NCBI GenBank assembly: GCA_032718475.1
Contig: JAUCBJ010006644.1
Span: 1-51,487 of the forward strand
Direction of reading: 5' to 3'
Length of the DNA: 51,487 nucleotides
Source of the DNA: Nemertoderma westbladi
Lineage: Eukaryota > Animalia > Xenacoelomorpha
In this document: positions 1-51,487 of the stretch, piece after piece
How positions within the stretch are numbered: the stretch's first letter is position 1
Layout: the number at the start of each line of letters is the position of its first letter
Notes under the pieces: generated by a model
Database searches by the model: none
What the model saw: only the letters and a program-made list of their open reading frames with translations
Told to the model about the DNA's origin: nothing
Translations under genes and position numbers: made by a program

Positions 1-1083
1 ATACATAAATAATACTCAATAATAAGTTTCGACTAAAATCTAAGTGCCATTATACTTTAAATTTCGAGGGCATCCAAAACTTATTTTATATAGGAAAGGC
101 ACTAGTGTGTATCCCCGTTTTTAAATACCGTCTTAGCAGATGAATAATTTATGAGTTATATATTTTGCTCTGAGGTTTTCTAGAATAGGACATTAACAGA
201 TTACATGGGTCTCAGTCTGTGTAGCGCCGCACTTACATATTCTACGATTATACGGTACCCGGTTCCACCGACCAATCTTAACGCAGAGGTTGGTCGACAA
301 AAGTCGGAATCGTGAAGAATATATTATATTATATTTATTATTATATATATTATAAAGAATTCTTTTTTTAAGTTACCTCTTTCATACAAGAACTTCCTAC
401 CTCTTAGATAGGCAGTTTCGTTATAAATACATACAGCTACAATGTTCTCTTTTCACTACCTAATTACGATGTTTCTGATCTCGCTATATTTTGTTTATGT
501 CTAAATATCAAGGGGTTCTAAACTACGTAGTTCTAAAACGCCTTGCTCGATATTATTCAATATAACCTGGCAGTCCTATAGACCTATGTCAGACTGTAAA
601 GTCTTTCAGAAAAACTTTCAGACTGTAAAGTCTGAAAGTGTAAAATAACAACAGGAAGTTTGGTGTATTTCACACCACATGGCCAATAATTTTCAGTCAA
701 ACAGGTTCACTTCAAAATGCCACTTTTAATTTACTTCCTGTCTGACGATCGGATACTGGTAGATTTCACTGGCTGGGCTGCTCTACTTCATATCATTTTT
801 TTATTCCTCTCCAGCGTCTCCAGGGGAGAATCAACGCAAATAACAGTTGATTACTCTCAAAAATATAACTTTTACCTTTTCTATTGACTACTGTTTATTG
901 TTTTTTTTAGAATGACGTGTCACTGTAATCTGCTCCTTTCCTTTAATTAATTGATAAGTCTGAACACCAACCTGACTGAAATGCGAAATACTGAAATTAT
1001 TATCAAACTAAATTATTTAGTTTAGTTTCCATTATTCATACGGTACCGCTACAAATGATATTTCTATAAGTGATTATTTTTAG

Positions 1084-1330
1084 TTCTAGTTGCCTACGTG
1101 GGGGACGTCGTTGATGATGTTGCCCCAGTATCGGGAAAAGATGTTCCGATACGGGTATACACTTTGTGCGATGGTGAGGTGCAGTGCACCCTAACGTTAT
1201 GGGAGCCGGGGAAGTTTACCGAATCGAGGTTTAATGTTCACAAAGGAAGCATTGTTGAACTACGGCATTTGAAAATCCGCCACTACCAGGGTGTAAAAAC
1301 CCTGTATAGCACCGGCGGACGACTGGGAAA
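1084..1330 (+). CDS. Probable exon encoding an OB-fold (RPA/SSB-like ssDNA-binding) domain
   Basis: ORF 1098-1334 reads IRVYTLCDGEVQCTLTLW...GSIVELRHLKIRHYQGVKTLYST, the pattern of RPA70/SSB-type OB folds. It is preceded by a TTTTTTAG acceptor and ends at an AA|GTGAGG donor. Confidence 0.55.
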
Positions 1331-2084
1331 GTGAGGTTTTTTTTGTAAAAGTAATGATTCAAATTTACTAGTAGATCTAGTTTACAACGCCGTAAGTCAT
1401 ACAACGCCATCAGAAGTGAGAAGGTGTGTGTCGGAGCCTCACCAGGCACCAGAGTAGTTCAGTTTTAGTTAAGCTGTTAACAATTCTAAAGTAATACCAT
1501 CCCCAGGAACCCAGCTTCAATAATTAATTGGTACATGGCTCCAGGTAAAGTATAGAAAGGGGGAGTAAGTAAAATAGTTGGATAGTGAGAGTATTTGACC
1601 TTGGGAGTTAGTGTGACGCCATCAATGCTTTTAAGGTAAACGTTAAGAGAGAGGAGCCTTGAGGTTGCCTCAGTCAGTAGTGGAGACAGACAGGGCGGTA
1701 TACTGGACGCAAATCCCGCCTTGGCGAATCAATGTTAAATTCTCAATTTAGGGAAAGGAGCAAGTTACAGTGGCCGTTATTTTAACCAAAACAATAAAAT
1801 AAACACAATAGAACAGGTTACAGTTTTATTTTTGTGAGTAATCAGCTGTTATTTGCGTCGAATTTCCCCTTGAGAGGGATAAATAAACCATACTTTATTA
1901 AGTAGGGTTTACCGGTGACCAGTACACATTTTTACTATTCGAGTAGCCTACTGCCAATTATCATTGTATTATCAGATTATAGTACCGGCTGAACGGTATA
2001 ACAAGTTTAGTGCTATTTTAAATCTAATCTCGGCCTTACCGTAATCAATACAATTTGGAGTGCAGTATTGCATTATCATGAATT

Positions 2085-2392
2085 TAATTAATTGTAGTGT
2101 TAAAAGACGAGCAAGACTCTCGACTGCTTTCAATTGATATAAAGCCGCGTGTGAAATGATTGAGATTTAATGTGTATTTGAATCGATCGAAAATCTCTAT
2201 CCATAGAAACCAAGAGAATAAATTTTCAGAGCACTGTGTATGTGTAGTGACATCAAATCTGTAGCAGCCAATCACAGCCGATTTTCAAGATTGGCTTCCC
2301 GGGCTTATTTAAACCCGCCATTTCGACCGTTTCCATGTTTTTTCACAAAAAAAACACACCCCGCCACTCTATTCAGGGCACATTGTTACCCC
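2085..2392. repeat. Copy of a ~300-bp dispersed repeat
   Basis: GTAGTGACATCAAATCTGTAGCAGCCAATCACAGCCGATTTTCAAGATTGGCTTCCC recurs in direct orientation near 4990-5135 and inverted near 4510-4765. Confidence 0.75.
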
Positions 2393-3481
2393 TACTGTAA
2401 TTCAATTGTTTCTAGCCCAACAATTTTTTCGAACCCGGTAGTCTGATAGCAATCTGACATTGGTGCGTCATGAGCGAGATGGGATCATTTTAAGCTTTTG
2501 TTCATCGAACCATAGTAGAAATTAATAGATCTCGAATATAAAGAATGTTCACTTTCTGGCATTTCGCCCTCCTGCAGTAGTGACGGAATGATGGAACTGA
2601 TCTCCCACGAAAATTATTTTTTATCTTTCAAATTTTTGACAAACTTTTTAAGTTTGTAGTATTGGTATACATAGTTACAATGTTGCCCACCTACTTAAGA
2701 GATAAAGAAAATGTTCCAGAATATGGCGTAGGCCTATTTATTACATAGAAGAAATGGCCAGTAGCAGAAGCAAATACTTGCAACAATATTCGAATACCAG
2801 CCATAACTCAGGAACTCAGCTATTTTGCAACTAAATTCTAATATTTTTACATATTTGGATTCCTTGTACGACCAGCTTTCCATTGCTATCAACAAGTTGC
2901 ATTAATCGGCCTGCTGCATTGAAGCTGCATATTGAGATGCTATGCTGGCTTAACAAAAACATGCAATGCATGCACATGCAAAAGCATGCAATCCACAATT
3001 GGCAAACCCAATGCAGCGTGAATTAAGAATTGCTATGCCGGCTTATCAACAAAGTTGCACTGCCACAACTCCCCACTCCCCATGACTTTTCGCGAGATTA
3101 TCCGCATTTTCATGGCCTTCAAGTCCTTTAGGAGGCGTCTCACGAAAGTTATGGGCTGTCCACCATGCTTATCCACTACGCCCCATGGGTCTGCCAAAGT
3201 ATACGATTGTGCACAGGCTGGTCCTCACGGCAAAAACAATGTCCTGCAAAGCGGAGGCGGCTTTGTTCTATTTATATCGTTATGCGGCGTCTAGGTAACA
3301 TGTTTTCTGTATCAATGACCCGAATACCTGATCTGACAACAAGTAAGTTAAAGTACAATAAGGTTGAAGAATAGCTGTAGAACGACAGGTGCAACATCGA
3401 GATAACTGAGAACTAAGTTTGAATGCCGTAACGATTCCACTAATTATCAATTATTTAATTTATATTTTAATATAGGAGTTA

Positions 3482-3757
3482 ATGGCGAACTGCGTCGTCA
3501 TTACCGGCGTACCTCTCCCTTACGACGAGGAGATTGCCAGCACCCCTCCGCCTCTGCCAACCCCGCCGCCACCGGCTTCTCCGTCATATATTGGCGCTTC
3601 ACCCGGTTCGGGACACCAGTCCACCACTGCCACGGGACCACTGAAAAGGCTCATCGAGAGTCAGGTCATCGCCTGGGGTGCGACCCTAGACAATATTGAC
3701 GATGTCACGGAAATCAAAAGAAAAATTCTGAAAGTTTCAGAAATACTATTATCTTAA
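3482..3757 (+). CDS. Short proline-rich ORF or exon, function unknown
   Basis: GC-rich 91-codon ORF in an AT-rich context, preceded by an AG acceptor-like site; no recognisable motif. Confidence 0.2.
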   Translation: MANCVVITGVPLPYDEEIASTPPPLPTPPPPASPSYIGASPGSGHQSTTATGPLKRLIESQVIAWGATLDNIDDVTEIKRKILKVSEILLS

Positions 3758-4499
3758 AAACTAAATTTATATTACACAATGTATATGCATGTTGGATTGT
3801 AGGCGTAGCTATTCCTATTACTATTACTGTATTTGATTGTGTGGACATGTATCATAACCTAAAATGTGTAAAATGTTCTGCTGGCTTCGTTCGCTCACAT
3901 CATTAGGTGCACTCTAATTGCTTAACTTGTAACTTTGTGTTGAAATATAAAAAAGTCACTATGTACACCATGTCCTGGAATATAGTGTCGTTATTGAATT
4001 ACCTGGACTCCCCCCCCCCCCCCCCCCCACACAAAAATTTTTTTTTGCAAATCTTGATAAAATTACTTGAAATTTGAAAAAGAGGTAGATTAAGAATATT
4101 TGGTGTTTGGGGCATTTTTAATAAATCATTGTGTGCAGAAATGCAAACTATAAAAATAGCACTTTTCAGCGTTATGACAACAAGGTGTATTTCGGTCAAG
4201 AGCGAGCGCAGTGAGGGAGGTTTCCATAAATAAACAAATGTCTTTTAACGCTGAATGAATTGTCCCCTTATCATACAATGATGTACGTAATTTTGTTATA
4301 TTATTCACCTTATCAGCGTTTTTAATGCTTAACTATTAGCTTTAATATTTTATTGTTTAAGAATATTAATGAAATTCATATAATTATTATCCAATGAATT
4401 GCAGTTATTGTAACAACTGTACGTTACGTAACAATAATTGCTATCATTAATGGGGAATACTCAAGTATATTGTTATTAAGTTAGTGATTACTTTTGATG

Positions 4500-5135
4500 C
4501 GTTACGAGAGTATTGTAAAAACACAAGGTAACAGTCTAAATGGCGGGTTTAAGTAAGCCCCGAAAGCCAATTTTGAAAATCGGCTGTAATTAGAACTACA
4601 GATTTGACGTCACTACGCAGTGCTCTGATAATTTCTTATATTGCTTTCAATGGAGGGTGATTTTAGATCTTTTCTTAGATTCATTTATACACATTTAATA
4701 TCAATCATTTGACACGTAGCTTGTATCAATTGAAAGTGAAGATTAATTAACAATTAATTAATTAAATGCATGATGATGATCGATGATGAAGATTGATAAA
4801 ATGCTGTATTGCTGCTGGAAATACTGTTGGAAACAGCATTTTATCAACGTTCCTCGTCATTAATTTAGTCAATGTAGGTCATAAGACGCGCTAGATTCTC
4901 CACTTTTAATAGATATAATAAGCCACATGTGAAATGATTGAGAGTTAATATTTATTTGAATGAAGATAATATATTATCAGAGCACTTTGTAGTGACGTCA
5001 AACATGTAGCAGCCAATTACAGACAGTTTTCAAAATTGGCTTCCCATGCTTACTTAAACCCCCAATTTCGACCGTTTCCTCGTGTTTACACAAAAAACAC
5101 ATCCCGTTACTCGATTCAGGGCACCTTGTTACCCC
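4500..5135. mobile_element. Degenerate foldback/MITE-like element with long inverted arms
   Basis: About 4510-4765 is the diverged reverse complement of about 4895-5110. There is a central hairpin TTGATAAAATGCTG...CAGCATTTTATCAA at about 4793-4848. Confidence 0.6.
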
Positions 5136-5284
5136 TTATTCAGTTGTTATATTGCTTTAAATTTCTTTATTTATTTATTTTTTTGGCTATCTATATTATT
5201 CAATTTAAGTAATATATTGTATATATAATCATTTCTATCTGCGTTTAGGAATTATATTTAAATACAAAACAGGACGGGCACAAC

Positions 5285-6995
5285 GGCCAGTATTGGTTGA
5301 CTGCGTATCCCATTGCGCCTCATAATAGCCTCTCGTCAACAAGTCAACCCCACCGACTAGCGGCACTGGCTGTTTCAGCTGAAGGGGCTCTGTCGAAAAA
5401 CGCGTCCCTGATGCAGTAAGGGCCCTCTTTTGAGGAGCAATAAATATTATTATTGCCGCGGAACTGCTTCTACTCTAGGCCAGACCTAGCCAGAAGTAGA
5501 ATCCTCACCAACCATCAACACGAATAGATGAATCTGACACCTGCCCCAACACCCCCCCCCCCCCCCCCGCCCCAATGACGCAGAGGCAGACCAACAACAC
5601 ACATATTCACCTCTACCGATGTCGGAGAGTAAAATACCACGCATTATAGAATACACGAAGTGGGGCCTTCGCGCAGCACGTGAAATGAGTTAATACTAAG
5701 TATCAACTCGAAAGGATTATAAAAACATAGGAGAAGATTTTCCCGGAAAACGTTAACCCTCTAGCGGGAGACTGGGTAACTGAAGAAGGAAGGATTAGTT
5801 TCCCTACAAAGCCACAGCCTATGGTCTATTACATATCTACCAAGTTTCCGATTGACGGATCACAAATAACGAAATGTTGGAAGGTTTTCACTTTCATACA
5901 TTTAGCCCTCTAGCGGCATATTAAAGAACTACGGATCGATCACCTTCCTCACAAAGACGAGGCATGTGGTCTAGTACATACCGGTACTGTATATTCCAAA
6001 ATTCAGCTTAAATAGATTAAGATCAAGGAATTCGCGAAGGTTATCACTTTCCTACATTTCGCCCTCTAGCGGCAGACTCGAAAACTCCGGACCGATTACT
6101 GTCCACACAAAGACTTAGGATGTCTTCTAGTACATATATGACAAGTTTCAGCTTGATCAGATCATAAATAACTAAATGGGAGATTAATTTCACTTTCGGG
6201 ACATTTTGCCTTCTAACGGCAGACTGGAGAACTGTAAACGGATTCGCCTCATTTGAAAGTCATAGCTAATGGTTTAGTACATATCTGCCACGTTTCATCT
6301 TAAACGGATTAAAAGCAAAAAATGGGAAGGACATTTAATGTTTAGACATGTGGCCCTCTACCAGCAGACTGGAAAACTTCGGACCGATTACAATCCACAC
6401 AAAGACTCAGGATGTCATCTAGTACATATATGACAAGTTTCAGCGTAATCAGATCATAAACAACTAAATGGAAGAATAATTTCACATTCGGGACATTTTG
6501 CCCTCTAGCGGCAGACTGGAGAACTGCAGACAGATTAGCCTCCTTTGAAATTTACAGCTAATGGTCTAGTACATACTTCCCAAGTTTCAGCTTAAACGGA
6601 TTAAAAGCAAAGAAATGGGTGGCCATTTAATGTTTAGACATGTGGCCCTCTAGCGGGAGACCATTGCACTGATGGTGTCTGAAAGTCTCTCAAAAATCTT
6701 AACTTTTGCTCATATTGATACCTACAAATTTTCAACTTGGCAGCTTTAAATCCGACAAAGTTATTAGCATGTCAAAATCGTAACGACGACGACGACGACG
6801 ACGACGACAACGACGACGACGACGACGACAACTATTTGCATAAATTGACCCACCCCCTAACAGTGTCAATTCGCTAAGGCTCCGCCAACTTCGTGGCTCG
6901 CCCCACAGGATAAGTTTGATCCAAGCAATGCAACGAAACCTGTGAGTTAGAAAATGCATGGTCCCAATATTTGCAAAATAATTACAAAGTCCTAC
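5285..6995 (-). repeat. ~470-bp dispersed repeat, split by the 5654-6906 insertion
   Basis: 5285-5653 plus 6907-6995 is the near-identical reverse complement of the uninterrupted copy at 13703-14176. Confidence 0.85.
5654..6906 (-). mobile_element. Non-autonomous Helentron-associated (HINE/DINE-1-like) element with internal tandem repeats
   Basis: Inserted at T|T with no TSD relative to the empty site near 13790. Short subterminal inverted motifs (GTGGGGC/GCCCCAC, CACGAAGT/ACTTCGTG), a (GTC)n microsatellite at 6783-6830, and about 7 monomers of ~148 bp with core GCCCTCTAGCGGCAGACT. Confidence 0.65.
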
Positions 6996-7511
6996 ATTTA
7001 TTTTGCATGATATACTAACAACCCGTCACTAACCACAACCAACGTACTGTATAGTACAGTAGTTTGTCGTATTCGCCCAAATACGGCAGTATAACTCTGG
7101 GTTCAGAGAACGTGTATATATTGACAGGCGGCAATCCCCTGATACAGTACCAAGCATGTGTTTGATATAAATATTAGATTTCTACTTCCATACAATTCTC
7201 ATTGATTCCGCAGGTCAATGTTATAATTAAAACAGTCAATTTGATATATTATTCCTATTCCATAGGCGGCTTACACACCAACTCCCACCCTACAGCCCTA
7301 TTTATCCCAATCCATAAATTTTTGTCACAGGTGTGGTCTGAGGATACTACATTATACAAAATGAGTTTTCCATCCTGATAACTCTGTTTAATTTACAATG
7401 TTTATAATAATAACTTCACCTCGATCCATATACCATAAGCATCAAAAGTTGAATAAATACAAATAGATAAGGGTCTTCCCCAACGGTAAAAAATAATAAA
7501 TGTCCCCACTC

Positions 7512-7815
7512 GGCTATAGAGAGTACCTCTTGGTGGTTTCACTGGATTAAACAGTACGGCTGGTGACTTAATACTTTTTGGGAGTCCTGGAGAGAGTGTC
7601 TACCTCAATGGATCCCCTATCTCCTCATACAATAGAGATAATGATCGGTCCCTTGGAAACTGTGCCACCATCCATAAAGGAGATTGGTAGTATCAGTGGT
7701 GTGCCTTCTATAACCTAAACGGCATCTATGGGGTAGCTGGTTGGACAGGGGATATCTAAACGGCATCTATGGGGTAGCTGGTTGGACAGGGGATATCTAT
7801 TGGAACACATTCACT
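7512..7815 (+). pseudogene. Fibrinogen C-terminal (FReD) domain pseudo-exon
   Basis: Translates LGGFTG..STAGD...LNGSPISSYNRDNDRSLGNCATIHKGDW*YQWCAFYNLNGIYG..., matching the FReD motif FSTxDxDND..NCA...GGWWY..C..NLNG. It has an in-frame TAG and a ~41-bp tandem duplication at about 7716-7797. Confidence 0.8.
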
Positions 7816-8547
7816 GACACTGACAGTTACGTACCATTCACTGAACCTTACAGTTACGTACCAATGGATGAATTAGAGGAAAGTTTGGAAAGGATTTATA
7901 TTTCACTTAAAAAAGACCACCAATTTTTTTACTTTATCAATTTTTTTTAAACTTAATTAACTATTATATCAAATCTTTTATTTTTTTTTTCAAATTTACT
8001 ATTGAAATTAGAGAACAACTTTCAGATATGGTGGAACTTTCAATGTAATCAAGATTAAAACTTCTTCAGGAGAAAATTGAACCAAAGTTCAACTGATTTC
8101 TCACCTAAATTAAACTGTAATCTGATATATTATTAGGGCATTAGATAACACTTCGCAGCATTGTGCCCTATTGCTCTGTTGTTATGTGTGCTGTAAATTA
8201 AATAGTAGTTTATGTTAATGCACGTATGAATTTCTGCATCTTAAATTACTTATTTTTAGATGTTTTTGATTGTTTAAATCTCTGACCAGATGAGCATAAA
8301 CTCAAAGCATAAAATCACAACATAAAAAATATCAAATTTTGGTACAGCTTTACACTCAAGCAAATGTTTCAGGCAAGAAGATTGATTAGCTACCCTTGAA
8401 GCAACGCACTTCAATGTGTATTTAATTATTGGCTTTAAACCCAATGGTTAGTTAGGCTTTGGTGAACTCATCATGACAAAGTATGCTGATCAAGCTAAAG
8501 TTATAATTAATTGTAACTAAAACAAATTTCTTCCTAGTAAATAATAA

Positions 8548-8735
8548 ATGCACACTGTACCATATAGTCTATTTGGACCTGGGTCTTGGCTATTGTTCAA
8601 ACTATTGGGCATAGAGGGAAAGTCTTTTGTGATGAAACCAGTGGTTGAATGGGAGAGTGATGTAGACTACAGTAAGGTGAAAAATGTTGTAGACAAAATT
8701 AAAGTTGTGAATGATGCAGCTGAAAGGGCAATTCT
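8548..8735 (+). mobile_element. C-terminal fragment of a hAT-like DNA transposase, cut by the LTR at 8736
   Basis: SWLLFKLLG..F..KPVVEW...DY..VK..V.KIKVVNDAAERAI; the VVNDxAER motif is typical of the C-terminus of a common invertebrate hAT-type transposase group. Confidence 0.5.
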
Positions 8736-9267
8736 TGTGACGGGATCCAGGAGGGATCCCGATTTATCCGGTGTTTAGTTTACGCGTCCCCGCCGTGTAT
8801 AAAGAGTAAACGGAAATAGTGAATGAGTTCTGATATTCGGTGTATAATAATTGATAGGTATAAGATATAGATATGATGACTGTAGTATAATATACGGAAG
8901 GCGGGATACGGTAACTAAAGTCCCGTGCTCCCCTATCTAAACTAACTAACCTACACTGCACTGAGATAACTGAATTACTGACATTGTGTTACTGGTTATA
9001 TTGCACGGTGGCCTTATTGCTCTACTCAATCGATGCCTTGCCCCCCTCTGATTGGTTGATACCCTTGTTGGCGCCCCGTGGAGTGTTCCCGTTCACTCCA
9101 CCTGTACTCTCTGGGTTAGGGGTTTGGCCCCTGACCCTTTATTGTGTGCTTCCTTCCCACTCTTATTGGGATGGCACGAGTTGGTTAATTGCCCAATCTC
9201 GTGGCTCCCAATATTGCTTATCGGCTTATAACTTTATGGGGTGTTAGCGGGATTGAATAAGCTAACA
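8736..9267 (-). repeat. 3' LTR (532 bp) of the deleted copy
   Basis: TGTGACGGGATCC...GCTAACA, homologous to 27074-27611 with several indels, followed by the PPT complement CTCCCCCCC. Confidence 0.93.
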
Positions 9268-9980
9268 CTCCCCCCCATGCTATCTTCCCGGTAAGAAGAT
9301 AGCATCAACCAAAAAGTGCGCTACAATCCCGCTGGATCCCGATCTAGTATCGGGTGTGGGGTGGAATTCTTTTCTCTTGGAGCCGGCTTTCCAGACCGCC
9401 CCCTATGGGTATGATAACGCTACCCTGTGTGCCTGGCGTCTCATGTCGGGCCGATCGCGCTCACCTCTCACGCAACTTTTGTTTCCCCAACACTTCCGCC
9501 CCATCTCCTCTTCACTCTCACTCTAACTCTCTCATACACTTGGGCCTCCTCGTCCCTCACTCAACCTCTTATTCTCCCCCCCCCCCACGCTAGAATTGCG
9601 TCCGCACACTCTCCGCACTCCGCACTATTACTCCGTCCCTCAACCTCACTCTGACTGTCCCATCCCTTCTGACAAATCTCCCCCCCCTCTTGTGCCGTCG
9701 CACTCAAGAAGTGTGGAATTGTCTGGTGTCTCGTCCATAGTCCCATAGTCAGTTATCCCCCAGTCCCAGTGGCTAATTGAGAAAGGTTGTATGGCTATAG
9801 TACTTACTCCGAACGTATATATTTCTAGATTACTAATTACTACGTACGTACATACAAATTGCAATTGCATATGATTATTTGCATTAATTAGATTTGTACT
9901 TAATAGTTCGTACGTCCCACGCGGCGCCTTCCAGGCGTACCACGTCTAAGTCCCAGTCTCTCTCCCTCGACTCCGGGAAC

Positions 9981-12227
9981 CTATCTGTTCCTCTGGGGAT
10001 AGTTCCCCCTGGCGTCCTCTTCCCTGGGTCGTTTCTTGGTTATCACCGTTCCTCTGGCATTATCCGCCTTCTGTTTTCGGACCTTCGCCGCCACCTCCCT
10101 GCTGATCCCGGTCGTTGGCTCCTTGGGCGCTGGTGTTATTAGTGCCCGATATCGCTTCGCCGGTGGCCCCTCAGAGTGGCCCGGTTGTCTCCCTCTGGTG
10201 GCGTCCCATAGGATCATTTTCATTGCCTTTGGTACGTGCTCCGCCAAGAAATCCCTAAACTCCCTTCGGTTGTCTGGCGTCCACCTGTCCAGATACCTTT
10301 GCGTGTTCATCACTCCAGCGTACGACGCCGCCGTTGCTACCTCTTGGTAGGTAAACGGTAGCCTCCGCTTTATGATTTCCATGTGAGTCTCCTGATTGAT
10401 AAGGAAGAAACCCCACTTAAATTCCTGGGCCTTCATGCGCTGGCGCGTCATGGCCCCGACGTCGGCCCACTCCTCGAACCTTGTGAACTTCTCCTCGTCG
10501 TTCATCCAGTCGCACTCGCGTCCGTAGTGTCCCCGAAAGTGGCACTTTGTACATCGATTATGCAACCGTGGGCATGCCCCCATCCTGTGGCTTTGTTCTC
10601 GACAGTAGAGACAAAAAGTTCCCTTTTGGAACCGGTAAAGGCAATTCTTTTCTTGGTGGGTCTGTCTCCCACAATAGTCGCAGCCGAGTACCAATGTCTC
10701 CCGTCCCACCTCGTCCTTCGTCCCAAGCGATCTCCGCGGTCTGTGGAGTCGCTGGTAGGCGAACTTCTCTACGTTGGCCTCTCTATCTACATCGATCTCT
10801 CCGCCCCTCTCGGGCATCGTCTCCCCGAATACTATCCGTGGTGCCGTCCCCGGTTGTTCGCCCAACCTGATGGTGCCCCCCGCGAAATCCATCGCCGGCT
10901 CCTCGTGCACCCAGGTCCGCTTTGTTCCCGCGAACATGCATCCCGATGTCTCCGACATCCCAAATGGTATCTTGCTCTTAATTGGACCACTCAGCGTCCA
11001 CCCGAATGGTGTTAATATGGCCACCGGGTCACTCTGCTTGTCTTCGCCGAAGACCGTTTGCATTCTTTCGTGGGCTGTTGGGCAGTCCATACCTACTATG
11101 ATGGATACCTTCCTAACGTCCACGTCTGGGATTGAGAAGTCAATGTTGTCCAGGAATTTGTACTGCTCAACCTCGATGTTGGTTGGCCGCCTGGCATTGA
11201 TATTAATTGACTCTATCACTTGAATGGGGTCGATGGTTGCCCCATAGTCGCATCCTGGTGCCACTGCTGTAATTGCGCACCGTCCTGTTCTCATCTCCAG
11301 GACCTCATCTTTGCTAGAGATGGTTGTTACCGCCATCCTGCTCGGCCTCGTTCTCAATCCTATCTCCACGGCCACCCATTCCTCGATTAATGTGAAGGCA
11401 GCTCGACTATCAACCAGCATTAGTGTTGTTACTGATCGATTGCCTTCCCCGATCACTCGCACTGGTACTACTCCGAGTAGCACCGTTCCCCTCTTCTTCG
11501 CCCCTACTGTGCTCGTCGCCATCGTTTGGCCTCTCCTTTGACCAAATTTCATTGGCTTCTCCTTGCACTCCCTTGCTCTATGTCCACTCATTACACATCG
11601 CGAGCAGATTTTATTGCTGAACGCATAATCTATCTGATCCTGCCTGGGTAGCGCCTGCCAGTACCTGCAGTTCATAGTTTGATGAAGCGCATTTGCGTGT
11701 AGCTGACATTTGCTCTTTGGGTCGTAGCCTTCTTTATACAGTGCATTGCGTATCGCGGTTGCGTTCGTACCGAAGTCCCTACTATTCTTATTGTTTGGGT
11801 TTTGCCTACTGGACGTACTGGGGTTATGTTTATTTGTGCTGTTATTGTTTCCCTGTCCGTTCCATGATGTTGTCTTATTCTCGGCTAGCTGTGGACTTGC
11901 AGTCCCCTGCGTCGCTGCATATGGCAATGATTGCCTGAGTCTCGGTAATGCGTTCGATGTGTTGTGCTCTGGTTTCGGTCTATGGTAGTCTGTCTTCGGT
12001 CCCTTTCCCAGGCTGTCTTCGCTATAGACTGGGTCAGTTATTAGTTCAGCCTCGTAGTTTAAGAAGTTTGACATTTCTTCTAAACCCGGTTCCGCACCCT
12101 TCTTATCTCGAGTGGAGAAGGCAATTTTCCTCCACTTGTTGCGCAGCCAGTTTGGTAGTGCCTGCGCTATCGTGGTGATGTTGTTGGACGCATTGAGCTC
12201 GTACGGTGTGTCTAGCGTCTTCAGCAC
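9981..12227 (-). pseudogene. In-frame chimera: Gag C-terminus and protease fused to ORF3 zinc knuckles
   Basis: Pol-derived ...GCMFAGT joins ORF3-derived KRTWVHE at about 10922. The protease motif is LVDSRA rather than LVDSGA, and there is an upstream frameshift near 12296. Confidence 0.85.
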
Positions 12228-12426
12228 GATTAGCGCCTTTTCGACTTTGTTAGCGAACGTCTTAATGCTAACGGGATTATCCTGTAGGCCACCGCGATGT
12301 TATGCCTCTCAGCGTCTGCCTGATGATCTTGGCCGGGTGCCCGTATTCCCTATCCAGTGCCCGCCATGCTGTCGTGAAGCCGCCCTCTATTCCTTGATAT
12401 TGCCTCACGATGTCGTATGCTGGGCC

Positions 12427-13598
12427 TCACGTGTACACTTGTAGATACTTTAGGCACTCCGCCTGCGTCAAGTTTTTTGTTAGTATTTCGTTACTATACA
12501 TTCGCCGAAACTGTAGATATTCTTCCGGCCTACTCCCATCGAATTTGCATGGTTCCACGGGTGGTAGCTCGATCCTCGTTTTCAACGCATCGATCAATGT
12601 GGCCATCCCCATCGCCTGCGCTTCCAATGGATTCGACGGGTGCTGTATAGTTTCACCTGTCTGGTGCGTTCCGTCTGTCCTATTTCTTGACTTTCTCTGG
12701 CTTTGGTATGTCATCGGGGGTAGCGGCCCCCTCCATATATCTGTGTCACACGACCTGTTTTCGTCCAAGGGTCTCGTTGTTCTTGCTACTATCGGGGTAT
12801 ATTGTTGATATTGTGATGGGGGAATGTCACCCTGTCCCCCCCCCCCACCGGTATGTTTGGTACTGGGGTTGATGTTAATATGTTGGGGCCCATACACCTA
12901 TCCGCAATAATTCCCCCCTCCCCTGGGTATATGTTATGTCCCTGCATGCTGTAGTCATACTGCTGTGCTGATACCGGTATAGGCCTATCAGCTTCTGGCC
13001 TACCCGTCGGTATGTATTCCGCGACTTCCGGGTTCAATCCCGTTGTCCACGCTATCCCATCGCCTACATTGCCTCTCTCAGTATGGCCTACGGTATGTGC
13101 AGTAAGGCCTACAGTATGTCCTACAGTCTGCATGTGTTGTTCGGGATTGAAGTTTATTCTTCTCGAATAATCCTCCCCGCGGCTACCGTATTCTCGATCG
13201 GTAGGTATATCCCGTCGGAAAGTTTCTCTTCGACCCCCCTCTCTACTGTCCTCATCTTCGTACCGGTACATCGCGTACCCCTCTCTCGGCGCGTAGTGTG
13301 CCTCGCCGGGTCGCATCTCTCCGGGGCGACGGCAATCTCCCGGAGTCCGACCCCACTGACTCTCCGTTCTCATCTCAACTACCGACGGCTCGCTATCCGT
13401 CCTCGCTCTTCTATCGTTCGCGGCGATACCTCTACTACTGTCTTCTCTTCTTCTCCTTTCAGTGGAGTATTCCCGCTCGTGAGATCTCTCGCCGACCTCC
13501 CGGTTAAACCCCACTCTTCTTCTTCCCTCTTCTGATCGGGCTCGACGCTTCGTCCGCCCTCTTACGACGTCAACCTGTCTCTCCCTGCTCGGTCGCAC
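12427..13598 (-). pseudogene. Frameshifted N-terminal gag region of the deleted copy
   Basis: ORFs 12427-12897 and 12789-13598 match 37050-38200 of the full element; the frame break lies in an 11-C run near 12840. Confidence 0.8.
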
Positions 13599-13702
13599 GC
13601 CGCTGGGGATACTCGCAATCCCCCTATTACTTTCCTGACCAAATTGGTTTACTACGGAAGATCCGCAGTGGGCACACCTGAGCGGGTGTGGGCCACTCGG
13701 AC

Positions 13703-14176
13703 TAGGACTTTGTAATTATTTTGCAAATATTGGGACCATGCATTTTCTAACTTACAGGTTTCGTTGTATTGCTTGGATCAAACTTATCCTTTATTCTATA
13801 ATGCGTGGTATTTTACTCTCCGACATCGGTAGAGGTGAAGAGGTGTGTTGTTGGTCTGCCTCTGCGTCATTGGGGCGGGGGGGGGGGGGGGGGGGTGTGT
13901 TGGGGCAAGTGTCAGATTCATCTATTTGTGTTGATGGTTGGTGAGGATTCTACTTCTGGCTAGGTCTGGCCTAGAGTAGAAGCAGTTCCGCGGCAATAAT
14001 AATATTGCTCCTCAAAAGAGGGCCCTTACTGCATCAGGGACGCGTTTTTCGACAGAGCCCCGTCAGCTGAAACAGCCAGTGCCGCTAGTCGGTGGGGTTG
14101 ACTTGTTGACGAGAGGCTATTATGAGGCGCAATGGGATACGCATTGCGTATCTCCTTCTGTCAACCAATACTGGCC
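13703..14176 (+). repeat. Uninterrupted copy of the ~470-bp dispersed repeat
   Basis: Reverse complement of 5285-5653 plus 6907-6995, including the long G run. Confidence 0.85.
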
Positions 14177-14599
14177 TAAGATATATTTTTAAACATTTAT
14201 TTATTAATAATGCAATAACTGAATAACCAGATAACGGAAAGACAAATCGAATTGAAACTTTTAATTACTAATAATAATTGTGGTGAGAGGTGATTGGAAA
14301 TCAAGCATATATGTTATGTTATGGAGCACGCGTTGGTAGGCACAGGCAAATGAATTGATGTCTGTTGAGATGTTAGAAATGTTAAATGAGAAATGAGAAA
14401 TGTTAGTTAGTTTGTATTCTTTTTAAAGTTTTGACAGACTGACTGACTGACAGAAAGACCGACAGTCCGACAAACTAGATTAATGTAAACCTGAAAACTG
14501 ACATCAGAAATGAAATCAGTCCGTCTCTGGCATCCATTTCACACCCAGAGCGCGCGTCGCAGGTAATTTATCAAAATTGAGGTCTATTGCTTCTTTAGC

Positions 14600-15020
14600 A
14601 CGTCTATCGGATGGAATACATTGAAACAGTTTATTTTTAAGGATGGATATGATATTAATGATATTCGTTTGCCAACATCAATATGCGCAATGTGTCGAAC
14701 GGTTCTGCATAATTATTCAAAAGGAATATTTACTCGTCAAATAAAACTTTTTGACCATTCTCTACTGGCCCAGGGACCACTAACCAGAAGTCAAACTGTA
14801 GATAATGATAATTGTGAGTGCTTGGTTTGTAACTTTGCACGCCGTTCTGCCCTTAACACCATCCCAACTGCAGATATTTTACCAACTACTACTGTTTCAC
14901 ATCCTAAGAAAGGTCGGCCTTCTACGTCAGTTGATGTTTCATCTGGCGGATTTATTCCTCAACCAATCATGATCTGTAGTTACTGCCTCTCTCAACTTGG
15001 TCCAGGGCTGAAACATGTAG
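14600..15020 (+). mobile_element. Cys-rich N-terminal fragment of a Chapaev-like DNA transposase
   Basis: DIRLPTSICAMC...CECLVC...KKGRP...CSYC..LGPGLKH resembles the Chapa zinc-finger arrangement. Confidence 0.4.
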
Positions 15021-15056
15021 GGTTCGTTTTCTTCTTCCGGATCCATTGGTAATGGT

Positions 15057-15263
15057 ATGGCTAATCCACCATGGCAAAAGATGGAAAGCAAAGTTATCCT
15101 TAGGAAAACCATTGCCTTTACCATTGCAAGGGCAACTGCATGTAACACTACAGCAATTGAGAACTTCTTCCAATTATATGAGTCGAAAGTTAAAGAATTG
15201 GGAATAGAAGACAATGGAAGAGAGTTCCCGCCTAACATCATATTTAATGGATCCGGAGTTTAG
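15057..15263 (+). mobile_element. pogo/Fot1-like transposase fragment
   Basis: ARATACN...IENFFQLY...ELGI....IIFN matches the segment just before the IFNxDETG catalytic motif. Confidence 0.45.
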
Positions 15264-15349
15264 TTGGGATTTTGTTGGGTTTATTTTGTTGCTGTTGGAT
15301 TTAGTTGGGAAGTTTATTTTCTTATTTGGCACAAATCAAATATAAATAA

Positions 15350-15540
15350 GCATTCCGAGGACAACCAAAGTGGGGCTGCTTGGAACAAATTTTGTCATTA
15401 CATCTTATCATTGATTTTGCAATATATAAAAAATATAAATTATTTATTTGTTTTATAGATTTCTCTAAAGCATACGATAGGGTACCACGTAGCAAGTTGC
15501 TGGATGAATTAAGACTGTTAGTTAGGATGTGGAAAACGTA
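15350..15540 (+). mobile_element. Non-LTR retrotransposon reverse transcriptase fragment
   Basis: LFICFIDFSKAYDRVPRSKLL is the conserved LINE RT motif (FIDFxKAxDxV). Confidence 0.75.
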
Positions 15541-15728
15541 TGCTATTTCCTTGTGCAGTTTTAAAATCCGCGACTATTGATGATCACAGATTGATCTCTG
15601 ATTCTCATACTCTTATAATTAATTTGCTTTTAAGAATATTATTATGTATGGGATTATTATAATAAATTTACCTGTAATAACAATCAATGGCGTCATCCCT
15701 GGTCCCGTAACACTTTAATAAATCTTTT

Positions 15729-15992
15729 GTGAACGGCCGTAAATTAAATGCCTGGGCCCATGTGGTTGAGGAACTCTATTGGTATGGAGATTGTGGGTGG
15801 CATGTAGTTGGGTGGGCAAAGTCAGCCACTAATGTGGAAGCGATGATGATGGCCGCCAGAATACACATCATCAGGATAGTGCCAACCAATCGGGAGCACG
15901 AATTTAGAACATATGTTGCCCAGGACGCTTCCCTCCATGTTGCCCAGGGTGCTCCCCGCCACATCGCCCAGGGTCAGGGTGCAAACCCCTAG
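15729..15992 (+). CDS. Unknown domain, copy 1 (GWxxxGWxK...HIxxxxP), with Gly/Ala-rich repeat tail
   Basis: LNAWAHVVEEL..YGDCGWHVVGWAKSAT.V......RIHIIRIVP aligns with the copies at 19436 and 22117. Confidence 0.4.
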   Translation: MNGRKLNAWAHVVEELYWYGDCGWHVVGWAKSATNVEAMMMAARIHIIRIVPTNREHEFRTYVAQDASLHVAQGAPRHIAQGQGANP

Positions 15993-16362
15993 GTTGCCCA
16001 GGATGCTCCCATCCACGTTGCACAGGGTGCTCCCCGCCACGCCGTCCAGGGTCATGGTGTACACCACCAGGTCGCCCAGGACGCTTCCCTCCACCTCTAC
16101 AGTGTACATGGTATGGAAAATTTGGCTGAGGCCAGATTGGATAACCATAAGCCGATTACAGACCACCATGTCATGTTAGGGGCCTTAATGGCCATTGGAT
16201 AATGGAAGCAGATGGCGTAGGAATGATATAGGACTAATGTAGGAATGATATAATGTGGGAATATAATTTAGGCAGAGTCTTAGTCTTAGTTTTTCGGTAT
16301 GTAGTCTTAGTATGTATTCGCTGCGAACGACATCTTTCAAACTCGCTTCATATTTAAACTTA

Positions 16363-17763
16363 TTCATAAAGTATGTCACGCAAATTTTTTTCCGATTTTT
16401 GGACCCCCCCCCCCCCCCCCCCCCCCCCCCTCTGTCACAAAGTGTCACACAAGCTCGACCCCCCCCCCCCCCCCCCCTCTGTCACATTAGACAATTTCTA
16501 ATAACCCACCCCCCCCCCCGCCCCGCCCCGACAAAAAATAATTATTGTAATAATACACAATGTTTGTTATGCCAAAATACAATATAAATTCAATTACTAT
16601 ATCTACATTTTCCCATGGGCACGTGAAAGTGTTCTTATTCTATATCAATAACAGGTATTACAGTGTTGGAGTCAATGGCTTTCTATGTCCTACTCAATTT
16701 ATCGATTATACTCAATGTTATTAAGTTTATTGTTTTCCTTAATTAATTTTTCCTTAATTAATTAAATCCATTCCGCATGCCATACATCTCAAGTGACACC
16801 AATCATCACTGCTCAACGAGAAGGACATCGGATCACCAGTGTATTTTATTAAATTACATACAGTATATGGTCTATATTCATCCGTCTGATGACCCCCCCC
16901 CCCCCCCCCCCCCCCCCGCCATCCCTATGGCTTTCCCCTAAATCTAGTTCTAGTTGTTGCTCACCTTCCAGGGAGTCTTGGGTCTGCTTTTCCTGACACC
17001 ACCCAGCGGCTGTTGTGGAATTTGTATCGACAGTCGTCTATTGGCGCCAAATCCATTAGAAGTATGTAGTTCGCGTCGGAATCCATTCCGGTAATTGTGT
17101 AGCGAATTGTCTTTGAACAACAGTCTTTGTAAAATTATTATAATTATAGCACGAATGAAAAAATGCCATAATTTAATTATGCGGAGCGTTTCGATTTATT
17201 ACATCAGTAATATCATAAGTAATATGTCGTAAAGTCCCGCAAAATTAAATAAAGTAATTTTTTTTCATTCTCGCTAGTTATAAGTTTTTTTACTACGATT
17301 ACGTTATCCAACTGGGACTTCAATAACAATAGTCTGAAAATGTTTTTTATAGTGGCCTACCGGGAATGTAATGTATATTAAGTTCGAAACGCAAAAATAA
17401 TCTAACAAAATTCGCGATCCTCCACCGATTATGTATTCCATGTGACGCCGCCATTCCAGCCACTTGTGTTCGAAAACAATTTAGGGTTTATTTTAGTGCC
17501 GATATGATAGGCTAGTTATTATACAGTTAATGGTCTGGGGGGAGGGAATTCATTAATAGAACATTACCTTATCTGATCACTCTAGGTTACCCACTCTTCT
17601 ACACAAGTGTGAAAGTCAAAGCCAAGCTAACATTAATAAAGCATAGAACATCGCCGTAACCGTCACAAAATTCGACACCCCCCTCCCCCTTCTGTCACAA
17701 AATGTCACTGAAGATCTAACCCCTCCTCCCCCCTAGTGCGTGACATACTTTATGAACGCCCCC
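16363..17763. mobile_element. Non-autonomous TIR DNA transposon; left tip appears missing
   Basis: Perfect 19-bp inverted repeat TTCATAAAGTATGTCACGC at 16363-16381 and 17738-17756. The right end continues CGCCCCC-TA, and a poly-C plus TCTGTCACAAA motif occurs near both ends. Confidence 0.7.
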
Positions 17764-19435
17764 TAATGCTTCATAAACGTCAATGGTAACGTCAATGGAC
17801 AGTGGAGCCCCCCACCCCCCCCCCCCCCATTTAATGAGCGATTCGTAACATGTGAACAGCTCCTTTATTACCATTCTCAGAAACTATTATAATTTCTTAT
17901 CTATTACTGTATATAATTGGTGGATTATTATTGAAGTTATTATGAAGTTAAGTGTATTAAAACCAAAAACAACAATAATCAAAACAAAAATTAAATCAAA
18001 TAAAAATAAAAATCAAATAAAAAAAATTAAATCAAATAAAAACAAAAAAAACACTATGAAATCGTTAAAGCAAACATTTTTTAGTAATAAGTAGGCTTTT
18101 GAAGTAATTATAGATATTAATTAAAGTATTTTCTAAAAAAATTAACTAACTTTATATAAAATTAAAAGAGTGTTAAAACAAAATTAAAAGAGTGTTAAAA
18201 CAAGTATACAGTGGATTATTATTATGGCTGACAAATACAGCGCAATAAATATCAGTCATTGCCGGGTAGCGATAACCCAAAATCACTTTGCTGAAGCAAC
18301 TGAGGAACTACCGAGACGAGAGATAACCGCGGTTCGGGGTCGCGGACAGGGCTGTCGACGAGGACGCAGTGGGAGAGCTTACAGACGTGTCGAGAGCGCG
18401 CAATACAGCGCGGCACCTTGTCACGGCGCGGGACAGACAAACAGCGCGGCACCTGGCAACGTCGCGGGAGCGTCGAAAGGCAAGGAAGTGCCGAACGGCG
18501 AGGAAGCACTGAACGGCGAAGAAACGGGAGTGGCCGAAATCGCGTCCACAGATGTGGCCGATAAGGATAAGATGGACTGAAGACAGTGCGACTACAGGCT
18601 ACAGACAGTGCTGTTACAGTACTATTTTTAATTGTAGATTCGCCTAACCTCAGTTTGTACTGGGGTGATGTGTCAGGGCACGTATGGTTTGTTCCATCGT
18701 GTCCCTGTTATTCCACAACATATTCAAAGGAAAGGAGGTGGGTAATATCGACAGATATTGATATTCCACAGGCTGTCAACGAGAAGGGGTTGCCTCTGCA
18801 ACAGGAGCCCTTCAATTCGAACTCATTCACACTGTAGTTCATAGAAGGAGAGTACTTGAACGTTAGTAATTAGTTTATGAATATATTTAAACAGCATTGG
18901 TATTTTAGCATTGATATGTAATGTTTCCTAGATCAACTGTATGTATAGACAAATGGAATATAGGTTCAGTAAAACTTTGCGAGTTGAGTTGACTACCACA
19001 TAATTTTTCGTATTTGTAAAAAGTAGGCCTACTTCATGATAATTCACTTATGATAAAATTTTTTAAGAATGTCCAATTAATGTTTTTATATTAAATGAGG
19101 CTGTTAGTAGGACGCCTAATGCTGAATATTTTAATTACCATAATAGAACTTTTGAAAACGTACATTTATCAAAATTAAATAAGAATATCCGACATAAGAT
19201 TTCACACCTACGCCTGCACCAATAGCTACGCCCACACGCTACTGCATACATGTAAGCGTAAGGTCCCTATTACATGGTATGCAAATTCTAAGCCAAATTA
19301 TTTACACTTATATTAGTCGTCTGATAATTTTTTTAAGGCTAAGATGAGTTGGATGCTTACTTATAGTAGTAATAGTAACAATATTAAATAGTAGAACTTC
19401 GTATAATTATATTATTAAACTTCCTTCCAATATAG

Positions 19436-19644
19436 TGTATTGATCAGAAGATTAGCAATGAGGAGCTTCGTGCTCATGTTCAAGCGGAGGTCGCTCGCTA
19501 CGGGGGGAGGATGGGATATCTGTGGCTGGTTCAAGTCGTCGACTTCGATGGTGGATGAAATGGGTCAGCGGGTCTTTGAGCCGCTGAAGTTGCATATAAC
19601 GAGTGTGTCTCCAACACAACAGTTTGGTTACAGGCAGTGGGCAG
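19436..19644 (+). pseudogene. Unknown domain, copy 2 (frameshifted exon)
   Basis: ELRAHVQAEVARYG then GGWDICGWFKSST......KLHITSVSP after a frame change in the G run at about 19505. It has a TATAG acceptor and a CAG|GTATGC donor. Confidence 0.45.
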
Positions 19645-20364
19645 GTATGCAAATGCAATTTATAATTAACTTATTTAGATTATAGCTTGCAGTAGCCATA
19701 TTTAAGTTTTCCAGTGGACAGAGTGACTGGTATTCCCCAGTTTATGAAAGCAAACCCTTTATACTGTATAAACCTTTTATATTAGAGTAATACTGAAGAA
19801 CTGTCCATTCTAAGTCAACCTGAACCGATGAGGTTGTCTTTGTGTTTTACAACAACCTCCCCTGTATCATAAACTCATCAACTCTCTACAAAAAGGAATA
19901 TCTATCGCGATCCGGAGATTCTATCGCTTACTTCAGAGTCGCAGTTTCTACGAACAGGAACCGCATTGCCTCATGAACCTATTGGGGTGGGTCGGTGACT
20001 GTCTGGGAGTGGGAAGCGACCGGTTGGAGGGTCGTAATAATATATTTTAATCTTAATAATAAGTATTCAACATCAATTATTTTATAAGTCTTGTCAATGT
20101 ATAAGATTGCTCTATAGGAAAAAAAACATTATAGGGGAAATTTTAGCAAATTGTGTTTATTTTAGCCGATAGACAAGATTACATGTTTACCAAGTTTGGT
20201 ATAATTTAGTCAGAGATTGAAAGAGTTACGATTTTAATGAGTTACGTTATTTTCTTCCTCTAAGACAGACGATTTCTGCAAATCCTTGACAAAAACAAAT
20301 ATTGTTTTCTGCATCAGATGTATCAAACATTCAGCAAGATATTGGAAATAAAAGTAAATTGAAA

Positions 20365-20632
20365 TTGTGCAATTATACTTCTAAACCTTTATGAACTGAA
20401 TAAAATTAACTGGAGTAGAGCAATTATATTTGACACCTTTATGAACTGAGTAAAAAAGTAACTTGAATTACTGCAATTATACTTGCTTGAGTAAAGCAAT
20501 TATATTTGGCATCTTTATAAACTGAGTAAAAAAGAAACTTGAATTACTGCAATTATACTTAATACCTTTATGAAATGTGTAAAAGTAACTGAAAGTAAAG
20601 CAATTATACTTGATACCTATATGAACTGAATT
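20365..20632. repeat. Degenerate ~50-bp tandem repeat
   Basis: Repeated GCAATTATACTT...CCTTTATGAACTGAGTAAAAAGTAACT, about 5 copies. Confidence 0.7.
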
Positions 20633-20891
20633 CGTATAATTGCATTGTATTTATTATATGTATATATGTGAAAATGATTGTCCGATTGTGTCCGGTAATT
20701 CCACTGGCCTCTAGTGGCCGGACCTACGCATTGCAATCCATAGTGGAGGTTGGGGGGTGCTTTCTTGCCGAGTCAGCTCTCGGGGCAAATACCAATAAAA
20801 ATACAAATAAAAAAGTTGATAAGGGTGTCCTAAACAAAGTTATATCATTAAGAGGCAATGACTTTATAAAATATAGAAACATAGGCAGGTA

Positions 20892-21894
20892 GTGGTATCA
20901 GAGGCTCCATTACTTGTGCTGGGGTTTTGCAAGCTGATATTAGTGGTACTTCTAGAGCTCCGTCTAGTGTACCAATCAGTACCACTGTTAGTGCCACTGT
21001 TAATGGGCACTACTAGTACCACTAATAGCAGTTATGCTGCAAATTTTAGGTCTAGTCAACTTATTACCAGTACAGCAACTGCAACCAGTCCCACTGGTAT
21101 TGGCAACGGAGACCTTAATGAGGGGCAGATTGTTGTATATCTTCCTTCACTTTCAGCATCACCTTCAATGATAAACTTGCCTTCCCCTACCACCCCTTGT
21201 TCAGTCATCCTTGCAAGGTGCGACTCTGTCCTTAAAGATAAAGGTTGTAGGAGGAACTTGAATTTTTGTTTTTCTTCAGATGATGCTAATAGTGAAGGAG
21301 AGATCATACCACCTCCTAAACGCCCCAGAGTTATTGATGATGATAGTGATTGCGAAGAGGTGGTTGGGAAGGGTGTCACACCTGGCTATAACTGGGGTGC
21401 GCAATCGGTTAAGGGCAAGCTTGCTAAACATGATTTTGACCTAAGGTTTGATCCGACCCATGTAGAGGTTCTCCAGAAATAGAAGGACTCCATGGAGGTG
21501 GATCAACGTAACAGTCGAAAATATGTCAAGCAAAACCTTAACATGGCTGCTACTATTGTGTTCCAGGTTCAAAGGCGGTTGGGCACCACTGATCAGGGTT
21601 TTGTAGAACTGTACAGTCTGTGACAATGGGCAGTTAAAGTTGGTGATGGCAGAGGAGCGTGAGAAATGTGGCACAAAGGGTGAAAGTTTAGATGGCCACC
21701 TGAAGTGCCTACTGCGGTTCTTTCAGTTCAAATCTGGATCAACTGGTGCAGATGAAATATCATCTCACCTACGATCCAAGATCTCCTTGGCCAGAGAGGC
21801 TAAATTCCGCAAAACTACCACAGTCCCTAGAGGGTCATCCCTAGAGAGACAGGAGAAGGAGGTAAACTCAATGACTGAGTTTCATGAGAAATAG
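20892..21894 (+). pseudogene. Interrupted coding-like segment of unknown origin
   Basis: Consecutive ORFs 20892-21482 and 21640-21894 are separated by stops; there is a PPPKRPR NLS-like motif but no family was recognised. Confidence 0.25.
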
Positions 21895-22116
21895 TAAGTA
21901 ATTGGTCAACATCTAACGTGACAAAATCATAAAAAATGGACATGCTATTCATTGGCTTCCTATATGGATTACGGGACATTTCAGATGGCAGTATATAAAT
22001 ATAATATTGCTTGTCCACGGTACCCTCTAAAAGTGGCAGCCCACATAGGGCCCAGGATCTCGAAAGGGTTAATTTTATAATGAACTTATGTTTAATATTT
22101 TAAGACGCAACTACGG

Positions 22117-22470
22117 ATGATCCCAGATCTCAATGCCCGCGACCACGTCAACAACGAGTTGGAATTACACGGAGGGAGAGGGTGGTACATCCTCGGCTGG
22201 GGTAAGCCGGCTACCTTGGTCGATGGTGTACCTGAAGACGCCAGAGTTCATATCACGCGAGTGATTCCGGCGGCCCCACTCTACCAATTCAATGTTTACG
22301 TGGCCGGGGGCATTGTGGGAGCCGGGGGTGGAGGTGTTGCGGGAGCAGGTGGTGGAGGCATTGCAGGAGCCAGGGGTGGAGGCGTTGCGGGAGCCGGGGT
22401 GGAGGCGTTGCGGGAGTCGGGGGTGGAGGCGTTGCGGGAACCGGGGGTGGGCCATAATTCGTTACAATAA
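22117..22470 (+). CDS. Unknown domain, copy 3, with Gly/Ala-rich 24-bp repeat tail; likely terminal exon
   Basis: LNARDHVNNELELHGGRGWYILGWGKPATLV....ARVHITRVIP, with an upstream TTTTAAG acceptor and AATAAA at the stop. Confidence 0.45.
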   Translation: MIPDLNARDHVNNELELHGGRGWYILGWGKPATLVDGVPEDARVHITRVIPAAPLYQFNVYVAGGIVGAGGGGVAGAGGGGIAGARGGGVAGAGVEALRESGVEALREPGVGHNSLQ

Positions 22471-22716
22471 AGAGGCATGATATATGACCTAAAAAGTATA
22501 AATTTCACAGTGTTAGTGCAATTAATAAATTTCATATATAATGTATTTGCGCGTGTGTATAACCCCCTAGTTACATTCTTAATATCATAATCATAGTCTC
22601 AACTTTTGTGAATTACGTGGCCTAAATAGATATATTTATCAGTTCTAGAAATTATTTTATCATATAAGTACATTGGTGCCATATCAACTATGTTACTAGA
22701 CAATAATATGCTAATT

Positions 22717-23860
22717 AGCAATAGCAAGAGGTTTTCAAAATGGCTAAACTACTCAGCACAATACCTGCTGGAATCCTATCTTTAATACCAGATACCACCC
22801 GCCCAGGATGGTTTAATGGAAATGAGGAACAACAATCATTGTCAAAATGGATGTGGTGCGTACACTACATTGTCTGCTCACAGATCCATGACTGTTTTGT
22901 AATAAAAGGGAGTTTGGAGAAAGGCCATATGGTCGACGAGTACGTTGTATTAGAAGGACTAGACAGAGGAACTTCTGTATCAATAAAAATGCTGTACACC
23001 CCTCCAATCTGGCAGGATCGGTTAACAGATTACATGCCAGACCTCATACGGAAAGGAATTGGAAAAGATGGGACAGAATACAACCGAAATAAGGCTGATT
23101 CCTTCCTCGATATTGAACCGCAATTAATTGAAGTAGCTATTTCCTATGTTGGGAATCCATGCCAGTCTTATACGCGGAAAGTTGAAGCGCTGATTATAAA
23201 GGACGTCAGAAATATCACGGCTATAGTAACTATCGACTTTTTCCAACCAGAGTTAATATACGGGGATATTGAATGTCTAAATGCCCAACAGATTTCATAT
23301 ATCCGGGATGCCCTAATCAAGCTAAGACTACAGTTGTCGGACAACGACTGTGAGAAAATTAAGGCGGCTGCAAGGGCTGATGAAGCCCCTCAAGTATTGG
23401 AGATGCCAGACAAAGTAATGTCACTGTTCAATCAGAAAACAGTTGATCCTAATAAAGATTTAGAAAAATGCCACATAAAGCGGATGGACCTACGCAAGGA
23501 GTGCCTGCATATTGCAATAGGAAGGATGTACGAGACAAGGGGTAATTTCGACCTTTTGACACACGCTGATAAAACACCTGATAAAAAACATGAAGGGTGT
23601 AAAATGACCGATAAAAAACATGAAGGGTGTAAAATGACCTGGAAGACAATGTTCCCCCTCGGGATGAAGAAGCTCCCTTAATGGATCAAACTACTAATAT
23701 ATAGGCATGTGAAAATCTAATGTCAAGACTGGTTCCAAATCAAGACACCAATCGTGAATTTGAAGACTTAATAAGGAAATGCTTACCACACTGGGTGAAT
23801 AACATCAAAGGCTGAGAGAAAGCTATGAGGAAAATTGAGGGAGATTGGGGGAGATCATAT
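22717..23860 (+). other. PA: Endogenous viral element: orthomyxovirus-like (Articulavirales) PA polymerase subunit, 5' part
   Basis: The intronless 313-aa ORF 22740-23681 has CVHYIVC, YVVLEGLDR, YMPDLI, LIEVAIS and SYTRK in the order of the influenza PA endonuclease motifs CTHLEVC, FEIIEGRDR, FLPDLY, FIEIGVT and YYLEK. AGCAATAGCAAG starts 23 nt before the ATG, and a degraded continuation runs to about 23860. Confidence 0.8.
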
Positions 23861-23867
23861 AATTCTG

Positions 23868-24200
23868 TCCTAAGTATTCCGTAGAAGATCAGAAGTTGTA
23901 AACTCAAACTATCCTAAGTATTCCATAGAAGATCAGAAGTTGTAACCTCAAATTATCCTAAGTATTCCGAAGAAGATCAGAAGTTGTAACCTCAAACTAT
24001 CCTTTAAGTATTCTGTAGAAGACCAGAAGTTGTAACCTCAAACTATCCTAAGTATTCCGTAGAAGATCAGATGTTGTAACCTCAAACTATCCTAAGTATT
24101 CCGTAGAAGATCAGAAGATGTAACCTCAAACTATCGTAAGTATTCCGTAGAAGATCAGAAGTTGTAACCTCAAACTATCGTAAGTATTATGTAGAAGAGT
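23868..24200. repeat. 44-bp tandem repeat, about 7.5 copies
   Basis: Unit TCCTAAGTATTCCGTAGAAGATCAGAAGTTGTAACCTCAAACTA starts at 23868, 23912, 23956 and onward. Confidence 0.92.
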
Positions 24201-24531
24201 AAGAATTATGTATTATATATATATTATTATATTATAATATAAAACCAAATAGAAACCAGCCTTATTAAAATTGAACCCTACCTAGAAATAAACACTAATA
24301 ACTGCACGAATATCTATCCTATATATTAGAAAATAAAGGACTTATAGTCCACTGAAAGGGAAGTAAGTCTACATACTAAATTTAATAAAAATAGATTATA
24401 TAGTAGAGAACAATCGAATAATACAAAGTAGCAAACATATCCCACTCTCGCTGATATAATCCAGTCTCCCACACACCATGGGTCATACGCCGCGCTAGGC
24501 TGGCTTCTACTGTGTTCATATTTTGTGCGGG

Positions 24532-24982
24532 CTGTCAGACATCATAAGACACTTAAATTAGCAGGTTAAACAGCTAAAGGTCTAAAAGCGCGAACACTGT
24601 ACCACGTGTGTGTGTAACGTACTCAATCATGTGTAGCTTACTGGACCACATATGTAACTTACTGTACCACGTGTGTGACTTACGCAATCATGTTTGTAAC
24701 ATACTGAACCGTGTGTGTAACTTTCTTTACCAATTGTAACATACCAAATACAGTATGTAACATACTGAACCACATGTATACGTATAGTATAACTTACTGA
24801 ACGTAATGTGCATGCAGAACTTATTGTACCACTTGTGTAACGTTCTCAATCATGTGTAACTTATTGTACCACATGTGTAACTTATTCAATCATGTTTGTA
24901 ACTCACTGTACCATTTACATAATTTACTGTACTCGTGTGTAACATACTCAATCTTGTGTGTAACTTACTATACCACGTGTGT
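24532..24982. repeat. Dispersed repeat head followed by a degenerate ~22-bp tandem array
   Basis: 24532-24658 recurs at 48720-48843; it is followed by TAACTTACTGTACCACGTGTG-like units. Confidence 0.75.
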
Positions 24983-25013
24983 ATGTGTAAAAATCCTTGT
25001 GTGTATGTCACGA

Positions 25014-27073
25014 TCCACGAAGCTAAGGAAAATCAACTACTTTCGCTAAGAAAGATTTTCCTTAGCTGAGATGGTCTATTCATAGTGGACTATTTTACTT
25101 GTATGGGGCAGATTAGTTTTTTTTTGATAGGTGAAAAAACTAGCCTTTAAAAGTACCCTGAAATTTTGCATGTATATACTACTCGTCGAGGCGCATCTTT
25201 TGGACTGGGTCTCATATCCAGGAAAAATCTGGTTTCCATGGCAACGGACTTAGAAAAAAGTCTATGTATTTCAAGTCAATATTTATAACTCTATTTGTAG
25301 GAAAACTATAATAGATATAAACTTGGGGTTTCTCAACTCAACTATAAGGTCCATAGCAGAGCCGATTGAGGTTAAATAGAAAATCCAGTTACCTTGGCAA
25401 CCGGGCTAAACAGATGTTAAAATTTATAAAATGTTAATTTGAAGCCTAAGGTTAAGGTGTTATGACTTGGAACCAACCCCTACCCCCACGATATAACTTA
25501 TTCTGCGTCCGAATTTGATTGTTCTATTTTGCAGTTACCATGACAACCGCTGTAAACAGATGTTTTTATACAAAAATTACTCATTTGGACATAGACTTCG
25601 CTATAAAATTTTACGAAACTGGTTATGTGTTAACTAGACCACTAGTTGGAACTTTTAGTGAAACTAAAAAACATTCCAGAAATATCTAGTTACCGTGGTA
25701 ACTGGAGTTTATTACAGATTATATCATTCAAGTCTATATTCATCCACGAAGCTAAGGAAAATCAACTACTTTCGCTAAGAAAGATTTTCCTTAGCTGAGA
25801 TGGTCTATTCATAGTGGGCTATTTTACTTGTATGGGGCAGATTTAGTGTTTTTTGATTCCGGAAAAAACTAGCCTTTAAAAGTACCCTGAAATTTTCCAT
25901 GTATATACTACTCATCAAGGCGCGTCGTGTGGGATGGGTCTCATATCCAGGAAAAATCTGGTTTCCATGGCAACGGACTTTTAAAAAAGTCTATGTATTT
26001 CAAGTCAATATTTATAACTCTATTTGTAGAAAAACTATAATAGATATAAACTTGGGGTTCCTCAATTCAACTATAAGGTCCATAGCTGAGCCGATTGAGG
26101 TTAAATAGAAAATCCAGTTACCTTGGCAACAGGGCTAAACAGATGTTAAAATTTATTAAATGTTAATTTGAAGCCTAAGGTTAAGGTTTTATGACTTGGG
26201 ACCAACCCCTACCCCCACTATATACCTTATTCTGCGTCCGAATTTCATTGTTTTATTTTGCAGTTACCATGACAACCGCTGAAAACAGATGTTTTTATGC
26301 AAAAATTACTCATTTTGACATAGACTTCATGATAAAATTTTATGAAACTGCGTATGTGTTATGTGGACCACTATTTGGAACTTTTAGTGAAACTCAAAAC
26401 ATTCCAGAAATATCTAGTTACCATGGTAACTGGAGTTTATTAAAGTCTATATCATTCAAGTCTAAATTCAATACTCTATTTGTAGCAAAATAATGTAATA
26501 TATATAAATTTGGGGTTTTGCAACACATCTATAAGGTCCATATACAAGCCGTTCGAGGTTAATTACACAATCCAGTTACCATAGCAACAATATTAAACAG
26601 ATGTTAAAATTTATAAAATGATAATTTGAAGCACAAGTTAATAGTATAATGACTTGGGACCAAGACCTACCCCCACTATATGACTTATTCTGCATCCGAA
26701 TTACATTGTTCTATTTTTCAGTTTCCATGACAACCACTGCAAACAGATGCATTTTGAATTGTGGCCCTCTGTTTAATTTTCCTTAGCTTCGTGGTTGCAT
26801 TTCCTTTAGGAAATGCCTTTCTAGTAACTCTATTTATAGAATAACCGCAATAGATATAAACTTGGGGTTTCTCAACTCAATGATAAGGACAATTGTCGAG
26901 CTGATTGAGGTTAATTAGAAAATCCAGTTACCAGGGCAACCATGCTAAACAGATGTTCAAATTTATAAAATGGTTATTTGAAGCATAACATTAAGGTATT
27001 ACGACTTGGGACCAATCCCTACCCCCACTATATCACTAATTACGCATCCAATTTAAATTGTCGCATTTTTCAG
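25014..27073 (+). mobile_element. Non-autonomous Helitron-type element A, 5' part; continues at 41336-41615
   Basis: Starts A|TCCACGAAGCTAAGGAAAAT. It is interrupted by copy B and by the BEL/Pao element; removing the latter restores TTTTTCAGTTTCCATGACAACC. Confidence 0.8.
25743..26824 (+). mobile_element. Non-autonomous Helitron-type copy B (1082 bp) nested in copy A
   Basis: 5' TC; 3' hairpin GCATTTCCT-TT-AGGAAATGC then CTTT-CTAG; inserted at TATATTCA|TAACTCT with no TSD; 19-bp subterminal inverted repeat CCACGAAGCTAAGGAAAAT. Confidence 0.85.
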
Positions 27074-27611
27074 TGTGACGGGATCCAGGAGGGATCCCGA
27101 TTTATCCGATGTGGTATTTAGTCCACGCGTCCCCGCCGTGTATAAGAGTGAAATAAAGATAACTGAGTTCTGAAGTTCGGTGTATAATAATAGGTTATAG
27201 GATATAGATATATTGTGAATTATACGGTAGGCGGGATACGGTAACTAAAGTCCCGTGATCCCCTAACTAAACTAATTGGCTGTACCCTATGCTAGCACTG
27301 CTGCACTGAGATAACTGAATCACTGATTAATAGGTTATTGGTTATATTGCACGGTGGCCTTACTGCTACTCAATCGATGCCATTCCCCCCTCTGATTGGT
27401 TAATACCCTTGTTGGCGCCCCGTGGAGTATTCCCGTTCACTCCACCTGTTCTCCTTGGGTTAGGGGTTTGGCCCCTGACCCTCTATTGTGTGCTTCCTTC
27501 CCACTCTTATTGGGATGGCACGAGTTGGTTAATTGCCCAATCTCGTGGCTCCCAATATTGCTTATCGGCTAATAACTTTATGGGGTGTTGGCGGGATTGA
27601 ATAAGCTAACA
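27074..27611 (-). repeat. 3' LTR
   Basis: 538 bp; I found one substitution versus 40793-41330 (CCCTATG vs CCCTACG). Confidence 0.97.
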
Positions 27612-27649
27612 CTCCCCCCCATGCTATCTTCCCGGTAAGAAGATAGCAT
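27612..27649 (-). other. Polypurine tract with adjacent 11-bp stem-loop
   Basis: GGGGGGGAG on the minus strand abuts the LTR; ATGCTATCTTC-CCGGTAA-GAAGATAGCAT lies at 27621-27649. Confidence 0.85.
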
Positions 27650-28321
27650 CAACCAAAAAAGTGCGCTACAATCCCGCTGGATCCCGATCTAGTATCGGGT
27701 GTGGGGTGGAATTCTTTTCTCTTGGAGCCGGCTTTCCAGGCCGCCCCCTATGGGTATGATAACGCTACCCTGTGTGCCTGGCGTCTCATGTCGGGCCGAT
27801 CGCGCTCACCTCTTCACGCGATTTTTGTTTCCCCAACACTTTCGCCCTACCTCCCCTCTACTCTCACCCTAACTCTCTCATACCCCCGGACCTCCTCGTC
27901 CCTCACTCAGCCTCTTATTCTCCCCCCCCCCCCACACTAGAATTGCGCTCGCACTCTCTCCGCACTTCACACTCTTATTCCGATTCTCAACTCCACTTTG
28001 ACTGTTTTATCTCTCCTGACGAACCTCCCCCCCTCTCGTGCCGCCGCACTCAAGAAGCGTGAAATTGTCAGTTGTCTCGTCCATAGTGCCATAGTCAATT
28101 GTCCCCCAGTCCCAGTAGCTAATTGAGAAAGGTTGTATGACTATAGTACTTACTCCGAACGTATGTATTTTACTGCTAATCACTACGTACGTACATACGA
28201 ATTGCACTTATATGGTTATTTGCATTAATTAAATTTATACTTAATAGTTCGTACGTTACATGCGGCGCCTTCCAGGCGCACCACTTCCCAGTCTCAGTCT
28301 CATTCCCCCGTCTCCGGGAAC

Positions 28322-30856
28322 TTATCTGTTCCTCCTCACGTCCTCTTCCCTGGCCCGTTTCTTGGTTATCACCGCTCCTCTGGCATCATCCGCTTTCTGC
28401 TTCCGGAACTTCGCTGCCACTTCCTTGCTGATCCCGGTCGTCGGCTCCTTGGGCGCTGGTGTTATTAAAGCCCGATACCGCTTCGCCGGTGGCCCCTCAG
28501 AATGGCCTGGTTGTCTCCCTCGTGTGGCGTCCCATAGGATCATTTTCATTGCCTTTGGTACGTGTTCCGCCAAGAAATCCCTAAACTCCCTCCGGTTCTC
28601 TGGTGTCCACCTGTCCAGGTACCGTTGCGTGTTCATAACTCCGGCGAACGATGCCGCCGTAGCTACCTCTTGATAGGTAAACGGTAACCTTCGCTTTATG
28701 ATTTCCATGTGGGTCTCCTGGTTTATGAGGAAGAAACCCCACTTGAACTCTTGGGCCTTCATGCGCTGGCGCGTCATGGCCCCGACGTCGGCCCACTCCT
28801 CGAACCTCGTGAACTTCTCCTCGTCGCTCATCCAGTCGCACTCGCGTCCGTAGTGTCCCCGAAAGTGGCACTTTGGACATCGGTTATGCAACCGTGGACA
28901 CGCCCCCATCCTGTGACTTGGTTCTCTACAGTAGAGACAAAAGGTTCCCCGTTGGAACCGGTATAGGCAGCTGCTTTCCTGATGGGTCTGTCTCCCACAG
29001 TAGTCGCAGCCGAGTACCAATGTCTCGCGTCCCACCTCGTCTTTCGTCCCAAGCGATCTCCGCGGTCTATGGAGTCGCTGGTAGGTGAACTTCTCTACGT
29101 TGCTCTCCCTGTTTACGTCTATCTCTCCGCCCCTTTCGGGCATCGTCTCCCCGAATACTATCCGTGGTGCCGTTCCCGGTTGCTCGCCCAACCTGATGGT
29201 GCTCCCCGGGAAATCCATCGCCGGCCCCTCGTGCACCCAGGTCCGCTTGCCGGATCTGTTCCAGAAGGCCCTCGCCCCACTGGCCGTCACCACCCTTCCG
29301 CCAACCCAGTCCGTGTCCGAGTGGCCTATCCTCTCGATGGGCGGCATCTCTCCGAATTCGTCGTCGTCGTCCTCCTCTTCCGGTAGTGTCTCCAATCCCG
29401 GTATCCCGATGGATCCACTATGTCCCTTCCCGCCTTGGCTCTCGCCCGTAGCTCTCCATCCCTCTAACTCCCTTAGCTTCCTTGGCGGTTGGTCGCCCTC
29501 GGCGCCCGCTGGTATGGGCATCGCGTGCAACCCCGACGTCGACTGTTTCGGCGATCCCACCGTCCATCCCAATTCTCGCCCTAGAGACTCCCCCGAACTC
29601 CCCGACGAAGTCCAATGAAGTTCGTCTAGGCCCGCCTGCTCCTCGAAGCCATAACTCTGTGTCCTGGCCTCCTCTTCCCTCTCCTCTGCTTCTATCCTCT
29701 CCCGTCTAGCGACTTCTTCCAGTCGCTTTGCTTCCCGTCTATCCATCTCTAGCTGCTCCCATCTCTGATACGGTGTATCTGTCTCCCCATCTACCAGATG
29801 TCGGCTGTTGTAGTACACCGACTCGCCCTTCAGCCCCGGGTGGTCTACCAGACCGTCAAAGGCCGTCTTAAAGGCTCTCCTGTAGCTTAGGGGTGATCCC
29901 GATAACAGAAATGCCCCTGGTTCCCTTTCGATAACTACGGTCATGAATAAGTTAAGCAAACTTATCATCATCCAGTCCTCCTGCAGGATATATCGCTTCT
30001 GATATACCTTTATCGCTCCTCTGCGAAACTGATATACCTCCTGCTTTCCCGGTCTCGCTCCCCACTTCAGCGAGTTCGCTGGTTCTGCTCCGTATTCTTC
30101 CCTAAACTTCCCCCAATCCATTGGTTTGTGGCATACGAGCCCCAATAATTGGCCCATCGCCACCGCCCCGCATTGGCCTGAGTTCTCGACCACCCCCAAT
30201 CCATCCGGTGCCGTCATAGCCATAAAGACTTTCTGCATATCCAGGAGGTTGGTGGCGTCCGGACCGATGATCCTCTCCGCGTCCTCGCGAATCGCCGATC
30301 CCACTTTCGTCGTCGACTTCTCTCTTACTAAGACTTGTACCGCTTTCGGCAATCGGTCTAATTTCGGCCCGTCCTTCTTCCCATACGTCCCTAGGTCGAA
30401 TAAGAAGATGTCCCCATTTGGCGCTGCCAAATGCAAGAGTATGGTCCTGGCCGACCCTGCCATTCCTCGTCTCGAACCCGCTTCGTCTTCCACGGTTCCC
30501 TCGTCATCTAGGATCATATATCCTCCTCTGTTGACGGATTCTATGAATCTTTTCCAGTCCTTCCTCGGCGATTCCCTCGGATACTTCGGAATCCCGAACT
30601 TCGCCTCGTCTCCTTTCACCACGTAGTGGAAGTGTTGGAAGATCGCGTTGTCCAGCGACGGCGTCCCGTAGGTCCCGACCAACCGCTGTTCGTGCGCCTC
30701 CCGGAAGTGATCCTGCAGCGCCCGTGCCGCGTGACCCCTTTCCAACCTCTCGTAGTATCCTCTCGTCTTCTCCTCCGGGTGTCTTTCGGTGAAATCCACC
30801 AATATTTATTTTCCTCCTGACTCCGCCTTTCTCTTCCTGATCAGCTTACTCGCCAT
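28322..30856 (-). CDS. Extra ORF3: DEDDy-like 3'-5' exonuclease, charged linker, three CCHC zinc knuckles
   Basis: Exonuclease-like motifs ILDDEG, LLHLA..IFLFDL, LP..VQVLV....TKVGSAIREDA, LLDMQ and QKRYILQED. Knuckles CDYCGRQTHQESSC, CLYCREPSHRMGAC and CPKCHFRGHYGREC. An in-frame ATG at 30856 is followed by TAA at 30808-30806; the listed 826-aa ORF starts at TTG 30802. Confidence 0.75.
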
Positions 30857-31370
30857 TCCGAACACTACACTCGCTCACCTGTAGGGTGGTGCCTTACCAA
30901 GGCGCAATACAGATGAGTGATGTATTAAGATGTTTCGTACAGTTCGATAATGGCCTACTTTTCTACTTAACTGCGCCTTTCAAGCTTAATTTAATCTAAT
31001 TAATTTCGGAGCTAGTAAATCAGCCTAATTTACAATTTCCGTCCGTTACTTTTATTATGTTCTAGAACGACTTTCCTTGTGTTACCACTATTTTCCGATT
31101 TTTTAGCCCTATTCTATTTATTTATTTATTTTGCTTTGATTCTACTGTCCTACTACTTACTACTGCCTATGGATTTATTCTATTCTCTCTCTGATCCATA
31201 TTCTGGCCTACTCAGTGGGCCTATGCAGTACAGCAGTATGCGTCGTGTGGCCACACGATTTATCCAGCTGCACTCATATGCCCCCCTCTCTCTACTAACT
31301 CTACTTACTGCTAACTAATATCTATATCCTATTTACCCCTTTTACCTCTCACTCTCTCTCTCTAACTAAT

Positions 31371-32020
31371 GGTACTACGTACCCCCTAACTCTAACTCTA
31401 ACTAGGTATCACGTACCTACTAACTCTAACTCTAACTAGGTACTACGTACCTACTAACTCTAACTAACTATTGGTACTACGTACCCTCTAACTCTAACTC
31501 TAACTAGGTACTACGTACCTACTAACTCTCTAACTATCGGTACTACGTACCCTCTAACTCTAACTCTAACTAGGTACTACGTACCTACTAACTCTCTAAC
31601 TGTCGGTACTACGTACCTACTAACTAACTCTAGGTACTACGTACCTACTAACTCTCTAACTATCGGTACTACGTACCCTCTAACTCTAACTCTAACTAGG
31701 TACTACGTACCTACTAACTCTCTTACTATCGGTACTACGTACCTACTAACTCTAACTCTAACTAGGTACTACGTACCCACTAACTCTCTTACTATCGGTA
31801 CTACGTACCCTCTAACTCTAACTCTAACTAGGTACTACGTACCTACTAACTCTCTAACTATCGGTACTACGTACCCTCTAACTAACTAACTCTAGGTACT
31901 ACGTACCTACTAACTAACTAACTTTAGGTACTACGTACCTACTAACTAACTAACTCTAGGTACTACGTACCTACTAACTAACTAACTTTAGGTACTACGT
32001 ACCTACTAACTAACTAACTA
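31371..32020. repeat. Internal tandem array, about 20 units of ~33 bp with a palindromic core
   Basis: GGTACTACGTACC cores separated by variable TAACTC/TAAC microrepeats. Confidence 0.92.
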
Positions 32021-32128
32021 TTATTTTTATTTTATTTTATTTTTATTTGTGTGGGAAGGGCGTCTCGCCCTCAATCCCACCCCCCTCAGTCCAAAACTTG
32101 GACGACTAAACTCCACTCTAACTCCGCT

Positions 32129-35100
32129 CTAAGGTGCTCCTTCTAAGAGACAGCATTTACCTACTGCTCTCCTGTAGGTTTTTCTGTCCTTCGCACCTAT
32201 CTTTCCACCTATCCGCACTTCTACCGATCGGACTCTTCCGTCCTCGTCGGAGTAGGTGCCTACAACTCTCGCCAACCGCCATTGGTTGTTGATGATAGTA
32301 TCATCCGTGACGATTACGAGATCTCCCTCTCTTAACTCCCTGTTCGGCTTCCTCCACTTGCTTCGCTTATGGAGAGTGGGTAGGTATTCTTCTACCCACC
32401 TCCTCCAATACTCTGCGCTTATTGCTTTAGCGACTTTCCAACTCTGGCGGGAATGTATGTCATCTGGGTCTACACCCCGCATATCGATGGTCGCTGGCCT
32501 TTCCATCAGAAAATGGCTAGGCGTCAGCACGTCTAACGACTCAGGGTCATCATTCTCCGGATATAGCGGTCTGCTATTAATGATCCCCTCGCACTTCGCA
32601 AGTACCGTCCGTAAGACGTCTTCAGTGACCATGTGGGTGTTCATCAGCTTCATCATTAGACGTTTTGAACTGCCCACCAGTCTTTCGACGCATCCTAGTG
32701 TATGTGGTGCATACGGCGTCCGTCTCTCCCACTTTACTTGTCGTCTCCTCATGGCCGCCCTGACTTCTTCTCCCTCCAAGATGTCTAAGGCCTCTGCCAT
32801 CTCACTCTCTGCGCCCACAAAGTTGGTGCCGTTGTCGCTATATATCACTGCGATCGTCCCACCTTTGCGGTCCCTAAACCTTTCTAAGGCGTTAATGAAC
32901 GCTGATGCGGTTGCATCTTGGGCGAGTTCTATCCCTACCGCCCGCGTATTGTTGCATACGAAGATAATACCGTAGCGTTTCTCCGTGTGTCGCATCACTT
33001 TGATCTTTATCGGCCCGAACATGTCCACACCGCAATGCGTAAATGGCGGGTCGTGCTGTCTTACCCTACTCGCCGGTAGTGGCGCCATCTCCTGTACGGC
33101 TCGTTCCTTCTTCGCTCGCCGGCAGGTCTGGCACTGCCCCACTACCGCTTTAACCTTCTTCCTTAGTTGTTTGACCCAATAGGTCCTCCTTATCTCTGTG
33201 AGGGTTCGGTTGGTGCCCCCATGCAGTATCGATTTGTGGGAGTCCCATATGATCTGGTGGACTATAGGCGATCCTGTGGGAATGATGATGGGTTTCGGTG
33301 GCACGACTATACTGTTGTTATATCCCACCCTAGAATTCATTACTAGAATCCCATCCTCGTTGAGTTGTGGCGACAGCGTGATCAACCCGCTGTCCCGTCG
33401 GAGGTGCTGTTGGTTGCCGACACGTTCCACTTCGTCGCTGTAGTTCTTGCGTTGTTCATAGCGGATCACTGCATTGGCCGCTCCTTCCAGATCTATGGTT
33501 GTCCTGGTCTTCTTGTACTTGCCGACTCCCGCAAGGAAATTCCCAAAGGCTCTCCAGTACGCCACTAATTTCTTGGTCTTATACCAACTAGAACTGTAGC
33601 TGAGGAGTTTATCCGTCGGGTTATCGCACAGTTCCCTTCCTGGTTGCACGTCCCTAATCTCCCTCACCATCTGGGAGTATATCTCTTCTCCCTCTGAATC
33701 TCCCTCTCCTTCTGATACTGGTTCCGAGCCCGGGTCCACCTTCCTCATCGGCGGCCAGGCCTCTCTATCGCTCAGAAATTGTGGCCCATGTTGCCACAAT
33801 ACTTCCTTCTTCAGGAAAGTGTGGCGTTCCACGCCCCTCGACAGCAAGTCCGCTGGGTTCTCATCTGTTGGGCAGTAGTGCCACCTTTCCAGTTCTGTGC
33901 TCGCCCTTATTTCGTCCACTCTATTTGCGACGAATATCGGGTATCTCGTCTTTTCGTTGTGTAGCCAACCAAGCACTACCATGGAGTCCGTCCAGTAGTG
34001 TGTCTCCACTATGTTGGGAATTGTATCCACTAGGTAGGCTGTGGCTCTAACTCCTAGTCTCGCAGCTGTCAATTCTAGCTTAGGAACAGATGCTGAATCT
34101 GGCGGCGTTGACTTAGCTTTGCTAAAGGCTAGTCTGGGCTTGTGAGCCCCCTCTCGTTGTACTAAATAGAGTGCCGCTCCGTATGCCTCTAACGACGCGT
34201 CGGAGAACATATGTAGGTCCAGATTCGTCATGTTCCCGTCCGGGACGTATACTCGCGGCATGTTATATGTTCCCATCCTCTCCAAGTCTCCTGTCCATTT
34301 GCTCCACTGTTTCTTGATGTCTTCTGGTACCTCTACATCCCACTCATCCTTCAACTTATATACTCTCTTGAGTATCTGTTTCCCCGTGACTAGTAATGGG
34401 GATGCTAGGCCTAGGGGATCGTATATCCTTGCTATATACGATACATAACCCCTCTTCGTATGGGTGTCTGCGCCCTCTTGGCTCAGCTGATACTTCAGTT
34501 CGTCTGTTCCTCTATCCCACACGATTCCCAATGCCTTTTGCTGCGATTGTGTTCTCTTATTTGCCATGTCCTGTCCTTTGGCTGTTGTAGGGTTGTCCAT
34601 GGTCGATTCCGGTTTCTTGTCTTCTATTTCCTTGATAAATTCTTCTGAACTGGATTGGAATTTGGTCAGGTTGAAGCCGGATCCTTTCAGGATGTCGCGA
34701 ACCTCGCGCCCTGTTTCCAGTATCTCCTCAACCGTATTTCCAGACTCCATACCGTCATCTACGTAGAAGCCGCGTCGGATCATATCGACGGCCCTACTGC
34801 TGTATCTATCTTCTTTCCCCTTTACCGTGTCTCTCACTGCCATAGTCGTCGTAAATGAGGACGACTTGGCCCCCATATTTTGTACTACCATCCTATACGC
34901 TGGTATTACCGGCGGTTCTTCTTCGCCGTTATACCATAAGAAGCGTTGACTGTCACTATCTTCTTCCGTTACACGTACCTGGTTGAACATGCCTTCTATG
35001 TCACACGTGAAGGCGTGTTTCCCGTTTCGAAACCTAAGTAACACCTCTATGCCCGAATTGTAAATATTTGGGCCTTCCAACAGGTAATCGTTTAAGCATT

Positions 35101-37336
35101 TTCCGTCGGTCTTTGCCGATGCATCGACTACCATCCTAAGTTTACCTTTCTTCGGGTCTAAAGCTACGTGGAGAAGCAGGTAGTATGTCCTGTCCGTGTT
35201 CGGTTCGTCGACCGGTAACTCCACGGCCCATCCCTTCTCGACGTACTTCTTGATCGTTTTGTGAATGTACTCGTTCTTCTCGGGGCTCCGTTGTAGTGTT
35301 TGTTTCAGTTTGCGGAGTCTCGTGAGTACCATCCCTCTATTATCGGGTAGCGGTATCTTCGGTAGTTTCCATACCATTCCTATTGTATACCGCCCCTCAT
35401 CACACGTCATCGATTCCTCCACACTTTGTAGAGCCTGCTTGTCTTCTACCGAGGTCCCGACCCCTGTCTCTTTCAGTCCCTCAAAGTCTTGTCTGAGCAG
35501 TCTTTTAAGCTGCTCCTCTGCTCCCTCGTCACCCATTTCCTGCATTGTTCCCGCGAACATGCATCCTGATGTCTCCGACATCCTGAATGGTATCTTGCTC
35601 TTAATTGGACCACTCAGCGTCCACCCGAATGGCGTTAATATGGCCACCGGGTCGCTCTGCTTGTCTTCGCCGAAGACCGTTTGCATTCTCTCGTGGGCCG
35701 TTGGGCAGTCCATGCCTACTATGATGGATACCTTCCTAACGTCCACGTCTGGGATTGAGAAGTCAATGTTGTCCAGGAATTTGTATTGCTCGACCTCGAT
35801 GTTGGTTGGCCGCCTGGCATTGATGTTAATTGACTCTATTACTTGGATGGGGTCGATGGTTGCCCCATAATCGCATCCTGGTGCCACTGCTGCAATTGCG
35901 CACCGTCCTGTCCTCATCTCTAGGATCTCGTCTTTGCTAGAGATGGTTGTCACCGCCATCCTGCTTGGCCTCGTTCTCAACCCTATTTCTTCGGCTACCC
36001 ATTCCTCAACTAATGTGAAGGCAGCTCCACTATCAACCAGCATTAGTGTTGTTACTGATCGATTGCCTTCCCCGATCACTCGTACTGGTACTACTCCAAG
36101 TAGCACTGTTCCTCTCTTCTTCACCCCTACCGTGCTCGTTGCCATCGTCTGGCCTCTCCTTTGGCCAAACTTGACCGGCTTCTCTTGGCATTCCCTGGCC
36201 TTGTGTCCACTCTTTACACATCGCGAGCAGATTTTATTGCTCGACGCGTAATCTATCTGGTCTTGCCTCGGTAGCGCCTGCCAGTACCTGCAGTTCATGG
36301 TTTTATGAAGCGCATTTGCGTGTAACTGGCATTTGCTCTTTGGGTCGTAGCCCTCTTTATACAATGCATTGCGTATCGCAGTTATATTCGTACCAAAGTC
36401 CCTACTATTCTTATTGACTGGATTTGGCCTACTGGACGTACTGGGGTTATGTTTATTCATGTTGTTATTGTTCCCCTGTCCGTCCCTTGATGTTGTCTTA
36501 TCTTCGCTTGTCTGTGGACTTGCAGTCCCCTGCGTCGCTGCGTATGGCAATGATTGCCTGAGTCTCGGTAACGCGTTCGATGTATTGTGCTCTGGTTTGG
36601 GCCTGTAGTGATCTGTCTTTGGTCCCTTTCCCAGGCTATCTTCACTATAAACTGGGTCCGTTATTAGTTCAGCCTCGTAATTTAAGAAGTTTGACATTTC
36701 TTCTAAACCTGGTTCCGCACCCTTCTTGTCTCGGGTGGAGAAAGCGATCTTCCTCCATTTGTTGCGCAGCCAACTCGGTAGTGCCTGCGCTATCGTGGTG
36801 ATGTTATTGGACGCGTTGAGCTCGTATGGCGCGTCTAGCGTCTTCAGCACGATCAGCGCCTTCTCGACTTTGTTAGCAAACGTCTTAATGCTAACGGGAT
36901 TATCCTGTAGGCCACCCGATGTTATGCCTCTCAGCGTTTGCCTGATGATCTTGGCCGGGTGCCCGTATTCCCTATCCAGTGCCCGCCATGCTGTCGTGAA
37001 GCCGCCCTCTATCCCCTGATATTGCCTCACGATGTCGTATGCTGGGCCTCCCGTGTACACTTGTAGATACTTTAGGCACTCCGCCTGCGTCAAGTTTTTT
37101 GTTAGTATTTCGTTACTATACATTCGCCGAAACTGTAAGTATTCTTCCGGCCTGCTCCCATCGAATTTGAACGGTTCCACGGGTGGTAATTCGATCCTCG
37201 TTTTCAACGCATCGATCAACGTGGCCATCCCCATTGCCTGCGCTTCTAATGGATTCGACGGGTGCTGTATAGTTTCCCCTGTCTGGTGCGGTTCGTCCGT
37301 CCTATTTCTTAATCTTCTCTGACTCGGATATGTCAT
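32129..37336 (-). CDS. pol: BEL/Pao Gag-Pol polyprotein (1735 aa open)
   Basis: Gag FDGS..EY..F, knuckle CSRCVKSGHKAREC, protease LVDSGA, RT FYVDDG, RNase H LHMFSDAS..AYGA and WTDS, integrase HHCC plus GVDMFGP, SDNGTNF and GCVERL, and the C-terminal WRRWVEEYLPTL typical of BEL/Pao. Confidence 0.97.
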   Translation of the reverse strand: MTYPSQRRLRNRTDEPHQTGETIQHPSNPLEAQAMGMATLIDALKTRIELPPVEPFKFDGSRPEEYLQFRRMYSNEILTKNLTQAECLKYLQVYTGGPAYDIVRQYQGIEGGFTTAWRALDREYGHPAKIIRQTLRGITSGGLQDNPVSIKTFANKVEKALIVLKTLDAPYELNASNNITTIAQALPSWLRNKWRKIAFSTRDKKGAEPGLEEMSNFLNYEAELITDPVYSEDSLGKGPKTDHYRPKPEHNTSNALPRLRQSLPYAATQGTASPQTSEDKTTSRDGQGNNNNMNKHNPSTSSRPNPVNKNSRDFGTNITAIRNALYKEGYDPKSKCQLHANALHKTMNCRYWQALPRQDQIDYASSNKICSRCVKSGHKARECQEKPVKFGQRRGQTMATSTVGVKKRGTVLLGVVPVRVIGEGNRSVTTLMLVDSGAAFTLVEEWVAEEIGLRTRPSRMAVTTISSKDEILEMRTGRCAIAAVAPGCDYGATIDPIQVIESININARRPTNIEVEQYKFLDNIDFSIPDVDVRKVSIIVGMDCPTAHERMQTVFGEDKQSDPVAILTPFGWTLSGPIKSKIPFRMSETSGCMFAGTMQEMGDEGAEEQLKRLLRQDFEGLKETGVGTSVEDKQALQSVEESMTCDEGRYTIGMVWKLPKIPLPDNRGMVLTRLRKLKQTLQRSPEKNEYIHKTIKKYVEKGWAVELPVDEPNTDRTYYLLLHVALDPKKGKLRMVVDASAKTDGKCLNDYLLEGPNIYNSGIEVLLRFRNGKHAFTCDIEGMFNQVRVTEEDSDSQRFLWYNGEEEPPVIPAYRMVVQNMGAKSSSFTTTMAVRDTVKGKEDRYSSRAVDMIRRGFYVDDGMESGNTVEEILETGREVRDILKGSGFNLTKFQSSSEEFIKEIEDKKPESTMDNPTTAKGQDMANKRTQSQQKALGIVWDRGTDELKYQLSQEGADTHTKRGYVSYIARIYDPLGLASPLLVTGKQILKRVYKLKDEWDVEVPEDIKKQWSKWTGDLERMGTYNMPRVYVPDGNMTNLDLHMFSDASLEAYGAALYLVQREGAHKPRLAFSKAKSTPPDSASVPKLELTAARLGVRATAYLVDTIPNIVETHYWTDSMVVLGWLHNEKTRYPIFVANRVDEIRASTELERWHYCPTDENPADLLSRGVERHTFLKKEVLWQHGPQFLSDREAWPPMRKVDPGSEPVSEGEGDSEGEEIYSQMVREIRDVQPGRELCDNPTDKLLSYSSSWYKTKKLVAYWRAFGNFLAGVGKYKKTRTTIDLEGAANAVIRYEQRKNYSDEVERVGNQQHLRRDSGLITLSPQLNEDGILVMNSRVGYNNSIVVPPKPIIIPTGSPIVHQIIWDSHKSILHGGTNRTLTEIRRTYWVKQLRKKVKAVVGQCQTCRRAKKERAVQEMAPLPASRVRQHDPPFTHCGVDMFGPIKIKVMRHTEKRYGIIFVCNNTRAVGIELAQDATASAFINALERFRDRKGGTIAVIYSDNGTNFVGAESEMAEALDILEGEEVRAAMRRRQVKWERRTPYAPHTLGCVERLVGSSKRLMMKLMNTHMVTEDVLRTVLAKCEGIINSRPLYPENDDPESLDVLTPSHFLMERPATIDMRGVDPDDIHSRQSWKVAKAISAEYWRRWVEEYLPTLHKRSKWRKPNRELREGDLVIVTDDTIINNQWRLARVVGTYSDEDGRVRSVEVRIGGKIGAKDRKTYRRAVGKCCLLEGAP

Positions 37337-37448
37337 CGGGGGTAGCGGCCCCCTCCATATGTCTGTATCACACGACCTGTTTTCATCTAGGGGTCTCGTT
37401 GTTCTTGTTCCTGTCGGGGTATATTGTTGATATTGCGATGGGGGAATG

Positions 37449-39245
37449 TCACCCTGTCCCCCCCCCCACCGGTATGTCTGGTACTGGGGTTGATGTTAAT
37501 ATGTTGGGGCCCATACACCTATCCGCAATAATTCCCCCCTCCCCTGGGTATATGTTATGTCCCTGCATGCTGTAGTCATACTGCTGTGCTGGTACCGGTA
37601 TAGGCCTATCAGCTTCTGGCCTACTCGCCGGTATGTATTCCGCGACTTCCGGGTTTAATCCCATCGTCCGCGCTATCCTATCGCCTACATTGCCTCTCTC
37701 AGTATGGCCTACGGTATGTGCAGTAAGACCTACAGTATGCCCTACAGTCTGCATGTGTTGCTCGGGATCGAAGTTTATTCTTCTCGAATAATCCTCCCCG
37801 CGGCTACCGTATTCTCGATCGGTAGGTATATTCCGTCGGAAAGTTTCTCTTCGACCCCTCTCTCCACTGTTTTCATCTTCGTACCGGTACATCGCGTACC
37901 CCTCTCTCGGCGTGTAATGCGTCTCACCGGATCGCATCCCTCCGGGGCGACGGCAATCTCCCGGAGTCCGACCCCACTGACTTTCCGTTCTCATCTCGAC
38001 TACCGACGGCTCGCTGTCCGTCCTCGCTCTTCTATCGTTTGCGGCGATACTCCTACTACTGTCTTCCTCTCTTCTCCTATCAGTGGAATATTCCCGCTCA
38101 CGAGATCTCTCGTCGACCTCCCGGTTAAACCCCACTGTTCTTCTTTCCTCCTCTGATCGGGCTCGACGCTCCGTCTGCCCTCCCGCGACGTCAACCTGTC
38201 TTTCTCTGCTCGATCGCACGTCGCTGGGGATACTCGCAATCCCCCTATTACTTTCCGTCGCCGGTTGTTGCGGTTTACCTTGTTCGGCCCTCGCATTATC
38301 CGCTGACGGCTGTGGGACACTCTCTGCCCCCCCCCTTCTCGCCACTAACTCTCTGTTGTGGGGCCCTCGTAGCCCCCCCCCCCCCCACTCGCTACATCTA
38401 ACTTCGCTACCTCTCGCCCCGCTACTATATATCTCTCTAGTCGACACATCAACCCTACCACAGTCGTGTCTGTTCACCCCCGCCTCTCCCTCTGCTATTG
38501 CGTTGCCTTCCAGGCCCTCTACTCCCTGCCTACCAACCACGCGGCCTACCAGGCCCTCTCCTCCCTGTCTACTAACTACGCGGCCTACCAGGCCCTCTGC
38601 TCCCTGTCTACTAACTACGTGGCCTACCAGGCCCTCTGCTCCCTGGTTACATAGGCCCGACGTGTTTACATTAATAGCACCCATATTGGAAACGGAATTA
38701 ATTTGCTCATTTGAAACAAAATCATTTGTATTATTCTGCGCGACTACGTTATCTGAATTATTTTGTAAATTCGGGCTAAGATCATTATTTGAATTATTCG
38801 AATTATTCTGTGTAATTGCGTTATTTAAGTTATTTTGTAGGTCCGAATTCGAGTTATTATTTTGATTATTTGAATTATTTTGCGTAACTACATCAATATT
38901 AGGATTATTTTCTACATTATCACTGGGATTGTTCTGATTTAAATTTAAATTACTACCACTAGGCAAAGTATTTCCTGTAATAAAGGTTTGATTAGCGTTA
39001 TCCCATACGGTACTATTAATATCAACAACGTCTACTGTACCATTATTATTACCCCCCCCGCCCGTACGGTCGCACCAGTTTTGGGTCTGTCGTGCGGTCC
39101 CTGTCAGTGGAGTATTAATAAATATATCTACGGCCCTCGGCTCCTCAAAAATACTCGAGCCGGCCCCAGTTTCAGACGGCGGTCCCACTCGCACGTATTC
39201 CAACTCGTGCTCCCCTCTAATTATATTTCCCGCAAACTCACTCAC
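37449..39245 (-). CDS. Low-complexity N-terminal gag extension, part 2 (Asn-rich, 13-aa repeats)
   Basis: 598-aa ORF ending just after a 10-G run; the adjacent frame runs on into gag-pol. Confidence 0.7.
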   Translation of the reverse strand: MSEFAGNIIRGEHELEYVRVGPPSETGAGSSIFEEPRAVDIFINTPLTGTARQTQNWCDRTGGGGNNNGTVDVVDINSTVWDNANQTFITGNTLPSGSNLNLNQNNPSDNVENNPNIDVVTQNNSNNQNNNSNSDLQNNLNNAITQNNSNNSNNDLSPNLQNNSDNVVAQNNTNDFVSNEQINSVSNMGAINVNTSGLCNQGAEGLVGHVVSRQGAEGLVGRVVSRQGGEGLVGRVVGRQGVEGLEGNAIAEGEAGVNRHDCGRVDVSTREIYSSGARGSEVRCSEWGGGGLRGPHNRELVARRGGAESVPQPSADNARAEQGKPQQPATESNRGIASIPSDVRSSRERQVDVAGGQTERRARSEEERRTVGFNREVDERSREREYSTDRRREEDSSRSIAANDRRARTDSEPSVVEMRTESQWGRTPGDCRRPGGMRSGETHYTPREGYAMYRYEDENSGERGRRETFRRNIPTDREYGSRGEDYSRRINFDPEQHMQTVGHTVGLTAHTVGHTERGNVGDRIARTMGLNPEVAEYIPASRPEADRPIPVPAQQYDYSMQGHNIYPGEGGIIADRCMGPNILTSTPVPDIPVGGGTG

Positions 39246-40678
39246 CGTTTCTTTAATTCCTTGCGCTCCTTTTCACTCTCTGCCACTATCCCCTCACGCT
39301 CCTGGGTGTCCTTGATGGCCGAGTCTGCGGCACTCTTAATGCTCTCCCTTCGTCTCGCCCCACGCTCTTTGCGTTCCTTTTCCTTTCTCGTCTCATATTC
39401 CTTGCGTTCCGCCTCACGCTCCTTGCGTTCCCTTTCCTCCCTTGCCTCACGCTCCTTGCGTTCCCCTTCCTCTCTCGCCTCACGCTCCTTGCGTTCCTTT
39501 TCCATTCTCGCCTCACGCTCCTTGCGTTCCGCCTCACGCTCCTTGCGTTCCCTTTCCTCTCTCGCTTCACGCTCCCTACACTCCCTTTCCTCTATCTCAT
39601 CATACTCCCTTAGGCTTTTCAAAGCCCTTTCGGCCCTTTCTCCGGTTTCTCTAAGCAATACCGTTTCCCTCTCTAACCGCACTCTTCCCTCCTCTAGCCG
39701 TTCCTTCATTTCTCTCTGACCTTGCTCTGCCATGCTGAGACGGTATGCGGCTCCTATTTTTCTCACCGCTCTTTCTTTCGCGGAGGATGTAGCAGACTTA
39801 TCGGTTACGACGGACTTCCCCCGCCTTCCCGACCTACTAACTTTCTCCCACTTCCCGGAGCTTTCTCCGACCGACGAGGCCGAATCCTCGGTGTTAACCT
39901 CGGATTCGCCCCCTTCGAGTCCCCTCCAACCCACCGGTTTTACTCCCCGGGCATCGACCAAGTATGGCCCTATGTACACTGGCGCTACACTAGGTTCCAT
40001 ACTCCCACACTCCCATAGTTCAAACAGTTCGCCGGCTATCCTTTCTGCTCTCTCCCCGGCCAGTTCTCTCTGCCCAAAACGTATTAGGTAATTTAAGTGT
40101 CTATCCGACTCACCTAGTCGCTTTCTCACTCTCACCTCGTCTACCTTCGCCCCTTCCTTCTTGGCGTCGTTTATCAGCTTCCGGGTCGCGTTGTAGGCCC
40201 GTCGAAGTCGCTCAGAAACCCCGACGTCCTCGTCGCCGACCTCTCCTCCGTCCCTCCGGGTCCGACGTCGTACCGGCGGCTCCACCGTCGCCGTTCCGGT
40301 GGGCCGTCCGTCGCCCTCGGCCTGTAGCTGGCCGGCGACATCGGTACCGATCTCTCCTCCGTCTCTTCGTGTCCGGCGTCGCACCGTCGGCCCCACCGTC
40401 GCCGTTTCGGTGGGCCGCCCGTCGCCCTCGGCCTGTAGCTGGCCGGCGACATCGGCGCGCCGTTCTCCCTCTCGTGTCGACTCATCTCCTTCTCCCTCCG
40501 TCTCGCTCTCTCTCTCTCTTGGCTCGACTTCGGGTTCCAGGCCCTCCTCGTCCTGTACTTCCGGTTCGCCCGTTATCGATGGCTCCGGCGTCGTGGGCCT
40601 GTATCGTTTGGTCGCGGCCTCGCGGATCGTTAGGTCTTCGTCCGGGGTCCGCGTCGGTGTCTCGCCCGATTCACTCAT
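39242..40678 (-). CDS. N-terminal gag extension, part 1 (37-aa duplication, E/R/K coiled-coil-like repeats)
   Basis: 478-aa ATG-initiated ORF starting about 115 bp inside the 5' LTR boundary and overlapping the next ORF by 4 nt. Confidence 0.7.
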   Translation of the reverse strand: MSESGETPTRTPDEDLTIREAATKRYRPTTPEPSITGEPEVQDEEGLEPEVEPRERESETEGEGDESTREGERRADVAGQLQAEGDGRPTETATVGPTVRRRTRRDGGEIGTDVAGQLQAEGDGRPTGTATVEPPVRRRTRRDGGEVGDEDVGVSERLRRAYNATRKLINDAKKEGAKVDEVRVRKRLGESDRHLNYLIRFGQRELAGERAERIAGELFELWECGSMEPSVAPVYIGPYLVDARGVKPVGWRGLEGGESEVNTEDSASSVGESSGKWEKVSRSGRRGKSVVTDKSATSSAKERAVRKIGAAYRLSMAEQGQREMKERLEEGRVRLERETVLLRETGERAERALKSLREYDEIEERECREREAREERERKEREAERKEREARMEKERKEREAREEGERKEREAREERERKEREAERKEYETRKEKERKERGARRRESIKSAADSAIKDTQEREGIVAESEKERKELKKR

Positions 40679-40792
40679 CTCGTTTGTGGCTGATGATTCG
40701 GCTAGCTAGGTTGCAGTTCTTAGAGTTTGACTAGGGCGGCAGCTCGGTTTAGTTACTGAGTTTAGCTGGGGAAGCAACACCGTTTTAGTTAC

Positions 40793-41330
40793 TGTGACGG
40801 GATCCAGGAGGGATCCCGATTTATCCGATGTGGTATTTAGTCCACGCGTCCCCGCCGTGTATAAGAGTGAAATAAAGATAACTGAGTTCTGAAGTTCGGT
40901 GTATAATAATAGGTTATAGGATATAGATATATTGTGAATTATACGGTAGGCGGGATACGGTAACTAAAGTCCCGTGATCCCCTAACTAAACTAATTGGCT
41001 GTACCCTACGCTAGCACTGCTGCACTGAGATAACTGAATCACTGATTAATAGGTTATTGGTTATATTGCACGGTGGCCTTACTGCTACTCAATCGATGCC
41101 ATTCCCCCCTCTGATTGGTTAATACCCTTGTTGGCGCCCCGTGGAGTATTCCCGTTCACTCCACCTGTTCTCCTTGGGTTAGGGGTTTGGCCCCTGACCC
41201 TCTATTGTGTGCTTCCTTCCCACTCTTATTGGGATGGCACGAGTTGGTTAATTGCCCAATCTCGTGGCTCCCAATATTGCTTATCGGCTAATAACTTTAT
41301 GGGGTGTTGGCGGGATTGAATAAGCTAACA
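40793..41330 (-). repeat. 5' LTR
   Basis: 538 bp, TGTTAGC...CGTCACA on the minus strand, flanked by the TTCAG TSD. Confidence 0.97.
41031..41067 (-). promoter_or_regulatory. Candidate LTR core promoter (TATA plus initiator)
   Basis: Minus-strand TATAA starts at 41065 and the A of TCAGTT is at 41035, 30 nt apart. A similar CAATATA...TTCAGTTAT occurs in the related LTR at about 50814-50855. Confidence 0.4.
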
Positions 41331-41335
41331 TTCAG

Positions 41336-44300
41336 TTTCCATGACAACCACTACAAACAGACGTTTTAGCAATTAAATCCTTTGTTTTACACATTAACTA
41401 CTCAATGAAACTGAATTGAAGTATGTGTCACCTGGAACCACAAACCGGATCTTAATGTAATCCTCAGCAGTTCTAGAAAATTCTGGTTGCCATTGTAATA
41501 TGAGTTTTTAAGGCATATGCCTCTTAACTCGGTAAAGCAATGAAGTGATGAGTCAAAGAGTGTTGAATTTTCCTTAGCTTCGTGGTTGCATTTCCTTTAG
41601 GAAATGCCTTTCTAGTACACGAAGCTAAGGAAAATCAACTACTTTCGCTAAGAAAGATTTTCCTTAGCTGAGATGGTGTATTCATAGTGGGCTATTTTAC
41701 TTGTGTGAGGCAGATTTAGTGTTTTTTGGTCGGGGAAAAAACTAGCCTTTAAAAGTACCCTGAAATTTTGCATGTATGTACTACTCATCGAGGCGCGTCG
41801 TGTGGGATGGGTCTCATATTCAGGAAAAATCTGGTTTCCATGGCAACGGACTTAGAAAAAAGTCTATGTATTTCAAGTCAATATTTATAACTCTATTTGT
41901 AGGAAAACTATAATACATATAAACTTGGGATTTCTCAACTCAACTATAAGGTCCATAGCAGAGCCGATTGAGGTTAAATAGAAATTCCAGTTACCTTGGC
42001 AACCGGGCTAAACAGATGTTAAAATTTATAAAATGTTAATTTGAAGCCTAAGGTTAATGTGTTATGTCTTGGGACCAACCCCTACCCCCACTATATGACT
42101 TATTCTGCGTCCGAATTTCATTGTTTAATTTTGCAGTTACCATGACAACCGCTGAAAACAGATGTTTTTATACAAAAATAACTCATTTGGACATAGACTT
42201 CGCGATAAAATTTTACGAAATTGGATATGTGTTATCTGGACCACTAGTTGGAACTTTTAGTAAAACCTAAAACATTCCATAAATATCTTGTTACCATGGT
42301 AACTGGAGTTTATTAAAGTCGATATCATTCAAGTCTAAATTCAATACTCTATTTGCAGCAAAATAATGTAATAAATATAAATTTGGGGTTTTGCAAGTCA
42401 TCTGTAAGGTCCATATACAATCCATTCGAGGTTAATTACACAATCCAATTACCATAGCAACAAGACTAAACAGATGTTAAAATTTCTAAAATGATAATTT
42501 GAAACACAAGTTAATAGTATTATGACTTGGGACCAAGACCTACCCCCATTATATGACTTATTCTGCATCCGAATTACATTGTTCTATTTTTCAGTTTCCA
42601 TGACAACCACTGCAAACAGATGCATTATGATAGAAAATCGGTAATTTGGACATAAACTACAATATTTTCTGAAACTTGGTATGTGTTATCTGAACCACAA
42701 TCTGGACTGAATCTTTTTTCAAAGGTAAAACCAACAGTTCCAGAGAATTCTAGTTTCCATGGGAATATAAGTTATTTATTGGCAAATGCTACTAAACTAG
42801 GCTAAGCAACAAACCAAATTATGGCCCTTTGTTTAATTTTCCTTAGCTTCGTGGTTGCATTTCCTTTAGGAAATGCCTTTCTAGTATGTGTTATCTGAAC
42901 CACAATCTGGACTGAATCTTTTTTCAAAGGTAAAACCAACAGTTCCAGAGAGATCCACGAAGCTAAGGAAAATCAACTACTTTCGCTAAGAAAGATTTTC
43001 CTTAGCTGAGATGGTGTATTCATAGTGGGCTATTTTACTTGTATGGAGCAGATTTAGTGTTTTTTGATTCCGGAAAAAACTAGCCTTTAAAAGTACCCTG
43101 AAATTTTGCATGTATGTACTACTCGTCGAGGCGCATCGTGTGGGCTGGGTCTCATATCCAGGAAAAATCTGGTTTCCATGGCAACGGACTTAGAAAAAAG
43201 TCTATGTATTTCAAGTCAATATTTATAACTATATTTGTAGGAAAACTATAATAGATATAAACTTGGGGTTTCTCAACTCAACTATAAGGTCCATAGCAGA
43301 GCCGATTGAGGTTAAATAGAAAATCCAGTTACCTTGGCAACCGGGATAAACAGATGTTAAAATTTATAAAATGTTAATTTGAAGCCTAAGGACAAGGTGT
43401 TATTACTTGGGACCAAACCCTACCCCCACTATATAACTTATTCTGCGTCCAAATTTCATTGTTCTATTTTGCAGTTACCATGACAACCGCTGAAAACAGA
43501 TGTTTTTATACAAAAATAACTCATTTGGACATATACTTCGCGATAAAATTTTACCAAACTGGGTATGTGTTATCTGGACCAATAGTTGGAACTTTTAGTG
43601 AAACTCAAAACATTCCAGAAATATCTTGTTACCACGGTAACTGGAGTTTATTAAAGTCTATATCATTCAAGTCTAAATTCAATACTCTATAAATATTCTC
43701 GTATTGTGTGAGGCAGATTTGTTTTTTTTAAGTCCAGCAAAAACTAGCCTTTAAAAGTACCCTGAAATTTTGCATGTATATACTACTCGTCGAGGCGCAT
43801 CTTTTGGGCTGGGTCTCATATCCAGGAAAAATCTGGTTTCCATGGCAACGGACTTAGAAAAAAGTCTATGTATTTCAAGTCAATATTTAAAACTCTATTT
43901 GTAGGAAAACTATAATAGATATAAACTTGGGGTTTCTCAACACAACTATAAGGTCCATAGCAGAGCCGATTGAGGTTAAATAGAAAATCCAGTTACCTTG
44001 GCAACAGGGATAAACAGATGTTAAAATTTATAAAATGTTAATTTGAAGCCTAAGGTTAAGGCGTTATGACTAGGGACCAATCCCTACCCCCACTATATAA
44101 CATATTCTGCATCCGAATTTGATTGTTCTATTTTGCAGTTACCATAACAACCGCTGAAAACAGATGTTTTTACACAAAAATTACTCATTTGGACATATAC
44201 TTCGCGATAAAATTTCAGGAAACTGGGTATGTGTTATCTGGACCACTAGTTGGAACTATTAGTGAAACTCAAAACATACCAGAAATATCTAGTTACCATG

Positions 44301-47300
44301 GTAACTGGAGTTTATTAAAGTCTATATTATTCAAGTATATATTCATAACTCTATTTGTAGCAAAACTGTAATATATATAAACTTGGGGTTTTGCAACTCA
44401 TCTATAAGGTCCATATACAAGCCGTTTGAGGTTAATTAGAAAATCCATTTACCATAGCAACCAGACTAAACAGATTTTCAAATTTATAAAATGATAATTT
44501 GAAGCACAAGTTAATAGTATTATGACTTGGGACCAAGACCTACCCCCACTATATGACTTATTCTACATCCGAATTACATTGTTCTATTTTTCAGTTTCCA
44601 TGACAACCACTGCAAACAGATGCATTTTGATCCACGAAGCTAAGGAAAATCAACTACTTTCGCTAAGAAAGATTTTCCTTAGCTGAGATGGTCTATTCAT
44701 AGTGGGCTGTTTTACTTGTATGGAGCAGATTTAGTGTTTTTTGATAGGTGAAAAAACTAGCCTTTAAAAGTACCCTGAAATTTTGCATGTATATACAACT
44801 CATCAAGGCGCGTCGTGTGGGATGGGTCTCATATCCTGGAAAAATCTGGTTTCCATGGCAACGGACTTAGAAAAAAGTCTATGTATTTCAAGTCAATATT
44901 TCTAACTCTATTTGTAGGAAAACTATAATACATATAAACTTGGGGTTTCTCAACACAACTATAAGATCCATAGCAGAGCCAATTGAGGTTAAATAGAAAA
45001 TCCAGTTACCTTGGCAACCGGGCTAAACAGATGTTAAAATTTTTAAAATGTTAATTTGAAGCCTAAGGTTAAGGTGTGATGACTTGGGACCAATCCCTAC
45101 CCCCACTATATAACTTATTCTGCGTCCGAATTTGATTGTTCTATTTTGCAGTTACCATGACAACCGCTGAAAACAGATGTTTTTATACAACAATTATTCA
45201 TTTGGACATAGACTTCACGATAAAATTTTACAAAACTGGGTATGTGTTATCTGGACCACTAGTTGGAACTTTTAGTGAAACTCAAAACATTCCAGAAATA
45301 TCTAGTTACCATGGTAACTGGAGCTTATTAAAGTCAATATCATTCAAGTCTATATTTTTAACTCTTGTTTGTAGGAAAACTGTATTAGATATAAATATTG
45401 GGTTTCCCAACTCAACTATAAGGAAGGTCCTTAGAGGAGCCAATTGTGGTTAATTAGAAAATCCAGTTACCTTGGTAACCAGGCTAAACAGATGTTATAA
45501 TTTAAAAAATTATAATTAGAAACACAAGTTAAAGGCATTATGACTTGGGACCAACCCCTACCACCATAATATCACTTATTCTGCATCCAATCTACGTTGT
45601 TCTATTTGCCAGTTACCTTGACAACCACTGCAAACAGACTTTTTAACAAATTAATAATTAATTTTGAACATAAACTACTCAATGAAGCTTCCTTGAAGTC
45701 GATGTGTCACCTGGAACCACAAACTAGATCTTAATGTAAAACTCAGCATTTCTAGAAAAGTCCAGTTACCTTGGCAATACCGGGAGTTCTTTTAACTCGG
45801 TAAATCAATGAAATGATGAGTCAAAGAGTGTTTAATTTTCCTTAGCTTCGTGGTTGCATTTCCTTTAGGAAATGCCTTTCTAGTAGAAAATCTGTAATTT
45901 GGACATAAACTACAATATTTTCTGAAACTCGGTATATGTGTTATCTGAACCACAATCTGGACTAAATCTTCTTTCAAAGGTAAAACCAGCAGTTCCAGAA
46001 AACTCTAGTTTCCATGGGAATAGAAGTTATTTATTGGCAAATGCTACTAAACTAGGCTAAGCAACAAACCAAATTGTGGCCCTTTGTTTAATTTTCCTTA
46101 GCTTCGTGGTTGCATTTCCTTTAGGAAATGCCTTTCTAGTAACTCTATTTGTAGCAAAACTGTAATCCACGAAGCTAAGGAAAATCAACTACTTTCGCTA
46201 AGAAAGATATTCCTTAGCTGAGATGGTGTATTCATAGTGGGCTATTTTACTTGTATGGAGCAGATTTAGTGTTTTTTAAGTCCAGCAAAAACTAGCCTTT
46301 AAAAGTACCCTGAAATTTTGCATGTATATACAACTCATCAAGGCGCGTCGTGTGGGATGGGTCTCATATCCAGGAAAAATCTGGTTTCCATGGCAACGGA
46401 CTTAGAAAAAAGTCTATGTATTTCAAGTCAATATTTGTAACTCTATTTGTGGGAAAACTATAATACATATAAACTTGGGGTTTCTCAACACAACTATAAG
46501 GTCCATAGCAGAGCCGATTGAGGTTAAATAGAAAATCCAGTTACCTGGGCAACCGGGCTAAACAGATGTTTAAATTTTTAAAATGTTAATTTGAAGCCTA
46601 AGGTTAAGGTGTGATGATTTGGGACCAATCCCTACCCCCACTATATAACTTATTCTGCGTCCGAATTTGATTGTTCTATTTTGCAGTTACCTTGACAACC
46701 GCTGAAAACAGATGTTTTTATACAAAAATTATTCATTTGGACATAGACTTCACGATAAAATTTTACGAAACTAGGTACGTGTTATCTGGACCACTAGTTG
46801 GAACTTTTAGTGAAACTCAAAACATTCCAGAAATATCTAGTTACCATGGTAACTGTAGTTTTTTTAAAGTCTATATCATTCAAGTCTATATTCATAACTC
46901 TATTTGGAGCAAAACTGTAATATATATAAACTTGGGGATTTGCAACTCATCTATAAGGTCCATATACAAGCCGTTCGAAGTTAATTAGAAAATCCAGTTA
47001 CCATAGCAACAAGACTAAACAGATGTTAAAATTAATAAAATGATAATTTGAAGCACAATTTAATAGTATTATGACTTGGGACCAACACCTACCCCCACTA
47101 TATGACTTATTCTGCATCCGAATTACATTGTTCTATTTTTCAGTTTCCATGACAACCACTGCAAACAGATTCATTTTGATAGAAAATCTGTAATTTGGAC
47201 ATAAACTACAATATTTTCTGAAACTCGATATGTGTTATCTGAAAAACAATCTGGACTGAATCTTTTTTCAAAGGTAAAACCAACAGTTCCAGAGAACTCT

Positions 47301-48649
47301 ACATAGTTTCCATGGGAATATAAGTTATTTATTGGCAAATGCTCCTAAACTAGGCTAAGCAACGAACCAAATTGTGGCCGTTTGTTTAATTTTCCTTAGC
47401 TTCGTGGTTGCATTTCCTTTAGGAAATGCCTTTCTAGTACAGTTACCATAGCAACAAGTCTAAACAGATGTTAAAATTTATAAAATGATAATTTGAAGCA
47501 CAAGTTAATAGTATTATGACTTGGGACTAACCCCTACCCCCACTATATGACTTATTCTGCATCCGAATCCACGAAGCTAAGGAAAATCAACTACTTTCGC
47601 TAAGAAAGATTTTCCTTAGCTGAGATGGTCTATTCATAGTGGGCTATTTTACTTGTGTGGGGCAGATTTAGTGTTTTTTAAGTCCAGCAAAAACTAGCCT
47701 TTAAAAGTACCCTGAAATTTTGCATGTATATACTACTCATCAAGGCGCGTCGTGTGGGATGGGTCTCATATCCAGGAAAAATCTGGTTTCCATGGCAACG
47801 GACTTTTAAAAAAGTCTATGTATTTCAAGTCAATATTTATAATTCTATTTGTAGAAAAACTATAATAGATATAAACTTGGGGTTTCTCAATTCAACTATA
47901 AGGTCCATAGCTGAGCCGATTGAGGTTAAATAGAAAATCCAGTTACCTTGGCAACCGGGCTAAACAGATGTTAAAATTTATTAAATGTTAATTTGAAGCC
48001 TAAGGTTAAGGTGATATGACTTGGGACCAACCCCTACCCCCACTATATACCTTATTCTGCGTCCGAATTTCATTGTTTTATTTTGCAGTTACCATGACAA
48101 CCGCTGAAAACAGATGTTTTTATACAAAAATTACTCATTTTGACATAGACTTCATGATAAAATTTTATGAAACTGCGTATGTGTTATGTGGACCACTAGT
48201 TGGAACTTTTAGTGAAACTCAAAACATTCCAGAAATATCTAGTTACCATGGTAACTGGAGTTTATTAAAGTCTATATCATTCAAGTCTAAATTCAATACT
48301 CTATTTGTAGCAAAATAATGTAATATATATAAATTTGGGGTTTTGCAACACATCTATAAGGTCCATATACAAGCCGTTCGAGGTTAATTACACAATCCAG
48401 TTACCATAGCAACAATATTAAACAGATGTTAAAATTTATAAAATGATAATTTTAAGCACAAGTTAATAGTATAATGACTTGGGACCAAGACCTACCCCCA
48501 CTATATGACTTATTCTGCATCCGAATTACATTGTTCTATTTTTCAGTTTCCATGACAACCACTGCAAACAGATGCATTGTGAATTGTGGCCCTTTGTTTA
48601 ATTTTCCTTAGCTTCGTGGTTGCATTTCCTTTAGGAAATGCCTTTCTAG
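41336..48649 (+). mobile_element. Cluster of tandem and nested non-autonomous Helitron-type copies
   Basis: 5' ends at 41616 (TA variant), 42954, 44631, 46166 and 47568. Hairpin-CTAG|T 3' ends at 41615, 42884, 45883, 46139, 47437 and 48649. Copy 47568-48649 is 1082 bp and nearly identical to copy B. Confidence 0.85.
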
Positions 48650-49461
48650 TATATTTGATTTCTAGTTTATCTATAAGTCAGTATACTAAATCAGGCTCAT
48701 CTGTTTTATGTCTACCATACTGTCAGACATCATAAGACACTTAAATTAGCAGGTTAAACTGCTAAAGGTCTAAAAGCGCGAACACTGTACCACGTGTGTA
48801 ACGTACTCAATCATGTGTAGCTTACTGGACCACATATGTAACTATATATAGCTATATAACTATATAAAATATTAATAAAATTATAATAAAATTATATTAT
48901 AAATAATATTAAAATGTTATAATTAGCAACCATGCAGTAGACAAATTATCTCATATAGTGTTGCTAATATCAGCTACGTAGTGTAGCTGATGAGCCAAAT
49001 CCCTCGAAACACATGCAAAAATGTAACCAATGTGATAATTTTACTTACAGTATTTAAACAGGGTTGCGCTTTGTGTCCCTGCTCTAATAAAACGATGACT
49101 ACTTACGGTTGAACAGATAGGAACATGTTGTTTCTCTGTTTCCAAATAATTTACCTTGCTTGATATTGGTCTGTCAAAAACATAATTCGTTCAACTCAAA
49201 ATTATATAAATATATATATATATAAATATAATAATAATAATAATAAAATATCTCAGCTCGTGAAAAAATAAGCTAAATGAATTATTGGGGATACCACTTA
49301 CTTATTTTACGCCTAATATAAAGTAGGAATATAAGTCGTATAAAGTAGAATAGCCATAATAAAACGTTTCAGTGGCAGGGAACCATTGCCAAGTACCGGA
49401 GCCGGAGAGGAGAACCTTGCACTTGTAGCCCCTCAGCGGCGGAAGGATGAAGTTCCAATGA

Positions 49462-50500
49462 GTCACAACAACCCGTTATCGAACCAACCTCACAACACCC
49501 CGTTATCGAACCAACCTCACAACAACACGTTATCGAACCAACCTCACAACACCCCATTATAGAACCAACCTCACAACACCCTGTTATCGAACCAACGTCA
49601 TAACAACCCGTTTTCGAACCAACTACACAACACCCCGTTATTGAATCAACGTCACAACACCCCGTTATCGAACCAACCTCACAACACCCCGTTATCGAAC
49701 CAACATCACAACAACCCGTTATCGAACCAACCTCATAACAACCCGTTATCGAACCAACCTCACAATACCCTGTTATCGAACCAACCTCACAACACCCTGT
49801 TATCGAACCAACATCATAACAACCCGTTTTCAAACCAACCTCACAATACCCTGTTATCGAACCAACATCACAACACCCCGTTATCGAACCAACTACACAA
49901 CACCCCGTTATCAAACCAACGTTACAACACCCCGTTATCGAACCAACCTCACAACACCCCGTTATCGAACCAACTACACAACACCCCGTTATCGAACCAA
50001 CCTCACAACACCCCGTTATCGAACCAACATCACAACAACCCGTTATCGAACCAACTACACAACACCCTGTTATCGAACCAACCTCACAACAACCCGTTAT
50101 CGAACCAACCTCACAATACCCTGTTATCGAACCAAAGTCACAACAACCCATTATCGAACCAACTACACAACTCCCCGTTATCGAACCAACTACACAACAC
50201 CCCGTTATCGAACCAACCTCACAACACCCATTTATCGAACCAACATCACAACAACCCATTATCGAACCAACTACACAACACCCCGTTATCGAACCAACCT
50301 CACAACACCCCGTTATCGAACCAACATCACAACAACCCGTTATTGAAACAACTACACAACACCCCATTATCGAACCAACCTCACAACACCCCGTTATCGA
50401 ACCAACATCACAACAACCCGTTATCGAACCAACTACACAACACCCCGTTATCGAACCAACTACACAACACCCCGTTATTGAACCAACCTCACAACACCCT
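49462..50500. repeat. 27-bp minisatellite, about 38 copies
   Basis: Unit CCCCGTTATCGAACCAACCTCACAACA; it produces the 9-aa periodic ORFs on both strands. Confidence 0.95.
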
Positions 50501-51113
50501 GTGAGCGGATTCAATTCCGCCCACCACCCCATAAAGTTGGGAAACGGCGCCTTTTAGCAATATTGGGGATACGAGGTTAATCTCCAATTAACCTCGTATC
50601 ACACAACCAATAACGGGGACAACAAACCCCCAAAGGGCCACACAAATGGAGGTCAGAGGTTAAACCTCCGGGAGAGGGAAAGTGACAGCAGCAGGGGGGG
50701 GGGGGGGGGGAAACACTCCCACAGAGGTGGGAGCCAAGAATTAGGTTATTGGCCAATGGGGGACAAGGAAAGTGCATCCGCTAAGTAACAAGGCCACAAG
50801 TAAAGTAGGTAATCAATATATTACCGGTTGGTGTTTTATATCCTAGTTCAGTTATATCAGTCACTTAGGGCAGTATGGTGACACTTTAATACCATCACGC
50901 CGTCACCAATCATATATATCATATTTTACCGGTACATGACAATATTACCCTATTCAATCTGAACTGTGCTATCATATATTACCGATCGTATACTATATTC
51001 TACATTTGGAGTTTATCAATAACATTGGAACAACAACAAACTCTTTTCCATTCGCACGGTGATGCTGACGCGTAAATAAATCAAACCGGTCGGGATCCTC
51101 TGATCCTGTCACA
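50500..51113 (+). mobile_element. LTR (614 bp) of a related BEL/Pao family
   Basis: Start TGTGAGCGGATTCAATTCCGCCCACCACCCCATAAAGTT and end CGGGATCCTCTGATCCTGTCACA resemble the sense-strand ends of the 538-bp LTR. Confidence 0.85.
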
Positions 51114-51129
51114 GTATTAAAGTCGCTTA

Positions 51130-51487
51130 CTGGCCTAGGGGCTGGCTCGGGTAGTGTTCACGAGGAGCCAGAAGTTATGGAAACGTTTGTTAATACCCCA
51201 CTTACAGGGACTTAGATAATAGTAATAGTAATTTAAATCCGAACGATCCTAATTTAAATGTAGGAAATAATTCAAATAATCTAGATTCGAATATACAAAA
51301 TAATTCAAATAATTTAAATTTTAATACGCAAAATAATCTAAATAATAACCTTAATTTAAACGAACAAAATAACCCCAATTCTAACCAAAATAATTCTAAT
51401 AATTTAAATAATTCAGAAAATAATATTAATAATGGTGCTATTAATGTAAACGCGGCAGATGTAGGTGGTCCGACCAGTAGGGGCCTG
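51130..51487 (+). pseudogene. Degenerate homolog of the Asn-rich gag extension, running off the window
   Basis: GAGSGSVHEEPEVMETFVNTPLTGT* and NNGAINVN match GAGSSIFEEPRAVDIFINTPLTGT and NMGAINVN in ORF 37449-39245. Confidence 0.75.

Follow-up and report, generated by a model that had tools for sequence, protein, structure and literature searches.

A probably decaying endogenous element from a poorly sampled orthomyxovirus lineage, carrying the N-terminal half of PA, in the genome of Nemertoderma westbladi

The DNA analysed here (the window) is a stretch of 51,487 nucleotides from Nemertoderma westbladi (assembly GCA_032718475.1, contig JAUCBJ010006644.1). From an ATG at 22740 to a stop codon at 23679–23681 it carries a single uninterrupted frame of 313 amino acids without introns; an earlier note made from the letters alone had described an intronless frame that starts here. 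The product of this open reading frame (ORF) corresponds to the N-terminal half of PA, a polymerase subunit of orthomyxoviruses. The features of the element and its immediate flanks are collected in Table 1.

Table 1. Coordinates of the PA-derived element and adjoining sequence in the window
Feature	Positions	Strand	Basis
Multi-copy host repeat, left flank	22450..22700	.	depth ∼360–380 against 43–70 inside the element in run X1
AGCAATAGCAAG, likely left end of the insert and conserved segment terminus (5' end, plus sense)	22717..22728	+	terminus comparison
Remaining part of the viral 5' non-coding region (23 nt, inferred)	22729..22739	+	lies between motif and ATG; alignment starts at M1
Truncated PA ORF, 313 aa and stop	22740..23681	+	ORF call, homology search, alignment
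PA N-terminal cap-snatching endonuclease domain, about aa 1–216, PD-(D/E)xK fold	22740..23387	+	fold search, invariant residues
PA linker and start of C-terminal region, aa 258–310	23511..23669	+	local alignment against shuffles
Exact 30-bp tandem duplication, in frame	23580..23639	+	in one contig of sample S2, absent from another (X2 record 16, X3 record 23)
Probable decayed viral sequence, low-copy, following the stop	23682..23826	+	same low-depth contigs as the ORF
41 nt between low-copy sequence and array	23827..23867	.	X2 record 16 ceases to match the window at 23826
44-bp tandem array, 7.5 copies, dispersed host repeat, right flank	23868..24198	.	unit recurs beside different sequence in runs X3 and X5

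HMMER, run in full against 1.84 billion representative proteins, matched the ORF to three of them at E ≤ 0.001, and to no others, with E-values of 4.4e-10, 1.4e-9 and 1.7e-4. All three are full-length PAs, of 660, 674 and 673 residues, aligned to residues 19–202 of the ORF. One of them (P0003) is UMO75721.1, the polymerase PA of Xinjiang sediment orthomyxo-like virus 1, and the other two (P0002 and P0004) are unnamed JGI/IMG metagenome proteins. Each matches the Pfam family Flu_PA (E = 0.0019, 2e-9 and 3.8e-6, two of the three passing the curated cut-off), and P0002 matches Thogoto PA with an E-value of 9e-17. Over the nuclease region the ORF is 27–28% identical to each relative, the relatives being 26–35% identical among themselves, and the alignment of all four sequences begins at M1 in every one. 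Direct searches of Pfam and PDB sequences with the ORF gave nothing useful (three chance matches, E > 0.5), and at the level of sequence its link to named genera and their PAs is transitive, passing through the relatives. A profile of the four sequences reached Thogoto PA at ∼1e-30 to 3e-30 and influenza PAs at 5e-15 or weaker, in matches that come from the C-terminal half, which is absent from the window. Among longer proteins, a word-indexed search found that none of 1106 candidates matched the ORF, and P0002 as the query recovered only itself. The viral contigs searched held no relatives of the ORF; the metagenome contigs held one, apparently P0004's own contig of 2085 nt.

Catalytic residues in the influenza order, which the earlier note had pointed out, are all present: H42 (nt 22863), E72 (22953), P100–D101 (23037–23042), E131 (23130) and K147 (23178) are invariant in all four aligned sequences. 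Influenza A has H41, E80, D108, E119 and K134 (PMC3893164, in the numbering quoted there). The spacings in the ORF are 30 (H–E), 29 (E–D), 30 (D–E) and 16 (E–K), as against 39, 28, 11 and 15 in influenza A, so that the insertion claimed between PD and E is real. That these residues would be equivalent to the influenza set is argued from order, spacing and fold rather than from a residue-level superposition. The five residues, together with a D–E spacing of 30 in all four sequences, mark one lineage, and because the five are conserved across it the virus of origin would have possessed a working cap-snatching nuclease of the influenza type. The PA-X slip word occurs at 23546 only, and not at the end of the nuclease domain.

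The fold was compared through a structure model built from the four-sequence alignment, with a mean pLDDT of 52 and with residues 51–127 mostly below 50; the single-sequence model was unusable (pLDDT 37). In Foldseek against the PDB, all 46 of the matches listed were influenza, Thogoto or Dhori PA or polymerase chains, the best at E = 8e-4. VIA-align against 48,161 representative chains placed orthomyxovirus PAs in all of the top eight positions, at Z 10.7–13.1 over 146–163 residues with an rmsd of 3.3–4.7, and the next fold was Prp8 at Z 5.6, with bunyavirus endonucleases at 5.2 or below. The viral structure library BFVD gave as its best match the PA of Wenling orthomyxo-like virus 1 (A0A2P1GNP8; E = 2e-9, 22% identity), with influenza at 7e-5. 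The comparison with the influenza PA N-terminal structure that had been proposed as a check thus leads, like the sequence search, to orthomyxovirus PA and not to a non-viral protein or another virus order.

Similarity to PA does not stop with the nuclease. In local alignments it extends to about residue 310, where 0, 4 and 12 of 500 shuffles reach the score obtained against the three relatives. The C-terminal PB1-binding domain was not found in the window by a profile of the three relatives run in six frames, which matched 22809–23591 only, and its lack fits a truncated fossil. No PB1 was identified in the window, and no other viral ORF was found by a Pfam scan of 74 of the 87 flank ORFs listed. 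The sequence relatives, the Flu_PA matches, the fold and the presence of the element as DNA bear out the earlier proposal of an endogenised Articulavirales PA. The order was correctly named; the lineage, called undescribed at the time, is thinly sampled, since it has a named relative in Xinjiang sediment orthomyxo-like virus 1 and its best structural match is Wenling orthomyxo-like virus 1.

On the left, the motif AGCAATAGCAAG (22717–22728) starts 23 nt ahead of the ATG and agrees at 11 of 12 positions with the segment terminus of Dhori virus, as that sequence is quoted in PMC7019218, and at 10 of 12 with influenza A Uni12, as given for the primer in PMC12455950. With one mismatch or fewer, the Dhori form occurs only once in the window on either strand, where 0.34 matches are expected, and the chance of such a motif falling within 60 nt upstream of the ATG is about 2e-4. 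The motif was noticed before the comparison was chosen, so a factor of several should be allowed on that figure. The influenza terminus alone is not significant in the window (3 matches against 3.97 expected). It is likely that an AGC-starting terminus precedes a short 5' non-coding region here, as in Orthomyxoviridae segments, and if the motif is the segment terminus the copy would have reached the 5' end of a plus-sense RNA (mRNA or cRNA). A relative's contig, L001, has 21 nt ahead of the ATG and shows no terminal motif at its start, though contig ends are often incomplete. In all three sequencing runs that hold the element (X1, X2 and X3), depth is greater at 22691 than at 22702, which suggests that other copies of the flanking repeat leave the window's sequence 15–25 nt before the motif, a boundary that contig ends cannot settle. 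This distance is close to the leaders of 8–18 nt reported for cap-snatching orthomyxoviruses (PMC3893164, in the part cited).

These three runs come from two samples in two studies of one organism, and hold 0.44–0.66 of the element's sampled words. Their status as DNA is marked by guess and one may be the source of the assembly. The studies lie four years apart; no RNA run is among the datasets listed as holding the element's words. Their contigs cover all 30 bins of 21000–24100. The left junction is bridged by a contig of X1 (record 6, spanning 22656–22779), with more than 31 letters on each side, and the summed contig depth in that run falls from the left-flank level to that inside the element (Table 1). 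Depth is not copy number, but a step of this kind is what a low-copy insert next to a multi-copy repeat should give; this repeat (22450–22700) has no second copy within the window. The element is thus viral sequence in DNA joined to host sequence, and it is present in more than one individual. A further run, X5, was considered as an empty-site allele and rejected, as it is without the multi-copy flanks as well as without the element.

The right end is less well defined. Support for the junctions, which had been named as a point to be checked, comes on the left from the bridging contig; on the right, none of the records listed bridges 23826 to the array. The sequence after the stop has no detectable PA similarity in any frame (nine frame-by-relative tests, the best reached by 29 of 500 shuffles), and a post-stop frame that had been matched by eye to a PA 'PW' motif failed against shuffles. 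A 1570-nt contig (X2 record 16) fits the window over 23340–23826 and then continues for 1083 nt with no further fit listed, whilst X3 record 23 continues for 1139 nt past 23810. A full PA of 660–674 residues would need ∼0.9 kb of further coding sequence, and a full-length segment in other versions is plausible. There is no poly(A) at the right end, and a 5-nt word present on both sides was rejected as a target-site duplication, being attributable to chance. The route of entry is not marked by retroelement sequence, poly(A) or a convincing target-site duplication.

Sample S2 holds more than one version of the element: in paired overlapping contigs, one member is identical to the window and the other differs from it by 4 of 121 letters (X2) or 8 of 191 (X3). 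Of the S2 contigs, one contains the 30-bp duplication and another is without it, and it is therefore likely that the duplication arose after insertion. Decay had been proposed to begin with this duplication. It is exact, at 23580–23639, as described, but as the cause or start of decay it does not serve, since the frame is kept and PA similarity continues through it; the frame breaks at the stop 13 codons later. In each of the three runs one letter of that terminal codon (23679–23681) is changed, and the codon still reads as a stop. Other versions carry a nonsense change in the codon of the catalytic residue E72 (contigs of X2 and X3) or at codon 218 (X1), and a contig that skips 60 nt near the start of the ORF (22792–22853) in X1, X2 and X3 represents a further version. 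The description of the nuclease domain as still open therefore holds for the version in the window and fails for those with the nonsense changes; an open nuclease belongs to some versions only and gives no evidence of selection. Among the differences listed, 14 are single-letter changes in sense codons, of which 5 are synonymous, 7 missense and 2 nonsense (the count draws on 15 ORF differences among the 40 rows listed of 128). The neutral expectation is 21–26% synonymous and the probability of 5 or more in 14 is 0.15–0.28, which is no significant excess. It is likely that the element is decaying, and the changes fit neutral decay.

The setting had been expected to be rich in transposable elements, and the window does consist mostly of repeats: a young BEL/Pao retrotransposon, an older deleted copy, arrays and fragments. 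The CpG ratio is 0.88 in the window and 0.63 in the insert, which is A-rich (35%); in the relative's contig L001 it is 0.66. Pao elements, which are metazoan, and the CpG ratio of 0.88 suggest that the host is an invertebrate animal. The intact BEL/Pao element (27074–41333, minus strand, 14.3 kb) has 541-bp LTRs that are 99.6% identical, a 5-bp target duplication and an uninterrupted gag-pol frame of 1788 aa (32129–37495), and sits in a satellite-like repeat 3.2 kb from the insert with no contact between the two. Because its LTRs differ by 0.4%, as against up to 3–4% between versions of the insert, this copy is likely to be younger than the insert and not the agent of its insertion. Downstream of pol it carries an extra ORF of 827 aa (28322–30805, minus strand) with CCHC-type knuckles after the first third, for which Pfam and PDB sequence searches were blank; by eye, the first third resembles a DEDDy 3'–5' exonuclease.

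The older Pao copy (8736–13635, minus strand) is 86–92% identical and has lost pol to an internal deletion. An irregular array of long repeats occupies 25000–27073 and 41334–48613, with copies 91–98% alike at spacings of 0.45–1.5 kb and no Rfam match, and a 27-bp tandem array of 38 copies at 49463–50499 has frames open on both strands. Inverted copies 95–99% alike (5302–5658 and 6907–6994 against 13703–14143) belong to a non-coding element of ∼450 bp and lie 7–8.5 kb apart. Weak Pfam matches below the cut-off fall at 1074–1331 (replication protein A OB domain, E = 8.5e-4) and 15350–15577 (reverse transcriptase fragment, E = 0.014). Rfam and tRNA searches gave no matches.

We consider it very probable, at roughly 0.88, that the element is a viral fossil, a broken endogenous DNA copy that covers the first half of PA from an orthomyxovirus, likely made by reverse transcription in the host and likely now decaying. 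A viral plus-sense PA RNA would have been copied to its 5' tip by a host reverse transcriptase, likely that of a retroelement (a LINE or an LTR element), an assignment made because orthomyxoviruses have no DNA stage, and a DNA copy of the first half of PA would then have entered the germ line and drifted, likely without function. One rival origin, with a likeness to PA in fold alone, is a bunyavirus L endonuclease or a PD-(D/E)xK nuclease of cellular or transposon descent; Prp8, an R2 retrotransposon and bunyavirus endonucleases do appear at Z 4–5.6. Such an origin is largely refuted, and in our view scarcely credible, given the gap from Z 10.7 to 5.6, three sequence relatives that are all full PA subunits, and similarity that extends past the nuclease. 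An assembly artefact, in which a live virus or episomal viral DNA was joined to host repeats, would be easier to entertain if one considers that both flanks are repeats, that none of the contigs listed spans the whole stretch, that beyond 23826 X2 record 16 no longer follows the window and that the DNA status of the runs is a guess. We judge it highly improbable all the same, as the element occurs in runs of two studies separated by four years, its left junction is bridged, and stops, indels and a duplication of this kind are impossible for a replicating virus.

The remaining alternatives concern what the host made of the insert, and what exactly was inserted. The host may have domesticated a free nuclease domain, as a PA-X-like RNase or a dominant-negative polymerase subunit; the version in the window offers 313 open codons with all five catalytic residues, a nuclease with a short tail resembles the layout of PA-X, and the nearest feature matches of P0003 are PA-X clusters, at a score below 0.9 that makes them a lead only. 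The nonsense changes at the E72 codon (X2, X3) and codon 218 (X1), the 60 nt skipped early in the ORF in X1, X2 and X3 and the lack of a significant synonymous excess make domestication very unlikely. Selection might instead act on the insert as an RNA template, in a piRNA-producing region whose small RNAs are directed against the parent virus, with decay of the protein irrelevant. The surroundings are dense in transposons, the insert is held in both samples that share its flanks, and there is a molluscan precedent in a probable rhabdovirus endogenous viral element (EVE) with one-strand 5'-U small RNAs, as reported in the section of PMC6085071 consulted; neutral insertions also survive in transposon-rich DNA, however, and we regard this role as unlikely. 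A bolder version of the fossil reading is that a whole cap-snatched PA mRNA was captured. The 15–25 nt before the AGC terminus would then be the stolen host leader, other haplotypes would keep the full 2.1-kb segment, and the element would name an invertebrate host for a sediment-derived clade in which an influenza-type nuclease, still intact, goes together with a terminus and a C-terminal half of the thogoto type. We find this combination doubtful; were it true, the element would record the state before thogotoviruses lost cap-snatching cleavage.

On the preferred reading of a host-transcribed PA fossil, this endogenous element is new, is likely decaying and comes from an orthomyxovirus lineage that has been little sampled; it gives no indication of a new function for the host. 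Direct Pfam and PDB sequence searches fail to recognise an ORF so divergent, and standard EVE screens would likely miss it. The relatives, from sediment or environmental metagenomes, are not linked to any host, and the copy in the germ line is evidence for infection of this animal group by the lineage; it is likely that the virus group whose closest sequence relatives come from such samples infected invertebrates. The spread of the element across species could give a minimum age, and the preserved terminus would supply a likely promoter sequence for the lineage together with a precise junction for studying how negative-strand RNA enters genomes.

Among known viruses, the closest in sequence are the PA of Xinjiang sediment orthomyxo-like virus 1 and the two metagenome proteins, with the same five catalytic residues at D–E 30 and E–K 16. 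They differ in being full length (660–674 aa) and in having no host shown, whereas the copy in the window stops at 313 aa and lies in host DNA. No mention of the name 'Xinjiang sediment orthomyxo-like' was found in the papers searched, and a literature search by title and abstract opening returned nothing on the element itself, although supplementary EVE tables could list it. Wenling orthomyxo-like virus 1 is exogenous, and its PA (A0A2P1GNP8), the best structural match, is not among the three sequence-search matches; Wenling viruses are mentioned in passages of PMC11282168 and PMC12472937. In the portions of the reports cited, exogenous viruses of nematodes (PMC12770441) and of the dog whelk (PMC6085071) have a PA only weakly or partly like that of thogotoviruses, and new clades of invertebrate orthomyxoviruses are described (PMC12277240, PMC10636315).

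The PA endonucleases of influenza A, B and C resemble the ORF in fold (Z 10.8–13.1), in the order H, E, PD, E, K and, at 10 of 12 positions of Uni12, in the terminus. They differ in a D–E spacing of 11 against 30 and in a structural identity of only 14–19%, and the C-terminal half of the relatives is nearer to Thogoto. The PA of Thogotovirus (Thogoto, Dhori) resembles the element in fold (Z 10.7–11.3), in the C-terminal half of the relatives and in the Dhori terminus, with 11 of 12 positions. According to the part of PMC3893164 cited, the thogotovirus PA-Nter (THOV, DHOV and JOSV) is inactive and has lost the H, the two E residues and the catalytic K. The catalytic set lost in thogotoviruses is intact in the ORF, which thus lacks the degenerate PA-Nter site that is a trait of the genus Thogotovirus.

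Orthomyxovirus EVEs are already known as a class, and those derived from PA are rare. In the accounts cited, insect cases are mostly NP-derived and quaranja-like. The main text of one vertebrate EVE survey (PMC11521997) contains neither 'orthomyxo' nor 'articulavir', as far as that text goes, and the mosquito orthomyxovirus EVEs itemised in PMC10956553 comprise 180 NP, 6 PB1, 9 GP and 28 hypothetical-protein elements, with PA in none of the 223. Orthomyxovirus EVEs are also reported from the firefly (PMC6191289, in the part cited). Chilo suppressalis has a PA-derived example, CsOrEVE2, and the EVEs of this species are, in the sections of PMC12810003 cited, mostly quaranja-like and 49–77% identical to known viruses. 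The element in the window belongs to the same class of event as these insect and tick EVEs, and differs from them in being ∼28% identical to its nearest relatives and in having kept a likely segment terminus.

Follow-up and report, generated by a model that had tools for sequence, protein, structure and literature searches.

A predicted DEDDy exonuclease with zinc knuckles encoded as a third gene of BEL/Pao retrotransposons

ORF3, the third gene of a BEL/Pao LTR retrotransposon from Nemertoderma westbladi, can be assigned with near certainty to a family of proteins that combine a predicted DEDDy-type 3'-5' exonuclease domain with three zinc knuckles. Additional genes in LTR elements of animals are usually interpreted as env. 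ORF3 does not resemble env and, across metagenomes, is found directly behind BEL-type pol genes. The gene was first noticed in a sequence-only reading of the window, the whole stretch of 51,487 nucleotides that was analysed (contig JAUCBJ010006644.1, assembly GCA_032718475.1). All features given below lie on the minus strand unless stated otherwise.

The BEL/Pao Element

The element spans positions 27074-41330 of the window (14,257 bp from LTR to LTR). Its 538-bp LTRs (5' LTR, 40793-41330, with TG...CA ends; 3' LTR, 27074-27611) differ at one base of 538, and a 5-bp target-site duplication was read from the sequence (upstream copy at 41331-41335, the other at 27069-27073). The insertion is recent. 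A polypurine tract is found at 27612-27620. The gag region contains a first frame of 487 aa (39242-40705) and a second of 607 aa (37449-39272), neither of which gave a match in a Pfam search. The frame changes at either end of the second frame may be programmed, or may reflect mutation or assembly error. Where the first gag frame ends, two strong splice-donor-like motifs stand in tandem (39234-39246). The end of gag and pol share a frame of 1788 aa (32129-37495) with DUF1759, a knuckle, protease, RT, Peptidase_A17 (Pao), integrase, and DUF5641, in which the order protease-RT-RNase H-integrase is combined with Pao-specific domains. Pfam matches to this frame include PF05380 (E 8e-40), PF18701 (4e-24), and PF03564 (9.5e-11); Peptidase_A17 (E 8e-40), DUF1759, and DUF5641 all score above their curated cut-offs. 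Because of the Peptidase_A17, DUF5641, DUF1759, protease, and integrase matches, the element is identified as a BEL/Pao LTR retrotransposon. Pol is separated from ORF3 by a 1.3-kb spacer which includes tandem repeats (31354-32019).

In public DNA runs all 30 bins of the element are covered, at a depth that does not equal copy number, and many variant contigs are present; the element therefore represents a multi-copy family. An internally deleted sister copy lies at 8736-13635, where gag-protease is joined in frame to the knuckle half of ORF3 (ORF 9981-12299). The sequence-only reading correctly stated that the knuckle half is conserved in the sister, but this state arose only because an internal deletion, which took out everything from RT through RNase H and integrase to the exonuclease half, joined the remainder in frame to gag-protease. 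One of two inverted copies of a 350-bp repeat (5302-5658 and 13787-14143) adjoins the truncated 5' end of the sister. The element itself sits within an array of dispersed or tandem repeats with units of roughly 0.5-1.4 kb (25000-27070 and 41335-48600). Elsewhere in the window are a 27-bp minisatellite (49355-50560, about 37 overlapping copies listed) and a plus-strand open frame of 318 aa (22725-23681) with zero Pfam matches.

The primer-site position (40784-40792) lacks the usual TGG. Its nine bases are complementary to a stretch inside the LTR, which is offered as a lead only (0.0012 by shuffle). The LTR partner (40960-40995) consists of two nested blocks that are also kept in the sister LTR. 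The duplex reaches -30.5 kcal (4 of 500 shuffles), but stronger pairing was obtained for 3 of 42 other segments of the element. This pairing resembles Tf1-type self-priming, for which it is a weak lead. Relatives carrying ORF3 have ordinary TGGCGCC-type, tRNA-type primer sites, which rules out self-priming as a family-wide job of ORF3. In five relatives (L037, L060, L065, L066, and L068) the 3' untranslated region contains, ahead of the polypurine tract, a short segment that is conserved and complementary to the primer site of the same element. This segment is presumably a tRNA-Lys-like sense sequence, and its pairing with the primer site could join the two ends of the genome.

Reading Frame and Domains of ORF3

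ORF3 is an open frame of 827 aa (28322-30805). It is preceded by an ATG and 16 codons (30806-30856) that end in an in-frame TAA at codon 17 (30806-30808; ATG at 30856), so that the window copy is broken at this point. The sequence-only reading had described one ORF of about 830 aa over 28322-30856; a frame of this size does lie between pol and the 3' LTR, but the stop was overlooked. The next Met is residue 97. By eye, similarity to homologues seems to reach upstream of this Met, into the strand and helix that precede Exo I, and the fold match begins near aa 42. Therefore the ORF3 of the window must be either broken or dependent on splicing. A putative splice acceptor, recognized by motif only, is located about 25 bases before the ATG (30879-30890). 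The copy is probably impaired unless the stop is bypassed by splicing. As a variant, the codon-17 stop was absent from the best 40 of about 2,330 variant rows.

The DEDDy-type exonuclease domain covers aa 42-338 (29792-30682). Its motif residues are D100 (30506-30508) and E102 (30500-30502) of Exo I, D175 (30281-30283) of Exo II, and Y272 (29990-29992) and E276 (29978-29980) of Exo III. These motifs had been recognized in the sequence-only reading with residue numbers one too low. D100, E102, and D175 fall in conserved alignment columns (the Exo I DxE and the Exo II D). A linker at aa 389-594 (29024-29641), modelled with low confidence (pLDDT under 50), is probably disordered. It is followed by the knuckle module at aa 595-715 (28661-29023), which ends in a conserved FE..AD.G..T..R..WGF tail. 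Three perfect CX2CX4HX4C knuckles, as first described, begin at aa 600, 623, and 643 (28967-29008, 28898-28939, and 28838-28879).

The claim that ORF3 has no transmembrane segment also held, as the hydropathy maximum over 19 residues is 1.3, at the Exo III helix. With no transmembrane-like stretch and no Pfam match, ORF3 is not env-like. Neither a transmembrane anchor nor fusion-protein homology was detected by hydropathy, Pfam, or viral fold matches; among the 50 viral fold matches listed, those carrying names are exonucleases, polymerases, or uncharacterised proteins.

Predicted Fold and Homologues

As a single protein, ORF3 gave zero matches against Pfam and PDB sequences, and both runs of word-indexed homologue searches were likewise empty. 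A search among 1.84 billion representatives yielded 73 homologues at E<=0.001, of which the 31 longer proteins were aligned with the window protein (32 rows). All 31 align over the knuckle module, with 12 invariant Cys/His/Gly columns, and most also align over the exonuclease motifs. Given these 73 homologues and shared columns, the motifs of ORF3 are not due to chance. A family profile built from 19 rows matches EXD2 (E 9.5e-10), WRN (2.2e-05), and Trypanosoma brucei RNase D (TbRND; 2.3e-06), the last over both domains.

A fold predicted from the single sequence (pLDDT 33) was discarded, and modelling from the 32-row alignment gave two confident domains and a low-confidence linker. The best Foldseek match of ORF3 is TbRND (E 4.6e-05), with Egalitarian and Nibbler among the first to follow; EXD2 and EXD1 are also matched. 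In the structure comparison VIA, the Nibbler EXO domain reaches Z 14.2 (rmsd 3.7, 204 aligned), WRN and TbRND both reach Z 13.5, and Nibbler, WRN, and Egalitarian span Z 12.6-14.2. Nibbler EXO, NrnC, WRN, and TbRND all score within 1 Z of each other. These values therefore establish the superfamily but do not single out a nearest family. In the Atlas search PF01612 was assigned to ORF3 at 0.94; the best value for the knuckle module was 0.86, a lead only. The DnaQ/DEDDy fold proposed in the sequence-only reading thus agrees with profile, Foldseek, and VIA results, and the model predicts an exonuclease domain of the RNase D/WRN type.

Linkage to Pol and Common Descent

A DNA pattern covering the second and third knuckles was run against metagenomes and returned at least 120 stretches, 80 of them with flanks. 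Among the matches listed, the knuckle profile matches 77 of the 80 flanked stretches and the exonuclease profile 53 of these 77. In loci with at least 1.5 kb 5' of the knuckles, the exonuclease is present in 48 of 57 among the matches listed, and a wider profile adds seven. At two loci a knuckle module stands behind BEL pol with no exonuclease detectable even by the wider profile (L047:3341-6529 and L059:6880-9648).

Because the search selected on knuckles only, linkage to pol is an independent result. Scored as similarity to the pol of the window, a BEL-type pol lies directly upstream on the same strand in 27 of the 28 loci with at least 3 kb 5' of the exonuclease, among the matches listed; this count gives no share of BEL elements with ORF3, the loci were drawn mostly from a small number of assemblies, and elements that are related do not count as independent observations. 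The linkage that the sequence-only reading had suggested looking for elsewhere is therefore present in metagenomes. With at least 1 kb upstream, pol was matched in 34 of 40 loci among the matches listed, the misses being mostly short contigs. The 27 pol-linked loci form 23 groups at 70% and 17 groups at 50% exonuclease identity; the A17 region was matched in 24 and the DUF5641 region in 26 (all among the matches listed). In Pfam, each of three long pols examined showed Pao domains, and two partial pols showed DUF5641. The one exception, L022, shows by eye direct repeats and a gag-like frame: the repeats surround this frame and ORF3, with no pol (L022:5187-10931), and the locus is a possible non-autonomous derivative. 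A GIY-YIG frame lies near the L022 repeats on the opposite strand. A search of viral contigs for the ORF3 family gave no locus.

Exonuclease and integrase distances agree across 34 elements (Mantel rho 0.83, 0 of 2000 permutations). Since kinship alone yields such agreement, it speaks for co-inheritance and not for co-adaptation, and would fit one old capture followed by descent with pol. L032 and L072 (identical to L008) as well as L048 were omitted from the trees; the integrase tree is a quick tree in which the window's own branch is long and unplaced.

Selection and Loss of Catalytic Residues

Neutral evolution, which the sequence-only reading had named as an argument against its own proposal, is not what was found. 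By the Nei-Gojobori method, with pairs that share members, 14 of 15 exonuclease pairs give a dN/dS of 0.04-0.23, and one is saturated; of the 15 pairs for the knuckle module, 13 give 0.02-0.20, and two are saturated. Between the window and sister copies it is 0.095 over 300 codons of the C-terminal half of ORF3, and 0.093 for gag-pol. Among the best 40 of about 2,330 variant rows from public DNA, 15 of 16 ORF3 variants are synonymous.

Catalytic signatures were scored at five motif columns in 48 loci, with rows gapped at these columns dropped. Among the matches listed, 19 of 48 loci are DEDYD, three DEEYD, and three DEDHD, and all four carboxylates are kept in 25 of 48, across deep branches; the window reads DEDYE. 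The Exo III residue is Asp in 31 and Glu in 12 of 53 rows among the matches listed, with the Glu rows mostly in a clade without Exo I residues, hereafter the dead clade. That Exo III carries E for D had been noted in the sequence-only reading and is confirmed as YxxxE. The same DEDYE signature occurs in 4 of the 31 homologues (P0004, P0005, P0008, and P0009), and since all four keep the other four residues the Glu is not simple decay. Two of these homologues form a group with the window protein (0.96).

Both trees recover the dead clade as a single group: the quick integrase tree holds it with 14 rows (SH-aLRT 99), and the exonuclease tree with 18 rows (0.999). Inside the dead clade dN/dS is 0.04-0.23, as constrained as in other lineages. 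Therefore cutting is dispensable in one lineage and the domain is not. Divergent groups (L008, L016, L010, L077, and L079) have His in place of the Exo III Tyr (DEDHD, NEEHN), which may mark a switch from DEDDy to DEDDh.

The Pol-ORF3 Junction in Relatives

In some relatives ORF3 appears to be reached from pol directly. Among the matches listed, ORF3 is open and in the frame of pol past a single stop at 10 of 35 junctions (L007, L021, L029, L031, L034, L065, L068, L069, L076, and L080), where shuffles expect 0.82, and no second stop follows for 470-850 bases. The stop is UGA at all ten, with C next in nine and CAAUUA next in two; UGA-C plus a stem-loop is a recognised readthrough signal. Each of the ten UGA stops is followed by a helix of 7-10 bp starting 8-15 bases downstream, whose letters differ from element to element; as the hairpins aligned poorly in MAFFT, the helices were scored per sequence. 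Seven of the ten junctions contain a YCGG motif (bulge) at +19/20. The helix is also present in three close kin of this set, and 21 of the remaining 22 loci reach at most 6 bp while one reaches 7 bp. An in-frame ORF3 behind one UGA and a hairpin points to a fusion of Pol and ORF3 by programmed readthrough in ten relatives. Among four close kin with the signal, however, the interval is interrupted by a stop in L033 and is out of frame in L002, L037, and L062, and the interval is poorly conserved, aligning at no more than 54-66% with non-triplet gaps. Readthrough is therefore likely at most. The element of the window has no readthrough junction.

Comparison With Known Systems

Vesta and Juno of bdelloid rotifers are gypsy-like retrotransposons. 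A DEDDy ORF3 with a DEED motif, its function untested there, has been described in these LTR elements and in Terminons (Rodriguez, Kenefick, and Arkhipova, 2017; PMC5408684). As in the elements discussed here, the rotifer gene encodes an RNase D-like exonuclease as ORF3, behind pol and in the place of env; the accessible text claims no transmembrane or coiled-coil env features for it and proposes the same candidate roles (PMC5408684). Compared by description only, Vesta and Juno are marked by dUTPase and GPY/F features, and their ORF3 is DEED with no knuckles mentioned in the accessible text (PMC5408684), whereas the carriers here are BEL/Pao elements (Peptidase_A17, DUF5641) with three knuckles, mostly DEDD residues, a dead clade, and likely readthrough. 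The rotifer case is repeated in the available portions of PMC5718144, PMC6431247, and PMC6338049, which do not name a BEL case. The accessible text on BEL/Pao elements in PMC3118150 reports env in few of them and lacks the word 'exonuclease'; that of PMC7998251 holds nothing bearing on ORF3. A DEDDy ORF3 is published for rotifer elements (PMC5408684, accessible text), so that the idea is known and the ORF3 of the window is less new. Prior cataloguing for BEL/Pao, which the sequence-only reading had named as a refutation, was not encountered: a full-text literature search, which most subscription papers lie outside, turned up no BEL/Pao element described with a DEDDy-knuckle ORF3. Nor did this literature contain the BEL/Pao lineage, knuckle fusion, inactive clade, or readthrough, which may be catalogued in repeat databases such as Repbase, Dfam, or GyDB.

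TbRND (PDB 7C45; PMC7797062) also carries a DEDDy exonuclease followed by CCHC knuckles, and both of its domains match the family profile. Unlike ORF3, it is a cellular, U-tail-specific enzyme with four knuckles and a short linker. At 14-17% identity the shared architecture may be convergent. Nibbler/Mut-7, EXD2, WRN, Egalitarian, and EXD1 share the fold, in a group that holds both active and inactive members, but they are host genes with other partner domains and 11-15% identity. A DEDDy exonuclease is encoded by Dada DNA transposons as well, inserted there in a DDE transposase and described, in the accessible text, from a fungus and a brown alga (PMC3706591). With regard to expression, Sirevirus env-like ORFs are described as expressed by stop suppression in the part of PMC3414828 available. 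SIRE1 similarly has an extra ORF in frame past one pol stop, an arrangement found here in relatives and not in the window, although SIRE1 is a plant Copia element with env-like cargo (PMC3414828, same part).

Proposed Function of ORF3

The best explanation, given somewhat less than an even chance, is that ORF3 acts on RNA inside the element's own particle. An old BEL/Pao lineage has ORF3 as its accessory gene, which encodes the predicted DEDDy 3'-5' exonuclease domain and three zinc knuckles; the knuckles would hold RNA and the nuclease domain would bind or trim 3' ends. RNA is suggested as the substrate by analogy with TbRND, whose knuckles raise RNA binding and cleavage (PMC7797062, accessible text). 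Delivery into the particle would follow from the likely Pol fusion in relatives; in the window copy, where ORF3 is separate, a spliced or internally started message would be needed. As the dead clade stays conserved, RNA binding may be the core job and cutting an extra. Against this explanation stand the Exo III Glu of the window where most rows have Asp, a linker of 200 residues compared with about 28 in TbRND, the knuckle modules without exonuclease in L047 and L059, and the separate ORF3 of the window element. Moreover, the structure searches give no basis for telling DEDDy enzymes specific for RNA from those specific for DNA.

A second candidate is counter-silencing, in which the protein would work in trans against host piRNAs or siRNAs, either by shortening them at the 3' end or by sequestering them from the silencing machinery. 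Nibbler, EXD1, and Egalitarian are among the nearest folds, binding without cutting would account for the dead clade, and an accessory gene absent from most BEL/Pao elements would suit host conflict. This reading is unlikely, if still a serious contender: purifying selection is uniform, with no sign of fast evolution in pairwise dN/dS, a Pol fusion made by low-level readthrough would fit a sequestering protein poorly, and NrnC and WRN, enzymes unrelated to silencing, lie within 1 Z of the same fold neighbours. In a bolder version, itself unlikely, env would have been replaced by a Nibbler/RNase D-like RNA-end enzyme with knuckles, delivered in the particle and directed against host small RNAs at the genome RNA by clearing or blocking them; this would be a counter-defence nuclease of animals encoded by a transposon, with one branch later becoming a pseudo-nuclease. 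The further proposal that this counter-defence lineage is widespread and ancient, with UGA-readthrough fusion to Pol as delivery in some branches, is equally speculative. Within it, ORF3 might also mature the self-primer of the window element. An RNA adaptor or chaperone, with cutting incidental as in Egalitarian or EXD1, could instead localise or package element RNA as a scaffold. Catalytic residues were lost once, in one lineage whose domain is still strongly constrained, Egalitarian-RNA complexes rank high in Foldseek, and L047 and L059 retain the knuckle module alone. The four carboxylates kept in 25 of 48 loci across deep branches (among the matches listed) require selection on catalysis, however, which makes a pure adaptor improbable.

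Single-stranded RNA binding is established for nucleocapsid-type knuckles and TbRND, and the knuckles of ORF3 accordingly argue against a DNA-side enzyme that proofreads reverse transcription or trims the 3' end or primer of cDNA ahead of integration. Such an enzyme would be in keeping with WRN and the proofreading domains of polymerases, whose Z values fall in the same range, the subset with fusion to the integrase end of Pol, the missing TGG of the window's primer site, and the DNA-end processing proposed for the Dada DEDDy domain (PMC3706591, accessible text). However, dead-clade elements look intact and ORF3-bearing relatives have ordinary TGGCGCC-type primer sites. This possibility is more remote, and the cDNA proofreading or primer processing put forward in the sequence-only reading is weakened as a general function. 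That ORF3 is passive cargo, a fragment captured from a host gene that does nothing for the element, is scarcely credible. The codon-17 stop and the exonuclease half lost in the sister would allow it, but it conflicts with dN/dS of 0.04-0.23, co-descent with pol, a fixed position in 27 of 28 loci (among the matches listed), and 15 of 16 variants synonymous within the window family (best 40 of about 2,330 variant rows). Passive cargo is refuted by dN/dS at the level of the family, and may hold for the window copy alone.

Significance

ORF3 is an enzyme-type gene, undetected by Pfam, that has long been kept by purifying selection across many BEL/Pao families. Its paired natural versions, active and inactive as well as fused and separate, make the question raised by the rotifer elements, namely the role of a retrotransposon DEDDy exonuclease, testable. 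Should small RNAs turn out to be its target, ORF3 would offer a rare case in animals of piRNA-type silencing countered by a gene of the element itself.

Follow-up and report, generated by a model that had tools for sequence, protein, structure and literature searches.

The window (the whole stretch of 51,487 nucleotides of Nemertoderma westbladi DNA analysed here) contains the LTR retrotransposon E1 and parts of two related elements, E2 and E3 (Table 1). E1 occupies 41330-27074 on the minus strand (14,257 bp). Its two LTRs are both 538 bp long, with a single difference at 41009, and the 5-bp target-site duplication CTGAA is found at 41335-41331 and 27073-27069. The gag-pol ORF matches Peptidase_A17 (8e-40), DUF5641 (4e-24) and DUF1759 (9.5e-11), the integrase is located after the reverse transcriptase (RT), giving the order PR-RT-RH-IN, and acidic motifs like those of RNase H were spotted by eye in pol. 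In the RT-RH region the identity to the best database proteins is at most 38%, and the matches listed carry the same domain families.

By its pol domains E1 is a divergent BEL/Pao LTR retrotransposon, despite its departure from the primer-binding site (PBS) that the ICTV describes for this family. It shares with the Belpaoviridae (Semotivirus) the DUF1759, Peptidase_A17 and DUF5641 domains, the PR-RT-RH-IN order, TG...CA LTRs whose length is within 0.2-1.2 kb, a polypurine tract and a 5-bp target-site duplication. According to the ICTV description, the PBS is 18 nt long and fits tRNA-Arg or tRNA-Gly, and genomes measure 4.2-10 kb (PMC8742986), whereas E1 has no tRNA PBS, measures 14.3 kb and contains three extra ORFs. 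A quickly built, unrooted tree of 67 rows, which contains no reference sequences of the named lineages (Sinbad, Suzu, BEL, Pao, Tas, Dan and Flow), places E1 on a long branch (3.09), and how closely E1 is related to the relatives with predicted spliced primers described below is uncertain.

Further features set the scene around these genes. ORF1, ORF2 and gag-pol overlap successively in different frames (by 31 and 47 nt; 40705-32129) and ORF2 lacks an early methionine, suggesting that frameshifting or splicing might produce a very long Gag N-terminus. A 66-bp tandem array of about 10 copies lies between pol and ORF3 (31360-32011), and a satellite-like repeat with a spacing of about 458 bp surrounds E1 (25000-27070 and 41331-48650). 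The internal deletion of E2 fuses pol (aa 650) in frame to the C-terminal part of ORF3 (aa 520 on), resulting in a 772-aa ORF; on its 5' side E2 is cut beside a repeat that also occurs at 5302-5653 and 6907-6994. E3 is represented in the window by its 5' LTR and the first 374 nt that follow it. About 25 nt past its LTR it becomes homologous to the start of E1 ORF2 (51114-51487 versus 39272-38780), and because E3 enters ORF2-like sequence so soon, about 1.6 kb of E1, comprising the leader and ORF1, has no counterpart in it. E3 is preceded by a 27-bp array (49463-50499) with an open frame on both strands.

Table 1. Positions of the elements, ORFs and predicted priming features in the window
Feature	Position	Strand	Remarks
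E2, 5'-truncated, internally deleted relative	8736-13646	-	3' LTR 86% to E1, primer word unchanged
E1 3' LTR	27074-27611	-	R region holds second copy of primer word
Polypurine tract	27612-27620	-	Abuts E1 3' LTR
ORF3, 827 aa	28322-30805	-	Likely WRN/DEDDy-type 3'-5' exonuclease domain, aa 85-300 (~30553-29906)
gag-pol ORF, 1788 aa	32129-37495	-	DUF1759, protease, RT, Peptidase_A17/RNase H region, integrase, DUF5641
ORF2, 607 aa, Asn-rich start	37449-39272	-	Without Pfam family
ORF1, 487 aa, charged, low-complexity	39242-40705	-	Without Pfam family
Second copy of PBS word	40748-40756	-	Within 36-nt imperfect leader duplication
Predicted PBS GTAACTAAA	40784-40792	-	Offset 0 from LTR, not tRNA-type; complement in LTR
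E1 5' LTR (TG...CA)	40793-41330	-	One difference to 3' LTR; target-site duplication
U5 terminal hairpin just before LTR end	40798-40818	-	Also in E2 and E3
Predicted inner helix, 40959-40949 with 40856-40847, closing variable loop	40847-40959	-	Minimum free energy prediction; weak
Predicted self-primer core TTTAGTTAC	40960-40968	-	Perfect complement of PBS; 3' C is would-be priming end
5' part of R, predicted outer arm, colinear pairing with leader	40969-41035	-	2 of 38 mismatched pairs as low
Candidate promoter	41032-41065	-	TATA-like word at 41065 and TCAGTT with initiator-like A at 41035
5' LTR of diverged family E3	50500-51113	+	Primer core at 50883-50892
E3 PBS (51114-51123) and leader	51114-51146	+	~33-bp predicted duplex with 50857-50892

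Complementarity between the LTRs and the bases that follow them

No TGG occurs within the first 100 nt past the E1 LTR, a departure from the 18-nt PBS complementary to a host tRNA 3' end that the ICTV describes. ARAGORN found no tRNA gene in the window or in 24 loci, and an Rfam search of the window returned no match. The first 9 nt after the LTR pair perfectly with 40968-40960. The initial annotation had placed a 9-mer other than TGG straight after the 5' LTR (40792-40784), its perfect complement in the sense LTR (40968-40960) and a repeat of the motif at 40756-40748, and had pointed to a related element in which both sites differ and still pair; all of these coordinates proved correct, and the related element is E3, where the pairing is perfect over 10 bp (51114-51123 with 50883-50892). 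The E3 core falls in the same alignment column as the E1 motif, and the first TGG after the E3 LTR is at +18. Pairing the site of one family with the LTR of the other yields no more than 5 Watson-Crick bp; allowing G-U at offset 2 raises this to 9.

A complement of the anchored 9-mer arises by chance in 0.35% of 20,000 dinucleotide shuffles of the E1 LTR, or in 0.8% if offsets of 0-3 are allowed, and the corresponding value for the first 9 nt of E3 is 0.31%; across the interior of E1, 29 of 13,170 9-mers have a complement in the LTR. The E1 core is AU-rich and just 9 bp long, as against 10-12 bp in the relatives and 11 in Tf1, and words similar to the motif are present several times in the LTR. 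The initiator-like A of TCAGTT at 41035 is situated 67 nt before the motif, and this word is also found in E2 (8971) and E3 (50850). The TATAAC at 41065, 30 nt upstream of the initiator word, is off-consensus and was missed by a TATA pattern scan.

RNA folding predictions extend the pairing beyond these cores. The segment of the E1 LTR from the initiator to the motif pairs with the leader at -49.9 (14 of 1000 shuffles), and the leader is the best partner of the E1 5' segment among 524 internal windows. For E3 the predicted duplex reaches -37.3 kcal/mol (0 of 1000 shuffles), and some of the ORF2-like bases are used by its outer part. The outer arm taken alone is not significant in E1 (128 of 1000 shuffles as low) and stands at 4 of 1000 in E3, while cross-family duplexes between E1 and E3 are not significant (224 and 80 of 1000). 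The predicted pair probability of the core is 0.63-0.96 in E1 over the nine start sites tried, and 0.85-0.96 in E3 for starts at or after 50850, dropping to 0.04-0.08 with two starts 33-60 nt upstream of the initiator word. An inner helix, weakly above shuffles (38 and 37 of 500 as low), and the U5 hairpin make up the rest of the fold. The side helices of a three-duplex "pretzel", as in Tf1, were not found, their pairings being no better than shuffles (105, 106, 157 and 346 of 500 as low). The second leader copy was rejected as a PBS, having a pairing probability of 0.0 with the motif and being absent from E3; it is likely to be dispensable.

Variation among copies was surveyed by aligning contigs from four public DNA runs (three samples) to 40690-41075 and counting substitutions with a share of at least 6%, of which 40 of 42 are listed. 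None of the listed substitutions falls in the PBS (9 nt), in the U5 hairpin region 40793-40818 (26 nt), in 40845-40860 or in 40946-40968. The 85-nt loop contains 19 of the listed variable sites, and the outer arms contain 17. Eight of these 17 outer-arm variants break predicted pairs, three keep them and six are at unpaired positions, which indicates that the outer arm of E1 is not tightly constrained. Four of the 32 listed contig pieces lose their match exactly at 40784, the end of the 9-mer. A contig of run X5 (one record) has two transitions in the PBS, both of which would form G-U pairs with the E1 primer word; as the contigs are short, PBS and motif variants are not phaseable. No RNA run was listed for this stretch, and run X6, which may be RNA, does not cover the motif or the PBS; neither result bears on expression.

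Split and contiguous complements in BEL/Pao relatives

Relatives were drawn from the best 80 of 474 confirmed metagenome loci by RT alignment, which are 31-37% identical. Of these, 49 loci, equivalent to 40 families at 80% nucleotide identity, were retained, and 31 were left out as having no locatable gag start or duplicating another locus. Their LTR ends were determined by a candidate scan with mismatched-pair nulls. A scan of viral contigs with the RT and a scan of metagenomes with the LTR pattern gave no match.

Visual inspection revealed several relatives without TGG in which the post-LTR bases match the joint that results when a GT-AG intron is removed from their own LTR. Junction matches of at least 10 bp were found in 13 of 49 loci under a strict acceptor rule (39 of 2332 mismatched pairs) and in 16 under a loose one (74 of 2332). 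A revised rule, which demands a CA or TA end and a PBS starting with GT and was tuned on the earlier hits and applied equally to the null, recovers junction pairing of 10-12 bp in 18 of 49 loci as against 34 of 2332 mismatched pairs. A contiguous match to the LTR of 11-12 bp is seen in four further loci (L003, L009, L045 and L076), compared with 11 of 2332 mismatched pairs. Self-complementarity thus totals 22 of the 49 readable relatives, or 18 of the 40 families, against a mismatched-pair rate of 0.5-1.5%. The PBS sequences differ among families, each fitting its own LTR or junction, and the duplex starts 0-5 nt past the LTR in the relatives and at the first base in E1 and E3. The PBS begins with GT in all 15 spliced family representatives checked, as it does in E1 and E3; this start is demanded by the revised rule, but it was first visible in the hits of the loose and strict rules. 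Over 20 elements, pairing also tends to continue beyond the core, with a median rank of 0.18; the tendency is strongest in E3, L078, L009, E1 and L033.

The introns in these LTRs are 77-426 nt long, lie within R and have GTAAG, GTACGT or GTATGT donors, with TATA-like words upstream of the donor in 4 of 15 relatives. As a direct test, L003 was compared with L007, a member of the same family, and found to be without exactly the 168-nt GT..AG intron of the latter; such a precise loss is what reverse transcription of spliced RNA would leave. An intron was also sought in the LTRs of E1 and E3 and rejected, since no GT..AG junction there pairs with the PBS and the predicted primer is contiguous.

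Three of the 49 relatives (L025, L035 and L060) have a tRNA-type PBS (TGG); in the quick unrooted tree, a branch with support 96 sets these three rows apart from the others. For 20 of the 49, many of them with a partial LTR in the contig, the scan recovered neither pairing with their own LTR nor a tRNA-type site; L031, L037 and L043 have ample sequence, yet gave neither. In L021, L028, L040 and L049 the 6-7 nt after an acceptor-like AG are complementary to the start of the PBS, but a full 10-bp junction was not found. The LTRs of L003, L010, L030/L032 and L045 appear to end in TA rather than CA. In L076 a splice acceptor precedes the primer end in the 5' LTR (L076:145) and the joined form is found in the 3' LTR (L076:6924); this contig may merge two copies.

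A predicted self-primer, its alternatives and its wider meaning

In the replication of LTR elements the 3' end of the minus-strand primer sets the right end of the LTR. A duplex that begins at the first post-LTR base and tracks its own sequence across families is hence best read as a primer. The suggestion of self-priming in the initial annotation is well supported: pairing is found in two families of the window with different sequences, the paired sites are without listed variants, and 22 of 49 relatives are self-complementary. Taken together, these observations make it very probable that the primer of E1 is element RNA, and we consider it probable from the sequence evidence that E1 primes its minus strand with its own RNA, cut in cis, most plausibly by RNase H.

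In such a scheme, Pol II would start upstream of the motif, with 41035 as the candidate site, and the RNA would fold so as to pair 40968-40960 with 40792-40784. One cut just 3' of C40960, probably by the element's own RNase H, would then generate a 3'-OH exactly at the LTR boundary. As in Tf1, this single cut would be enough for an internal primer, which could keep its 67-nt 5' tail. RT would copy U5 and R back to the cut and then jump to the 3' R. Plus-strand synthesis would in turn copy the self-primer, so that the PBS would be re-templated from the LTR motif in each cycle, which would explain the covariation of the two sites. In most relatives, splicing of the intron in R would have to build the primer, while E1 and E3 would carry it ready-made, like the four relatives with contiguous matches. 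It is likely that E1 represents an intron-less self-primer form in a group whose predicted primers are mostly splice-built.

An alternative that we regard as improbable also uses element RNA, but its 3' end would be made by the ORF3 exonuclease in place of an RNase H cut in cis; the enzyme would trim either a short transcript or a partner genome's 3' R as far as the duplex edge. A WRN-type 3'-5' exonuclease is the probable product of ORF3: all 30 named Atlas hits of aa 85-300, from one language-model source, are to PF01612 (0.93-0.94), and the Atlas values taken together span 0.93-0.95. Searches of Pfam, NCBIfam, PHROG and PDB and for homologues with this domain were blank, the zinc-knuckle matches in ORF3 are weak, and its single-sequence fold (pLDDT 34) is unusable; P0125, the one representative hit, was rejected as a homologue: the match covers 19 residues and was summed over 14 repeats, in a protein that is unrelated. 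The rotifer LTR elements Juno and Vesta have an exonuclease-like DEDDy ORF3 after pol, as in E1, and in the accessible text of their description such ORFs are proposed to process the 3' ends of retrotransposon RNA (PMC5408684); these elements are not BEL/Pao as described there, the likeness to E1 ORF3 is one of description only, and the term "self-priming" has 0 occurrences in that paper. Trimming would also be compatible with the 3' R of E1, which holds a complete primer word in the absence of an LTR intron, but the four relatives with contiguous primers are equally intron-less and have no ORF3. None of the 80 relatives (best 80 of 474 loci) has an ORF3 homologue, and where a 3' LTR could be located (15 of the 21 self-complementary loci listed) just 60-355 nt separate pol from it, leaving no room there for an ORF3. 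The link between primer processing and ORF3 drawn in the initial annotation is not supported by these data. As self-complementary relatives do without ORF3, priming cannot generally require it, and cutting by RNase H would be simpler; ORF3 may still trim in the E1 lineage.

It also seems quite unlikely that a host RNA, such as a tRNA half, a mitochondrial tRNA or another small RNA, serves as the primer, with the LTR copy acting as a decoy or switch that hides the PBS. Host tRNA priming is what the ICTV describes for the family (PMC8742986), half-tRNA priming is known in copia lineages according to the accessible text of PMC6317226, and a word of just 9 nt could be present in some host RNA. However, the PBS differs among 18 families of relatives and the two of the window, each matching its own LTR or junction and not those of the others. 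Moreover, no TGG follows the E1 LTR, while true tRNA-type sites are plain in the three relatives that possess them. Chance complementarity, or a general stem of the 5' UTR with no role in priming, is strongly disfavoured and in our estimate highly improbable: the AU-rich motif, the similar words in the LTR, the background of internal 9-mers and the mismatches tolerated in the outer arms would fit it, but the duplex starts at the position required of a primer end, exactly in both window families and within 0-5 nt in the relatives, and the pairing retained across splice junctions greatly exceeds that of mismatched controls.

Priming from the element's own RNA has precedents in Tf1/sushi elements, Tj1, Tcn1 and plant TAR copia elements, as far as the accessible parts of the sources extend (PMC6317226, PMC4600332, PMC3601003, PMC5341516, bioRxiv 2022.12.06.519325). 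In Tf1 the pairing with the PBS spans 11 bases, and the RNase H cut falls between base 11 and base 12 (PMC7175516, accessible text). Like Tf1, Tf2, Tj1 and the Tf1/sushi group in general, E1 has no tRNA PBS and an LTR segment, of about 11 nt in those elements, that complements the post-LTR bases; in those elements an RNase H cut frees the primer (PMC7175516, PMC4600332 and bioRxiv 2022.12.06.519325, in their accessible parts), and such a cut is predicted for E1. Tf1/sushi elements are Ty3/gypsy chromoviruses, whereas E1 has BEL/Pao domains and no chromodomain family listed. In addition, the Tf1 primer consists of the first transcript bases, while that of E1 and E3 would lie inside the transcript, at a predicted distance of 33-67 nt from the candidate start, the side helices of the Tf1 pretzel were not found, and the intron-split primer of the BEL/Pao relatives is unlike Tf1/sushi. 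E1 priming thus likely works like that of Tf1, without E1 being a member of Tf1/sushi. For plant TAR copia (Houba, Osr-1) and Tcn1, self-priming has been predicted from LTR-PBS complementarity while their kin use tRNA; these belong to other superfamilies and other hosts, and no splice-built primer is described for them in the accessible text (PMC6317226).

The terms "PBS" and "tRNA" do not occur in the accessible main text of the Sinbad paper (PMC554778) or of a BEL/Pao survey (PMC3118150), and the accessible part of PMC8220671 mentions the PBS in general terms only. In the literature searched, which lay outside subscription journals, Repbase, GyDB and supplementary files, we found no description of self-priming or of an LTR intron in BEL/Pao, and the splice-built primer would be a priming route without a description there.

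BEL/Pao is a major group of animal LTR retrotransposons, and its reference description assumes tRNA priming. For the Cer7-type BEL elements of C. elegans a self-encoded tRNA-like primer has reportedly been proposed, and host-independent priming would then have been suggested before in this group; that RNA is said to lie elsewhere in the element, as opposed to the fold-back of the R region in E1. The present observations lead us to lean slightly towards a broader picture, in which a large part of BEL/Pao would use its own RNA and no tRNA, usually through a splice-assembled primer, while the E1 lineage would have a ready-made primer with a duplex extended toward the cap, and would have acquired a 3'-5' exonuclease with a possible role in shaping or protecting the end of the primer. 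The pair L007 (with intron) and L003 (without), from one family, makes the idea directly testable with RNA data. If true, self-priming as in Tf1 would extend to a third superfamily. It would account for BEL/Pao elements in which no PBS is detectable, and annotators would gain a new way to test LTR ends and start sites. Control of the PBS by tRNA fragments would not reach such elements. A splice-assembled primer would further tie their copying to host splicing, and the unspliced 3' R would be kept from competing.

Follow-up and report, generated by a model that had tools for sequence, protein, structure and literature searches.

Two BEL/Pao retrotransposon families in a 51,487 nt contig of Nemertoderma westbladi (JAUCBJ010006644.1, analysed over its whole length and called the window below) probably self-prime reverse transcription with their own RNA, in a manner like that of Tf1. 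In both the intact main element and a second-family element (element 3), the sequence directly behind the 5' LTR, from the first base onward, complements a site within that same LTR. The self-priming that a sequence-only reading had suggested from this complement is well supported by an extended, element-specific predicted duplex and by similar self-complements in the sequences of ten of eleven BEL/Pao elements.

The elements of the window

The main element (27074-41330, minus strand) is an intact BEL/Pao retrotransposon of 14.3 kb. It has TG...CA LTRs of 538 bp (5' LTR 40793-41330 and 3' LTR 27074-27611, both minus) with a single mismatch between them, a polypurine tract adjoining the 3' LTR (27612-27620, minus) and a 5 bp target duplication (27069-27073 and 41331-41335), all present as in BEL/Pao. 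The 1788 aa open frame of its gag-pol (32129-37495, minus) has Pfam matches to DUF1759, protease, Peptidase_A17, integrase and DUF5641 in the Pao-type domain order PR-RT-RH-IN, which assigns the element to BEL/Pao; its closest protein relatives have the same Pfam set and are 35-40% identical over RT-RNase H. Because the LTRs are intact, the polypurine tract and target duplication are present and gag-pol is open, the element must have replicated recently without a TGG site. Its insertion site is a tract of long complex repeats with units of ~460-730 bp, which extends to either side of the element at 25013-27073 and 41331-48613.

Two frames precede gag-pol and overlap in different reading frames (37449-40705, minus): ORF1 (39242-40705, minus; 487 aa, Glu/Arg-rich) and ORF2 (37449-39272, minus; 607 aa, with an Asn-rich start), both with zero Pfam matches. 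Behind pol lies ORF4 (28322-30805, minus; 827 aa), an unusual cargo for a BEL/Pao element. By language-model features its N-terminal portion is similar to 3'-5' exonucleases (score 0.94; PF01612 on 34% of that cluster), and three CCHC knuckles lie downstream of it; searches of Pfam, PDB and homologues gave no match to ORF4, and by none of the searches run is it env-like. These features make a 3'-5' exonuclease domain in ORF4 possible.

Element 2 (8736-13635, minus, with its 3' LTR at 8736-9267) is an older, deleted copy of the main family that retains the same core site (see below) as the main element. It also retains the second half of ORF4, to which its deletion fuses the protease region in frame, giving a 772 aa open frame without RT or integrase (9981-12299, minus). 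An inverted repeat pair of 350 bp and 96% identity (5302-5653 and 13792-14143), possibly a DNA transposon or a rearrangement, flanks element 2 and marks its 5' truncation. There are no tRNA genes in the window.

The element 3 5' LTR (50500-51113, plus; 614 bp, TG...CA) was recognised by homology to the main LTR, with global alignment scores far above those of 100 of 100 shuffles under all four parameter sets and with the 5' start and 3' end conserved. Its end was set by this homology, as the second LTR falls outside the window; the window stops 374 nt past the LTR, and the assignment of element 3 to BEL/Pao is by homology of the LTR and the ORF2 region only. The latter is an Asn-rich region start resembling main ORF2 (51140-51487, plus), found by blastn and weak as a protein match. 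A canonical poly(A) hexamer (51075-51080, plus) is located downstream of the predicted primer end. A 27-bp tandem array (49355-50499) stops exactly at the start of this LTR.

Family 3 is high-copy in the DNA contigs of four public runs, and the copy in the window is probably internally deleted, since the sequences of other copies diverge before 51140. Among the 40 of 215 variants and 24 of 461 loose ends that were listed, X1-X3 have no variant at either core site, X5 has one variant at 50884 and a continuation that differs after 51120, and no copy has a TGG site behind the LTR; a canonical primer-binding site in other copies, which would have told against the sequence-only reading, is thus not seen there. 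The bin with the core is deeper than both neighbouring bins in X1-X3; depth is a poor measure and is not counted as support.

The core complement and its predicted extended duplex

The predicted self-primer core of element 3 (50883-50892, plus; 10 nt, with 50892 as the predicted 3' end of the primer) is complementary, without a mismatch, to the primer-binding-site position (51114-51123, plus), which starts at the first base past the CA end of the LTR with no spacer and no TGG. Each of the two sequences is single-copy in the window, so the exact complement directly behind the LTR, the starting point of the earlier reading, holds. In the main element the predicted core is 9 nt long (40960-40968, minus), and 40968-40960 complements the primer-binding-site position 40792-40784 (minus), again from the first base behind the LTR onward. 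A second copy of this 9-nt binding site is found 36 nt deeper in the main leader (40748-40756, minus), and two of the metagenome relatives described below, L042 and L021, also duplicate their post-LTR site.

The shuffling check proposed along with that reading bears the match out: a 10-nt complement anywhere in the element 3 LTR arose in 8 of 5000 dinucleotide shuffles, and a 9-nt complement in the main element in 10 of 5000 (35 of 5000 if a spacer of 0-3 nt is allowed). When each LTR is paired with the other family's site the match is only 5 and 4 nt. The host flank behind the third LTR copy reached 8 nt by chance, so a lone 9-mer match is no proof. Neither the main element nor element 3 has an 18-nt host tRNA-Arg/Gly site or a TGG start behind its LTR, and an intron that would lengthen the match was looked for within these two LTRs and not found.

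In the predicted folds of both elements the core is the inner end of a longer collinear duplex between LTR and leader. In element 3 this duplex joins 50857-50892 to 51114-51145 (~36 nt, 31 pairs; mean pair probability 0.95 in a fold started at 50850), the upstream extension (50857-50882, plus) pairing with 51124-51145; it is lost to other pairings when the whole LTR is folded (one of four folds), and the end of the extension, 51140-51145, lies across the position at which other copies diverge. In the main element the predicted duplex joins 41042-40960 to 40792-40693 (~83 nt), and its extension (40969-41042, minus) pairs collinearly with leader 40783-40693, nearly to the start of ORF1. With the core removed, the extensions still pair with their own leaders at -28.5 kcal/mol (element 3) and -50.5 kcal/mol (main), strengths reached by 3 of 1000 shuffles each; against the other family's leader 434 and 77 of 1000 shuffles are as good. 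In both elements no other stretch of the LTR pairs as well as the segment adjoining the core. The extension is no exact copy of the leader: compared with the reversed leader, 25 of 36 columns are Watson-Crick identical in element 3 and 58 of 100 in the main element.

Duplex, inner stem and U5 hairpin make up a predicted three-part fold that is common to both elements and built from different letters. The 5' arm of the element 3 inner stem (50897-50911, plus) pairs with 51061-51073 (mean pair probability 0.74-0.86 in three of four folds), and the predicted U5 hairpin lies directly ahead of the LTR end (51089-51110, plus); the commonest variant, at 51107, converts a wobble in this hairpin to a G-C pair. 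The corresponding main-element features are an inner stem of 40959-40949 with 40856-40847 (within 40847-40959, minus; mean probability 0.91) and a U5 hairpin (40798-40818, minus; mean probability 0.98). The duplex limit in both elements falls at a block conserved between the two LTRs by alignment (50846-50862, plus; main LTR 41036-41021), which is a candidate transcription start, as a primer at the 5' end of the transcript, the arrangement in Tf1, would require, and could also be a splice acceptor. In the predicted folds the U3 of each LTR also forms three strong hairpins, which differ in sequence between the two LTRs but occupy corresponding positions (50555-50735 and 41133-41276).

The sequence-only reading had further held that the two core sites align, that both pairing partners had changed together, and that the pairing is therefore under selection. 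The LTRs are homologous as it supposed; the core sites themselves align in two of six alignments, namely with a one-base gap in a 4-sequence MAFFT alignment and in one of four pairwise settings, and are misaligned in the other three pairwise settings and in a sub-region MAFFT alignment. They lie ~180 nt (main) and ~230 nt (element 3) from the LTR end. In the gapped alignment two bases in the main LTR stand against one in element 3, and this difference is mirrored behind the LTR, so a joint change can be read there, but the positional homology it presupposes depends on the alignment; two outer bases are identical in both LTRs yet paired in element 3 only. The equivalence of the two sites rests on structure, on their same role in the predicted folds: in both elements the site's 3' end would be paired to the first base of the leader, the core site would be followed directly by an inner stem formed with part of U5, and a hairpin would stand ahead of the LTR end. 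As to selection, the matched core change is a weaker sign, being one event between two families, and if the site is re-copied from the primer in each cycle such a change would be expected without selection on two separate mutations. Selection is better indicated by the long, imperfect duplex, which is maintained in both families with different sequences.

BEL/Pao relatives from metagenome contigs

Metagenome contigs searched by alignment yielded 79 BEL/Pao loci with 31-38% identity, most of which have no LTR end that can be read. In nine loci a direct repeat fixed the position of the LTR end; the ends of L054 and L070 were set by eye, to within a few bases of where the repeat stops, and the L076 repeat stops at the contig end (its best junction is 12 nt by eye against 11 nt scored by script). 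Two further loci, L061 and L073, were excluded from the count, their repeats being duplicated coding sequence and not LTRs. When these nine are taken together with the window's two, ten of eleven elements contain, within their own LTR, a 9-12 nt stretch complementary to the sequence behind it (reached by 0-1 of 300 shuffles in each case), and in these ten the pairing begins 0-5 nt from the LTR end. The self-complement is contiguous in four (main, element 3, L005 and L054). In the other six (L012, L018, L041, L044, L070 and L076) it becomes complete only when the LTR is joined across an internal GT-AG junction, which lengthens the contiguous match of 6-9 nt to 11-12 nt. A match of this kind, spanning a putative splice junction, suggests that the pairing takes place in RNA. 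All ten have GT at or adjoining the LTR-side end of the paired site, so the predicted primers end alike.

In the eleventh element, L050, a self-match is absent (289 of 300 shuffles) and the site is of the TGG, tRNA type, as it also is in L068. A TGG run follows at once upon the 12-nt splice-junction self-complements of L018 (56-85) and L029, which are in the same supported clade as L050 and L068; these two loci are a possible intermediate between self-priming and tRNA priming. The TGG sites of L050 and L068 and the TGG runs behind the self-complements of L018 and L029 indicate that tRNA priming also occurs among these elements.

An unanchored scan of 59 of the 79 loci, which had no null and also gave chance matches of 9-16 nt, yielded further junction matches of 10-16 nt in L010, L029, L030/L034, L042, L045, L056 (16 nt), L058 and L071 and contiguous matches in L057, L059 and L066; some of these loci belong to families already represented among those with a placed LTR end. 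A tree made by a quick method (66 rows; 7 near-duplicates and short segments excluded) has self-complementary elements in all three deep groups and the tRNA-type pair L050/L068 nested, and gives no direction of change. The main element falls on a long branch that the tree does not place, so a common origin of its site and those of the relatives is no more than a possibility. The LTR patterns had no match in viral contigs or metagenome contigs, and the main-element RT-RH protein had no relative among the viral contigs.

Probable self-priming, its alternatives and its precedents

In the mechanism we favour, transcription would start at the duplex limit and the 5' RNA segment would fold onto the leader as the long duplex, closed by the inner stem and U5 hairpin. 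The element's RNase H would then cut directly after the core (after 50892 in element 3 and after 40960 in the main element), by analogy with Tf1, and the freed 3' end of the core would prime minus-strand DNA. If the primer is copied back into the post-LTR site during plus-strand synthesis in each cycle, as LTR replication normally proceeds, a change in the LTR would be transmitted to its partner site, and by the same copying the sites of relatives would come to match the exon-exon joint. In many of those relatives the primer would be assembled by splicing an intron out of the 5' LTR, the 3' LTR copy keeping the intron; the sequence upstream of the cut would be derived from the 3' LTR copy of the RNA, letting the intron survive. 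Splicing of the 3' LTR copy would give intron-less families like main and element 3, both of which are intron-less at the primer-site position. Whether this extends to a joint history is about an even question in our estimate: self-priming would be common, perhaps ancestral, in much of BEL/Pao, with a primer made from a 5' LTR intron spliced by the host while the 3' LTR stays unspliced, and main and element 3 would be intron-less descendants in which the primer is the capped 5' segment in its entirety (36-83 nt), its complement being left as leader.

The duplex could instead be an RNA-leader switch concerned with packaging, dimer formation or translation control, the same site being primed by a tRNA fragment or another small RNA. 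The length of the duplex, which in the main element nearly reaches ORF1, and the TGG runs of L018 and L029 would suit such a switch; its confinement to 0-5 nt from the LTR end in ten of eleven elements would not, nor would the way in which the letters of the site vary by family and yet track each element's own LTR, in six cases following a putative splice junction, so that no host RNA could match all of the sites. We consider this unlikely. It is quite improbable that the primer is instead the 3' LTR copy, with the RNA 3' end trimmed back to the duplex, perhaps by ORF4, or with a second RNA supplying it. The site does occur in both LTR copies, upstream of the poly(A) signal, and ORF4 has the exonuclease-like features given above; against this, the intron-bearing relatives appear to require a spliced primer but an unspliced 3' LTR, and ORF4 is without a Pfam, PDB or sequence match. 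That the matches are due to chance and the two LTR core sites are non-homologous is highly improbable, even though the alignment of those sites is unstable and a host flank gave 8 nt by chance: the match has P ~0.002 per family, and the self-complements of the relatives, together with the extension test with the core removed, have already largely refuted it.

Self-priming has precedents in other LTR superfamilies, being reported for Tf1/sushi, Tcn1 and TAR/Houba/Osr-1 (PMC6317226, PMC4600332, PMC7175516, PMC3601003, bioRxiv 10.1101/2022.12.06.519325). In Tf1, pairing with the site involves the first 11 bases, and RNase H cuts between bases 11 and 12 (PMC7175516). Tf1, Tf2 and Tj1, of the Tf1/sushi group of Ty3/gypsy chromoviruses, resemble the window's elements in having no tRNA site, a post-CA sequence that complements their own LTR RNA and additional stems flanking the primer duplex (PMC4600332, PMC7175516, bioRxiv 10.1101/2022.12.06.519325). 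In contrast, the main element is BEL/Pao and has no integrase chromodomain match, the predicted duplex is 36-83 nt in the window's elements against the first 11 nt described for Tf1, which would make the primer longer as well, and BEL/Pao relatives complete the match across a putative splice junction. The Tf1 "pretzel" is described as three duplexes whose side stems come from sequence beside the binding site and from LTR downstream of the primer; that arrangement is not predicted here, where an inner stem, a local U5 hairpin and an outer extension take its place. Plant Tcn1 (gypsy) and TAR/Houba/Osr-1 (copia) were predicted to self-prime from the same kind of sign, a complement of at least 10 bp starting 0-5 bp behind the LTR, but belong to other superfamilies, and the accessible part of that report mentions no splice-made primer (PMC6317226).

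For Belpaoviridae, the ICTV describes replication primed by host tRNA-Arg or tRNA-Gly at an 18-nt site, and a size range of 4.2-10 kb (PMC8742986). The main element shares with that description the LTRs, polypurine tract, gag-PR-RT-RH-IN order, Peptidase_A17, DUF1759 and DUF5641, and differs from it in lacking the 18-nt tRNA site, in its 14.3 kb length and in three extra ORFs (PMC8742986). A term search of three BEL/Pao surveys found no mention of a primer-binding site or of priming (PMC554778, PMC6238403, PMC3118150), and searches of the openly accessible literature showed neither a BEL/Pao self-primer nor a splice-made primer. If our reading is right, it would add a third LTR superfamily to those with Tf1-type priming, one for which the reference view is tRNA priming, and would explain why annotation tools seeking tRNA sites miss these BEL/Pao elements. 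In the intron-bearing relatives it would also tie reverse transcription to host splicing, in that only the spliced 5' repeat copy would prime. The C. elegans BEL element Cer7 has reportedly been proposed to encode its own tRNA-like primer, a device other than the LTR self-primer proposed here.
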